Assembly (NCBI RefSeq): GCF_020745735.1
Contig: NW_026867451.1
Coordinates: 62,001-126,000 of the forward strand
Direction of reading: 5' to 3'
Origin: Hemiscyllium ocellatum
Lineage: Eukaryota
Length of the DNA stretch: 64,000 nucleotides
The translations under genes were made by a program, and so were the position numbers. This document shows positions 1 through 64,000 of this stretch, piece by piece. The number at the start of each line of letters is the position of its first letter. Positions within the stretch are counted from its first letter, which is position 1. Below the pieces are notes generated by a model that saw nothing but the letters and a program-made list of their open reading frames with translations, ran no database searches and was not told the origin of the DNA.

Positions 1-90
1 CAGACTCCAATCAGCCATGATGGTGATGAATGGCAGAGCAGGCTGGAAGGATTGCATGGCCTCCTCCTGCTCCAATTTTCCACGTTTCTA
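1..90 (+). mobile_element. CR1 LINE 3' terminus
   Basis: ATCAGCCATGAT...GAATGGC.GAGCAGGCT.GAAGG...TGGCCT.CTCCTGCTCC matches the CR1 3' ends seen elsewhere in the window. Confidence 0.6.
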
Positions 91-1384
91 AACCGGCTTC
101 AATACCCAAGAAAACTGAAGATGCAGAATTATAAGCCTTCAGCAGATGATTTAGGTAAATAGGTTACACATTCGAGTTTTTAGTCAGCATATAAAGTTAG
201 TCCATTTGATCGCCCAGTATTGTTGCTTGAGGCTGAGATTACAGTTCATTAGAAGCTTTCCCACCACTAAGATGAATCTGGTTGCGGGATTTATCTAGAT
301 AATTTTGAATAAAAGTATTTTAAATGTTGTGATTCTCCTGTCTCTGATTCCATGCCTCTATTTGAACAGGATTAGATTGTTGTGGATATTACCACTGCAG
401 CTTCAATGTTACTTTTCTCTGTATCCTTAGGTGTCTCCAATTCAGTTGTTATCAGTTGCCAACACTCACTGACAATCAGCCTTTCTAATTGAAGCAGAAA
501 TTGCTGGAGAAGCCCAATAGGTCACAGGACTCCAAAACATTAACTCTGCTTTCCTGCCACAGATGCTGCCAGACTTGCTGAGATTCTCCAGCATTTCATT
601 ATTGTTTCAGATTTCCAGCATCTGCAATTTTGTTTTATTTTAGCCTTTCTAAAATTCTGTCAAACTTCATCTCATCCAAGTCTCAACTACATTTTTTTCA
701 CCATGAACTGGACACCAACTTCCTCTTCATAATACTTCAGCAAGGCCCCTGCCCCTGTGAAGTTTAAAAAGGGCATTTATGATAATTGGCTCCACTCATT
801 CTTTTGCTACCCTTTCACGGTTTATGACTAAGGATGACTTTGGATTCCCTTTTAAAGTTAGCTGCCTTACTCTTTATTTCCCCTCTGAACTGTCTATATT
901 TCACACGGTTCTCACTGGGGTTAAAAATAAAACATATCCTTTGCAACATCATGCAGGGGATTAGAGTATTATTTTTGCCAACATTTCCTGCTTATGGAAA
1001 TGTTAAGCTGTACTGTACAGCTGTAGCTGAACATTGCCCAGATTTGTGCTTTAATGCCCTTTCTTAAATGCCCTCTTGCCCCATTGAAATCAGCCCTCCT
1101 CCAACTCAGAATTATTCTGGTTTGTTCCTTGTTCATTTAATACACAAGCTAAAATCTTTTGATACAACGATCGATGCTTTCTTAAATGACCCCAGTCTAA
1201 TATTTAATGCATTTTATACATATTGTGTGTATGCACACAGATTCTGAAGTTGGCAGTGCAAATTGAAGATATCATTAGGATTCTGAACATTATAAATAGG
1301 ACCATTGCATGCAAAATAAGGAAATTATGACAAATGGTTCCAAACAGCCCAGCCTTTCCCTTATGTCTAGTATTTATACAGCAA

Positions 1385-1910
1385 GCTTCAGGAAGGGATT
1401 TGAGAAGGTGCACAAAAGGTACACAAAAATGGTACCAGAGATGAGCAACTGGACAACTATGTGGATAGTTTGGAGAAGCTCGGGCTGCTCTTTATGGAGA
1501 ACAGAAGATGAAGAAGACATTTTACACGTGTTCAAAATCATGAGGGATTTCAATAGAGTAGCGTAAAAGGGTAGGAGAATGCATTTGGATTGGTTACTGT
1601 TTGGATGGTTGGTGTGGACTTGTTGGGCCAAGTGGCCTGTCTCCATTCTGTATGGATTCTATTTAAAAAAGGCTTGAGAAGAAAAGGACACTGATTTAAA
1701 ATCATCAGCAAAATAAAACAACGGTTACAAGGAATCCTTTCTTTAAAACCAGCATAGTTCGGAAACTGGAATGTTCTGCCTGATAGTTTAGTGGTGGAGG
1801 CAGCTTCAACTGAGGTCTTCAAAAGGAATCTACAATTTTCATAAGGAGAGGTTTTGCAGTATCACATGGTAAAAGGACTTGGGAGTGAACATAGGCAAGT
1901 TCCTCTTTGA
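1385..1910 (+). mobile_element. CR1 LINE ORF2 C-terminus and 3' UTR fragments
   Basis: FEKVHKRYTKMVP...SLEKLGLL and VFKIMRDFNRV remnants. Confidence 0.6.
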
Positions 1911-4900
1911 AAGCTGATCAAATCATTGCCTCCGAGTTGTTACCATTGATCGTTGTATAACATTGCACAAACTACCAGCTCACCAGTTATTTCCTAATGG
2001 TTTGTCATATCCTGATATAATGACTAACTTAGTCATGCATGCAACTAAGCTTACTTTGCAATCACTTCACTTTATCCAGGAGAACCTGCATTCCCATTTT
2101 CCTCACTGTTTGCACTGACAATGTTTCCAGAACTGCAATTCATCAAGGAGCACAAATTAAGTCATTTAACATCAGTAAACTTATTCAGAATTAAGTCCAA
2201 ATCAATTTAACAAAAAAAATCGCAGACTTGAGATTCAATATTCCAAGCCTGGTCGACTAGTTTTCTTCAGTTAGTCAATGACTGCAATTTTAATAAATTG
2301 CATTATTTTGCCATAGTGATAATAAAAGAACAGAGATATCCATGCAAAGTCAGAATCAGGTGGAACAGACCTTTAGCTGATAGTTGCTCTGTTCAAAAAT
2401 AGAGATTATAGACAGGAAAGGTCCTTTCAGTGTAAGTCTAATGAGTTGCTGCAGTTCATTCTGTAGAGTGTAAGTGCTAGGTAGCCCAACATCGTAGCTC
2501 AGTGATGGTGAAGGGAGTGGAAATTAGGTACGTTAGTTCTTTTGCCAGTCAACCAAACTGCTCTCTCTTTGATCATATTGAGCTTCTTGACCATTGTTGC
2601 AATTAAACAAATCACCAGGTGAGCAGTGAGGATTCCAATGCTCTCGATTTTAGCTTTGTAATGGTGAAGTTAATGAGGGGGTAATGACAAAGCAGTATAC
2701 CTTGTATCTCAGTCTTGGAATCTTGCTAATGTAACTAGTTATTGCTGCATTCACCACCCATCCCCCTGGAGTGTATTGATAATGCTGTCCTATGATCTAA
2801 AAAATGTTGCTGGGACTTTATTTGTTTTCAAAATGCATCGTGAACCATCTTGTTCGTGTTGGTATGGGGTTCTTTAGACTTCCACAGGATGACTATAGTA
2901 CTCCACAATGAGGGAATGCAGGGGTTGGGGTATGGAAGAGACAGAACAGAGTGAAATGAAGAGAAAACCGTTTATTTTGTAAGTCACCATTGTTTATAGA
3001 CATTTCTGGGTTATGCAATACCTTCATACTGAAAGTCAAGCAAAATTCAAACGACCATTGAAAAACTTTGGATGTTTTATGCTGATTCAAGATTGGTCTC
3101 TCAAAATAAGCCTAGCATTTCTGAACCAGTCAAGCAGTTGTTTTCTGTGATTGTTCTCATCTGTGTTTGTGTTCACCACGCTGCCATGGGATGCCTTCGT
3201 GAGGCAATCCTGACATAATCTTACAACAACTGCCAGCACTTCCCTTTCTCATTATTGGATCCCTACCATAGCAGATTTAATCTGATATTAGACCAAACTT
3301 ACTTGCCAATTTGTTCCCTTTAGTTTTGACAAATTTAGGTTTCCACCTAATTCACAGTGTGAGGTGTCGACATTTTTGCAGCTGCAACTGGTCATAAAGT
3401 ACCAGTTAAATAATTTTAAATATGTGTATGATCACGAAGTTAATGTTTGGCACTGCTTATCAACATCGAGAGTTTTGGCTGTGAGGGCAGGAGCTGGTGG
3501 GTGGAAAATAAAGAGGTCAAATAAAGACTTGTCTGCACTGGGACAGAGGGGAAACATCACAAATGCAAGGATTCAAGTTTAACTTCCTTATCCCGGAAAA
3601 AAGAAACTCAAGGTCTTTCTACACTATTGCTAATTTAACCCTTACAAGCACAATTTGTAACTCAATGTTTGATTCAGAGTCCGAATACAGTAATTTCGCA
3701 TTATTCAAATTCATTGAAGGTTCATGTCATATTAGTCAGTATTGGCTGTTTTGTTGAAAAGAGAATTTTATTCCTTTTCCTTTCCTGTTCTTTCATCCGT
3801 TCGGAGTTTATGAAAGATTTGACCATAATAAGCCCGGGAGTAATTACAGGACTCTGACCCAGAGCAGTGAAATGACCTCAGTATTTAGGCTTCTATTAGT
3901 TGATGACATCAGTGAAACAGTATGGATGTGATGCTGCCTGTATTGGATTCACCATGAAAGTACTTTATAAGCTTGATTCAAACAAATAACTATTACTAGG
4001 GAAAGTGCCTGACTCCTTGGATACACATGGCCTCTGCCCAAATTAAATTATAAAAAGTGCGAAGCATACCATGGAGACACTGTATGGGAGATAAATCAAG
4101 GTGAGGAGACCAGGAGCTGGTCCCAATCCATCGCCATATTTCTTCAAATATGTAGCCATATTTCATCAAATGTCACCAAACTTTGGAGACCATGGCAATG
4201 ATTTTGGAGCTAGTGTGGAATGGGGAGTGGGGGAGTGAAGATGAGCAGGAAAGAGAAATAAAGCCAAGCGGTGAGGTGGGGTGAAGGAGAGGAACCCAAT
4301 TCTTCAGTATTTTCACTATAGCTCCAATGGCCAGAAACACAACCCCAATATTGATAAGCAAGCAATTTCCCATCTCAGCATTTAGGGTGATGGTACTACT
4401 GTTTAAGAAAACTCTGCCACTTAATATTAAATTCCTTGGGAGGCAGTCTCGCAGACTCTTGAATGTAGTTGCTGTTGTTTGAACTGGCATTTGTCGCATC
4501 GCACAAAACATTTGAAGGAATCAATGGTTCTCCAACATTCCCTTTCACATTGTTGTATTCCAAATGAAGCACAATTAAACCACATCAAAATCAGATCAAA
4601 TCAAACTTGTTTCTCATGTCTGGCAAACTTTGATTCCCATCCTCCTGACAATCTGGTCTGTCAAAATGTCCCCAGCCACAAGTCATTGTGAAGCACAAAT
4701 TAAACAAAGGACTTACATCTATAAATGACTTGCAAACATTTGAAATTAAACCCTGAAGATCAAACAGCTCTATTGAGCTGATACAGCATTTTTTTAAAAA
4801 AGAGGAATCACTGTTATTACCAGGAATAATGCAAATATTGGGCGGGGCTGTGGTCTGGAATGGTGGTGTTTGCTCTAGCACTGGGAGATGTTGTCAAGAG

Positions 4901-5559
4901 GAAGTTCCTCCAGAAATCTTACAGAAATTCCTGCTCTTTAGAAACACCTTTTCACATGACATTCTGTTAAAAAAGGCCACTTTCAAAAGCTATGACTGCA
5001 ATATATGTTGGCTTTTTTCAACTTTCACAGAGGTTTGCAGCACACCATGGCCTGTTCTTTTTGAAGAGATGGGGGTGAGGGGAGGTGGCCAATGTAATAG
5101 TATTGGGAAGCAGAGACTTAGATCGTCAATGTGTTGTCAATATGTTTAGCCTCATTGCACAGTCCAGTGCTTGGAAGTCAACAACTGAAGGCCTGAACAT
5201 TGAAGGGCTGGAAATGATTATTGAAAGACTTTGTGTTAATGCATGTCCAATTATTCGCTGGCTTTTAATTGGGGGGTGGTAGAATTTGGAAAATGGCAGG
5301 TAGGGAGTCTGGCACCTTTTCATTGCTAAGCCATGCTGACATAGACTATTTCTCTTTGACATCTTGACTCTCCATGATCTCTCAGGCCTGCCTCCCTCAT
5401 TTCCCTGATTGTGCCCACCTTTGCAGCCTTAGCAATGAACAGTATGAATAGTAGGGCTCAGAAATGTGCTGACCTGTCCTCCCTCTTACTGGAGTAACAG
5501 CTCTTGAAACTAAGCTGCACTGTCAACTGATGAGTAACCCTGGCAAGAATCTCTTCATT

Positions 5560-5652
5560 TTAGATTAGAATGGAGTTGGAAAAGCACAGCAGGTCAGGCA
5601 GCATCTGAGGAGCAGGAAAATCGCCGTTTCGGGGAAAAGCCCTTCATCAATG
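5560..5652 (-). mobile_element. Short Penelope terminal-repeat insertion with 15-bp TSD
   Basis: TSD AAGAATCTCTTCATT at 5545-5559 and 5653-5667; same family as 8773-8999. Confidence 0.8.
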
Positions 5653-6244
5653 AAGAATCTCTTCATTGGTCATTGCTGGCAATATACCATCCTTAGCATA
5701 TGCCAAAACCTCCAGGTTTCAGTCCCAGCATCAGGTCTGCAGCATTCACTGCAAGCTTCCACATAAAATGTCTTTTTACACGACTAACAATAGAGCAAAG
5801 ATTATATGCCAGTCAATAATTTCTTTAATGTAAAATAACAAACTGTGGAAGTTGACAATCTGAAAGATATACAGAAGTTGCTGGAGAAACTCAACATATT
5901 TTGCATATATTCTGTCCAACCTGTGGAGAGAAAGCAGAGTTCACCTTGAGTCAAGTGATGCTTCTTCAGAGAGGTCTGAAGTTCTGAACAGGAGTCATTC
6001 AACTAAAAACATTAACTCTGCTTTCACTCCACAGACACAGCCAGACCTGCTAGCTGTTAGTAGACAGTCACACATTGTAAACAGCTTACTTTTCAATGAC
6101 CTTCTTAGTTTCTGGAGAACCAGAATCCCAGCTCCCTTGCACTTTCAGCAGTTGTTGTTTTCGGAGCTGCAAATGGTCATCAAGTGCCATTAAGTCAATT
6201 TAAGCAAACATTTATGTTAAGAATAAAAGCATTTTTAGAAACTT

Positions 6245-6443
6245 AGAACATAGAAAAGAACATAGAACAATACAGCACAGAACAGGCCCTTCGGCCCACG
6301 ATGTTGTGCCGAACATTTGTCCTAGCTTCAGCACCTATCCATGTACCTATCCAATTGCCGCTTAAAGTCACCAATGATTCTGACTCTGCCACTCCCACAG
6401 GCAGCGCATTCCATGCCCCCACCACTCTCTGGGTAAAGAAACT
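6245..6443 (-). mobile_element. CR1 LINE 3' end, cut by the gap
   Basis: (ATAGAAC)n terminal microsatellite followed by ACAGGCCCTTCGGCCC. Confidence 0.75.
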
Positions 6444-6943
6444 NNNNNNNNNNNNNNNNNNNNNNNNNNNNNNNNNNNNNNNNNNNNNNNNNNNNNNNNN
6501 NNNNNNNNNNNNNNNNNNNNNNNNNNNNNNNNNNNNNNNNNNNNNNNNNNNNNNNNNNNNNNNNNNNNNNNNNNNNNNNNNNNNNNNNNNNNNNNNNNNN
6601 NNNNNNNNNNNNNNNNNNNNNNNNNNNNNNNNNNNNNNNNNNNNNNNNNNNNNNNNNNNNNNNNNNNNNNNNNNNNNNNNNNNNNNNNNNNNNNNNNNNN
6701 NNNNNNNNNNNNNNNNNNNNNNNNNNNNNNNNNNNNNNNNNNNNNNNNNNNNNNNNNNNNNNNNNNNNNNNNNNNNNNNNNNNNNNNNNNNNNNNNNNNN
6801 NNNNNNNNNNNNNNNNNNNNNNNNNNNNNNNNNNNNNNNNNNNNNNNNNNNNNNNNNNNNNNNNNNNNNNNNNNNNNNNNNNNNNNNNNNNNNNNNNNNN
6901 NNNNNNNNNNNNNNNNNNNNNNNNNNNNNNNNNNNNNNNNNNN
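6444..6943. other. Assembly gap (500 N)
   Basis: Run of N of round length. Confidence 0.99.
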
Positions 6944-7004
6944 TGTTCGGCTAATTATGGTTGATCTTTCTTAAGAAGCTTTATTACAACCAAATGGCTT
7001 CTCA

Positions 7005-7224
7005 GTCGAGACTGTAGTGCTGGAAAAGTACAGCAGGTCAGGCAGCATCCGAGGAGCAGGAGAATCGACGTTTTGGGCATAAAGCCTTTATTAAGATACC
7101 TGATGTAGTTGTTATGCCTGGGACGTTGATTCTCCTGCCCCTTGGATGCTGCCTGACCTGCTGTGCTTTTCCAGCACTACATTCTCAACTCAGATCTCCA
7201 GCACCTGCAGTCCTCACTTTCTCC
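7005..7224. mobile_element. Palindromic Penelope terminal-repeat element
   Basis: Inverted arms of the GCTGGAAAAG.ACAGCAGGTCAGGCAGCATC family. Confidence 0.8.
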
Positions 7225-7874
7225 TGATGGGTTTCTTAGTCAGGTTCGGCACAGGAAAGGAACCATCGCCTTTTTGTTGAACAGGTAGGGAAGGCCAGGT
7301 AGGAAGGTCGCACATCCTCCTCTGAAGGACAATACCGAACCATGTAACATGCTTCAAAACTTTGGTAGGTCTGTGATTATCATTCATTACTTCAGCAGTT
7401 TCATTTCATACTCTTTCATTAATTGAAGCTACTATGGTATAGTTTGATTCTGGAACTTTACTCCAAACCTTTTGATTGCTTATTACATGCTCATAATGCC
7501 TCCTTAACCACTTTCTCAAACTGTCATGTTAGCCTCAATGATTTTTTTATTGACTCATGGAACACGGTGGTTGCTTTTAGTTGTCGGTAGGTGTCCTTCA
7601 GAAGATGGCAGAAAGCTGCCTTTCTGAAATAACATCTTCCAAAATGACCTGAGGAAGGGAATTCCAGATTTTGACCCAGTTACAGTGAAAGATCGATGAT
7701 ATATTTCCATGTCAGGATGCTGAGTAGTTTAGAGAGGAGCTTACAGTGGTGCTGCTCCCATGTATCTGCTGTTCTTATCCATCGAGATGCAAGTGGTAGT
7801 GGGAAGGTACTGTGTAAGGAAGTGGCTAAGTTACTGCAGTGCAGTATTTTAGATAGTGCATACGGCTGGTATGC

Positions 7875-7966
7875 CTGAAGAAGGGCTTATGCCCGAAACA
7901 TCGATTCTCCTGCTCCTTGGATGCTGCCTGACCTGCTGCGCTTTTCTAGCAACACATTTTTCAGCA
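7875..7966 (+). mobile_element. Penelope terminal-repeat half element inside a LINE
   Basis: CCTGAAGAAGGGCTTATGCCCGAAAC...GATGCTGCCTGACCTGCTG, same family. Confidence 0.75.
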
Positions 7967-8772
7967 TATGGCAGGTACTAAGCATCAGATTTGGAGGCAA
8001 TGGACGCTTGTGGATGTGCTGCTGATCAAGTGGGATGCTTTGTCCTGGACAATGCCTAGCTTCTTGAGTGCAGTTGAAGGTGCTCCTGTCCAGTCAAAGG
8101 GCGAGCTGTGCTATTACCCTCCTGACTTCTGTCTCTTAGACAGTCAGTTGGCTTTGCAAGTCAGGAGGGTGAGTTACTCGCTGCAGTATTCCTAGCCTCT
8201 GGCCTGCTCTTACAACCATTGTATTTATATGGAGTGTCCAGCTCAATTTCTAATGAACAATAAAACCCAGGATGTAACACTATTGAATGTCAAGGGGTTT
8301 TGGTTAGATTGTCTCTTATTGTCAATGGTCATTGTCTCGCAGGTTTGTGGTGTGAATGCTATTTGCCACTTGTCAGCTCAAGGCTGGAAATTGTCCAGAT
8401 TTTGTTGCGTTTGAATGTGGACTGAGCAGTCCCAAAAAAAGTGCTAGATCAATGCAGATTTCACTTCTGACATTCTGAGGGAGGGAAAGGCATTGCTGAA
8501 GCAGCTGAACATGATTGGGCCAAGGACACTTTCTTTAGGAACTCCAACAGAGATTTGCTTTGGCTGAGACGACTGCCCTCTAACAAGCAGAGCCACCTTC
8601 CAATGTGTGAGGTCTGACTGCAGGCAGCAGGGAGGTTGTCACCTGATACCCATTGAATCCAGTTTTGCTAGGACTCCATAATATCACACTCTGTCGAATG
8701 TGACCTTAATGTGAAGGGCTGTCACTCTTCCCTCATTTCTGGAATTCAGTTCTTTGTCCATGTTTAAATCAA

Positions 8773-8999
8773 CTAGGAGAAAGTGAGGACCGCAGATGCT
8801 GGAGATCAGAGCTTAAAAATGTGTTGCTGGAAAAGCGCAGCAGGTCAGGCAGCATCAAAGGAGCAGGAGAATCGGCGTTTCGGGCATAAGCCCTTCTTCA
8901 GGAATCAGGCTTCAGAAGGGCTTATGCCCAAAACGTCGATTCTCCTGCTCCTTTGATGCTGCCTGACCTGCTGCGCTTTTCCAGCAACACATTTTTAAG
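8773..8999. mobile_element. Palindromic Penelope terminal-repeat insertion with 15-bp TSD
   Basis: Arms at about 8810-8896 and 8915-9000 are reverse complements; TSD CCATGTTTAAATCAA at 8758-8772 and 9000-9014. Confidence 0.88.
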
Positions 9000-9879
9000 C
9001 CATGTTTAAATCAAGTCTGTAATTCAGTCATGAGCTGAGTAGGCCTTGCGCAACCCACATTTTATGTCACTGAGCAGGTTATTACTGAGCTAGTGCTGCT
9101 TGATAGCACTGTTGAAAGCACCTTCCTACACCTAACTCATGATTGAGCATGGACTGATGGAGCAGTAATTCGCCAGGGTGGTTTGACCTATTTTCTGTGC
9201 ACAGGACATGCCTGGCCTATTTTCCACATTGTCCATGCCAGTATTGTAGCTGTACTGGGAGTGCTTGGCTAGCACAAGTCAGCAGTATTATTGCCAGAAT
9301 TTTGTCAGGCTCCATAGCATTTGCAGTAACCAGTGCCCCCCGCCCAACAGTGCCTTCATTTCACATGGAGAGAAGCGAATTCCCTGAAGACAGGTATCTG
9401 TGATATTGGTGATCTATAGAAGATGCCGAGATGGATCAGACAATTGGCACTTCTGGCTGACGATTGCTGTGAATGCTTCAACCTTAACTTTTGCGCTGAT
9501 GTGTTGTGCTCTCCAAAGCAGAGCAAGGGGATATCTGTGGAGCTTATTCCTTCAATGAGTTGTTTAATTATCAACTTTAGTTCATGACTTGATGTGGCAG
9601 CACTGCAGGCTCAGACCCCAGTTTCCCAAAGTAATGGTCTAGCCACAATATCTCCAGACTATAACTCCAACCCACACTCCATGATGTGGATATGCACAAC
9701 AGAAGATCGCTTATCCTTTGTATTTGTAGATTCCAACAATGCATCGTATATTCACTTCATTTGTTAGTCTTGAAAATGCTTTACTTCACAGACTTTAGGA
9801 TATAATGTTCTGTTTTCAATTCTTCTCTCCAACAGGCAAGGTCATCGATGTCACACTAGCTTTCCTCCTCATTAATTGC

Positions 9880-10265
9880 AAAACCAAACGTTTTTCACCT
9901 CATCTTTGAACTTACTGATCAAAATTGCTACATTCTTGACTAGATCGTTCATATACGCTGCAAACAGCAAAGGATCCAGCACCAAGTCGTATAGTAAGCC
10001 ACTGGACACAAGATGTCTTCACAATGACTACCTTCGACCATTACCTTCTGCCAACAAATAAACCTTCGATGCATTTGCCAAACTGCACCAGATCCCATGA
10101 ACCCTTAGTATATTGAAGATGCAAGACCTGGTCAAAAACCTGATTGAAGTCAAGAAGCATTACATCCACTTTTTACACCCGATGGCACATCTCATTGCCT
10201 CTGCGGAAAACAGAATCAACCACTTCCGATATGATCTCACTTCCACCAAAGCCCTGCTGAATTTT
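9880..10265 (-). mobile_element. Decayed CR1 RT fragment
   Basis: Minus-strand QQGF...VDVMLLDFNQVFDQV and VLDPLLFAAYMNDL...ISKFKDE. Confidence 0.7.
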
Positions 10266-11471
10266 ATTGCTTAAATGTTACAATTCCAACTTTTAATGAA
10301 TGCTGTCTCTTAGATTTATTTATTACCTTCCCTCAAGCTTTCTACTTTTAAACATAGGTTTATGAGCGAAACTACATATTGTCATTTCGCTCCTTTCACC
10401 CGATGATATCTCTTCTTATCTCTCTGACAGATAATTTACTCGAGCTGAAATAATCTTGTGTCTCTTCTGCTTCATTCTGGAAAATGGGAATGGAATTGAA
10501 TACAATGTTGAGACCAACAGCAAACTGTCCGTTTGTTCTTGACACTGTCAGTGTGTGTTCACCCTCAGAGGTAGGAAGACTGTTTGTGCTGATAATACGG
10601 AAAGTAGCGCCTGATGTATCATTCTCAGCTGGCGCGCAACTTCCTGTTTCTATGTGCCAGCAGCAAGCCACACATCTCACTTCTGATCAGAAAATAAACC
10701 CAGGGGATACAATCTGGCAGAAACATCTGCCAATGTGGCCTAGATCAGGACACAGAGTGTGAAGTGATCACATTGAAGTGACATTTGCAAATCGACCTTT
10801 CGATCTCTATTTCACGGTCTGATTCCAGGACGTCGTTGGACGAGTCTCTCGACGATCTAACAAGCTCATTCGATTCACTAACGTCTGGAACACATTGACA
10901 TGCACCTTTCCATGTCTTTGATCTTGTACTACTTGTTACTCTCTCTTCAGATTTAATGTTCCCAGCTTTTGATTCTGTCTTCTGTATCCATCACCTTCCC
11001 ACCCAAATACATTCTGTTTGATCTATTTCCTAAATTTTGATCAACTAAACAAATAATACAGTTTAGTACAGACAGGTATGTTGGTGTGTCCGATTAACAG
11101 AATCAATATATGGAGAGATCATATTGGCTGTATCTAAATCTGACCAACATTGAATTCAAATAAACCACCGCACTGTGTGGTTTCAAACCTTGCAAATCTT
11201 CTCTCTTTGATAGAGCTTGTTCTAACAGTTAATTCTTGTCTTGATTATTTCAGAAACTATAACTAAAAATTCCTATTTTTAACCAAGTTTCAAATATTAT
11301 TACAAGTTGCAGCACTGGCATTTCCTACAGTGAGCGTTGTGGTGTTTAAATGTTCTGGTCAAAATTTGCTTCAAGCAGAAGACTGAACCATTGGTTTCTC
11401 TGAGTTCCCAGCCACTGCCCTTGCAGTTCCATAATAACTGCAAGCTATTGATAAGCCCCAGAATGAACAGA

Positions 11472-12595
11472 ATGTCCAGGCCCTGTACACATCCAAACGC
11501 CATGATGGAGGCCTCGAAGCCCTCCGTTTCTTCCTGTCATGCCAACCCAAGCAGTACATGCTCAACCTCAACTACATTTCCTTTCAATCCTCCCACTTCC
11601 TCCAAACCAAAGGGGTAGCCATGGACCCCAGCTATGCCTGCCTCTTCGTCAGATATGTGGAACAGTCAATCTTCCACAGCTACACCGGTATCATTGCCCA
11701 CCTTTACCACCGCTACATTGATGACTGTATCAATGCCACCTCATGCAACCACTAGGAGGTTGAACAGTTCATTAACTTTACTAAAACCTTCCACCCTGAC
11801 CTAAACTTTACAGGGACCATCTCGGACACCTCCCTCCCTTTCCTAGACCTCTCCATCTCTATCTCCAGTGACCAACTAAACATTTACTACAAGCCCACTG
11901 ACTCCCACAGCTACCTGGACTACACCTCCTCCCACCCGACCTCAGGTAAAAATGCCATCCTTTATTCTCAATTCCTCTGCCTCCACCGCATCTGCTCCCA
12001 GGAGGTCCAGTTCCACCATAAAACATCCCAGATCCTTTATCAAAGAATGCAATTTCCCCTCCCACGTGGTCGATGATGCCCTTGAACCCCATCCCTCCAA
12101 TCGCAACAGGGAGCCCTCCTGGTCCTCATCTTCCACCGCACCAACCTTGCATACATCATATCATCCTCTGCTGCTTCCACCACTGTAAACAGACCCCATC
12201 ACTCGGGGTATATTTCCCTCCCTACACCTATCTGCATTCCGGAGACACCATTCCCTCCACGACTCCCTCGTCAGGTCCATGCCCCCCACCAGCCCACTCC
12301 CCACCCCTGTCACCTTCCCCTGTCACCACAGGAAGTGCAAAACCTGCGCCCACACCTCCCCCCTCACCTCCGACAAGGCCCCAAATGATCCTTCCACATC
12401 CCACAGAAACTTATCTATACTTCCACAAATGTCATCCACTGTGTCTGTTCCACCCGATGTGGTCTCCTCTGCATCAGGGAGACAGGACACTAACTTGCAG
12501 ATCATTTAAGAGAACATCTCTGGGACACCCGTGCCAACCAACCCCACGGCCCTGTGGCTGAACACTTTAACTCCCCCTCCCACTCCACCAAGAAC
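11472..12595 (+). mobile_element. Penelope-like retroelement fragment (RT C-terminal part plus GIY-YIG endonuclease), decayed
   Basis: Frameshifted translation gives QALYTS, FLQTKGVAM, YACLFV.YVEQ, RYIDDC, LPFLDL, YKPTDSHSYLDYTSSHP, CKTC and EHLWDT..NQP..PVAEHFNSPSH, typical of Penelope RT and GIY-YIG domains. Confidence 0.88.
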
Positions 12596-13129
12596 AGCCG
12601 GTCATATTCCTGTTCAATTCCAATGAATAAATACAAAATAACGAGTCTGAATTTGGGATGATATTAATAGGATTTATTTCAATCTAAGCATGAACAGATT
12701 ATTTTGACTTAACAGGTGGAGAGATTCACTTCCTGAAAAAGCAGCTCAAGTGATATAAGCTGGCACCAAACCGAGTTGGTCAATACTGAGGCAAAAGTAC
12801 AGCATCCAGTCTTGAGTGAAATAAATAAAGAAACTATCTTAACCCCGGAACAAGATAGAGTGTATTAAATATGAACAAAGACTCGAGTATTTTAGGATAT
12901 AATAGAAAAGTAATTTATAGTATATTGAAATGCAAACAGAGATGTGAAGCCTCTACATTCTTCCTAGCTAAATTAATCATTTCAGAAATTTGTTAATTTT
13001 CATGTGTCACTCGTCGGTCCATTCCACGAACCTTGCGAGGTCCTTGTTAAATTCTGAACCATCAGGCGATGGTTCTCAGTGGTTGCGAGTTTCATGTTAC
13101 AGCAAATTGTGATGTTGTCCACTGTATGC

Positions 13130-13710
13130 CAATGTCTTAGTTAAAAATTTGAAGCAATCACAGCTCCAAACATTTACACAATATCACTATGGATCTTCCT
13201 TGAGTCCAAAAAAAAATCCCTTTGATCAATGATTTGTAAAATTTGTTCCCATATCTTTTTTTGAAGGACGTTTTCAAATAACTTGAAGTGCAAATGGTTC
13301 ACATCAGTCGGAATACAGTAACATTTCATGTGTTACCCCACACAAAAAAAATCAAGCAATTTTGTTATCACGAGTTGTTCTAAGCAAGTCTAGGATGGAC
13401 TGTTTTATCAAACAAAATCATTTCCAATGTTGTGAGGGCTCGTCTATCTTCTGTGCAATGGTCTGAATTTTGTATCTGAATGCAGATGTAACTGGCTGCT
13501 CTGGGTAAAAGTACAGTTTGTGCCTTTCACATTGTTAATGTGTATTGCTGACTTTAGTTGAATAAAGTGATGTTGTCCCAGGCATCGTCTGGCACCATTA
13601 ATTAGACCATTAATTTCCACATTGCTAGCCGGAGAGTCAGGTGGAGTTTATTAATATCATTGAACCGAAGGCTTGGAATATTTCCGGTATGAATCATGTG
13701 AATTAGAGCC
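13130..13710 (-). repeat. Inverted duplicate of 15328-15922 (includes decayed CR1 RT sequence)
   Basis: Reverse complement aligns by eye over about 580 bp, e.g. GTGGAAATTAATGGTCTAATTAATGGTGCCAGACGATGCCTGGG is shared exactly. Confidence 0.88.
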
Positions 13711-15327
13711 TCTGAACGAGACAAAGTAGGAAAGATGAATTGAGGAAAGATGAAGTTTTCACGACAGAGAGAGATCACTTCGCCCATTACACCTGTATCA
13801 TGTGAAAACAGAACCTTCCAGCCAACACCCACTTTATAGCATGTTGTCCATAACCCTGCAGGTGATAGCACTTGAAGTAAACATTCGGGAACATTGTGTA
13901 GGGTCTAATCCATTATCAACATAGATATGATCTCCAATGCTGTAAATCCTGGCTTATGGGGAAAAAAGTAGGGGCAGAACTCCCATTTCTAAACGTTGTT
14001 TCTCAGGACGTTTTGACAATTCTTGACTTAATATCATTGTAAACTGACATGAAAAAAATGCAGACATGTTCCCCAGAAACGCTGACAGCAACATACCTTT
14101 ACTCAGTCAAGATCAGCAAGATGAATTAAGAAAGTTTTAAAAATCTTTCTTTTAACTGATTATTGACAACACGGATTTCACAAAGTGAAACGTACAGAAG
14201 GGAAGGGGGGAGGGCTGGGTGTGGACGATGTTCACTTGTGAGAAACAAAGCTCACACACTTCAATAATTTCAGTCCGAGACAAAATCTGAATCAGTGGTG
14301 CCCTTTACTTTACTCTTGCAAGACGGTGTGATGTCCACTGTCCACAAGGCAGGGACACACACACTGAATTCAACTAATACACGATATTTATGTAATTTGG
14401 TTTCTATTTTTTTATTTCATTGCTCCTCCCCTGTTTACATCTTCCACTTCCCTAAGACCGGCGCCCTCCTTGTCTGTGACAAATGCTTATTTCTGGCCTC
14501 ACAAGGCTGTTTGACCTCATCCCGCTGTGGCCCATTGTTAGGCATATCCTTTCTTCACTATTATCTATTCCCTCCATCTGTGCCTTCCCCTACCATACTG
14601 ATCCTTATGAACCTTTTAATTGGGGTTTGTTCCTGTGTTTCAGTAAAAGTGGGAAACAAATGTTTATACCTACTGTTTGTACAGGCGTATCTAGCTTAAC
14701 TCCCTCCCCTCACAGCATCTTATCTATTCGTCTGTAATATCTACCATTGTTTTGCAGTCACGTTTCATTCTTGCATACAATTTTAGTGAATACAAAAACA
14801 ATTATGTATTTCCTCTATATAGTTTCCATTCTTGTTGACTCAGCTCTTGGCTGAAACAATTACACACTGGTGTGAGTTCATTTACTTTGTATAAGTAATT
14901 ATAATTGCAGAAGTAACACTACTTTACCTATATCCCACACACTGTTCCCTGATGTCTGGTTGCATTTGTGAGCAACAGGTGAACCTGCGAACCAGATTCA
15001 GGATGGTACTGCAGGTATTTCAGCAGATACTGTGTAAACGGAATTCTCCCATAAATCAGCAATGACATGAACATTTATTTTTTATGGTGTTTGAAACCAA
15101 ATAAAATTGAACAATATGCTGGGACAAGTTCCTTTCATTTCTTTGAACTAGTATCAAGGGACACTCTCTGTGGGCCTGGGGTGGCAGGAGGATCTTTAAC
15201 AGCAGAATGTGAGGGAACAAAGTTACCGTTGGAAATCCAGATAGACTGGAACTTGTTTCACTGGAGGGTGAGAGTTCGGGGGGGTGACCTCATATAAGTT
15301 TATAAAGCCATGAGTGGAAAGGTGAAT

Positions 15328-15922
15328 GGCTCTAATTTACATGATTCATCCTGGAAATGTACGAAGCTTTCGTTTCAAAAATATCACATATCAATAAACT
15401 CCACCTGATCCTCTGGCGAGCGATGTGGAAATTAATGGTCTAATTAATGGTGCCAGACGATGCCTGGGGCAACATCCCTTTATTCAACTAAAGTCAGCAA
15501 TATACATTAACAATGTGAAAGGCGCAAACTGTACTTTTACCCAGAGCAGCCAGTTTCATCTGCAGTCAGACACAACTTCAAAATTCAGACCATTGCACAG
15601 AAGATAGACGAGCCCTCACAACACTGGAAATGATTTTGTTTGATAAAAGAATTCATCGTAGACTTCCTCAGAGCAACTCATGTCAACAAACTTGTTTTTT
15701 TTGTGTGTGGGGTAACACACGAAATGTCACTTTAATACGATTGATGTGAACCACTTGCATTTCAGAAGTTATTTGAAAACGTCCATCACATTAGATACGC
15801 GAATAAATTTTACAAATCATTGATCAAAGGGGACAATCTTTTTTGGACTCAAGGAAGATCCATAGTAATATTTTGTAAATGTTTGGAGCTGGGATTGTTT
15901 TCAATTTTTGACCCAGACATTG
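15328..15922 (+). repeat. Partner arm of the inverted duplication; 3' part is decayed CR1 RT (IDV..L.FQK.FE.V.H motif)
   Basis: See 13130-13710; also present in the cluster 2 flank at about 52547-53140. Confidence 0.85.
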
Positions 15923-18012
15923 TTGTATTTTCCCTATGGTGGGGGATTTCAACAATAGGGAACATGTTTTACAATGAGAGGAGAAAAATTTTTAAAACGA
16001 TATCAGAGGCAGCTTTTTATACAGAGAATGGTTTGTGTGTGGGATGATCTGGTGGTGGATACTTACAACCTATAGAAGACATTTGGATAAGTAAATGAAT
16101 ATCAAATGTTTGGAAGGATATGGGCCAAGTACACACAGGTGGGATTAGTTTAGTTTGGGATTATGACTGGCATGGACTGGTTGGACTGAAGTGTCTGTTT
16201 CCATGCTGTATCACTCCATGACTCTATGACTATTTATCAATTTTTCTCAATATTAAACAGTGCTGTAGTGATCCTCGAATGAACTGTTGATGTTTAGGTT
16301 GTGTCTGAGACTCTGCGAATATTTCCTTCAATGAGAGGAGTGACTAGTTCTCCAAGTTTCACAACTGAAAAATAAACTTTTCTCCAGTATTGTTGCTGAG
16401 TAGATGTGTTCCTGCAGAGGCAGTGGTTATGGTCTGCAGTTTGCTTTCCACCAACTGGTCAACAGTGAGACAAAATATCTTTGATCCCCTGCAGAAACTC
16501 CACCTGCTTCCAGTAAATGAACCTGGGAACTCAAGGACCTTTTCTGCAGTCAGCTTAATTGCTGCCAACTATTGTATCTGGCCGATTAAAGGGAAAATGA
16601 ATCAACTAAAGTAAAATCCTACCAAACAAACTATATTTTCCCATTTACTCACAATGGATACATTTCACTTGGCATTTCTTCTTTAAAAAGGAAAGTCACT
16701 GAATACAGCATTCACTGTATGACTATCAGAAACAGGACATTGAATGCAATGACATTCTGGTTAGTTCAGCCTGTTTATTGAGTATCTTTAAAGCTCCTGA
16801 ATATGAAGTTAATGGATCCAAAATCCCACATTGCAGTAACATTTGTTATCATCTCAAAGTAAATTAACAAACTTGAATTGGTTCAAACTCACATCACTTG
16901 GTACACCATTCTCTGATTCATTTATCTCATTAAAACTGAGTGGGCCCTTTATACATGGTTAACACTGGTGTCGTGTAACAGCGAATTTCTGCTTATTTTT
17001 ATGAGTTAACTGCCCCTGTCAGAGCTATCAGTGAGCAGAGAAATGTACTGTTTATAACCTACATTCGTGGTAATGATTATTGTAATACTCTCTAATTTAA
17101 CCAAACACTCCTGATGTACCCAGACAGTTACCTGCAATGGTTTAGATGTTGAGGATTTTATTAAAAGAAACGTATGGACTGTCCTGTTCTAGTTCATTAG
17201 ATGCTCTTTCAAAAGTTTACCTAGGTGTTATGTATCACTGCCAACTCACTTTTTGTTTCTCAGGCACACAGCTTTCCTTTACTATGCATTTTAAAAAATT
17301 TGAAAAAAAAGATGCAAGGAGAGACATTCTGCAATGTAAGGAGGTGCTTCTAATCTCCGGGTCCAAGCTGTTTAGTGATATCCACTCACATTCTGAACAT
17401 AATCACTTTAGTCCTGCTCCATATTAGGTTGCCTAAATGGAATTTAGAAACGCAGATTAGAAATGGGATGTTATTTTGTAAAGTGAGAGAGACGTTGAGT
17501 GACAGCAAAAATAAAGTCACTCATTTTGTTGGTTAATAATATGATTGAAGTTCTTTTTAGCTTTATCTGCTTGTGGTGGAATGTAGAATTAAAGGGAGTT
17601 AACTTCTAATTGAATATTCTGAATATAATCACTTTGGACACGCTCTGTATTCAGTTGCCTAAATTGAATTTTGAAATGTTTAGTATGAATTACATGTTAT
17701 TTTGTAGTGGGACAGAGACTGGCAGTGTCCTGGGGAAATAAAACTCAATTGTTTTACTAGCTAGTAATACGTTTGAACTTTGATTTTAGTTTTATCTGTT
17801 TGTGAATGAATGTAGAAATAAAGGGAGGTAACTTCCGAATGGATTTATTTTAAAACAAAATACTTGCAACTATCATGTGAAATAGACCTGAAGGTACTCA
17901 ATTTTACTTCCACCATTAAAAAAAACACTCCCAAAGAAGCTATTCAGCAAAATAAATATCCCAAGATGTGTATATATCCATGTTTAAGCGTAACCTGGTA
18001 AATACATGAGCC

Positions 18013-18118
18013 CATGTGTTGGGGCTGTGCAAGCTGAGACCAGGATCCAGTCTCAGCCTCCAGCAGGAAACCAACAGGCGGAAGCTGTGAGCCTGCCCTT
18101 TCCGATGGCCATATAAAT
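18013..18118 (+). promoter_or_regulatory. VH promoter region, cluster 1: E-box CATGTG (18013-18018), 8-bp inverted repeat (18033-18057), GGAA cores, TATA-like ATATAAAT (18111-18118); no octamer
   Basis: TATA-like box about 90 nt upstream of the leader ATG; motifs read directly, function inferred. Confidence 0.6.
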
Positions 18119-18204
18119 CCTAGGCACTGGACCGTAATTCAACACTCCGGGATCGGCTTTGTTTAGAAAGATCTTGACAGAACCGCTTCCCAGAAGTTAT
18201 CAGA

Positions 18205-18253
18205 ATGATTGTGTCGACAATTTTTCTCAGTTTATTACTGACTTTCTTATCAT
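18205..18253 (+). CDS. IGHV: VH leader exon, cluster 1 (MIVSTIFLSLLLTFLS)
   Basis: ATG at 18205, hydrophobic signal peptide, phase-1 donor T|GTGAGT at 18254, 105-nt intron ending TTTTAAAG at 18358. Confidence 0.93.
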
Positions 18254-18358
18254 GTGAGTGTTTTTTTGTTTAAGTCTGTCTTTGTTGCTGTCTCAATGTT
18301 AGTCTACCTCAGGAATGTAAAAGTAATGCTCATGGTTTATTTCTTGTCTTTTTTAAAG

Positions 18359-18663
18359 GTGTCCAGTCGGAGGTTGTTTTGACCCAGCCAGAGGCAGAGA
18401 CTGGCCATCCCGGAAGCAGCCTGACACTGACCTGTAAAACCAGCGGGTTCGATCTCAGCAGCTACTACATGTACTGGGTCCGCCAGGTTCCCGGCCAGGG
18501 TCTGGAGTGGCTGCTGTACTACTATAGTTCATCCAGCAATAACTATGCACCAGCGATTCAGGGTCGATTTACTGCGTCCAAAGACAATTCAAACAACATT
18601 TTCTCGTTGAAAATGACTAACCTGAAGATCGAAGACACCGCCATCTATTACTGTGCAAGATAC
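18359..18663 (+). CDS. IGHV: VH exon, cluster 1 (CVQS|[97 protein letters not shown])
   Basis: Canonical V-set motifs (first Cys, [20 protein letters not shown]), followed directly by an RSS heptamer. Confidence 0.98.
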
Positions 18664-18702
18664 CACAGCGAGAGGAACCAGGGCTGGACCCGTTCAAAAA
18701 CA
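18664..18702 (+). other. VH 3' RSS, 23-bp spacer (CACAGCG-23-TCAAAAACA)
   Basis: Heptamer 18664-18670, nonamer 18694-18702; consensus is CACAGTG/ACAAAAACC. Confidence 0.93.
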
Positions 18703-19050
18703 GCTCGAGGGAACATTTTGTCAATTCCATCATAAACTGATGGTCAGTTTGAGTTTTAAATGCAATTATACCAACTGCGATCTGAAGCAGACCTCAGGCT
18801 GCCTCTTACAAAGCTATCAAAGAGGAAATGTACCATTTAAACTAGGAAACTGGTGACACAATGGGACAATGTTTTAGGCATGTCATATGTACTGCTAACA
18901 CTTCCATCAATTAAATGCTGGGACAAAATATATCTGACAGCTCAGGAAATCACTGCTAATTGTTATGTCAACTATGGCATTCATTCTAAACATGATCAGT
19001 ACTAAATGGCTCTTTCAAATGAAAATTGAGACCTAGAGTAAAGAACAGAG

Positions 19051-19078
19051 AATGAGTGTACTGGTCTACATCATTGTG
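19051..19078 (-). other. D1 5' RSS, 12-bp spacer (read on minus: CACAATG-12-ACACTCATT), degenerate nonamer
   Basis: Heptamer CATTGTG at 19072-19078 abuts D1; the nonamer position matches consensus at only 4 of 9 bases. Confidence 0.7.
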
Positions 19079-19092
19079 ATACTACAGTGGGT
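19079..19092 (+). CDS. Diversity segment D1, cluster 1 (ATACTACAGTGGGT)
   Basis: 14 nt flanked by heptamers on both sides; the YYSG frame is typical of shark D1; about 415 bp downstream of VH. Confidence 0.93.
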
Positions 19093-19130
19093 CACAGTGC
19101 TGTGCACAGCGACATCCTCATACAATAACC
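19093..19130 (+). other. D1 3' RSS, 22-bp spacer (CACAGTG-22-ACAATAACC)
   Basis: Perfect heptamer 19093-19099; nonamer 19122-19130 with 1 mismatch. Confidence 0.93.
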
Positions 19131-19433
19131 ACTGACAAGGATTTATCTCAAATTGGTGATTTCTACCGTGGCAGGAGCATGAAATAATGTGAGATGCAAT
19201 TTAAACACAATCCAGTCGGGCTAGTTTGTACAAATGTAGAATTATTTTCTACCTTCTTCGTGTTGATTGTCAAGTTAAATGCAGACCAAACCTGGAAAAG
19301 TATTCCAAGCTTTCAAAATACAATGAATAGTAAAAGCTGAAATAATGCACCAAATCATTTTTAAAGGAGTCTGAATCACTGCTTTCTAGGAAGTGAAGAA
19401 ATTATTTGCATTTTACAGTTTACAGTCTGTCAT

Positions 19434-19461
19434 AGTATTTGACACAACGTGTCTCACAGTG
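19434..19461 (-). other. D2 5' RSS, 12-bp spacer (read on minus: CACTGTG-12-TCAAATACT)
   Basis: Heptamer 19455-19461 abuts D2; nonamer 19434-19442 matches 6 of 9. Confidence 0.85.
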
Positions 19462-19475
19462 ATATAGCTGGGTGA
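19462..19475 (+). CDS. Diversity segment D2, cluster 1 (ATATAGCTGGGTGA)
   Basis: 14 nt between two 12-spacer RSSs, 369 bp after D1 and 393 bp before JH. Confidence 0.92.
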
Positions 19476-19503
19476 CACTGCAATTATGATCAATACAAAA
19501 ACC
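19476..19503 (+). other. D2 3' RSS, 12-bp spacer (CACTGCA-12-ACAAAAACC)
   Basis: Perfect nonamer 19495-19503; heptamer keeps CAC. Confidence 0.92.
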
Positions 19504-19829
19504 TATTCAGCCTCCATTGTTTGAAACTAGTCAGTGATTACTTCTACAAACCATCTTAACTTGCAGTTCGGTATTAGTTCTGTGGGGTTTTATGCCAGTA
19601 TCACTATTTAATTTGTAAAAGTGTTGGGTAATTATTGATACACCAGTTGGGGATTTTGAGAATCAGCTATGTGTTACTCTGTGAAGTATAAAACAGTATT
19701 AAAATTTATCAAGAATGATCAAAATTCACTCGCGCAATTATGTGATGAAGATTTATCGTGACTTTATTTTGCCTGTGGTTCTGAAAATTTAAAATGATGG
19801 TAGATTTTTGATTTGTTTTATGCAGAGCT

Positions 19830-19868
19830 AGTTATTGTGTGATCCAGTCCAGAGAATGTAACACTGTG
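19830..19868 (-). other. JH 5' RSS, 23-bp spacer (top strand AGTTATTGT-23-CACTGTG)
   Basis: Perfect heptamer 19862-19868; nonamer 19830-19838 matches 7 of 9. Confidence 0.92.
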
Positions 19869-19916
19869 ACTATCTTGGCTACTGGGGCCAAGGGACCATG
19901 GTGACAGTGACTTCAG
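19869..19916 (+). CDS. IGHJ: JH segment, cluster 1 (YLGYWGQGTMVTVTS)
   Basis: WGQG motif and VTVTS; phase-1 donor G|GTAAGA at 19917. Confidence 0.97.
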
Positions 19917-20441
19917 GTAAGAACTTTGAACATTCTTAGTGACTTTTTAAAAACTTTCTATTCATGTGACTAATTTCTGAATTAAATGAAACTCAGATTC
20001 TGTGCTGAGTTTGGTTTGGTTCGGATTGATTTTTGTTCAGACTGATTATAGACTTCAGTTAAGGCTCAGCAAATAGTTAAAATGGTGATGATGGAGTCAT
20101 TTGCTCAGTGTATCTCTTTTTTTGATCAGATGGACATTCTATGTGGCTGGGTTACTTGAAACACCTAATGTCTCTTAATCAGTCAGCTATAAATAATGTT
20201 TAATGTCAGTGACACCCTGACTGTGAGTTTTATTATCAACAACAAATGCTACGAATTCAAAGATGTTCAAGATATTACCAAACATGACTAAAATATGCTA
20301 AAATATCATTATTCATTTCTTGAATATATGTTCTTACCATGATTATATTTTCTCATTTATTTTGTTAATTTTGTTGATGACAAGCAGGTTAGAAACTGTC
20401 ATCAAAGTTTCTTGCGGTGCTATATTGCATTCTGTTGATTA

Positions 20442-20726
20442 GATTCGGAGTTTGTTTTACTTGATTCTGTTGAATTGAGTTGATTGGATTTTGGCTTTGT
20501 TTTAGTTGATTCGGGTTGAACTGTGTTGATTGGATTCTGACTTTGTTTTTACTTGGTTTTGTTGAATTGTGTTGATTGACTTTTGAAATGGTTTTATTTG
20601 ATTCTGTTGAATTGAATTGGTTGGATTCTGATTATGTTTCATTCAAATCTGTTGTTTTAAGTTGATTGGATTCTGATTTTATTTTCCTTGATTCTGTTGA
20701 ATTGAGTTGATTGGATTCTTATTCAG
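20442..20726 (+). repeat. Degenerate 45-46 bp tandem repeat, about 6.3 units, in the J-C intron
   Basis: Unit starts at 20442, 20487, 20533, 20578, 20624, 20669, 20714; core TTGATTCTGTTGAATTGAGTTGATTGGATT. Confidence 0.88.
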
Positions 20727-22331
20727 TTTGTGAAATTGATCTGCGTTTTCGTGCTTTCTGAATCGATGTTTTCTTTCTGGTGAGGAGATTGACTCTCTGG
20801 AATACTTTTCATTACCAATATTTGTGAAGTTCTTTTGTTTTTCATGAATCATTTCTGCATTTGTTAAACTTATATGACACATTTTTCTCTGCTTGATTGA
20901 AAACATGACATCCATTTGTAACGGTCTGAAAAACAACTTAAGGCAGAAACCCAGATGTGTGAGAAATGAAAAAAAAACGAGTTTTTAATGGATTGACTTT
21001 AAACAAAAAACTCCGTTCTAATTGTAAACGAACTGAATTTTGTTTTAAGTAGCCTCATTCAAAATAAAATTTGGGACCTAAATCTGAAACTGCAGAATTG
21101 ATCAGATTACGTAATTGAAACTAACTTAAAATTATAATGTGGTAATATTTGTCCATTCAGTAATTTTGTTTTGACCATGAGGTGATTAATCAATATATGC
21201 CTTCAACCCCACTCTACTGTGCACTGCACAAGATTGTCATGATCAGGAAGGGTGTGCAGGTTAGAAATAAATTGAACTATTGCCAGAAACGTTACAGCTT
21301 TAAGTGTTAAGTCCCCTCACAAACAAGGTTGCTATTATGACCTGTTATTTCTATTCAATTTAATCATTAGTTTGCTTGATTCTGAGCAGCTTTGTTAGAC
21401 TTCAATTTGGTTTTATTTGTGAGGTGACATCATGTTCTTGGTTCTGTTGAAAATGTTTGCAGAGCTAGTTCTGCTGCAAACATACCGTGTTGTGATCTGG
21501 TGATCGTTGATCTGTTGAGGAGGGACTGTGCTTGGGTAACATTAAATGTGTTATATTTGGGAAACCGTTTCTGGTTTCTACATTGTTTTTGCAATGTTAA
21601 CACGGTTGGTGACAGTGAACTGCTCTTTCCTCATTCAATGCAATCAGCATGCGAGTTACAATTTCATAAAGTCTATTATAAAGTGAAAGGCAAATCGCAC
21701 AGGTTTTAGAAATGAAGGGAAAACAGATACCTTCAGGTGCTATTTTTACTTAAAATAAATAATTAAGGATTAATCTAATCCATGCTTTACAATCCAAATT
21801 CGAAACTCAACTATCTAGTTCAATCACAAGGTCTGTCTTTAAGCAGTTTACAAGTCATAGAGAAATATAAATAGAATTTCAAAAGTCTAATGTTCTAATA
21901 GTTCTTGCTCTTGAGCAAAAATGCCATGACTGTGCTATAATTGATCAAGAAACACCTTTCAATTCCCCTGTACACTACATACATATTTTCTGGCTGGAAA
22001 AGATCATTGGCAAAGACCATTTGGAAATTCTGCTCAATTCTATGAAGAACAGATCAGTTTCACTGCTTTGATCAGTTTCACATATAACTTGAGTTAATTA
22101 ATTGTTATGTCCCTGATTAAACTGGATTTGCAGGATAAAAATAAAACATTAACTGAATTATTTAACCTGCACAGTGCTTTAGGTGTTCCCAATCTGTGCA
22201 TGTTAAATAAATAGTTACATTTTACAACAAAATATCAACTGAAGAGTCATTCTTCGGGAAACAACTGCTATAGTGAATTATGTGACCAACCAAATTTCGA
22301 ATTAATTAAAGTAATCCACTCATGAACTCCA

Positions 22332-22671
22332 GGGCAGCATGGTGGCTCAGTGATTGGCATTGCTGCCTCACAGCGCCAGGGTCCCAAATTTGATTCCACC
22401 CTCGGGTGACTGCCTGTGTGGAGTTTGCACATTCTCCCTGTGTCTGTGTGGGTTTCCTTCGGGCGCTGTGGTTTCCTACCACAGTCCAAAAGATGTGCAG
22501 GTCAGGTGATTGTGCAGTTTAGCACAGCCATAGTGTTCAGGGATGTCTAGGTTAGGGTGCATTAGTCAAGGACAAATATAAATTAGGGGGAATGGGTCTG
22601 GGTGGGCTACTTACTGTTCAGAGGGTCAGTGTGGAATTGTTGGGCCAAATGGCCTGTTTCCATACTGTAGG
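22332..22671 (+). mobile_element. HE1-type tRNA-derived SINE
   Basis: tRNA-like head (GGTGGCTCAGTG...GATTCC), V-SINE core GTGTGGAGTTTGCACATTCTCCC, tail GGGCCAAATGGCCTGTTTCC. Confidence 0.85.
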
Positions 22672-22932
22672 AACTCTCCTCTTAAAACCATGGGAGTACT
22701 TGCTGCAAACGCAGAAAATTCATTTTACATCGATGTGTTCAGGCGTATGCAGAGTTCACAAATTTGCAGAAGACATGAACTAGAGGATAACAGAGCACAT
22801 TGTTTATTCAAACACTGAAAATAGAGTAATATTTATTTTAATTAATATACTTGATCGATTTATTGCAATGTAGCGATCTGAAGGAATCTGCTCACATTAG
22901 TTCAGTGTGACAATCATTTAGATTAGATTTCC

Positions 22933-23210
22933 TGCAGTATGTATCAGGCCATTTGGCCCAACAAGTCCACACCGACCCTCTGAAGAGGAACCCACCCAGA
23001 CCCATTCCCCTACCCTATATTTACCCCTGACTAATGCACCTAACACTATAGACAATATAGCATGACCAGTTCACCTGACTTGCACATCTTTGGATTTTGG
23101 GAGGAAATCCACACAGACACAGGGGAGATTGTGTAAACTCCACATAGGCCGTCACCCGAGGCTGGAACCGAGCCTGGGTACCTGGATCTGTGAGGCAGCA
23201 GTGCCCACAT
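22933..23210 (-). mobile_element. HE1-type SINE, inverted relative to 22332-22671
   Basis: Reverse complement of the same head, core and tail. Confidence 0.82.
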
Positions 23211-25907
23211 TTACTTAGACATCCGTTAAAGTGGGCAACTCCAGACAGAAGCATGTTTTCAATTCATACCTTTTTCAACATTTTAGTTCATTACAAGCAG
23301 TTAACAAGAAAATAACCTTGCCCTAATTCCTTCAACAGAAATGCTTTCCACACTGGAATGCAGTATTGTTTATGCAGTGCATGCAAAATCTCCACAATTC
23401 GAGGAACGTTTTAAGAATATGTAAAAATAATTTAGAGAATAATCCATTTCCTCCAGATCTGTGCTTTAATTGGCGATATTTCCCACCTCAATAATTTTGT
23501 TAAATACAATGACTTATTAAGTTTATGAACTCAGTGGTTATTTATGTTCATTGTGAACACATTCTCGTTCACATTAATCCACTGGTTAGTTCCTCTGATG
23601 AATATTCAATTACAGTGAATATATTTGATGTGAGGAGTTGAGCAATGTATCCTCTGGGATTAAGTCTGTTGTACAGTTTGTTTCAGTGCTATCTCTGACT
23701 AACTTGTCCACGGTCCTGACCATTTATAAATTGTCCAGTTCGGATACCTGAATCTCAGACAGTTCAATTTTATCTCGCGCTTCAAAACCACTTTTATCTG
23801 CCAGAAATACAATATTTGATTAGGTGCCTCAGAATTGAGAGCCCTGACTAAGTTGTTCCAATCAGAACGAACGTTTCAGGAACAAAAGGCAGATAGCAAG
23901 AGATTTGAAATTGGTTGTTGACAACAAGAGATATTTGATTGAGCGAGGCAGAGGGAAATATGCTGCAGATTTTCTTTGTGCCTCAGTTATGCAGGAGATG
24001 TTTCGTGGCACTATGTAAAATCAGAATTTTTTTTTGCATCTTATTATTTGAAAACTTATTATCAGCAATGGTCTTATTACACTTCAAAACATTATAATCT
24101 TTTTCAAACTAAGTAGACCGTCTGGTGCAGCAACATTCACAGGGGAAAGAGGAAGGGAGTTCGAGGTTGGAATCTAGTGACAGTGAATTGATGGCAATGC
24201 AATTCCTAGTTTTATTGCTCTGTAGTTCCCATCGAGTTTGAACAATTTGGAGCAGCTGTCAAAGTATTCTTGGATAAACGTTGAAATGTTACTTTCATTG
24301 TACTAACATTCTGGAACAATCCCTGGTTGTTGGAAGGTGTTAATAACTAACATGGTTTATAAACTGTCAAAACAGGTGAGCTGTGTTCTCCGTGATAGTG
24401 TCGAGCTCATTGTGTTCAGGTCTGTTGTGATGTTGTGGTAGGGTCCCTGATTCTGTGCCAGGTGGCCTGTGTTCACTTACAACCTGTTAGAGAGGTATGT
24501 AACACCATCTCTTATCAGGTTACTTCAGTACAAGAAAGCAGATTGAGATGTTTGGGTGTTTGTTGGAATTCCACTCACAGAGGCCAGTGAAATCTATTCA
24601 ATCGCTGTCCTGACTTGTGTCTCTTAGACATTAAACAGAATTTTGGTGGTTAGCAGCTTTTTCCAGATCAATATTTGTTCACAAGCTTTTGGGCATCGCT
24701 AGATGGGGTTAATGGAGTAAGTGCTCAAAGAAATCCCAGCTTTTGACTTGCTGTTCTAACAATATCATTTATAACTAATCCCGAATGAATCATTTTCAAA
24801 GTATATTTGATGAGATTTTGCTTAGGCTGTTTTACTTTATATTAAACCAGTGCTGTAGCTGAATTTGATTGTTCAGTACTGTGGGGGTTCCGTTGAATCC
24901 AACACTTGCAGCAGATGGTGATAGCTTTTCAGTTGGTCTTCCATTGCTATCTCAGACCATCCAGTACCTCTGCTAAGAATCCTTTTTCCAACAGGAGTCA
25001 AGCCAACGTAATCACTGTTTATCTCAACAGGTGTGAGCTCTTGTGCCAAAAACATGAAAACAATTTGGTGAAGAGGGGGTCTCTGGATGGGAAAGGTTCA
25101 CCTTGCCTTCTCTCCACAGGAGCTGCTAGACCTGCTGAGTTTCTTCAGACGTTTCTGTCTTTATTTTGGTTTTCTAGCATTTAAAGTTTGTTGTTTCATT
25201 GAAAAACGTTCTGTTCGATTAAACACGTTCTTCAGAGAAAGATGCATTTGAACAAATTGCAAATGTTCAGAGATATTATTGAATTTGAGTGCCCTGATCT
25301 CGAGCTGTAGTTTCACAAGAAACTATTATGAAGTAACAACACACTGCAGAGTGCAGTGGCTGCTGTAATTGGGTGGAAGTTATTTTGATCACTCAAATAG
25401 AGAATGTCAGTGATCCCGTTCCAAATAATCAACAGAAGTTTTTTTTAAAGCATGTGTGAAACAATTAATTTATCGAAATATTTTAATAAAAAGTATTCAC
25501 GGCCAGTGCTAGCTTAATGAATGACACAATGATAGGAAGGTAGGAACAAGAGGAGGGCACTCAGCCCCTCTAGTTGTTCCCCCACTTACTTAGATCATGG
25601 TGCATCTGTGAGCTCAATCCACAGGCCTCCCTTTGGCTAAAGCTCTTTAACACCTTTGTTTAACAAGCAAAAGCTATCCCAGATTTACTGATTTGACTGC
25701 CCATAACAAAGGGAGACACCATTTCTGAAAGACATTCCTGTGAGTACTGTGACACAATGAGGCTGGGATTAATTGCTCATGAAAGTAAACTTTAAATATC
25801 TGACAATTTCCAATTGAAACATCCCAATCATCATATTTCATTAATTTAACACTATACTTCCCTGGAATCAAGAAATATAATGTGTGATTGCCTTGCTAAT
25901 AATGAGG

Positions 25908-26107
25908 AGAAAGTGAGGACTGCAGATGCTGGAGATCAGAGCTGAAAATGTGTTGCTGGAAAAGCACAGCAGGTCAGGCAGCATCAAGGAGCAGGAGAAT
26001 CGACGTTTCGGGCATGAGCCCTTCTTCAGGAAGGGCTCCTTGGATGCTGCCTGCTCCTTGGATGCTGCCTGACCTGCTGCGCTTTTCCAGCAATACATTT
26101 TCAGCAG
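25908..26107. mobile_element. Palindromic Penelope terminal-repeat insertion in the J-C intron, 15-bp TSD
   Basis: TSD TTGCTAA(T/A)AATGAGG at 25893-25907 and 26108-26122; internal 18-bp tandem duplication. Confidence 0.85.
25998..26030 (-). ncRNA. Candidate minimal hammerhead ribozyme core (also at 62866-62898)
   Basis: Minus strand reads C-CUGAAGA-A-GGGC(UCAU)GCCC-GAA-ACGU-C-GAU: intact core and GUC triplet, weak stem I. Confidence 0.5.
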
Positions 26108-26206
26108 TTGCTAAAAATGAGGGAAGCTTCATTCCTATTATATGATTAAGAAATAGCTCTGTTCATTCAGTGAAAACACAGTCAAATCACTCAAAAGGAA
26201 ACCATG

Positions 26207-26410
26207 ATTTGGAGATGCTGGTGTTGGACTGGGGTGTACAAAGTTAAAAATCACACAACCCCAGGTTATAGTCCAACAGGTTTAATTGGAAGCACACTAG
26301 CTTTTGGAGTGACGCTCCTTTATCAGGTGATAGTGGAGCGTCACTCCGAAAGCTAGTTTTCTTCCAATTAAACCTGTTGGACTATAACTTGGTGTTGTGT
26401 GATTTTTAAA
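26207..26410. mobile_element. Second-family palindromic Penelope-type insertion in the J-C intron, 14-bp TSD
   Basis: Arms 26244-26318 and 26335-26409; TSD AAAAGGAAA(C/T)CATG at 26193-26206 and 26411-26424. Confidence 0.8.
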
Positions 26411-27004
26411 AAAAGGAAATCATGTCATCTTGTGTAGACACACAAGTGCCTCAAATAATTTTCAATTCTTCTAGTGGTTGTTTGAATCTCGAGACAGGTG
26501 TGGAAGTGTCAGACTTTTTATATCGCCTTGAGAAACCAGTTGTCATCAGTCTATTTGAATTGCTGAAGTTTGTGTGGTATTAGCACATTCACAGCGCTGT
26601 TAGGAAGTGAGCCCCATGGCTGTGATTGAGGAAGAGGAAACGGGCAGGGAAATAGTTGAGAGTTAAGTTGAAGTCTGATATGGAGGAAAGCTTCACATGC
26701 ATGTGTGCCCTTATCCTCAAGGATCACAATTTTGGAATATGCTGCCGAACGGACATGTCAGCATGCAAAATGGAAGCTGAAGAAGGCATCTCGGCCTCTC
26801 TAGAAGGCTATTCCATTCATGGGATCTTCATTAATCTTGCTGCTCATCAATCTTCCCAACACACTGATAACATTGAACCTGATTGTTTACTGTTCAACAC
26901 AAGAATGGTGAATTCGTTTGGAATTCTCCACCACAGAAATTCATAGATTCAAGACTCATAGATTCTTGAAAGCGTTGTCTCAAGTACCTAGTGTGTTGAA
27001 GGTG

Positions 27005-27285
27005 TTTGGCGCACGTACCTTCATTGGTCAGAGCACTGAGTGCAGGAGTTAGGGCTTCATGTTGTAATTGTCCAAAACATTGGAATGAACTGCCAGAGGA
27101 AGCGGTAAGTGCAGAGATCGGTCCCACATTGAGAAGACATTTGAACAGCTCCAGGAACTGGATCGGTCTGGATGGATATGGGCCAAAGGCAGGCAAGTGG
27201 AATGAGTTTAATTTGGGAACTCTGGTCAGCATGGCTGGGCTGGACCAAGGGAACTGTTTCGGTGCTGTACGACTTTATGTCTCAC
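27005..27285 (+). mobile_element. CR1 LINE 3' fragment
   Basis: TGGAATGAACTGCCAGAGGAAG...GGATATGGGCCAAAGGCAGGCAAGTGG CR1 3' UTR signature. Confidence 0.65.
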
Positions 27286-27329
27286 TGACTTTATGGTGGA
27301 TAGGCTCAAAGTTGGAAGGTGGTGAGCAA

Positions 27330-27880
27330 GTGAGGGGCTAGATTGGGCATGTGGGAGAGTTTGGGCTGGTAGGCTGGCTGCTGGGTAAGCTTGCGTGCAC
27401 TCTGTCTGGCAAGGTGGCATCAAGGGAAATGGTAATGGTCACAGGATAATTTGGTCGAATTGTGCTTGGTAGGTGAGGGGTAGTTTGAGCTGATGCAGGA
27501 GGTCTGTCTTTGCCAGGCTGGTTTATGGAGAGGTGGGCAGGATGCCAGGCTGGTTAGTGTAGAGATGGGCAGGGTGCCAGGATGTTTCAGGGGGTGGAAG
27601 GTCACTGTAATGAAGTGACAGGTGGACGTGTTGTCAAAATGCAAAGCTCAGAGTCTGGCAAAATGGTAGGTTGTGAAGCACAGATGCCAAAGGAGCTAGG
27701 ATGCAATGTGCACAGGTTGTCTTGGGTAAGATGAGAGGTCAGTGATCAAGGGCTGAGGTCATGTCTTGGGTAGTGGGCTTTTGTCAGAGGTTGTGGAAAT
27801 GATGGTGTCAGGTCCAGTCAGGGCCAGGTTCACCATGGACCAGGTCCAGGGCGGCAGGAGTGTAAATGACTGAAAGGAAT
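27330..27880 (-). mobile_element. Decayed LINE endonuclease-region fragment (L2-like)
   Basis: Minus-strand remnant resembling the ..L.GDFN.H motif of apurinic endonucleases; heavily decayed. Confidence 0.35.
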
Positions 27881-27899
27881 TGAGATCATATGTCCATCT

Positions 27900-28570
27900 G
27901 GAATATAGAATATAGAACATTACTGTGCAGTACAGGCCCTTCAGCCCTCGATGATTCCACAGGTCAGTGTAAAAATCTGAAGCCTATCTATCCTACACTA
28001 TTCCATTTTCATCCATATGTTTATCCAATGACCTTTTAAATGCCCTTAAAGTGGGCGAGTGTACTATTGTTGCAGGCAGTGCGTTCCATGCCCCTACCAC
28101 TCTCTGAGTTAAGAAACAACCTCTGACATCTGTCATCTATGTCCTCTCCTGCTAGCCATCACTATTCAAGGAAAAAGACTTTCACTGTCCACCCTCTGTT
28201 TATCTTTTATGTCTCAATTAAGTCAACCTTCTTCTCTCAAACAAAAACAGCCTCAAGACCCTCATCCTTTCCTCATTAAACCTTCCCGCCATACCAAACA
28301 ACATCCTGGTAAACCTCCTCTGAACTCTTCCAAAGCTTCCACATTCTCTCTATAATGTGGCGACCAGAACAGTACACAATACTCCAAGTGCAGCTACACC
28401 AGAGTTTTGTACAGCTGCAACCTAACCTCGTGGTTCTGAAACTCAGTCCCTCTATCGATGAAAGCCAGCACAAAGTATGCCTTCTTAACAACTCTATCAA
28501 ACTGGCTGGCAACTTTTAGGGATCTGTGTACATGGGCACCGAGATCTCTCTGCTCAGCTACACTGTCAGT
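27900..28570 (-). mobile_element. CR1 LINE 3' portion
   Basis: ATAGAAT/ATAGAAC terminus; YKTLV.LHLEYC..FWSPHY motif on the minus strand. Confidence 0.78.
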
Positions 28571-28962
28571 ATGGATTGCCTTGGATGTGTTTTGTGTGAT
28601 AGGGGGTTGTGTGTTCCGGGCATGAATGGGTGTATAGCAGGGTGGGGTTTGTCAATGTGAGTGGAAATTTAGGTCTAGGCAGAGTAAGTGCAGTGGTTAG
28701 TCTGAGAGATGAGGTTTGGTGGTGAACTGCGTATCAGTTTGATAGTTATTAAAGTTAAAGATTACTTGTTCATTTCTCAAATCATATTTACATAAATACT
28801 CAGCTGTAACACTCCAAAGTCTCTGAACCTTAATGGTCCTCCATTTTTCAGAGGCCTCCAGAATTCAGATAATTGTAAATTAGATGTTTCAACTTCCAGC
28901 CAATTGGCCTGAGTTCAGCCGTGACAGCCATCCTCCCCGTCCCAGTGCTCAGCTCCTGCCTG

Positions 28963-28988
28963 TGCTGCTGCTGCTGCTGCTGCTGCTG
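28963..28988 (+). repeat. (TGC)n microsatellite, about 8.7 units
   Basis: Read directly. Confidence 0.9.
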
Positions 28989-29039
28989 TGACCTTCCTCC
29001 CAGAGAGAACATTCTGTCTTACATTGATAAGTGAGGAAG

Positions 29040-29350
29040 GCTCACTGGACCTGATTTCCAAGTATGGGGACGGCAAACACGAGGGGACACAACTTTAAAG
29101 TGAGGGGAGATAGGTATAAGACAGATAGCAGAGGTAGTTTCTTTACTCATTGAGTAGTAAGGGTATGGAGTGCTTTGCCTGCAATGGTGGTAGATTCGCC
29201 AAGTTTAAGTACATTTAAGTTGTCATTGGACAGGCCTATGCATGTACATGGAATAGTGTAGGTGGGATGGGCTTCATATTAGTATGTCAGGGCAGTGCAA
29301 CATCGAGGGCCGAAGGGCCTGCACTGCACTGTGATGTTCTATGTTCTATG
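29040..29350 (+). mobile_element. CR1 LINE 3' end
   Basis: ACGAGGGGACACAACTTTAAAGTGAGGGG ... GGGCCGAAGGGCCTG ... GTTCTATGTTCTATG terminus. Confidence 0.78.
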
Positions 29351-29417
29351 ATTCACTCTGATTTCTCTCCGGGGGTACTGCCAGCTGTTGGGTATTTCCA
29401 GCAGCACGGTACCTAGT

Positions 29418-29735
29418 GGGGCGGCACGCTGGTTCCATGGTTAGCGCTGCTGCCTCACAGTGCTAGGGACTCTGGCTCCATTCCAGCCTCGGGTAACTGT
29501 CTGTGTGGAGTTGGCACTTTCTCCCCATATCTGTGTGCATTTCCTCCCACAGTCCAAATCTGTACAAGCTGGGGAAATTGCAAATGTTGTGTTCAGTGAT
29601 TGGGAGGTTAGATGCATTAGTCAGGGTTAACCGTAGCATAATAGGGTAGAGGAATGGGTCTGGATGCGTTTCTTTTCAGAGGGTGGGTGTGGACTTGTTG
29701 GGCCAAATGGCCTGTTTGCACACACTGTAGAATTT
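29418..29735 (+). mobile_element. HE1-type SINE
   Basis: Same head, core and tail motifs. Confidence 0.8.
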
Positions 29736-30080
29736 CGATGAATCTGCATTTCCTTGGTTTGTATTTTGTGAAACTTCTCTGCTCTTCACAGCAATCCAAT
29801 GAAAGTGTCAATTGGTGAGATCTTCAAACAGTTACTGGGGTGGGATCAGGATGTTCTTCTTCCTAAATGATATGGCAATGGTCAAGGTCGAGGGCATGTT
29901 TCTCAAGAGGGAACCAATGATCATGATCAGCAACTGGTAGGAAACAAAAATAAACTCCAGTTATGCTGTAGACTTCAGCGGGAGCATACTGGCAAACGGT
30001 TACAGCTGAGGATACATTTGAGTAACTGATAAGGTCAAATTAACAGAAACTAACATGCTCAATTGGTCATTCTATTGTAG

Positions 30081-30389
30081 AGACACCATCTCCCCCCACG
30101 CTTTATGGCCTGGTCTCCTCCTGTGAGGAGCACAGCACCGGTTCGACAATCTTTGGTTGTTTGGTGATGGACTATTCCCCAGAAGTCACCAAGGTAACCT
30201 GGAAGAAAGGTGGGGTGCTAATCACGAATGGTGGATTGAAGACTTACCCATCAGTGAGAAACAAGAAGGGAACCTACACCCTGAGCAGCCAGTTAACCCT
30301 GCCCGGGTCAGCGGTAGATTGCCCCAGCAAAATCTACTGTGAGGTTCAACACAGCGGGTCACACAAGAGCAAAGAAATGCCATGTCCAG
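30081..30389 (+). CDS. IGHM: IgM CH1 exon ([18 protein letters not shown]...[17 protein letters not shown]...[19 protein letters not shown])
   Basis: Acceptor TTGTAG| at 30080, donor G|GTACGT at 30390, 309 nt, C1-set Cys/Trp/Cys pattern plus the early Cys (SSC) usual for the light-chain bond. Confidence 0.94.
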
Positions 30390-30469
30390 GTACGTATTGT
30401 GGGAACTGAGATAAACAGAGCATCTGGCATTAATATGAATAAGGCATTATTTATAACCATTTTCACAGT

Positions 30470-31600
30470 ATCCCCTTATACAGCACAGGAAAAAGGCCCT
30501 TTGATCCATCCAGTTTACGCCTATCAATAACAGCCACCTAACTATTCCAGTCTCATGTGCCAGCACATGATCCATTGCCTTGTGTGACTTGCCCTTGCAA
30601 GGATGCATCTCAATACTTCATACTTATTATGAGGGGCTCAGTCTCTACATGACTTATAGGTGCTGAGCTCCAGGCTAACACCACCCTCTGTTTGATTTTG
30701 TTTTCCCCTGAGATCCACTTGGAACCTCCTGGCCTTACCTTCACCCTGTGCCCCTGAGGCATTGATCTCTCCATCAAGGGGAAAGGTTTCATCCAGTTTA
30801 CCCAGTCTATGCCTAAAATAATTCTAGACATCATGATAATCTTCTCCCTAATTCTCCTCTGCTTCAAGGAAAACCCCTGTCTATCTCATCTAGTTTCATA
30901 ACTAAAACCCTCCAACCCAGGCAAGATCCTGGCAAATCTAATCAATACTGCCTTCAGTGTAATCACATTCCTTCGATAACATGCACACAACGCTTCAGTA
31001 TGGCCTAACCAGTGTTCTATCAAGTTCCAGTATCATCTCCCGATTCTTCATTGTCAATGTCTAGGCTAATAAAAGCAAATATCCTCCCACCTCCTTAGTC
31101 TCTTTATCCAGACGACACAGTACTATAGGGGATCGGTGGGTACATGCACCAAAGATCCTCAGGCCTTTCCAGGGTTCCACCATTCAAAATGTCATACCTC
31201 ACAGATTCTTCTGCCGAATTACATTACCTTACATTTATCCAGAATAATTTCCATTTGCAACTTCTCTTCACATACAACCAACCCTTTTATATCCTCCTGC
31301 AATCTAAAGCCATAATGCTCATGACTTACCAACATGACAGTTTTCATTTCATCTGTGAATTCACTGGTTAATCCTCCTAAATTTGAGTCTCAATCATTGG
31401 TATGTAAGAGAAATAACGTGGAAATCAACCCCAATCCCTACAGAACACCAGGAGACATAGATTCCCAGTCACCCAGACACCCGATGACTATTATCCCCTG
31501 CTCCCATCACTCAGCCAGTTCTCGATCCAATCTGTCAAATTAACTCGGATCCCATTGGCTCTGATTATTGCTATCATCTGGACATCGAGTTATCTCTCTG
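30470..31600 (-). mobile_element. Decayed CR1 LINE (CH1-CH2 intron)
   Basis: CR1 3' UTR and ORF2 remnants on the minus strand. Confidence 0.6.
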
Positions 31601-32299
31601 AAAACTACTATCAAATTGTTACACATGACTTTCTCTCAATAAAACTATGCTGAAAATTGTTGATTTATCTTCCAAATGAAGACTAATTTCACTTTTCAAT
31701 CGTTTCCCTACCACTGAGACTAGCTTGACAGATCTGTGTTTTCATTATTTATCCCTTCCTTTGTCCTGCGTAACAGTGCAACGTTGGCTGATCTACACTC
31801 ACTTGGCACAACTGCTGTGGCCAGACAGTAATTCTAAATTATTGTTAGCGACCCAACTATTTCATCCCTTGCATCGCTCAACCGCTTGGTATACTTTTCA
31901 TCTGCCCTGGAAATATAACCACTTTTCATTTAGCAAGACAACACAGAACATCACGTCATGTGTCCTAATTTCTGAAAGTACATCACAACACTCCTCCATG
32001 ATTTCTGTCCCCACATTGTCCCTCTTACTAGTGAACACTGACACAACACATTCGTTTTGACCACAACCTAATCCTCCGGCTCCACTCCAATAATAACACT
32101 TAATGGGCATTACTGTTTCCCGAATTATTCTTTTATTATGAATGAGCCTGTAACTTTTAAAAATATTTTCCTTTATTTTGACTCCTATTATTTTCTCATG
32201 GTCCCTTTTGCTCTTCTAATTCCTTTGTCTTTCAAACTCCCCCTTGCGCGTTCTGTACTCCATACTAATTTCTATTGTTTTGAGATTTCAGTATAGACA

Positions 32300-33330
32300 G
32301 GAAGCCTCCCTTGTTTCTCCTTATCTCACCCTCCATGCCCTTTGGTGTCCAGAGCACGTTACATTCTTGGTCCCATTCAGTGGCTTCCTGGGAAATGTCC
32401 TCCCTATGATTTTCCTGTCTCTTTCTTAAATGTTTCACACTGCTCTGACTCAGATTTACCAATAAGTGTCAGCTTCCAGTCCACTCTGGTTAAGTCATTA
32501 CCTGATCTTACTAAAATTGTCCTTCCCCTTTTCAGAACTTTGGGCCAATGTCTATTCCTTTGCAGTACAATCTGAAATCCAACTGATTTACGATCACTGT
32601 CTGCAAAGTGCACCACCATTGATGTTTTACCCAATGGGTCGACTTCATTCCCAAAAGTTAAATTCAGGTTCACCCCTCTCTTGCAAGGTCTGGATTAAAA
32701 TTTTCTATATTAACACATACTTTGTTTAAATATTCTCCTGGGGGCATTTTCAGAATTGTGCTCCCTCTAAACGTTAGACAAAATGAATATCCAAGCCTAT
32801 GCTGAGGAAGTTAAAAACCTCTTTTCTCATTCCCCTATTTAATTTACATATCTCTGGAATTTATCCATGTATTTGCACTTGGTCTTTTGGACCTATAGTA
32901 AGGCCTATCGTGCTCTCCCAGTAGTTATGTTTGCTGTATTTTGGTTTTGAAGTACTGTCCATTTGCCTTTGTTCGAGGAGGTATCTATGATTTTATTTCT
33001 CTTTACAGCCTAAAATACTCTTGTCAGAATTGTGACAGAAGCAACATTCCGTGCCGCAAACCCTGCCCCCATCCTTTTCCATCTTTCCCTGTCTCGCCTG
33101 AAGGCACTAAATCCTGGAAAATTGAATAGCCACTCCTGCCCCGCTCTCAATATGTCTCCGTGATAGCAACAGCATCATTTCCTCATTTATGCCGGTAATT
33201 CATCTGCCTTGATCATCAGACTCTGTCATTAAAACGAATACCATCCAATGTTGCTATCTCCCTTCTGATGTTACCGGCCTATAGTTTCTATGCCTCCTTG
33301 ACTCCCTTGCTGTGTCCTATAATTTTAGCC
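32300..33330 (-). mobile_element. Decayed CR1 LINE endonuclease/linker region
   Basis: Minus-strand remnants such as DHKSVGFQI and VDWKL resemble the CR1 ORF2 N-terminal part. Confidence 0.5.
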
Positions 33331-33494
33331 TTTCACATTGTCCTGATGATCTTTCTGTGTGGATCCCAACTTCTCCAGCACTCTGCACAATTATGATTCT
33401 TGTATCCATTAATCACAAGAAACCTTGATATATGAGAACTGATTGTATTTGTTATGAAATTCATCAGATAATTTATGCGATGTGTTTCCTAAAG

Positions 33495-33806
33495 GTACAG
33501 GTCCTCTCCCACCAACTCTTCTCCTAACTGTGAGCTCCAGTGAAGAAATCGCAAGCAGCAAGTTTGCAACTGTCGTTTGTTCAATCATCGATTTCCATCC
33601 GAAGACAATCAACGTGAGTTGGTTGAAAAATGGCCAACGCTTGGATTCTGGCTTCTTCACGTCTCCCGTGTGTGAGGCGAACGGGAACTTCTCGGTGACG
33701 AGTCGGCTGATGGTCCCTTATGGTGAATGGTACAACAGCGCAGTCTATACCTGCCAGGTCACTCACGAAGAGAACATTCAAAGTAAAAACATCACCGCAC
33801 TCCAGG
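33495..33806 (+). CDS. IGHM: IgM CH2 exon ([28 protein letters not shown]...VSW...[20 protein letters not shown])
   Basis: Acceptor CCTAAAG| at 33494 (an alternative in-frame AG at 33500), donor G|GTAAGA at 33807, C1-set motifs, three N-glycosylation sequons. Confidence 0.94.
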
Positions 33807-34169
33807 GTAAGAGACACATACTGGGAGAGCTACAAATCACTCTGAACTCTGATGTGAATCAAACACACTAATTTATCAGGCGTAGTAAACAGCACGGTAC
33901 AGCTTCTCATTTCCCAGCATGTCACGTATCTCATTTCAGTTTGAATGTTACATTAGTATTGCTCATAATTCAACATTTTGGCAAGTCAGAAAAGCATGTT
34001 TCCTCTCTGTTGAAGATAGATATATAGACAGTGAGCTTTGTTAAATAGTTTGTTAAATAGTTTGTTGCCTGACCATGCTGGGAGAAGCATTCAGAGTGAT
34101 GAATCCTTGCCTGGTAGTGGCTTCAAGGATAAGTTTGGGGGTGGAGGGGGGATATTGGAGAGATATCTA

Positions 34170-34540
34170 ATTGAAACATAGAAAATACTGAGAGACTGAG
34201 GTCGAGTGAATGTAAATAGATGTTTTGACTGGTAGGCGAGACTAGGACCCAAGGGCACAGTCTCAGGGTCAAAGGGGCACCGTTTAGAACTGAGATGGGG
34301 AGGAATTTCTTCAGCCAGAGGGTGATGAATCTGTGGAACTTGTTGCTGCAGAGGGCTGTGGAGACCAGGCCATTGTGTATATTCAAGCCAGAGATGGATC
34401 GGTTCTTGTTTAGTGTGGGGAGAAGACCATAGAATGGCTTTAGCCCAAATGTCGATTTTCCTGCTCGTCGGATGCTGCCTGACCTGCTGTGCTTTTCCAG
34501 CATCATTCTGATCTAAACTCTGGATTGGCCGAACAGCCTT
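34170..34540 (+). mobile_element. CR1 3' UTR fragment plus a Penelope terminal fragment (CH2-CH3 intron)
   Basis: GACTAGGACCCAAGGGCACAGTCTCAGGGTCAAAGGGGCACCGTTTAGAACTGAGATG, then GATGCTGCCTGACCTGCTG. Confidence 0.65.
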
Positions 34541-35786
34541 ATTCTGATCCTCTATCTTATGATGTTGTGGTCTCAAAATGACGTGGTTAAAATATGCAGT
34601 GACCCTAACTTGAAAATAAATCAAAATGCATTCAATGCTTCACTCCCTGCTCAGGAATGACCTGTTGGCCTTGGACATTGTACGACATCGATTTTTATCT
34701 GGTACTGAGCTCTTTAACTTCATTTATGGGATCAGACCACAGACCAAGTGGGTATCACATTTGATGAACTGGGATAAACGTGATCTCACTGAGCCTCTTT
34801 AAGATGCTCTCTGTAAGTAGTGGATGAGGCAGGAGAATAAATTCTGGTAAGAATGCTACAATAGGGATGAGTGAACGAGGAACTCGAGACAGGCTGATTT
34901 AGCCTGGTTTGGGGTGGCGATGTTTACACAGTGGGTAGTGGATGTCTATAAAATTAGTGTACATTTCCATCACGTTTGTAGATTAATTTAAGACGCTTTT
35001 GTTTGTTTTTTTTTCTCCCCTGCTCTATGAAGAAATTAAAAAATGCAGCTTGGTAAATAAAGTGAAAGTACAGACCAGTCATGAACTAACTGAATGGAGG
35101 GAAAGACTTAAGGAGATGGGTGTCCTTCTCGATATCCAATGCTGTACTCAGTGCCTTGTTTTCAGATCTACTCCAAACTCAGCCCACGAGGAACAATGAC
35201 ATAAATCAGAGAATGACATCACACCAATAACGCAAAGTATTTTTGATCACGTTAAATATAATGAACAGAATTTCCATGGATATTCACTGCTCCTGTAGCA
35301 CTTTAGAACTCTGCAAAGAGAATAATTATTATTTCTTATAATTTGTCCAAAATTTGGGATGTGATTTGGCAGTCAGCGTGACCAGCAGCACTTGCACCTA
35401 AGGGTTATGAACATGGAAATGAACTCATTATATTCAGATTACTCTTGTCACAAGTATCAATAGATGGTCTTAAGTGAGAGACAAACTCTGAAAGAAAGGT
35501 AATTCCATGGGTTACATCATGGTATCTTCGATGATTTTACTTTTTTCACAGCTTTCACTTGTTACAAAGCCAGTGTTCTTTGGGAATAATTACACAGGGT
35601 ATGTCATAGGTAATCACAAATGCTTTCACAAATCAAAATACATCAACAATAGTAAGCATTGTTTCAGCAATGGTTGGAGTTGCCATTTTGAAGGTGGTGT
35701 CTTCACCCTGTGAAGAAGTAATCTGAAGATTGGGTGTTTGTATCATAAAGGGGCATTTTTCATTGACTTTGATTTTTGTTTCATAG

Positions 35787-36095
35787 AAGATACCGAGTGC
35801 CACCCTAACACCGTTAAAATCCTCCCACCGCCAGTCGAACAAGTCTTACTGGAGGCGACGGTGACGTTAACCTGCGTTGTGTCCAATTTTCCATCTGGAG
35901 TCAGCGTGACCTGGAAGCAAGAAAAGAAGCTTCTGAAAACCGAGATTGCTGACCAGCCTGGACAGAATCCCGACAGCGTGATCAGCAAATTAGACATTTC
36001 TACTGAAGCCTGGCTGAGTGGTGTTACTTTTGAATGTGTGGTGTACCATCAGAATCTACCGACTCCGCTGAGAGACTCCATCCACAAGGAGAAAG
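35787..36095 (+). CDS. IGHM: IgM CH3 exon ([30 protein letters not shown]...VTW...[22 protein letters not shown])
   Basis: Acceptor TTCATAG| at 35786, donor G|GTGAG at 36096, 309 nt, C1-set motifs. Confidence 0.95.
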
Positions 36096-36542
36096 GTGAG
36101 CGGTGAGATTAAAACACACAGCATCCCATGTGGAATCCAGATCCAGTTACATCAATGGCAGGCTTTGATTGGTAATGAACAAACACCGTTGGGAGCATTT
36201 ATGATGCATCTGAAGGCAGGATAACTAAGTAGCTGATAAAGAAAAAGATGGACCAAAGGATATTGTATTCTGATTAAGTCAGATAAGGTGGGAAGAAGCC
36301 TGGGTTGTGATGTCACCATCAGCAATGACAGTTGGACAGAATGCCCTTGTTGTGGGCTGGAAACATGGAGGCAACTTTCACATTAAACTTTACTTTTTTT
36401 ACTGAACAGAATGTGTACTCTTTTAGAAAACGAAAGTGAATAAATCCCAAATTAAAAATGGCATATTTTAATATTGAGTGAAATTGTGATATTGGTTCAG
36501 GATGTTTTTGATTGATTTATATTTGTCTCAAATATTCTGCAG

Positions 36543-36934
36543 TGATTAATCCGCTGGAGCCATCAGTGTCGGTCCTCCTGCCACCAACAGAAGAAATCTC
36601 CGCTCAGAGGTTTCTCTCCCTCACCTGTTTAGTGAGAGGTTTCTCCCCCCGAGAGATCTTCGTCAAGTGGACAAACAATGACAAGCAGGTGAATCCCAGT
36701 AACTACAAGAACACCGAGGTGATGGCAGAGAGTGACAACACTTCCTTCTTCATGTACAGCCTGTTATCCATTACAGCGGAGGAGTGGGCCAGCGGTGCTT
36801 CTTACTCCTGTGTGGTGGGACATGAAGCGATTCCATTGAAGATCATCAACAGAACAGTCGATAAATCCAGCGGTAAACCGAGTTTCGTAAACATTTCACT
36901 TGCACTGATGGACACTGTTAATTCATGTCAATAA
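36543..36934 (+). CDS. IGHM: IgM CH4 exon with secretory tailpiece (...[23 protein letters not shown]|[20 protein letters not shown])
   Basis: Acceptor TCTGCAG| at 36542; internal donor AGCG|GTAAAC at 36873 for the membrane form; tailpiece with NIS sequon and penultimate Cys; stop TAA at 36932-36934. Confidence 0.97.
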
Positions 36935-36976
36935 AAATCTCAAAGTTGCATTTAATAATTCAACAGAAGTAATAAA
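36930..36976 (+). terminator. Polyadenylation signals for the secreted form (AATAAA at 36930-36935 overlapping the stop codon; AATAAA at 36971-36976)
   Basis: Two exact hexamers immediately after the tailpiece, followed by a T/GT-rich stretch. Confidence 0.75.
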
Positions 36977-38129
36977 GTTTCTTTTTCCTCCAGTTGTGAG
37001 TTAAATACTGAATGAGTTGTTTCTCACTCTGACTTCCATTCCATCTCTGTAGTTAAAGTGGGTTATTAACAGGTCTAGGACAAGTGTCTTGTGCAGTTAA
37101 TGTTCTCTGCTCAGATACATCCTGGGTCAGAGACAGAGTAAAGCTCACTCATTGCAGGATTCCGCCAAGTCCCTTGTCCATCTTAAATCCCTCTGTGACA
37201 AAATCTGACAATGTCCATTTTATGTCAAGGGTAGAGCACGAGTTTTGAACTTGGTGTTCTTGATTCCCCTGATTGGACATTCTTATAAAATTCATGTCAG
37301 TTTTAAACTGCCACATTGCACCAATTGGAAATGTAAATTTAAGACAGTTTCAAATTAAATTTGATTGGAACATACCAATCGTAAAGAGTGCAGAACAGTT
37401 TGAATGTAACCGTTGTTTCTGGGGAACTGCCAGGGATCTTGCGCCAGCGCATGAGTTGACAGAATATATCTTCACTTTCACACCAAAGAGAAATGACAGA
37501 TAAGTTGTCGTGGAGCAGAGGGGAGGGGAACGATGAATGGTCTGTCCTCTTGCTCCCTGTGCAGAGTTTTCATGGTCGATGTCCTCTGTAATGTAACCCA
37601 GTTACCAACAGGAACAGTCAGCTTCTTGCTTACTGTCCAAAGATTGAACATTTCCATGCAAAATAATACCTTTGAAACATGTTGGACACGCTTGGCCCTG
37701 TTAACAAATGATTAACATTGATTCCCCTAATCCAAAACTGGTGTTTGCATTGTCCCGGTTTGAATTCTATAGTTTTGTCTCAGTTTTCTGGAGCACATGG
37801 GATCAATTCTGGTATTCGAATACCTGATACCATTTTGTTTCACATACAGAACACAAGTAGACATTTTCTAATAAACATATTCAGAAATGTTATCTCTGGG
37901 GCAGTGGGGATTTGAACTCACGCCTTTTCTCTCAGAGACAGAAATTCTATCACTGCAACAGAAGAGTTGCTCATAAAACGCTTATCTCTTCACGACGATG
38001 GGAAATGTTTCCTACAACACCAAGGTCAAATCTAATTATAGGCAATCCATTAAAATTAGAACAATAAATTAGAATAATAAAAATTGCAGCCTGGTATAAG
38101 AACAGATACAGAGAGATGATCGCAAATAC

Positions 38130-38650
38130 ACACGGAATGACACATATATGGGCTCTCACCTAAAGACACATATTGATGTGCACACTCAAATGTGCATACA
38201 GATAAGATGTCACACACGCATACTCGCACAGAGCCACACATGCAAGTGGTACTTGAACACTCACCTAAGCTCATACAAAAACTCACATACACCGAAAGAA
38301 AATTATTTGCACAAATGATCAGGGTACTCACACTTAACCATGAGAAATATAGACACACGGTAACACACGAATGGGCATGAATACATATACATTCATACAG
38401 CACAATGCGTACAGACATACACGCATGAACACACAGATACAAATTCCAAAAAATGTCCTCCCACATGTCAACTCACACAGGCACATAAGTGCACAGAGAT
38501 AAACATTAATATCATTATTTTCCCATTTTCAGAATCACAAACATACGATGACAGAGGCAGCTTAATTAGTTATTTTTAAACCACATTGATCAGCATGTAT
38601 ACAATGTCACACGTACACACAAATTCCGAGTCTCACATGCAGACACACAA
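38130..38650. repeat. Degenerate CA-rich low-complexity tract (CH4-TM1 intron)
   Basis: Many ACAC/CACAT runs; explains the spurious C/V-rich minus ORF at 38056-38466. Confidence 0.6.
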
Positions 38651-39704
38651 GTGCATAGATCAATAAATAGAGGGGCGTTTATTAAATGAGGATAATGAGC
38701 ACAAGCATCAGCAAGCATCCACACACAGTAACACAAACAAGCTTCTCAGGAGATGGTTTGGGAAAGATTGCCACACAAGCAGACATCATCATATAAATAT
38801 AAACATCCATCAAAACATGACTTTGCATGCTAACATTTATTAAGCATAAACATGAAAATAACCTAGTTTAGGTAGGACCTGAAACAGACACATAAGCACA
38901 CATTTTAGATAGCACTAATGAAAAGTGAACCCTCACAAAGACATTACAAGATAAGCATAGGCAGCAATGAAGTGGCATATTCGCATAATGATGCTTACAC
39001 AATGTGAAAAGACCAAAATTTCGGTGCACAAACACATGAGAACACTAGCAGTAAAGGAACAGGAATATGTTTATTCATGCACAGACTCCAACATGGGCAA
39101 GAATGAAGTAAGAGGCACTCATAACCACATACACAACCATTAAAGGGAAACCAAACACACCAAGCAGTAGGTCAAATAAATTAAGGGACACATGTACAAA
39201 AACTTATTCCTAAATATACAGATCCTACAAACAAAAATATGAAGCAATGTCCTGACTGTGATGTCACTTATATTCACGATTTGCCAAGCAATTGGTCACC
39301 AATACATAAAGGTGAGAATCACATTTGAACTTTTATTCAGTGATGGCCACAATTTTCAACTAAAGTGCTGTCACAGCCTATATTTAAAATATAATGATAT
39401 AATTAAAATAATCATTCGTAATAAGCATTCCTCAAATAATAATATCCTTAAATAATAGATTAAAAGAAAATTAATTTAAAACATTCTGACATGGACAATG
39501 AAGAAAGAACATGTGCAGTCAGTATTTGTAATTTCTTGCTGAGAGTCAATAATGCACCGATGGGTACAGATAAGAGTCACACTTGAGAAATACCTGACTG
39601 CTTTATGAAGATGTAATGGTCTCTAATTACATGACTTGGATACACATAGATCGATCTGGATCAATAAACGATCTAAATGCGTTCTCTCGGCTTTATATTC
39701 ATAG

Positions 39705-39832
39705 ATTCAATAGATCGCACTTGGATTGAAGACTATGAGGATGATAACAGCAACATCTGGACAACTGCTTCCACGTTCATCACCTTGTTCTTCCTGAGTA
39801 TTTTCTACAGCGCTGCCGTCACTCTGGTGAAG
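39705..39832 (+). CDS. IGHM: IgM TM1 exon (DSIDRTWIEDYEDDNSNIWTTASTFITLFFLSIFYSAAVTLVK)
   Basis: Acidic spacer plus the conserved membrane-IgM transmembrane motif (W-TASTF--LF-LS-FYS--VT); acceptor at 39704, donor AAG|GTGAGA at 39833. Confidence 0.97.
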
Positions 39833-39971
39833 GTGAGAATAATCACATCTTTCTCATGCCAAACAGCCCAATATGTTTTGTGAAATCTCTAAGTGTGCCA
39901 TTGAATAAACATGAAATCTGAAAGTCCCTGATCATAAATATCTGTGTCATTGCTTTATCTCTCTTTTCCAG

Positions 39972-39980
39972 GTTAAGTGA
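39972..39980 (+). CDS. IGHM: IgM TM2 exon, coding part (VK*)
   Basis: Pyrimidine tract CTCTTTTCCAG| then GTT AAG TGA, giving the canonical KVK cytoplasmic tail. Confidence 0.92.
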   Translation, partial: VK

Positions 39981-40408
39981 ATGAGTTGTGGACCCCTTTG
40001 ATTTTCCTGATCTGCTTATCAAGGTCTCTGAATTCCCAATCTACAATCTGTCCTGTTGCTGACTTCAACAGTGAGATCACTTCAGTTTATCAGTGTGTAA
40101 CTGAGACAATTATTGATGGATTTTCGTTTTTACTTTATATCTTTGAAATGGTTGTGGTTGGAAGAATTTGTAGCTTCCCTGTTGTTTGAAGCCCATTTGT
40201 TTTGTTTTTATTTGTTCCTTACTCAGAATGGTTGCCTACCCTTTCTGATGAGCCTTTGTATTCCCTTTCTTGTGACTGTTACTGATGTACAGAAAATTCC
40301 CACCTCACAGCGCATGTGTTCTCATCTCAATGTGGCACCCAACCATTATATTCACTTCTGTTAGCTTTTACATCAACTTTTTGGATAAAAATGCTTTCTG
40401 AAATGGTT

Positions 40409-40414
40409 AATAAA
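40409..40414 (+). terminator. Probable polyadenylation signal for the membrane form (AATAAA)
   Basis: First AATAAA seen downstream of TM2, about 430 nt after the stop. Confidence 0.55.
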
Positions 40415-42299
40415 TCTCGAATGAATATGCACTAACCTTGAGTTTGCTTCATTCTTTCTTCAAGGCCAGTCAGTAATCATACATTTTCCCACATCCTACT
40501 CCTTTCCCAGCCAAATACTTTCACTTGTTCTGTTTGGTTGTGTTTCATCCAGTCATTTAGTTTAATGTTGCGCTGCCATGCCGCCCACTAATGTAAATAC
40601 ATCTTTCACACGATATACCTGATGGAACACTCCAGAGGCAGAATGATTAGAGAACATTTCCTCTTATGCACCAAAGGTCACAGCCTCGGGTCACGTAATG
40701 ATACAAATGAGGAGCTTTGCTCCACCAGAAGCCTATAAAAGGCAGGCAAAGGAGTTTGAAAGTTTACTCTACACCGTCTAAACTGCGTGTACTCCCAATG
40801 TCCGGACAGCGTGGGTTAGTAATGCATAACTCACCACCTAAAACGCCCAACGAAACATTCATCAGCCAAAAATGTCAACGTTCAGTCAGGTAGTCAGACA
40901 ACAACACGTGCACAATCCAAGGGCGGATTCTCAGAACTGGAGATTTTCTCACACATAAATCTCATGGAGCACTATTCCTGGGATCTATTTGACACACCAT
41001 ACCTGTCAAATCCCAGGGAATGAGACTGGGATCTATCTGATACACAGATATTACCGAACAGCAACCCTCAAAAATAATAAATCAGAGGTCGATGTTGATC
41101 AGGCAAGTCAGAGCTCATGAGTCCCTGAAATATTCAGCCATTGGGATCTATATGATGCAAGATGGAATTGGGAACCAATCATAGCAACTGTTCACAGAGT
41201 CTGGGAACTATCAGCAGAGGAGAACATTCTCAATTTCTCAGAGTTGGTGAGGTGTATCATCCCGGGAATAGTGTTGTGAATCAGTCACGCACCCAATCTC
41301 ATAACTTCACATTTTGTCAAAAATGTGGCTCCTGAAACTAGATGCAATATTCCAGGTGAGACAAGAGACTGTTTGATTTCAGTTGAACATAATTGCTTTG
41401 TGTTTGTTCTCTGCGGTGTTATTGATGAAGTAGGGTTTAGTTGCTCTTCTGTCCACGTGTCATGGTACATTCCCTGATTTGTGCACATACACATGGAGGA
41501 TCCTCTGCTCCTTCACCCCCTTTGGGTTTACCCCCTTACTATTGTATGTTCCCCTGAGTTCATCACAAAACAAAGAAGCACGTCACCCCTCCCTGAGACG
41601 GAGATCTATCTGACCCACCAATATTAATGAATAACAATCCTCAAAAATGATCAATCACAGGTTGATTTTGATCAGGGAAGGTAGAGATCAGAAGTTCTGG
41701 AAACCCTGCTGCTTTCCATGTCCTTTCCCACAACCCCTCTGTCAAACTTGATGCTCTTAGCTGTTTTTCCAATATCCTAACATTTTACCTTAAATTGCTG
41801 TTAATATTTTTCTGTAATTTTGCATGATGGACCAAAGCACAGGTTGGTACAACAAGGACTCCAAACACTGAACTCTGAGATCGTACACAGTAAGGTAACC
41901 TACATTCTGTAACAGCAAACACCCGTTAACAAATGGTTGACAAGTACAAAACAGCGGGTGAGATTAACTTGAACTCATCAAAATAAAAGGAAAGTACTCT
42001 GGAGGTACAGCGGTGTAGGCAAGAGCTGGGCAGACAGAGTGGAGTTTGTTTTTTAAAATTCTTGTTTATATCCAGAATTTTCCTTCCACACAATGTAACC
42101 TTTTATTTCCCATCACCCAAGTCCCCCACAGTCTCTTTATTTTCTGCTACTAACCATCACCAGTAAATTGAATAATTTATGTTCAAAGCCCCTCCCACCA
42201 TCAAAGATACGGCAGAAGTAGGAAGAGCTAGAAGGAGATTGGAGTCATTTTTTCTTGTGGTGATACATTACTGCTGTTCTAACACAAGGTATTTCTGAG

Positions 42300-43110
42300 G
42301 GATGGTCCAGTGAAGCTATGTGGATGGAACTCATAAATAAGAAGGGCATGGTTACTTTGATGCAATTGTAATAGTCCCCCCAGTAGTCAGAGTGAAATTG
42401 AGTAATGAATATGTGGAGAGATCTTATTTATATGTAAGAATAATAGGATTGCAATAATCGCAAATTTTAACCTTCCAAACATAAAGTGAGACAGTCATGA
42501 TCTTAAGAGCTTGGTGAGGAATTTGGTAAGTGCTAAAGTCAATTTTCTTCATTAATATACAGATGTAACTCTCACAGAAAGAGCAAACCTGACCTACTCT
42601 TGTGATATAAGGCAGGACAAGTGACTGAATGGTTAGTAGGGGAGCTTTTTGGGGCCCGGGTCATAATTCGATTAGTTTAAAACATCCATGGAAGGGATTG
42701 GCATTATATATAAGTTAAAGTTCTTAATTGAACTAGGGCAAATTTTGATAGTATGAGACAAAAACTTTCAAGAGTTGATTGGAGTAGACTGTTTGCAGCT
42801 CAAGGGACGGCCGGCAAGAGTGAAGCTTTCAGAAGTGAGATAACGAGAGTTCGGAGGTATGATGTTCCAGTTAGTGTGAAGATAAGAGGAGGGAACACTG
42901 GAGGAATAAAGATATTGAGGCTCTGGTTCAGATTAAGAATGAATCATATATTAGATATCGATAAGTGAGATTCAGTGAATCTCGAAGAGTAAAAGAGGGG
43001 CAGGGACATTCTAAAGAGGGAAATGAGGAGGGCAAGAAAGGAAAATGAGATAGCCTTGGGAGATAATGTTAAAGATAATCCAAAGAGATTCGACTAGTAC
43101 ATTAAGAGCA
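42300..43110 (+). mobile_element. Decayed CR1 LINE ORF2 N-terminal region
   Basis: GDFN-like endonuclease remnant and ...KDNPKRF..YIKSK motif. Confidence 0.6.
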
Positions 43111-43119
43111 AAGGGGTAG

Positions 43120-43580
43120 ATCACAGAGTCATAGAGATGTACAACTTGGAAACAGATCTTTCAGTTTCACTTGCCCATGCTGACCAGATATCCTAAACTA
43201 ATCTAGTCCCATTTGCCAGTACTTGGCCCATATCCCTCTTCTAAAACCTTCCTATTCTTATACACACTCAGATGCCTTTTAAATGTTGAAATTGCACCAG
43301 CCTCCACCACTTCCTCTGGCAGTTCATTCCATACACACCACCCTCTGCATGAAAAAGTTACTCCTTAGGTACTTTCAACTTTTTCCCCTCTCACTCTAAA
43401 CCTATACTCACGAGTGTAGGTTTAGATGAGACTCCACCCATCTCAGGGAAAAAACCTTGCCTATTCACTGTATCCATACCTCTGATGATTTTATAAACCT
43501 TTATAAAGTCACCCCTCAGCTTCCAACGCTCCAGAGAAATCAACCCCAGCCTATTCAGCCTCTCCCTATATAACTCTACA
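43120..43580 (-). mobile_element. CR1 LINE 3' end
   Basis: CATAGAG terminus and CR1 3' UTR on the minus strand. Confidence 0.72.
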
Positions 43581-44168
43581 TGGCTGTGAATATGTATAAG
43601 CCTAGAGGATTGGCTTCATAAATCATGTTGCATTTAATATAAATGTTGTTTTTTTTAATTATCATTTAGTTTAAAATGGAGGATGGGTGCCTTTTCAATT
43701 TATGGTGTGTATGGAAAGACCTGGAAAATAAACTACAACAAAAAAATGGACAAAATGTTATTGTACTACAGATAGTGCACCATATCATTTGTGTAAAAAA
43801 TAATTCCCTGTTTTGACCGTGAAGTTAATAGAGTCTATTAATTAGTCCAGTGTTTGTAATAATTTTCATCTATCTGTCATTCTACATTTAGTTGTTGTAG
43901 TTAATGTGTGGATTACTGCATCTCTCTAAAAATTCAAAACAAAATAAAGTAAAACTGCAAATTAAATATTGCATCTAATTACGACAAAAAAATTAGCAAT
44001 ACAATGACATGAAATTGGAAAGGAATGTTGAAATGTAGCCAATTCTGAGGACTACAAGAAGTTGCAAGAGATCATTAATTAATTTACGGTATGTTCAAAT
44101 AATTAGCAAATGAAGATCCACACAGATAAAGGTAAGGTATTACATCTTGGTAGGAATAATGTGCAAGG

Positions 44169-44853
44169 CGAAAGTGAGGTCTGCAGATGCTGGAGTATCA
44201 GAGCTGAAAATGTGTTGCTGGAAAAGCGCAGCAGGTCAGGCAGCAACCAAGGAACAGGAAATTCAACGTTTCAGGCATAAGCCCTTCATCAGGAATGAGG
44301 AAAGTGTGTCCAGCAGGCTAAGATAAAAGGTAGGGAGGAGGGACTTGGGGGAGGGGTGATGGAGATGTGATAGGTGGAAGGATGTCAAGGTGAGGGTGAT
44401 AGGCTGGAGTGGGGTGGGGGCGGAGAGGTTAGGAAGAAGATTGCAGGTTAGGAAGGGGGTGCTGAGTTCGAGGGATTCGACTGAGACAAAGTGGGGGGAG
44501 GGGAAATGAGGAAACTGGAGAAATCGGAGTTCATCCCTTGTGGTTGGAGGGTTCCCAGGCGGAAAATGAGGTGCTCTTCCTCCAATCGTCGTGTTGTTAT
44601 GGTCTGGCGATGGAGGAGTCCAAGGACCTGCATGTCCTTGGTGGAGTGGGAGGGGGAGTTAAAGTGTTGAGCCACGGGGTGGTTGGGTTGGTTGGTCCGG
44701 TGTCCCAGAGGTGTTCTCTGAAATGTTCCACAAGTAGGTGGCCTGTCTCCCCAATATAGAGGACGCCACTTCGGGTGCAGCGGATGCAATAGATGATGTG
44801 TGTGGAGGTGCAGGTGAATTTGTGGTGGATATGGAAGGATCCCTTGGGGCCTT
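44169..44853 (-). mobile_element. Penelope-like element 3' part (GIY-YIG domain plus terminal repeat) inserted into a CR1 LINE, 13-bp TSD
   Basis: Minus-strand IYCIRCTRSGVLYIGETG..L.EHFREHL and PVAQHFNSPSH..RLEEEHLIFRLGTLQPQGMN; TSD GGAATAATGTGCA at 44153-44165 and 44854-44866. Confidence 0.9.
44261..44296 (-). ncRNA. Candidate minimal type I hammerhead ribozyme motif in a Penelope terminal repeat
   Basis: Minus strand reads AUUC-CUGAUGA-A-GGGC(UUAU)GCCU-GAA-ACGU-U-GAAU: core boxes, stem II, palindromic ACGU and a 4-bp stem I. Confidence 0.6.
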
Positions 44854-46619
44854 GGAATAATGTGCAGGTCACTTATTCAAAGATGCACGTCTAAGTGAGG
44901 GAGACAAACAAAGGGATTTCAGACAATTACATCAGTCACTAACAATTTCACCACAGGTTCCAAAGGCCATAAAAATGCAAACAAAGTACTAAGTTTTATC
45001 TCTAAAGGGATAGATTTGAAAGTAGGGTCACTATAAAAATTTGGTTGACTATAATTAAGAGTATTATTTGCAGTTCGAGTTGACATATTATAGAATGTAT
45101 GAGAGAGAGTAAAGAGATGATTTATGAGAATGCTCCACAAGTTTCTGGCTGTGTATATCCAGGAAGAAATGTTGTGCTGTTCACTTCTCTCTTGAAAAGA
45201 AGGCTGACAGTTCGAAAATTAAGAAAGGTTTTGAAAAGAGAAGGTACAAAGAAAACATTTCACTGTGGGATAGAATATAACTCGAGGCTGTCAATATAAG
45301 ACGGTACCTCAAGAAGTCCAAAAGGGAATTCAGAAGAAACCTCTTCACTGAAAGAATAATGAGAATGGGGAATATGTGACCAGACGGAATAGTTGAAATC
45401 AATAGTTTAGATGTATTTCAAGGAAACTAGGCGAGCACTAGGAAGGGATGGGAATAGAGAATTACAACGGGCGATTTAGATGAGGAAAGATGTGAAACAC
45501 CTTGAGTGGAACATAAGCACTGGCATGAACTGATTGTGCCAAATGGTCTGTTTTTCCTCTATAATCCTACTTAGAAAATCACCATTGTATGAAACAAAAA
45601 GTGCATTAAGAACATTTAGAAGAGTTATAAAGTTTCTCACAAAAAGTCTCAAGTATCCAGCACTGAATGTAAATGATTTTATCACATGGCCACACTTCGC
45701 GATTTGCTTGATAGCACTGAAACAGCAGTAATCACAGTACTCTTACTAGGAGTATGAGTAACCTATTGTCCTTGCACCAATTGGGGGATCTTAATGATTT
45801 ATTAATGGCCTCAGTAGGAGCTGCCAACCTGGTCCTGGGAATGTTGTGAACACTCTAGCCCTCACGGCTTCTTTCACTCACTTACTCTGATTTCCAGTTC
45901 CCGTAGTGATCGCCATCATGGACAGGGGACTGTTCCAGTGTGCAGATGGGATACCCTGTTGTGATCCACAAGGTACTTCATTAGGAGGGACATCCTCCAG
46001 GTGTGTCACTAGGATGCAGGGGGAGGTCTCCCACACAATGGAGGACCTTACTGCTAATAAACTGCCAGCATTGGCGGGAACACACTCTACATTGACCACC
46101 TGAGTGGTCATCCTTTCCCAAATTTGGGATCAATAACATACCATGGAGGTGGAAACTCCTTCCTTCCCTTATCATCTTCCACCCTATTATCCACCTAATG
46201 ACCTTGCAGCCTGTCCCTAGAGGGCTGATAGAACCCAGTCCCATTCCAATATTCAAGAACATGAAGAGCTGGCAACCTGGTCAAAATTGACAAAGCTTAA
46301 CACAAACAGTCTTGGCCTGACCGTCAAATTCTAAAGTGTAACTTGAGATGAGTTCAATAAAAATGGCAGAAGTACAGAAACAACCACTTCCATCTGTCAG
46401 AAACACATCTCTATGAATGGGAACGGGTGGTCCGCTATTTGGAATGGAGCAGTGCATTTGAAAAGTGAATGAGGAGCAGCAATGTTTTGTGATGGACGTG
46501 TGCACAGTCTGAAGCTGTTTGCTGATTCAGTTTTGCTAAAGGTTTGGCAGATACATTCCAATGAGAATCAATTAAATCTGCCAAAGTGGATATTAATACT
46601 CACATTTATGAGATGCTTT

Positions 46620-47370
46620 AACATAGAACATAGAAAAATACAACACAGAACAGGCCCTTTGGCCCATGACAGTGTGCCGAGGTCTAATCCTAATGTAAAA
46701 TATAACAACCTACACACCCCTCAACTCACTGCTAAACATGTGCATGTCCAGCAGTCACTTAAATGTCCCTAATGACTCTGCTTCCACCACCACCGCTGGC
46801 AATGTATTCCATGCATTCACAACACTCTGCATAAAGAACCTACTCTAATATCTCCTCTATACCTTTCTCCTAATATCTTAAAACTGTGACCCCCTCGTAC
46901 CAGTCAATCCTGCCCTGGGGAAAATTCTCTAGCTATTGACTTTATCTATTCCTCTCATTATTTTGTATACCTCAATCAGGTCTCCTCTCTTCTTCCTTCT
47001 CCAGAGAGAAAAGTCTGAGCTTATTCAACCTTTCTTCATAAGGCAAGCCTCCAGTGCAGGCAGCATCCTGGCAAACCTTCTTTGCACCCTCTCCAAAGCC
47101 TCTATCTATTTCTTATAGCAGGGCGACCAGAACTGGACACAATATTCCAGGTGTGGTCTCACCAGGGACTTGTAGAGCTGTAGCAAAACCTCGCTGCTCT
47201 CAAACTCGATTCCCCTGTAAATGAAAGCCTAAACACCATATGCTTTCTTAACAACCCTATCCACTTGGGTGGCAACTTTGAGGGATCTATGTACTTGCAC
47301 ACCCAGATCCCTCTGTTCCTCCACACTGCCAAGAATCCTGCCTTTAACCCTATATTCAGCATTCGAGTGA
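46620..47370 (-). mobile_element. Relatively well-preserved CR1 LINE 3' portion
   Basis: ATAGAACATAGAA terminus; YKSLVRPHLEYCVQFWSP motif on the minus strand. Confidence 0.82.
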
Positions 47371-50229
47371 GAATGAGTACCAGAGGGCATGTAAGGAAGT
47401 TTATCAGTAAAGTACAGCTAATTAAGGGGGCTTGACCATACTCATGGACAAAAAGATATAAAGCAATCAGAGACCCAAAGAACAGAGTGTGTATATAAGG
47501 GGTACAAGAGACAGCGTGGATCAAGGCCTTGAAGAATTTAGAGATAGACATAAGTTTAAACTCAATACATTCGATGATAAAGAGCCAGTTAAGATCTCAG
47601 TCCTTTCTCTATAAGCACAAGTTTAAGTTGACCAGTCTTGTCCAGGCCAACATTAAATGGGATGGTTATTTGCACTGTGCACACCTCATGATTTCACAAG
47701 ATATCTCAGTTTTGTAAATGCAATAGAATGCATTATCCACCGTTTCAGCAATTCCTTTAATAGAAGTTAACAGAAATAAACAACTTTCCAAAGCTGTCTT
47801 TCAACAGCCAGACTGATACAATATTCAAAAAGGATCTGCATGTACAAAGTGGGCTTGTCAGGGGTTAAATCATTTCACATTCGAAAACTAGATTCCATTT
47901 TAATGATATCAGCTGGATGTTGGATACTCCATTAACGAAAGGTTCCCATATTCAAACGGTTGTTTGCAAATATAGAAATTGGATATTGATATAAAATAGG
48001 ACATGCTCTTTTTTTTTGTCTTGCAAACATCAGGATAGCTGCAAGGATTTTGATATTAAGGGAAACAACATTTTACACTGAACAAGTTCTGATGCTTTGG
48101 AAAGTGCACAATGATTGATCGAGATGTCCCCAATGGAAATGGACTGGTCAGATGGTGATGGACAGTTAACAGCTAAACTTTGTTAAGTTTACAATTGGCA
48201 GGTTGCCTGAGTGGTCAAGATATTGCCCTGCCAAATGACTCAGAGAATGGCCATCACCAATTTAGTCAAATCACAACAAGCATTGGCAGTTAACTGCCAA
48301 TCATCACCTGGTCCATTCTCCATGCCTTTACCAATCAGCACTCATTACCCAGACAGATTAAATGCTTTCTCGAATACCATTGGTATTCTTGAGAGTGTCC
48401 TGATAAGTACAATACTAAAGACTTAAATAAAAAAACACTTTATTTTCATCAATACTCAAATTTCCATGTTGTACCAGCTGGCAGAGGTTGTTTTTAAAGG
48501 CAGCTATCAATATGCAGTTGCACAGTGGCAGGAGTACGGCTATCCTATGGACAGCACTAAAGAGATCTCACACACATTGGCTCTTTAATAAAGAAATGGG
48601 GCAAACCTCAGAGATAGGGAACTGTAAATAAATGAACCACTAACAAGATTTCATCCAATTCGATAGTAACTGATACCTGATGACCAAATTCAGCTGCCAC
48701 TTGAAAGGATGCAAGAAGCCCCAAAAGGAGATACTCCACATTTCACTTGATTCTGTGTCACATTACCACAAGAGAGCTTTGTAGTTGCCTTCTAGCAGAC
48801 ATTATTTTTATCCATAAACCACATCGGCTTGACAGAGAAGCATTGGTTCTGATCACAGATCAGAACTAAATAGTGCAGAACCACATCATAACCCATCTCG
48901 AGAAGCTGTGTCAGTGGGTGCTTCAGTTTGCAGTGCCTCTGTGTTCTGAGCTTCGGCCCCAATCTCTCTCTGTTCCCTAGTTTTTCTGATAAGTTGCGGT
49001 TCCAGTCAGTTTGTATTTCATCATTGTCCCAGATTATAGAGGTTTCAGTATCAGTGAGTTCACCAGGATAGCACGTTGGGTAAATCAGCAGTGGCTCCAC
49101 TGAAAAGGCTTTTAAATCCTGAGGTTCATAGAACAGCTTTTAGTTATCCCTATTAATTGACCTAATAATAACTAAGAACATTATATTTGATCTGCTTTAT
49201 TTCCCATTACTGACTGCATTGAATCTCAGAAACTCACCAATGTGAGTAAAAACCTCTTAAACTTTGGGCAAAATCCAGGCTATTGACTAAAGAGAATGAA
49301 CTCCATACAATAATGCAACAAAGAAAAGCAGATTGAAGTCAAATGATGCACAAGTTTGATGAAGAGCAAAACCCCCTCTACCCCAGCAGGAAGGCAAGTA
49401 GAAAAGTTGTGCATTTATGTAACATCTTAATGCAATCTCAGAGTATCCTAAACATCTCTTTCCAGATCTCTGAAACAAGTGCAGAACCCCTGGGGCCACT
49501 GTCAACTACATACTATCAAACCCAGGGAATCATAGACGGAAATATCAGCATGCGCCCATGTAACAGTTTAAAATGTGTGTTTAATACCTCCGCTCGAGTA
49601 ACTCGCAAAATTGTTTCGCGGTATGAACAATAAATGGGAATAGGTCACTTGGCCCTTCGAGCCTGCTCCACTATTCAATAAGATCATGACTGACCAGATT
49701 TTAATAAGCTTATAAAACATTCAGCTGACAATATCCCACTTTAGCTTCTCTTATTCTATCATTTTAGTATATTCCACTACATATCTATTCTAATCTGGAG
49801 AATAATTCTCCTGCTGTTAATCACTGATCCACACTGTACTGCTCTCCTCATGCACTGTTCTTTTCCTCAGCCTATCCTTTAGACAAGATAAAATACATTG
49901 GAACAGACTCCACCGTTTGCTGGTACTTGACACAATGAGAACTACTGAAATATTTCAATACACTCCTTTGGTGGAAAATATAATTTGCTTTAATACTTTA
50001 AAACTGGTTCAATTTATTTTATATTTGCATTGAATGGTATTTTAGGTTGATCCAGATGTTAGTACAAAGTGAAATATTACAGCACTGAGCTTTGTCTCTT
50101 CTCATTTGGTGGAAGTTGGGAAGGAGTGTTTTCTTACAACAGAGTGAAAACTGAACAACCAAGTTGAGTAATAATACATGCAGGTTCTGACAAAGCCAAT
50201 TTTCAATCAGAGATGTTCTATACAACAAC

Positions 50230-50560
50230 TGAAGTACTTTTGACCATGGAGTCACATGTCAGAAATGTGATATCTCATTTGTGTCCCATGAGAAAAGCAG
50301 GAAGAAGATGATGACCAGATCATCATTCAGCGATAAGTATTGGCTGGGACACCAGGTATAATTCCTCACTTTCATTCAAAATAATAAGGGTCCCTTTAGA
50401 GGGCAGAGTGGCTTTGTTTTAATGCCTCATATACATCTGGTGTGTAGGATTATCTCAGGACTGCACTGCTGTGGCAGCATCAATTAGTCTATTCTAAACC
50501 CGATGGTAGATCTTGAACCCTCCGACTCAAAGATCAGCACAATAGTCAGTGACACCTGAG
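50230..50560 (-). mobile_element. Possible decayed DeuSINE/SacSINE1-type SINE
   Basis: CTCAGGACTGCACTG...CTTGAACCC...GACTCA resembles the reverse complement of a tRNA-headed Deu-domain SINE; heavily diverged. Confidence 0.35.
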
Positions 50561-51229
50561 CAATACCCAATACTCTGACAGGCGGCTTATTATTTACATC
50601 CCCAGGGATTAATGAAGCAATTCAGGGAAATTGCATTGATTCTGTATGAGATACAAAACAGTCCTCAAAGGGGAGAATGATAGTCTCCCTCGCCCTAGAT
50701 CAGTCGGCTTAAGTTCCTAGGTTAGACTTAGTAAGCTTAAATTCCTGTTCTACCTATTCCAGAGGCGTGTCATACATCGCTGAACATTATAATGTTAAAA
50801 AAGGAAAGCTTCTTCAACCAATGGGCTGTTGTCATTTGGAACGCGCTAATTAGGAATCAGCACTTTGAGTCACCTTTGCTGATTCCCTGTGTGTTATACG
50901 GGAGTCAGTAATTTCTATCAGTGTCCACCGTTACAGCTACAAAAAGTCCTCTAATATCTCTCCTCAATGGGTCATTCTTCCCTTTTGAATATGGGCAGTG
51001 AGCACTCAGCCCTCTCTCTTCCTTAGCAACAAATGGCTACCATGCTTCCAGCCTGCTGTCAGCAAGAGGTTAACTTGCACTGTCAAAGTGTGACAATACT
51101 GAGGATAACCCTCCCCATTATGACCCAGGCTAAGATCACAAGATGCAGCACAAGTCAGTGTTTGTGTCCAGAATTAGATAACCAGGAAGGATGTTCTCCA
51201 CGGCTGGGGAGCCCAGAACCAGGGCTCAC

Positions 51230-51484
51230 GGTCTATGGATACTGGCTCAGGCATTTTGGACTGAGATGAGGAAACCTTTCTTCACCCTGACAGTGGTGAC
51301 TCTTTGGAATTCACTGCCATAGAAATTGATTGAGCCCAAAACGTAATAGTTCTTTTTTCGGGCTAAAGGAATCAAAGCTTACAGAAAGAATGGTGGAACA
51401 GGATGCTGAGTTGGATAATCAACCATTGTCATTTTGAACAGCAGCGCATGCTTAAGGGGCTGAATGGCTTACTGTTCCACCCAT
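51230..51484 (+). mobile_element. CR1 LINE 3' UTR, cut by the gap
   Basis: GGACTGAGATGAGGAAACCTTTCTTCACCC...GATCAACCATTG-like...GGGCTGAATGGCTTACT. Confidence 0.65.
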
Positions 51485-51984
51485 NNNNNNNNNNNNNNNN
51501 NNNNNNNNNNNNNNNNNNNNNNNNNNNNNNNNNNNNNNNNNNNNNNNNNNNNNNNNNNNNNNNNNNNNNNNNNNNNNNNNNNNNNNNNNNNNNNNNNNNN
51601 NNNNNNNNNNNNNNNNNNNNNNNNNNNNNNNNNNNNNNNNNNNNNNNNNNNNNNNNNNNNNNNNNNNNNNNNNNNNNNNNNNNNNNNNNNNNNNNNNNNN
51701 NNNNNNNNNNNNNNNNNNNNNNNNNNNNNNNNNNNNNNNNNNNNNNNNNNNNNNNNNNNNNNNNNNNNNNNNNNNNNNNNNNNNNNNNNNNNNNNNNNNN
51801 NNNNNNNNNNNNNNNNNNNNNNNNNNNNNNNNNNNNNNNNNNNNNNNNNNNNNNNNNNNNNNNNNNNNNNNNNNNNNNNNNNNNNNNNNNNNNNNNNNNN
51901 NNNNNNNNNNNNNNNNNNNNNNNNNNNNNNNNNNNNNNNNNNNNNNNNNNNNNNNNNNNNNNNNNNNNNNNNNNNNNNNNNNNN
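51485..51984. other. Assembly gap (500 N) immediately before the duplicated cluster
   Basis: Run of N of round length. Confidence 0.99.
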
Positions 51985-54900
51985 TTCTTGCATACAATTT
52001 TAGTGAATACAAAAACAATTATGTTTTTCCTCTATATAGTTTCCATTCTTGTTTACTCAGCTCTTGGCTGAAACAATTACACACTGGTGTGAGTTCATTT
52101 ACTTTGTATAAGTAATTATAATTGCAGAAGTAACACTACTTTACCTATATCCCACACACTGTTCCCTGATGTCTGGTTGCATTTGTGAGCAACAGGTGAA
52201 CCTGCGAACCAGATTCAGGATAGTACTGCAGGTATTTCAGCAGATACTGTGTAAACGGAATTCTCCCATAAATCAGCAATGACATGAACATTTATTTTTT
52301 ATGGTGTTTGAAACCAAATAAAATTGAACAATATGCTGGGACAAGTTCCTTTCATTTCTTTGAACTAGTATCAAGGGACACTCTCTGTGGGCCTGGGGTG
52401 GCAGGAGGATCTTTAACAGCAGAATGTGAGGGAACAAAGTTACCGTTGGAAATCCAGATAGACTGGAACTTGTTTCACTGGAGGGTGAGAGTTCGGGGGT
52501 GGTGACCTCATATAAGTTTATAAAGCCATGAGTGGAAAGGTGAATGGCTCTAATTTACATGATTCATCCTGGAAATGTACGAAGCTTTCGTTTCAAAAAT
52601 ATCACATATCAATAAACTCCACCTGATCCTCTGGCGAGCGATGTGGAAATTAATGGTCTAATTAATGGTGCCAGACGATGCCTGGGGCAACATCCCTTTA
52701 TTCAACTAAAGTCAGCAATATACATTAACAATGTGAAAGGCGCAAACTGTACTTTTACCCAGAGCAGCCAGTTTCATCTGCAGTCAGACACAACTTCAAA
52801 ATTCAGACCATTGCACAGAGATAGACGAGCCCTCACAACACTGGTAATGATTTTGTTTGATAAAAGAATTCATCGTAGACTTCCTCAGAGCAACTCATGT
52901 CAACAAACTTGTTTTTTATTGTGTGTGGGGTAACACACGAAATGTCACTTTAATACGATTGATGTGAACCACTTGCATTTCAGAAGTTATTTGAAAACGT
53001 CCATCACATTAGATACGCAAATAAATTTTACAAATCATTGATCAAAGGGGACAATCTTTTTTGGACTCAAGGAAGATCCATAGTAATATTTTGTAAATGT
53101 TTGGAGCTGGGATTGTTTTCAATTTTTGACCCAGACATTGTTGTATTTTCCCTATGGTGGGGGATTTCAACAATAGGGAACATGTTTTACAATGAGAGGA
53201 GAAAAATTTTTAAAACGATATCAGAGGCAGCTTTTTATACAGAGAATGGTTTGTGTGTGGGATGATCTGGTGGTGGATACTTACAACCTATAGAAGACAT
53301 TTGGATAAGTAAATGAATATCAAATGTTTGGAAGGATATGGGCCAAGTACACACAGGTGGGATTAGTTTAGTTTGGGATTATGACTGGCATGGACTGGTT
53401 GGACTGAAGTGTCTGTTTCCATGCTGTCTCACTCCATGACTCTATGACTATTTATCAATTTTTCTCAATATTAAACAGTGCTGTAGTGATCCTCGAATGA
53501 ACTGTTGATGTTTAGGTTGTGTCTGAGACTCTGCGAATATTTCCTTCAATGAGAGGAGTGACTAGTTCTCCAAGTTTCACAACTGAAAAATAAACTTTTC
53601 TCCAGTATTGTTGCTGAGTAGATGTGTTCCTGCAGAGGCAGTGGTTATGGTCTGCAGTTTGCTTTCCACCAACTGGTCAACAGTGAGACAAAATATCTTT
53701 GATCCCCTGCAGAAACTCCACCTGCTTCCAGTAAATGAACCTGGGAACTCAAGGACCTTTTCTGCAGTCAGCTTAATTGCTGCCAACTATTGTATCTGGC
53801 CGATTAAAGGGAAAATGAATCAACTAAAGTAAAATCCTACCAAACAAACTATATTTTCCCATGTACTCACAATGGATACATTTCACTTGGCATTTCTTCT
53901 TTAAAAAGGAAAGTCACTGAATACAGCATTCACTGTATGACTATCAGAAACAGGACATTGAATGCAGTGATGTTCTGGTTAGTTCAGCCTGTTTATTGAG
54001 TATCTTTAAAGCTCCTGAATATGAAGTTAATGGATCCAAAATCCCACATTGCAGTAACATTTGTTATCATCTCAAAGTAAATTAACAAACTTGAATTGGT
54101 TCAAACTCACATCACTTGGTACACCATTCTCTGATTCATTTATCTCATTAAAACTGAGTGGGCCCTTTATACATGGTTAACACTGGTGTCGTGTAACAGC
54201 GAATTTCTGCTTATTTTTATGAGTTAACTGCCCCTGTCAGAGCTATCAGTGAGCAGAGAAATGGACTGTTTATAACCTACATTCGTGGTAATGATTATTG
54301 TAATACTCTCTAATTTAACCAAACACTCCTGATGTACCCAGACAGTTACCTGCAATGGTTTAGATGTTGAGGATTTTATTAAAAGAAACGTATGGACTGT
54401 CCTGTTCTAGTTCATTAGATGCTCTTTCAAAAGTTTCCCTAGGTGTTATGTATCACTGCCAACTCACTTTTTGTTTCTCAGGCACACAGCTTTCCTTTAC
54501 TATGCATTTTAAAAAATTTGAAAAAAAGATGCAAGGAGAGACATTCTGCAATGTAAGGAGGTGCTTCTAATCTCCGGGTCCAAACTGTTTAGTGACACAC
54601 TCACATTCTGAACATAATCACTTTAGTCCTGCTCCATATTAGGTTGCCTAAATGGAATTTAGAAACGCAGATTAGAAATGGGATGTTATTTTGTAAAGTG
54701 AGAGAGACGTTGAGTGACAGCAAAAATAAAGTCACTCATTTTGTTGGTTAATAATATGATTGAAGTTCTTTTTAGCTTTATCTGCTTGTGGTGGAATGTA
54801 GAATTAAAGGGAGTTAACTTCTAATTGAATATTCTGAATATAATCACTTTGGACACGCTCTGTATTCAGTTGCCTAAATTGAATTTTGAAATGTTTAGTA

Positions 54901-55227
54901 TGAATTACATGTTATTTTGTAGTGGGACAGAGACTGGCAGTGTCCTGGGGAAATAAAACTCAATTGTTTTACTAGCTAGTAATATGTTTGAACTTTGATT
55001 TTAGTTTTATCTGTTTGTGAATGAATGTAGAAATAAAGGGAGGTAACTTCCGAATGGATTTATTTTAAAACAAAATACTTGCAACTATCATGTGAAATAG
55101 ACCTGAAGGTACTCAATTTTACTTCCACCATTTAAAAAAACACTCCCAAAGAAGCTATTCAGCAAAATAAATATCCCAAGATGTGTATATATCCATGTTT
55201 AAGCGTAACCTGGTAAATACATGAGCC

Positions 55228-55333
55228 CATGTGTTGGGGCTGTGCAAGCTGAGACCAGGATCCAGTCTCAGCCTCCAGCAGGAAACCAACAGGCGGAAGC
55301 TGTGAGCCTGCCCTTTCCGATGGCCATATAAAT
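55228..55333 (+). promoter_or_regulatory. VH promoter region, cluster 2 (TATA-like at 55326-55333)
   Basis: Same sequence as the cluster 1 promoter at offset 37215. Confidence 0.6.
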
Positions 55334-55419
55334 CCTAGGCACTGGACCGTAATTCAACACTCCGGGATCGGCTTTGTTTAGAAAGATCTTGACAGAACCG
55401 CTTCCCAGAAGTTATCAGA

Positions 55420-55468
55420 ATGATTGTGTCGACAATTTTTCTCAGTTTATTACTGACTTTCTTATCAT
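55420..55468 (+). CDS. IGHV: VH leader exon, cluster 2
   Basis: Identical to the cluster 1 leader; donor GTGAGT at 55469; 107-nt intron. Confidence 0.93.
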
Positions 55469-55575
55469 GTGAGTGTTTTTTTTTGTTTAAGTCTGTCTTT
55501 GTTGCTGTCTCAATGTTAGTCTACCTCAGGAATGTAAAAGTAATGCTCATGGTTTATTTCTTGTCTTTTTTAAAG

Positions 55576-55880
55576 GTGTCCAGTCGGAGGTTGTTTTGAC
55601 CCAGCCAGAGGCAGAGACTGGCCATCCCGGAAGCAGCCTGACACTGACCTGTAAAACCAGCGGGTTCGATCTCAGCAGCTATAGCATGTACTGGGTCCGC
55701 CAGGTTCCCGGCCAGGGTCTGGAGTGGCTGGTTCGCTACTATAGTTCATCCAGCAATAACTATGCACCAGCGATTCAGGGTCGATTTACTGCGTCCAAAG
55801 ACAATTCAAACAACATTTTCTCGTTGAAAATGACTAACCTGAAGATCGAAGACACCGCCATCTATTACTGTGCAAGACGC
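55576..55880 (+). CDS. IGHV: VH exon, cluster 2 (…[41 protein letters not shown]…DTAIYYCAR)
   Basis: Open frame, all V-set motifs present, 9 nt differences from the cluster 1 VH. Confidence 0.98.
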
Positions 55881-55919
55881 CACAGCGAGAGGAACCAGGG
55901 CTGGACCCGTTCAAAAACA
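55881..55919 (+). other. VH 3' RSS, 23-bp spacer, cluster 2 (CACAGCG-23-TCAAAAACA)
   Basis: Identical to cluster 1, so V is unrearranged. Confidence 0.93.
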
Positions 55920-56267
55920 GCTCGGGGGAACATTTTGTCAATTCCATCATAAACTGATGGTCAGTTTGAGTTTTAAATGCAATTATACCAACTGCGATCT
56001 GAAGCAGACCTCAGGCTGCCTCTTACAAAGCTATCAAAGAGGAAATGTACCATTTAAACTAGGAAACTGGTGACACAATGGGACAATGTTTTAGGCATGT
56101 CATATGTACTGCTAACACTTCCATCAATTAAATGCTGGGACAAAATATATCTGACAGCTCAGGAAATCACTGCTAATTGTTATGTCAACTATGGCATTCA
56201 TTCTAAACATGATCAGTACTAAATGGCTCTTTCAAATGAAAATTGAGACCTAGAGTAAAGAACAGAG

Positions 56268-56295
56268 AATGAGTGTACTGGTCTACATCATTGTG
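56268..56295 (-). other. 5' 12-RSS of the fused D (D1-derived, degenerate nonamer)
   Basis: AATGAGTGT-12-CATTGTG, identical to 19051-19078. Confidence 0.7.
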
Positions 56296-56320
56296 ATACT
56301 ACAGTGGGTAGCTGGAGTGA
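56296..56320 (+). CDS. Fused D1-D2 segment (ATACTACAGTGGGT+AGCTGGAGTGA), pre-joined diversity segment
   Basis: Full D1 joined to D2 lacking its first 4 nt; the 373 bp equivalent to 19093-19465 are absent; one extra A inside the D2 part. Confidence 0.93.
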
Positions 56321-56348
56321 CACTGCAATTATGATCAATACAAAAACC
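56321..56348 (+). other. 3' 12-RSS of the fused D (D2-derived, CACTGCA-12-ACAAAAACC)
   Basis: Identical to 19476-19503. Confidence 0.92.
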
Positions 56349-56675
56349 TATTCAGCCTCCATTGTTTGAAACTAGTCAGTGATTACTTCTACAAACCATC
56401 TTAACTTGCAGTTCGGTATTAGTTCTGTGGGGTTTTATGCCAGTATCACTATTTAATTTGTAAAAGTGTTGGGTAATTATTGATACACCAGTTGGGGATT
56501 TTGAGAATCAGCTGATGTGTTACTCTGTGAAGTATAAAACAGTATTAAAATTTATCAAGAATGATCAAAATTCACTCGCGCAATTATGTGATGAAGATTT
56601 ATCGTGACTTTATTTTGCCTGTGGTTCTGAAAATTTAAAATGATGGTAGATTTTTGATTTGTTTTATGCAGAGCT

Positions 56676-56714
56676 AGTTATTGTGTGATCCAGTCCAGAG
56701 AATGTAACACTGTG
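56676..56714 (-). other. JH 5' 23-RSS, cluster 2
   Basis: AGTTATTGT-23-CACTGTG, identical to cluster 1, so J is unrearranged. Confidence 0.92.
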
Positions 56715-56762
56715 ACTATCTTGATTACTGGGGCCAAGGGACCATGGTGACAGTGACTTCAG
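56715..56762 (+). CDS. IGHJ: JH segment, cluster 2 (YLDYWGQGTMVTVTS)
   Basis: WGQG motif; donor G|GTAAGA at 56763. Confidence 0.97.
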
Positions 56763-57288
56763 GTAAGAACTTTGAACATTCTTAGTGACTTTTTAAAAAC
56801 TTTCTATTCATGTGACTAATTTCTGAATTAAATGAAACTCAGATTCTGTGCTGAGTTTGGTTTGGTTTGGATTGATTTTTGTTCAGACTGATTATAGACT
56901 TCAGTTAAGGCTCAGCAAATAGTTAAAATGGTGATGATGGAGTCATTTGCTCAGTGTATCTCTTTTTTTTGATCAGATGGACGTTCTATGTGGCTGGGTT
57001 ACTTGAAACACCTAATGTCTCTTAATCAGTCAGCTATAAATAATGTTTAATGTCAGTGACACCCTGACTGTGAGTTTTATGATCAACAACAAATGCTACG
57101 AATTCAAAGATGTTCAAGATATTACCAAACATGACTAAAATATGCTAAAATATCATTATTCATTTCTTGAATATATGTTCTTACCATGATTATATTTTCT
57201 CATTTATTTTGTTAATTTTGTTGATGACAAGCAGGTTAGAAACTGTCATCAAAGTTTCTTGCGGTGCTATATTGCATTCTGTTGATTA

Positions 57289-57573
57289 GATTCGGAGTTT
57301 GTTTTACTTGATTCTGTTGAATTGAGTTGATTGGATTTTGGCTTTGTTTTAGTTGATTCGGGTTGAACTGTGTTGATTGGATTCTGACTTTGTTTTTACT
57401 TGGTTTTGTTGAATTGTGTTGATTGACTTTTGAAATGGTTTTATTTGATTCTGTTGAATTGAATTGGTTGGATTCTGATTATGTTTCATTCAAATCTGTT
57501 GTTTTAAGTTGATTGGATTCTGATTTTATTTTCCTTGATTCTGTTGAATTGAGTTGATTGGATTCTTATTCAG
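57289..57573 (+). repeat. Same 45-bp tandem repeat in cluster 2
   Basis: Copy of 20442-20726. Confidence 0.88.
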
Positions 57574-59169
57574 TTTGTGAAATTGATCTGCGTTTTCATA
57601 CTTTCTGAATCGATGTTTTCTTTCTGGTGAGGAGATTGACTCTCTGGAATACTTTTCATTACCAATATTTGTGAAGTTCTTTTGTTTTTGATGAATCATT
57701 TCTGCATTTGTTAAACTTATATGACACATTTTTCTCTGCTTGATTGAAAACATGACATCCATTGGTAACGGTCTGAAAAACAACTTAAGGCAGAAACCCA
57801 GATGTGTGAGAAATGAAAAAAAAAGAGTTTTTAATGGATTGACTTTAAACAAAAAACTCAGTTCTAATTGTAAACGAACTGAATTTTGTTTTAAGTAGCC
57901 TCATTCAAAATAAAATTTGGGACCTAAATCTGAAACTGCAGAATTGATCAGATTACGTAATTGAAACTAACTTAAAATTATAATGTGGTAATATTTGTCC
58001 ATTCAGTAATTTTGTTTTGACCATGAGGTGATTAATCAATGTATGCCTTCAACCCCACTCTACTGTGCACTGCACAAGATTGTCATGATCAGGAAGGGTG
58101 TGCAGGTTAGAAATAAATTGAACTATTGCCAGAAACGTTACAGCTTTAAGTGTTAAGTCCCCTCACAAACAAGGTTGCTATTATGACCTGTTATTTCTAT
58201 TCAATTTAATCATTAGTTTGCTTGATTCTGAGCAGCTTTGTTAGACTTCAATTTGGTTTTATTTGTGAGGTGACATCATGTTCTTGGTTCTGTTGAAAAT
58301 GTTTGCAGAGCTAGTTCTGCTGCAAACATACCGTGTTGTGATCTGGTGATCGTTGATCTGTTGAGGAGGGACTGCGCATTAAATGTGTTATATTTGGGAA
58401 ACCGTTTCTGGTTTCTACATTGTTTTTGCAATGTTAACACGGTTGGTGACAGTGAACTGCTCTTTCCTCATTCAATGCAATCAGCATGCGAGTTAAAATT
58501 TCATAAAGTCTATTATAAAGTGAAAGGCAAATCGCACAGGTTTTAGAAATGAAGGGAAAACAGATACCTTCAGGTGCTATTTTTACTTAAAATAAATAAT
58601 TAAGGATTAATCTAATCCATGCTTTACAATCCAAATTCGAAACTCAACTATCTAGTTCAATCACAAGGTCTGTCTTTAAGCAGTTTACAAGTCATAGAGA
58701 AATATAAATAGAATTTCAAAAGTCTAATGTTCTAATTGTTCTTGCTCTCGAGCAAAAATGCCATGACTGTGCTATAATTGATCAAGAAACACCTTTCAAT
58801 TCCCCTGTACACTACATACATATGTTTCTGGCTGGAAAAGATCATTGGCAAAGACCATTTGGAAATTCTGCTCAATTCTATGAAGAACAGATCAGTTTCA
58901 CTGCTTTGATCAGTTTCACATATAACTTGAGTTAATTAATTGTTATGTCCCTGATTAAACTGGATTTGCAGGATAAAAATAAAACATTAACTGAATTATT
59001 TAACCTGCACAGTGCTTTAGGTGTTCCCAATCTGTGCATTTTAAATAAATAGTTACATTTTACAACAAAATATCAACTGAAGAGTCATTCTTCAGGAAAC
59101 AACTGCTATAGTGAATTATGTGACCAACCAAATTTCGAATTAATTAAAGTAATCCACTCATGAACTCCA

Positions 59170-59509
59170 GGGCAGCATGGTGGCTCAGTGATTGGCATTG
59201 CTGCCTCACAGCGCCAGGGTCCCAAATTTGATTCCACCCTCGGGTGACTGCCTGTGTGGAGTTTGCACATTCTCCCTGTGTCTGTGTGGGTTTCCTTCGG
59301 GCGCTGTGGTTTCCTACCACAGTCCAAAAGATGTGCAGGTCAGGTGATTGTGCAGTTTAGCACAGCCATAGTGTTCAGGGATGTCTAGGTTAGGGTGCAT
59401 TAGTCAAGGACAAATATAAATTAGGGGGAATGGGTCTGGGTGGGCTACTTACTGTTCAGAGGGTCAGTGTGGAATTGTTGGGCCAAATGGCCTGTTTCCA
59501 TACTGTAGG
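59170..59509 (+). mobile_element. HE1-type SINE (cluster 2 copy of 22332-22671)
   Basis: Duplicate sequence. Confidence 0.85.
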
Positions 59510-59770
59510 AACTCTCCTCTTAAAACCATGGGAGTACTTGCTGCAAACGCAGAAAATTCATTTTACATCGATGTGTTCAGGCGTATGCAGAGTTCACAAA
59601 TTTGCAGAAGACATGAACTAGAGGATAACAGAGCACATTGTTTATTCAAACACTGAAAATAGAGTAATATTTATTTTAATTAATATACTTGATCGATTTA
59701 TTGCAATGTAGCGATCTGAAGGAATCTGCTCACATTAGTTCAGTGTGACAATCATTTAGATTAGATTTCC

Positions 59771-60059
59771 TGCAGTATGTATCAGGCCATTTGGCCCAAC
59801 AAGTCCACACCGACCCTCTGAAGAGGAACCCACCCAGACCCATTCCCCTACCCTATATTTACCCCTGACTAATGCACCTAACACTATAGACAATATAGCA
59901 TGACCAGTTCACCTGACTTGCACATCTTTGGATTTTGGGAGGAAATCCACACAGACACAGGGGAGATTGTGTAAACTCCACATAGGCCGTCACCCGAGGC
60001 TGGAACCGAGGCTGGAACCGAGCCTGGGTACCTGGATCTGTGAGGCAGCAGTGCCCACA
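59771..60059 (-). mobile_element. HE1-type SINE (cluster 2 copy of 22933-23210, with a 12-nt tandem duplication)
   Basis: Duplicate sequence; GAGGCTGGAACC occurs twice. Confidence 0.82.
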
Positions 60060-62775
60060 TTTACTTAGACATCCGTTAAAGTGGGCAACTCCAGACAGAA
60101 GCATGTTTTCAATTCATACCTTTTTCAACATTTTAGTTCATTACAAGCAGTTAACAAGAAAATAACCTTGCCCTAATTCCTTCAACAGAAATGCTTTCCA
60201 CACTGGAATGCAGTATTGTTTATGCAGTGCATGCAAAATCTCCACAATTCGAGGAACGTTTTAAGAATATGTAAAAATAATTTAGAGAATAATCCATTTC
60301 CTCCAGATCTGTGCTTTAATTGGCGATATTTCCCACCTCAATAATTTTGTTAAATACAATGACTTATTAAGTTTATGAACTCAGTGGTTATTTATGTTCA
60401 TTGTGAACACATTCTCGTTCACATTAATCCACTGGTTAGTTCCTCTGATGAATATTCAATTACAGTGAATATATTTGACGTGAGGAGTTGAGCAATGTAT
60501 CCTCTGGGATTAAGTCTGTTGTACAGTTTGTTTCAGTGCTATCTCTGACTAACTTGTCCACGGTCCTGACCATTTATAAATTGTCCAGTTCGGATACCTG
60601 AATCTCAGACAGTTCAATTTTATCTCGCGCTTCAAAACCACTTTTATCTGCCAGAAATACAATATTTGATTAGGTGCCTCAGAATTGAGAGCCCTGACTA
60701 AGTTGTTCCAATCAGAACGAACGTTTCAGGAACAAAAGGCAGATAGCAAGAGATTTGAAATTGGTTGTTGACAACAAGAGATATTTGATTGAGCGAGGCA
60801 GAGGGAAATATGCTGCAGATTTTCTTTGTGCCTCAGTTATGCAGGAGATGTTTCGTGGCACTATGTAAAATCAGAATTTTTTTTTGCATCTTATTATTTG
60901 AAAACTTATTATCAGCTTTTAAAGTTACTGGCAATGGTCTTATTACACTTCAGAACATTATAATCTTTTTCAAACTAAGTAGACCGTCTGGTGCAGCAAC
61001 ATTCACAGGGGAAAGAGGAAGGGAGTTCGAGGTTGGAATCTAGTGACAGTGAATTGATGGCAATGCAATTCCTAGTTTTATTGCTCTGTAGTTCCCATCG
61101 AGTTTGAACAATTTGGAGCAGCTGTCAAAGTATTCTTGGATAAATGTTGAAATGTTACTTTCATTGTACTAACATTCTGGAACAATCCCTGGTTGTTGGA
61201 AGGTGTTAATAACTAACATGGTTTATAAACTGTCAAAACAGGTGAGCTGTGTTCTCCGTGATAGTGTCGAGCTCATTGTGTTCAGGTCTGTTGTGATGTT
61301 GTGGTAGGGTCCCTGATTCTGTGCCAGGTAGCCTGTGTTCACTTACAACCTGTTAGAGAGGTATGTAACACCATCTCTTATCAGGTTACTTCAGTACAAG
61401 AAAGCAGATTGAGATGTTTGGGTGTTTGTTGGAATTCCACTCACAGAGGCCAGTGAAATCTATTCAATCGCTGTCCTGACTTGTGTCTCTTAGACATTAA
61501 ACAGAATTTTGGTGGTTAGCAGCTTTTTCCAGATCAATATTTGTTCACAAGCTTTTGGGCATCGCTAGATGGGGTTAATGGAGAAAGTGCTCAAAGAAAT
61601 CCCAGCTTTTGACTTGCTGTTCTAACAATATCATTTATAACTAATCCCGAATGAATCATTTTCAAAGTATATTTGATGAGATTTTGCTTAGGCTGTTTTA
61701 CTTTATATTAAACCAGTGCTGTAGCTGAATTTGATTGTTCAGTACTGTGGGGGTTTCCGTTGAATCCAACACTTGCAGCAGATGGTGATAGCTTTTCAGT
61801 TGGTCTTCCATTGCTATCTCAGACCATCCAGTACCTCTGCTAAGAATCCTTTTTCCAACAGGAGTCAAGCCAACGGAATCACTGTTTATCTCAACGGGTG
61901 TGAGCTCTTGTGCCAAAAACATGAAAACAATTTGGTGAAGAGGGGGTCTCTGGATGGGAAAGGTTCACCTTGCCTTCTCTCCACAGGAGCTGCTAGACCT
62001 GCTGAGTTTCTTCAGACGTTTCTGTCTTTATTTTGGTTTTCTAGCATTTAAAGTTTGTTGTTTCATTGAAAAACGTTCTGTTCGATTAAACACGTTCTTC
62101 AGAGAAAGGATGCATTTGAACAAATTGCAAATGTTCAGAGATATTATTGAATTTGAGTGCCCTGATCTCGAGCTGTAGTTTCACAAGAAACTATTATGAA
62201 GTAACAACACACTGCAGAGTGCAGTGGCTGCTGTAATTGGGTGGAAGTTATTTTGATCACTCAAATAGAGAATGTCAGTGATCCCGTTCCAAATAATCAA
62301 CAGAAGTTTTTTTTAAAGCATGTGTGAAACAATTAATTTATCGAAATATTTTAATAAAAAGTATTCACGGCCAGTGCTAGCTTAATGAATGACACAATGT
62401 TAGGAAGGTAGGAACAAGAGGAGGGCACTCAGCCCCTCTAGTTGTTCCCCCACTTACTTAGATCATGGTGCATCTGTGAGCTCAATCCACAGGTCTCCCT
62501 TTGGCTAAAGCTCTTTAACACCTTTGTTTAACAAGCAAAAGCTATCCCAGATTTACTGATTTGACTGCCCATAACAAAGGGAGACACCATTTCTGAAAGA
62601 CATTCCTGTGAGTACTGTGACACAATGAGGCTGGGATTAATTGCTCATGAAAGTAAACTTTAAATATCTGACAATTTCCAATTGAAACATCCCAATCATC
62701 ATATTTCATTAATTTAACACTATACTTCCCTGGAATCAAGAAATATAATGTGTGATTGCCTTGCTAAAAATGAGG

Positions 62776-62985
62776 AGAAAGTGAGGACTGCAGATGCTGG
62801 AGATCAGAGCTGAAAATGTGTTGCTGGAAAAGCACAGCAGGTCAGGCAGCATCAAGGAGCAGGAGAATCGACGTTTCGGGCATGAGCCCTTCTTCAGGAA
62901 GGGCTCCTTGGATGCTGCCTGCTCCTTGGATGCTGCCTGATGCTGCCTGACTTGCTGCGCTTTTCCAGCAATACATTTTCAGCAG
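62776..62985. mobile_element. Cluster 2 copy of the hairpin insertion at 25908-26107
   Basis: Perfect TSD TTGCTAAAAATGAGG at 62761-62775 and 62986-63000; one extra 10-nt internal repeat. Confidence 0.85.
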
Positions 62986-63084
62986 TTGCTAAAAATGAGG
63001 GAAGCTTCATTCCTATTATATGATTAAGAAATAGCTCTGTTCATTCAGTGAAAACACAGTCAAATCACTCAAAAGGAAACCATG

Positions 63085-63288
63085 ATTTGGAGATGCTGGT
63101 GTTGGACTGGGGTGTACAAAGTTAAAAATCACACAACCCCAGGTTATAGTCCAACAGGTTTAATTGGAAGCACACTAGCTTTTGGAGTGACGCTCCTTTA
63201 TCAGGTGATAGTGGAGCGTCACTCCGAAAGCTAGTTTTCTTCCAATTAAACCTGTTGGACTATAACTTGGTGTTGTGTGATTTTTAAA
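63085..63288. mobile_element. Cluster 2 copy of the hairpin insertion at 26207-26410
   Basis: TSD at 63071-63084 and 63289-63302. Confidence 0.8.
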
Positions 63289-64000
63289 AAAAGGAAATCA
63301 TGTCATCTTGTGTAGACACACAAGTGCCTCAAATAATTTTCAATTCTTCTAGTGGTTGTTTGAATCTCGAGACAGGTGTGGAAGTGTCAGACTTTTTATA
63401 TCGCCTTGAGAAACAAGTTGTCATCAGTCTATTTGAATTGCTGAAGTTTGTGTGGTATTAGCACATTCACAGCGCTGTTAGGAAGTGAGCCCCATGGCTG
63501 TGATTGAGGAAGAGGAAACGGGCAGGGAAATAGTTGAGAGTTAAGTTGAAGTCTGATATGGAGGAAAGCTTCACATGCATGTGTGCCCTTATCCTCAAGG
63601 ATCACAATTTTGGAATATGCTGCCGAACGGACATGTCAGCATGCAAAATGGAAGCTGAAGAAGGCATCTCGGCCTCTCTAGAAGGCTATTCCATTCATGG
63701 GATCATCATTAATCTTGCTGCTCATCAATCTTCCCAACACACTGATAACATTGGACCTGATTGTTTACTGTTCAACACAAGAATGGTGAATTCGTTTGGA
63801 ATTCTCCACCACAGAAATTCATAGATTCAAGACTCATAGATTCTTGAAAGCGTTGTCTCAAGTACCTAGTGTGTTGAAGGTGTTTGGCGCACGTACCTTC
63901 ATTGGTCAGAGCACTGAGTGCAGGAGTTAGGGCTTCATGTTGTAATTGTCCAAAACATTGGAATGAACTGCCAGAGGAAGCGGTAAGTGCAGAGATCGGT

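Follow-up and report, generated by a model that had tools for sequence, protein, structure and literature searches.

Layout of two IgM clusters in the window

How did two D segments that lie apart in one shark IgM heavy-chain cluster come to be fused in a nearly identical cluster of the same genomic stretch? Germline-joined antibody genes of sharks are the main natural evidence that RAG can act on the germ line and remodel antigen-receptor loci. The window analyzed here, the whole 64,000-nucleotide stretch of Hemiscyllium ocellatum DNA, holds two shark IgM heavy-chain clusters that are ~99% identical across 12 kb. Copy 1 has the layout V-D1-D2-J followed by four C exons, and copy 2 has the layout V-DD-J, with D1 and D2 already fused in the assembled genome. 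In a protein search the V region was 87% identical to a Chiloscyllium punctatum VH (best hit) and 74% identical to a horned-shark VH, which places the animal among the galeomorph sharks, near the bamboo sharks. Copy 1 is composed of the following elements.

18205-18253, + strand: leader exon, identical to the copy 2 leader
18359-18663, + strand: VH exon, V-set match
18664-18702, + strand: VH 23-spacer RSS, CACAGCG-23-TCAAAAACA
19051-19078, + strand: D1 5' 12-spacer RSS
19079-19092, + strand: D1, ATACTACAGTGGGT, identical to D1 of the bamboo-shark cluster L001
19093-19130, + strand: D1 3' RSS, CACAGTG, 22-nt spacer, ACAATAACC
19093-19465, + strand: the 373 bp missing from copy 2, i.e. D1 3' 22-spacer RSS, spacer DNA, D2 5' 12-spacer RSS and the first 4 nt of D2
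19434-19461, + strand: D2 5' 12-spacer RSS
19462-19475, + strand: D2, ATATAGCTGGGTGA, 369 bp from D1, with 12-spacer RSSs on both sides
19476-19503, + strand: D2 3' 12-spacer RSS
19830-19868, + strand: JH 23-spacer RSS
19869-19916, + strand: JH coding segment
30161-36934, + strand: C-mu CH1-CH4 and secretory tail, in ORF pieces 30161-30409, 33482-33871, 35738-36106 and 36512-36934

All four C-mu ORF pieces gave C1-set hits, and a secretory tail of mu type closes the last one. For copy 2 the C exons fall past the end of the window, and its remaining elements are listed below.

51485-51984, no strand: 500-N gap directly upstream of copy 2, whose homology to copy 1 runs from 51985
55420-55468, + strand: leader exon, identical to the copy 1 leader, then a GTGAGT donor
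55576-55880, + strand: VH exon, intact; spliced translation open, Pfam V-set E=1.3e-19
55881-55919, + strand: VH 23-spacer RSS, CACAGCG-23-TCAAAAACA, identical to copy 1
56268-56295, + strand: 12-spacer RSS on the 5' side of the fused D, with nonamer AATGAGTGT and heptamer CATTGTG around the spacer; same sequence as the D1 5' RSS in copy 1
56296-56320, + strand: fused D1-D2 coding segment, 25 nt (D1 part 56296-56309, D2 part 56310-20, junction 56309/56310)
56321-56348, + strand: 12-spacer RSS on the 3' side of the fused D, CACTGCA-12-ACAAAAACC; same sequence as the D2 3' RSS in copy 1
56676-56714, + strand: JH 23-spacer RSS, identical to copy 1
56715-56762, + strand: JH coding segment, YLDYWGQGTMVTVTS, with a GTAAGA donor; 2 nt differ from copy 1, changing G to D

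Self-comparison of the window matched 14768-19092 to 51985-56309 at 99.2% and 19465-27122 to 56309-64000 at 98.9%. When the copies were aligned base by base (14768-27122 versus 51985-64000), we counted ~55 substitutions and ~20 small indels of 1-16 bp, and the sole large difference was a net deletion of 372 bp in copy 2 (373 bp lost, with D2 1 nt longer). Flanking the D region, the copies differ by one substitution in the V-D1 spacer and one indel in the D2-J spacer. The sequence-only reading had placed a pre-joined D at 56268-56348, an interval that spans the fused D exactly from outer nonamer to outer nonamer. Its D1 and D2 coordinates, their 369-bp distance and the facing 22- and 12-spacer RSSs were confirmed by reading copy 1, and the alignment bore out that the whole of D1 is joined to D2 minus 4 nt (or 3 nt, with a shared T) and that 373 bp are gone. 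The four RSSs that remain in copy 2 (V-RSS, D1 5' RSS, D2 3' RSS and J-RSS) are identical to those of copy 1 and intact, as had been claimed.

The leader, V ORF, J and splice sites of copy 2 are intact. In the VH exon the two copies differ only in CDR1, CDR2 and at the V end, and together with J these coding differences form multi-base patches (copy 1 positions 18465-18467, 18514-18518, 18661-18662 and 19878-19879; copy 2 equivalents 55682-84, 55731-35, 55878-79 and 56724-25). Of the three reading frames of the fused DD, 1 and 3 are open (ILQWVAGV and TTVGSWS), whereas frame 2, the YYSG frame of D1, is interrupted by stop codons. ORFs across the D1-D2 junction reach just 21 aa.

Anatomy of the D1-D2 joint

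At the joint copy 2 reads CATTGTG, ATACTACAGTGGGT-AGCTGGAGTGA, CACTGCA, with D1 complete and D2 lacking ATAT. The junction is GGGT/AGCTGG. On the D1 side the break coincides with the border between coding sequence and heptamer, and on the D2 side it lies 3-4 nt into the segment. Copy 2 has lost the D1 3' 22-spacer RSS, 312 bp of DNA between the signals, the D2 5' 12-spacer RSS and 3-4 nt of D2. With spacers of 22 nt (D1 3') and 12 nt (D2 5'), the consumed pair of RSSs fits the 12/23 rule. Direct reading of the junction revealed neither a heptamer remnant nor N nucleotides.

Three decompositions account for the junction: D1 complete and D2 minus 4 nt; D1 minus 1 nt and D2 minus 3 nt with a shared T; or D1 complete, a 1-nt P nucleotide (A) and D2 minus 5 nt. 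N nucleotides are required by none of the three (0/3). The earlier claim that the joint has no N additions agrees with this, although the form with the P nucleotide and 5 nt trimmed fits equally well. The earlier interpretation as a RAG-type coding joint was supported by endpoints at the RSS/coding borders, by the absence of any kept heptamer and by the lack of an N region. The probability that a random deletion would hit a 12/23-compatible RSS pair this precisely, each end lying no more than 7 nt from the coding side, is ~1e-6.

We find it hardly credible that the copies differ through a non-RAG deletion, by replication slippage or microhomology, or through RAG transposition that inserted an RSS-flanked fragment and so split a single D in copy 1. 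CACAGTG does form a 7-bp direct repeat, present once at each border of the lost segment (+ strand), which could suggest slippage; however, slippage between these repeats would keep one copy and none is kept, which contradicts such a deletion. The sole microhomology at the joint is 1 nt. An RSS-ended insertion is ruled out by copy 1, which carries no 3-5 bp target-site duplication (TGGGT versus ATATA), and the insertion is further contradicted by outgroup clusters that have the split form with a homologous spacer (see below). The anatomy of the endpoints thus points to RAG as the agent of the join.

Among the signals flanking the D segments, the D1 3' RSS is the only one with a perfect (7/7) heptamer; its nonamer matches 8/9 and the heptamer of its partner is CACTGTG. 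This strong D1 3' signal may explain why the D1 3'/D2 5' pair fired.

The D2 part of copy 2 is one base longer than the corresponding part of copy 1 (AGCTGGAGTGA versus AGCTGGGTGA, GGAGTGA versus GGGTGA). Related D2s are 15 nt long, and read ATATAACTGGGGTGA in the unjoined bamboo-shark cluster L006 and CTGGAGTG in the joined gene L003. Since the D2 of related species is 15 nt, the extra base in copy 2 is most likely part of the ancestral D2 sequence and not junctional, and it is the D2 of copy 1 that lacks a base, in a G run.

Comparison with IgM clusters of related species

As comparison set we used seven IgM V loci from related species (L001-L007). The closest relatives over V to J are Chiloscyllium punctatum clusters, at ~93% nucleotide identity. 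In one of them (L001, C. punctatum BEZZ01001580.1) D1 is identical to that of the window and has the same 22-spacer RSS beside it, the DNA between D1 and D2 is homologous, and D2 begins with ATATAGCTG. Another bamboo-shark cluster (L006) is a complete V-D1-D2-J and aligns to copy 1 over the entire V-to-J length. From V to J, the two copies share 98.9% identity, compared with 92-93% between either of them and L001 or L006. The window contains the 373-bp segment once, and L001 and L006 carry homologous sequence between their D1 and D2. Because both of these clusters keep split D1 and D2 with a homologous spacer, the split form is ancestral and the joined form derived, which places the loss on the copy 2 lineage after its separation from copy 1.

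The D2 of L001 showed an irregularity of its own (L001:7290-7310). Following ATATAGCTG there is a ~195-bp jump, after which the sequence resumes at the equivalent of window ~19665; the 3' half of D2 and its 12-RSS are missing, and the breakpoint has AGCTG microhomology. Either the cluster is crippled or the short-read assembly slipped.

The remaining loci of the set are joined to different degrees: four are VDD-J, one is a fully joined VDJ, and L001 and L006 are the two unjoined ones.

L002:7675-7705, L003:6455-6485, L004:6455-6485: VDD-J, brownbanded bamboo shark
L007:5845-5875: VDD-J, cloudy catshark
L005:6475-6505: fully joined VDJ, whale shark

Inside these five genes (L002-L005, L007) the D1-D2 junctions keep the G-rich D1 end and have lost 4-6 nt of the AT-rich D2 end. 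V-DD-J was found at 0/7 of the related-species IgM loci, and the D1-D2 junctions of the bamboo-shark VDD-J genes lie within the same few nt as that of copy 2.

This similarity raises the possibility that the D1-D2 join is old and descends from an ancestral V-DD-J, possibly the precursor of VDD-J, in which case either the flanks of copy 2 were gene-converted or copy 1 regained the spacer. The junction of L002, GTGGGG/AGCTGGATTGT, resembles that of copy 2, GTGGGT/AGCTGGAGTGA, the L003 gene has CTGGAGTG, and the single D2 difference between the copies sits 7 nt from the joint. Nevertheless, we consider such an old origin improbable. On either side of the joint, copy 2 groups as sister to copy 1 (98.9% identity, versus 84-93% to all bamboo-shark clusters), and conversion on both sides that stops at a 25-nt core would be unparsimonious. 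Moreover, biased trimming of the AT-rich D2 end accounts for the similar junction positions, and is preferred over shared ancestry because the two flanks are sister to copy 1. A recently made D1-D2 join is the best reading of these data.

The CDR patches were polarised with L001 and L006, and copy 2 mostly holds the outgroup state; by this comparison copy 1 is the more derived copy. Patchy gene conversion or CDR selection is a more likely source of the patches than a mutational burst in the joined copy. A joint germline episode of RAG and AID, leaving an SHM-like burst in the joined copy, was also considered, and was rejected as copy 2 is mostly in the outgroup state.

Germline or somatic origin, paralogue or allele

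The differences between the copies are spread over the full 12 kb, which makes copy 2 a separate locus or haplotype instead of a somatic product of copy 1. Being its own locus or haplotype, its consensus would show the unrearranged majority of cells unless the join was inherited. V-DD-J intermediates with one rearrangement (1R) are frequent in nurse-shark thymocytes (PMC2435157), and a junction that is a somatic lymphocyte rearrangement, or an artefact of assembly in the consensus, has to be weighed for this reason. In addition to the divergence along all 12 kb and the weight of unrearranged cells in a consensus, such somatic joins vary between cells and as a rule contain N regions, whereas the copy 2 joint is without N, and joined clusters are present in independent assemblies of related species. 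Both a somatic and an artefactual junction are thus highly improbable, and the logic of the assembly points to a germline origin of the join.

The sequence-only reading had described an unjoined, near-identical sibling 37 kb away. The near identity holds (~99% over 12 kb), but the spacing and tandem order of the copies rest on scaffolding over a 500-N gap. Alternatively, copy 2 could represent the second haplotype of cluster 1, retained as a haplotig and scaffolded beside it, in which case the same germline RAG-type join would make the animal a V-D-D-J/V-DD-J heterozygote. Several features agree with this: copy 2 is homologous to copy 1 from the very first base behind the scaffold gap, the end of the contig preceding the gap has no match in the sequence upstream of 14768, and divergence is just ~0.45% substitutions plus small indels. 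On the other hand, the 9 nt that differ between the V exons fall into three CDR patches, a pattern typical of paralogues, and the divergence of the copies may be above the heterozygosity usually reported for sharks. We therefore regard a haplotig as unlikely, and note that the join would be heritable whether copy 2 is a paralogue or an allele. As an allele it would be a polymorphism, and a germline RAG recombination would then be recent enough to segregate in a living shark population.

The window contains two runs of N, each exactly 500 bases long (6444-6943 and 51485-51984), and the contig between them is ~44.5 kb; the assembly is fragmented in this Ig region. Several 1-nt indels between the copies are found at homopolymers (15282, 15700, 17303, 20116, 20978 and 24887; G7, T8, A8, T7, A7 and G5). 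These may be real length variation or long-read consensus errors, and the assembly may be of the noisy long-read type.

A model for the D1-D2 join

Taken together, the D1-D2 segment of copy 2 is probably a heritable RAG-type coding joint. We propose that a single V(D)J recombination of RAG type took place in a cell of the germ line, or in one that precedes it, and that the product was then inherited. RAG would have cut at the D1 3' 22-spacer RSS and the D2 5' 12-spacer RSS, and the 369-bp signal-ended fragment would have been lost. The D1 end would have stayed intact or lost 1 nt, the AT-rich D2 end would have lost 3-4 nt, and the ends would have been ligated without N addition, i.e. without TdT. 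Such an event would have taken place after copy 2 parted from its 99%-identical sibling copy 1, be it a tandem paralogue or the other allele. The expected product is a one-D cluster, V(23)-(12)DD(12)-(23)J, in which two somatic joins would still be needed. Copy 2 has exactly this layout, in agreement with the earlier claim that a two-D cluster was converted into a one-D cluster.

Since the 12/23 rule is obeyed and V, J and the outer RSSs are intact, copy 2 should still be able to rearrange, with one junction fewer and with a fixed DD core. The private V and J markers of copy 2, which reads SYSM in CDR1, WLVRYY in CDR2 and YLDY in J, allow a test in the repertoire, as its transcripts should share an invariant D1-D2 core.

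Reintegration of the excised fragment was considered as well and was rejected, as the 369-bp spacer occurs just once in the window.

Comparison with known germline-joined genes

The literature bears out the background of the sequence-only reading, in which germline-joined clusters are ascribed to RAG acting in the germ line (PMC2193156, PMC4279169). For IgM, reviews list the germline-joined forms VD-J, VD-DJ and VDJ (PMC5192425, PMC4279169, PMC2193153), and the joined clusters of horned shark and skate are given as VDD-J, VD1-D2J and VDJ in the summaries of Kokubu et al. 1988 (PMC2193153, PMC5192425, PMC4279169). As in copy 2, the segments of these clusters are abutted, an RSS pair is precisely lost and germ-line RAG is held responsible. 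However, all these forms involve V or J, whereas copy 2 is joined at D1-D2 only, a one-step (1R) product with V and J untouched. A germline V-DD-J form of IgM is absent from these reviews, and outside them the configuration was met only in a study of somatic rearrangement; Kokubu et al. 1988, known here through summaries, or subscription journals could contain a germline case. A full-text literature search with the D1, D2 and junction strings returned no relevant paper.

The same configuration is known from somatic cells. In nurse-shark thymocytes and B cells V-DD-J (1R) intermediates arise with no fixed joining order (Malecek et al. 2008, PMC2435157), and these use the same RSS pair as copy 2. 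Their joints are heterogeneous from cell to cell and are sites of N regions, in contrast to the single consensus junction without N in copy 2.

For a germline join of two adjacent D segments and nothing else there is a precedent, the D1-D2 fusion of nurse-shark IgNAR type III (PMC4622739). IgNAR type III still rearranges, with one join fewer and with restricted CDR3 diversity, and by analogy the same may apply to copy 2. The two differ in that IgNAR has three D segments and IgM two, and no near-identical unjoined sibling is reported alongside IgNAR type III, whereas copy 2 has copy 1. Furthermore, IgNAR type III is fixed and expressed in neonates.

The germline joints of the nurse-shark NS4 (kappa-type) light chain offer a further parallel. 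In contrast to somatic joints they bear little mark of TdT, but they do show trimming and possible P nucleotides (Lee et al. 2000, PMC2193156), a pattern that the joint of copy 2 fits. There too joined and split versions of highly similar genes were compared, N is little or absent, no RSS remnant is left and the joined form derives from the split one. NS4 is a light-chain V-J join, whereas copy 2 is a heavy-chain D-D join. Lee et al. found heavy-chain germline joints too divergent to dissect (PMC2193156), and the pair of copy 1 and copy 2 is a heavy-chain case that is clean enough.

The D1 3'/D2 5' RSS pair has been used by a germline RAG-type reaction before. Horned-shark clusters are related by an inversion of the D1-D2 spacer, which was read as a germline hybrid joint (Lewis and Wu, PMC2193153). 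That inversion kept both RSSs, in contrast to the deletional coding joint of copy 2. Copy 2 is thus a new example of known germline joining in a configuration that is rarely described.

The value of the locus accordingly lies in a clean before/after pair and a single-step configuration, and not in a new principle. With 99% identity between the two states, a heavy-chain joint can be read base by base, and copy 2 captures a single-step joining intermediate. A D segment with 12-spacer RSSs on both sides, placed between a 23-RSS V and a 23-RSS J, is the IgH layout of bony vertebrates. One germline join turns the two-D layout of sharks into this D layout, which may hint at an evolutionary link between the two.

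Repeats near the clusters

Upstream of VH we observed an inverted repeat pair of ~590 bp with 86% identity (13130-13710 versus 15328-15922, and 52546-53140). One arm lies inside the duplicated segment, and the pair probably represents two copies of an interspersed repeat. In the J-C intron both clusters contain a 166-bp element (26244-26409 and 63122-63287) that is palindromic, with a 90% match to its own reverse complement.
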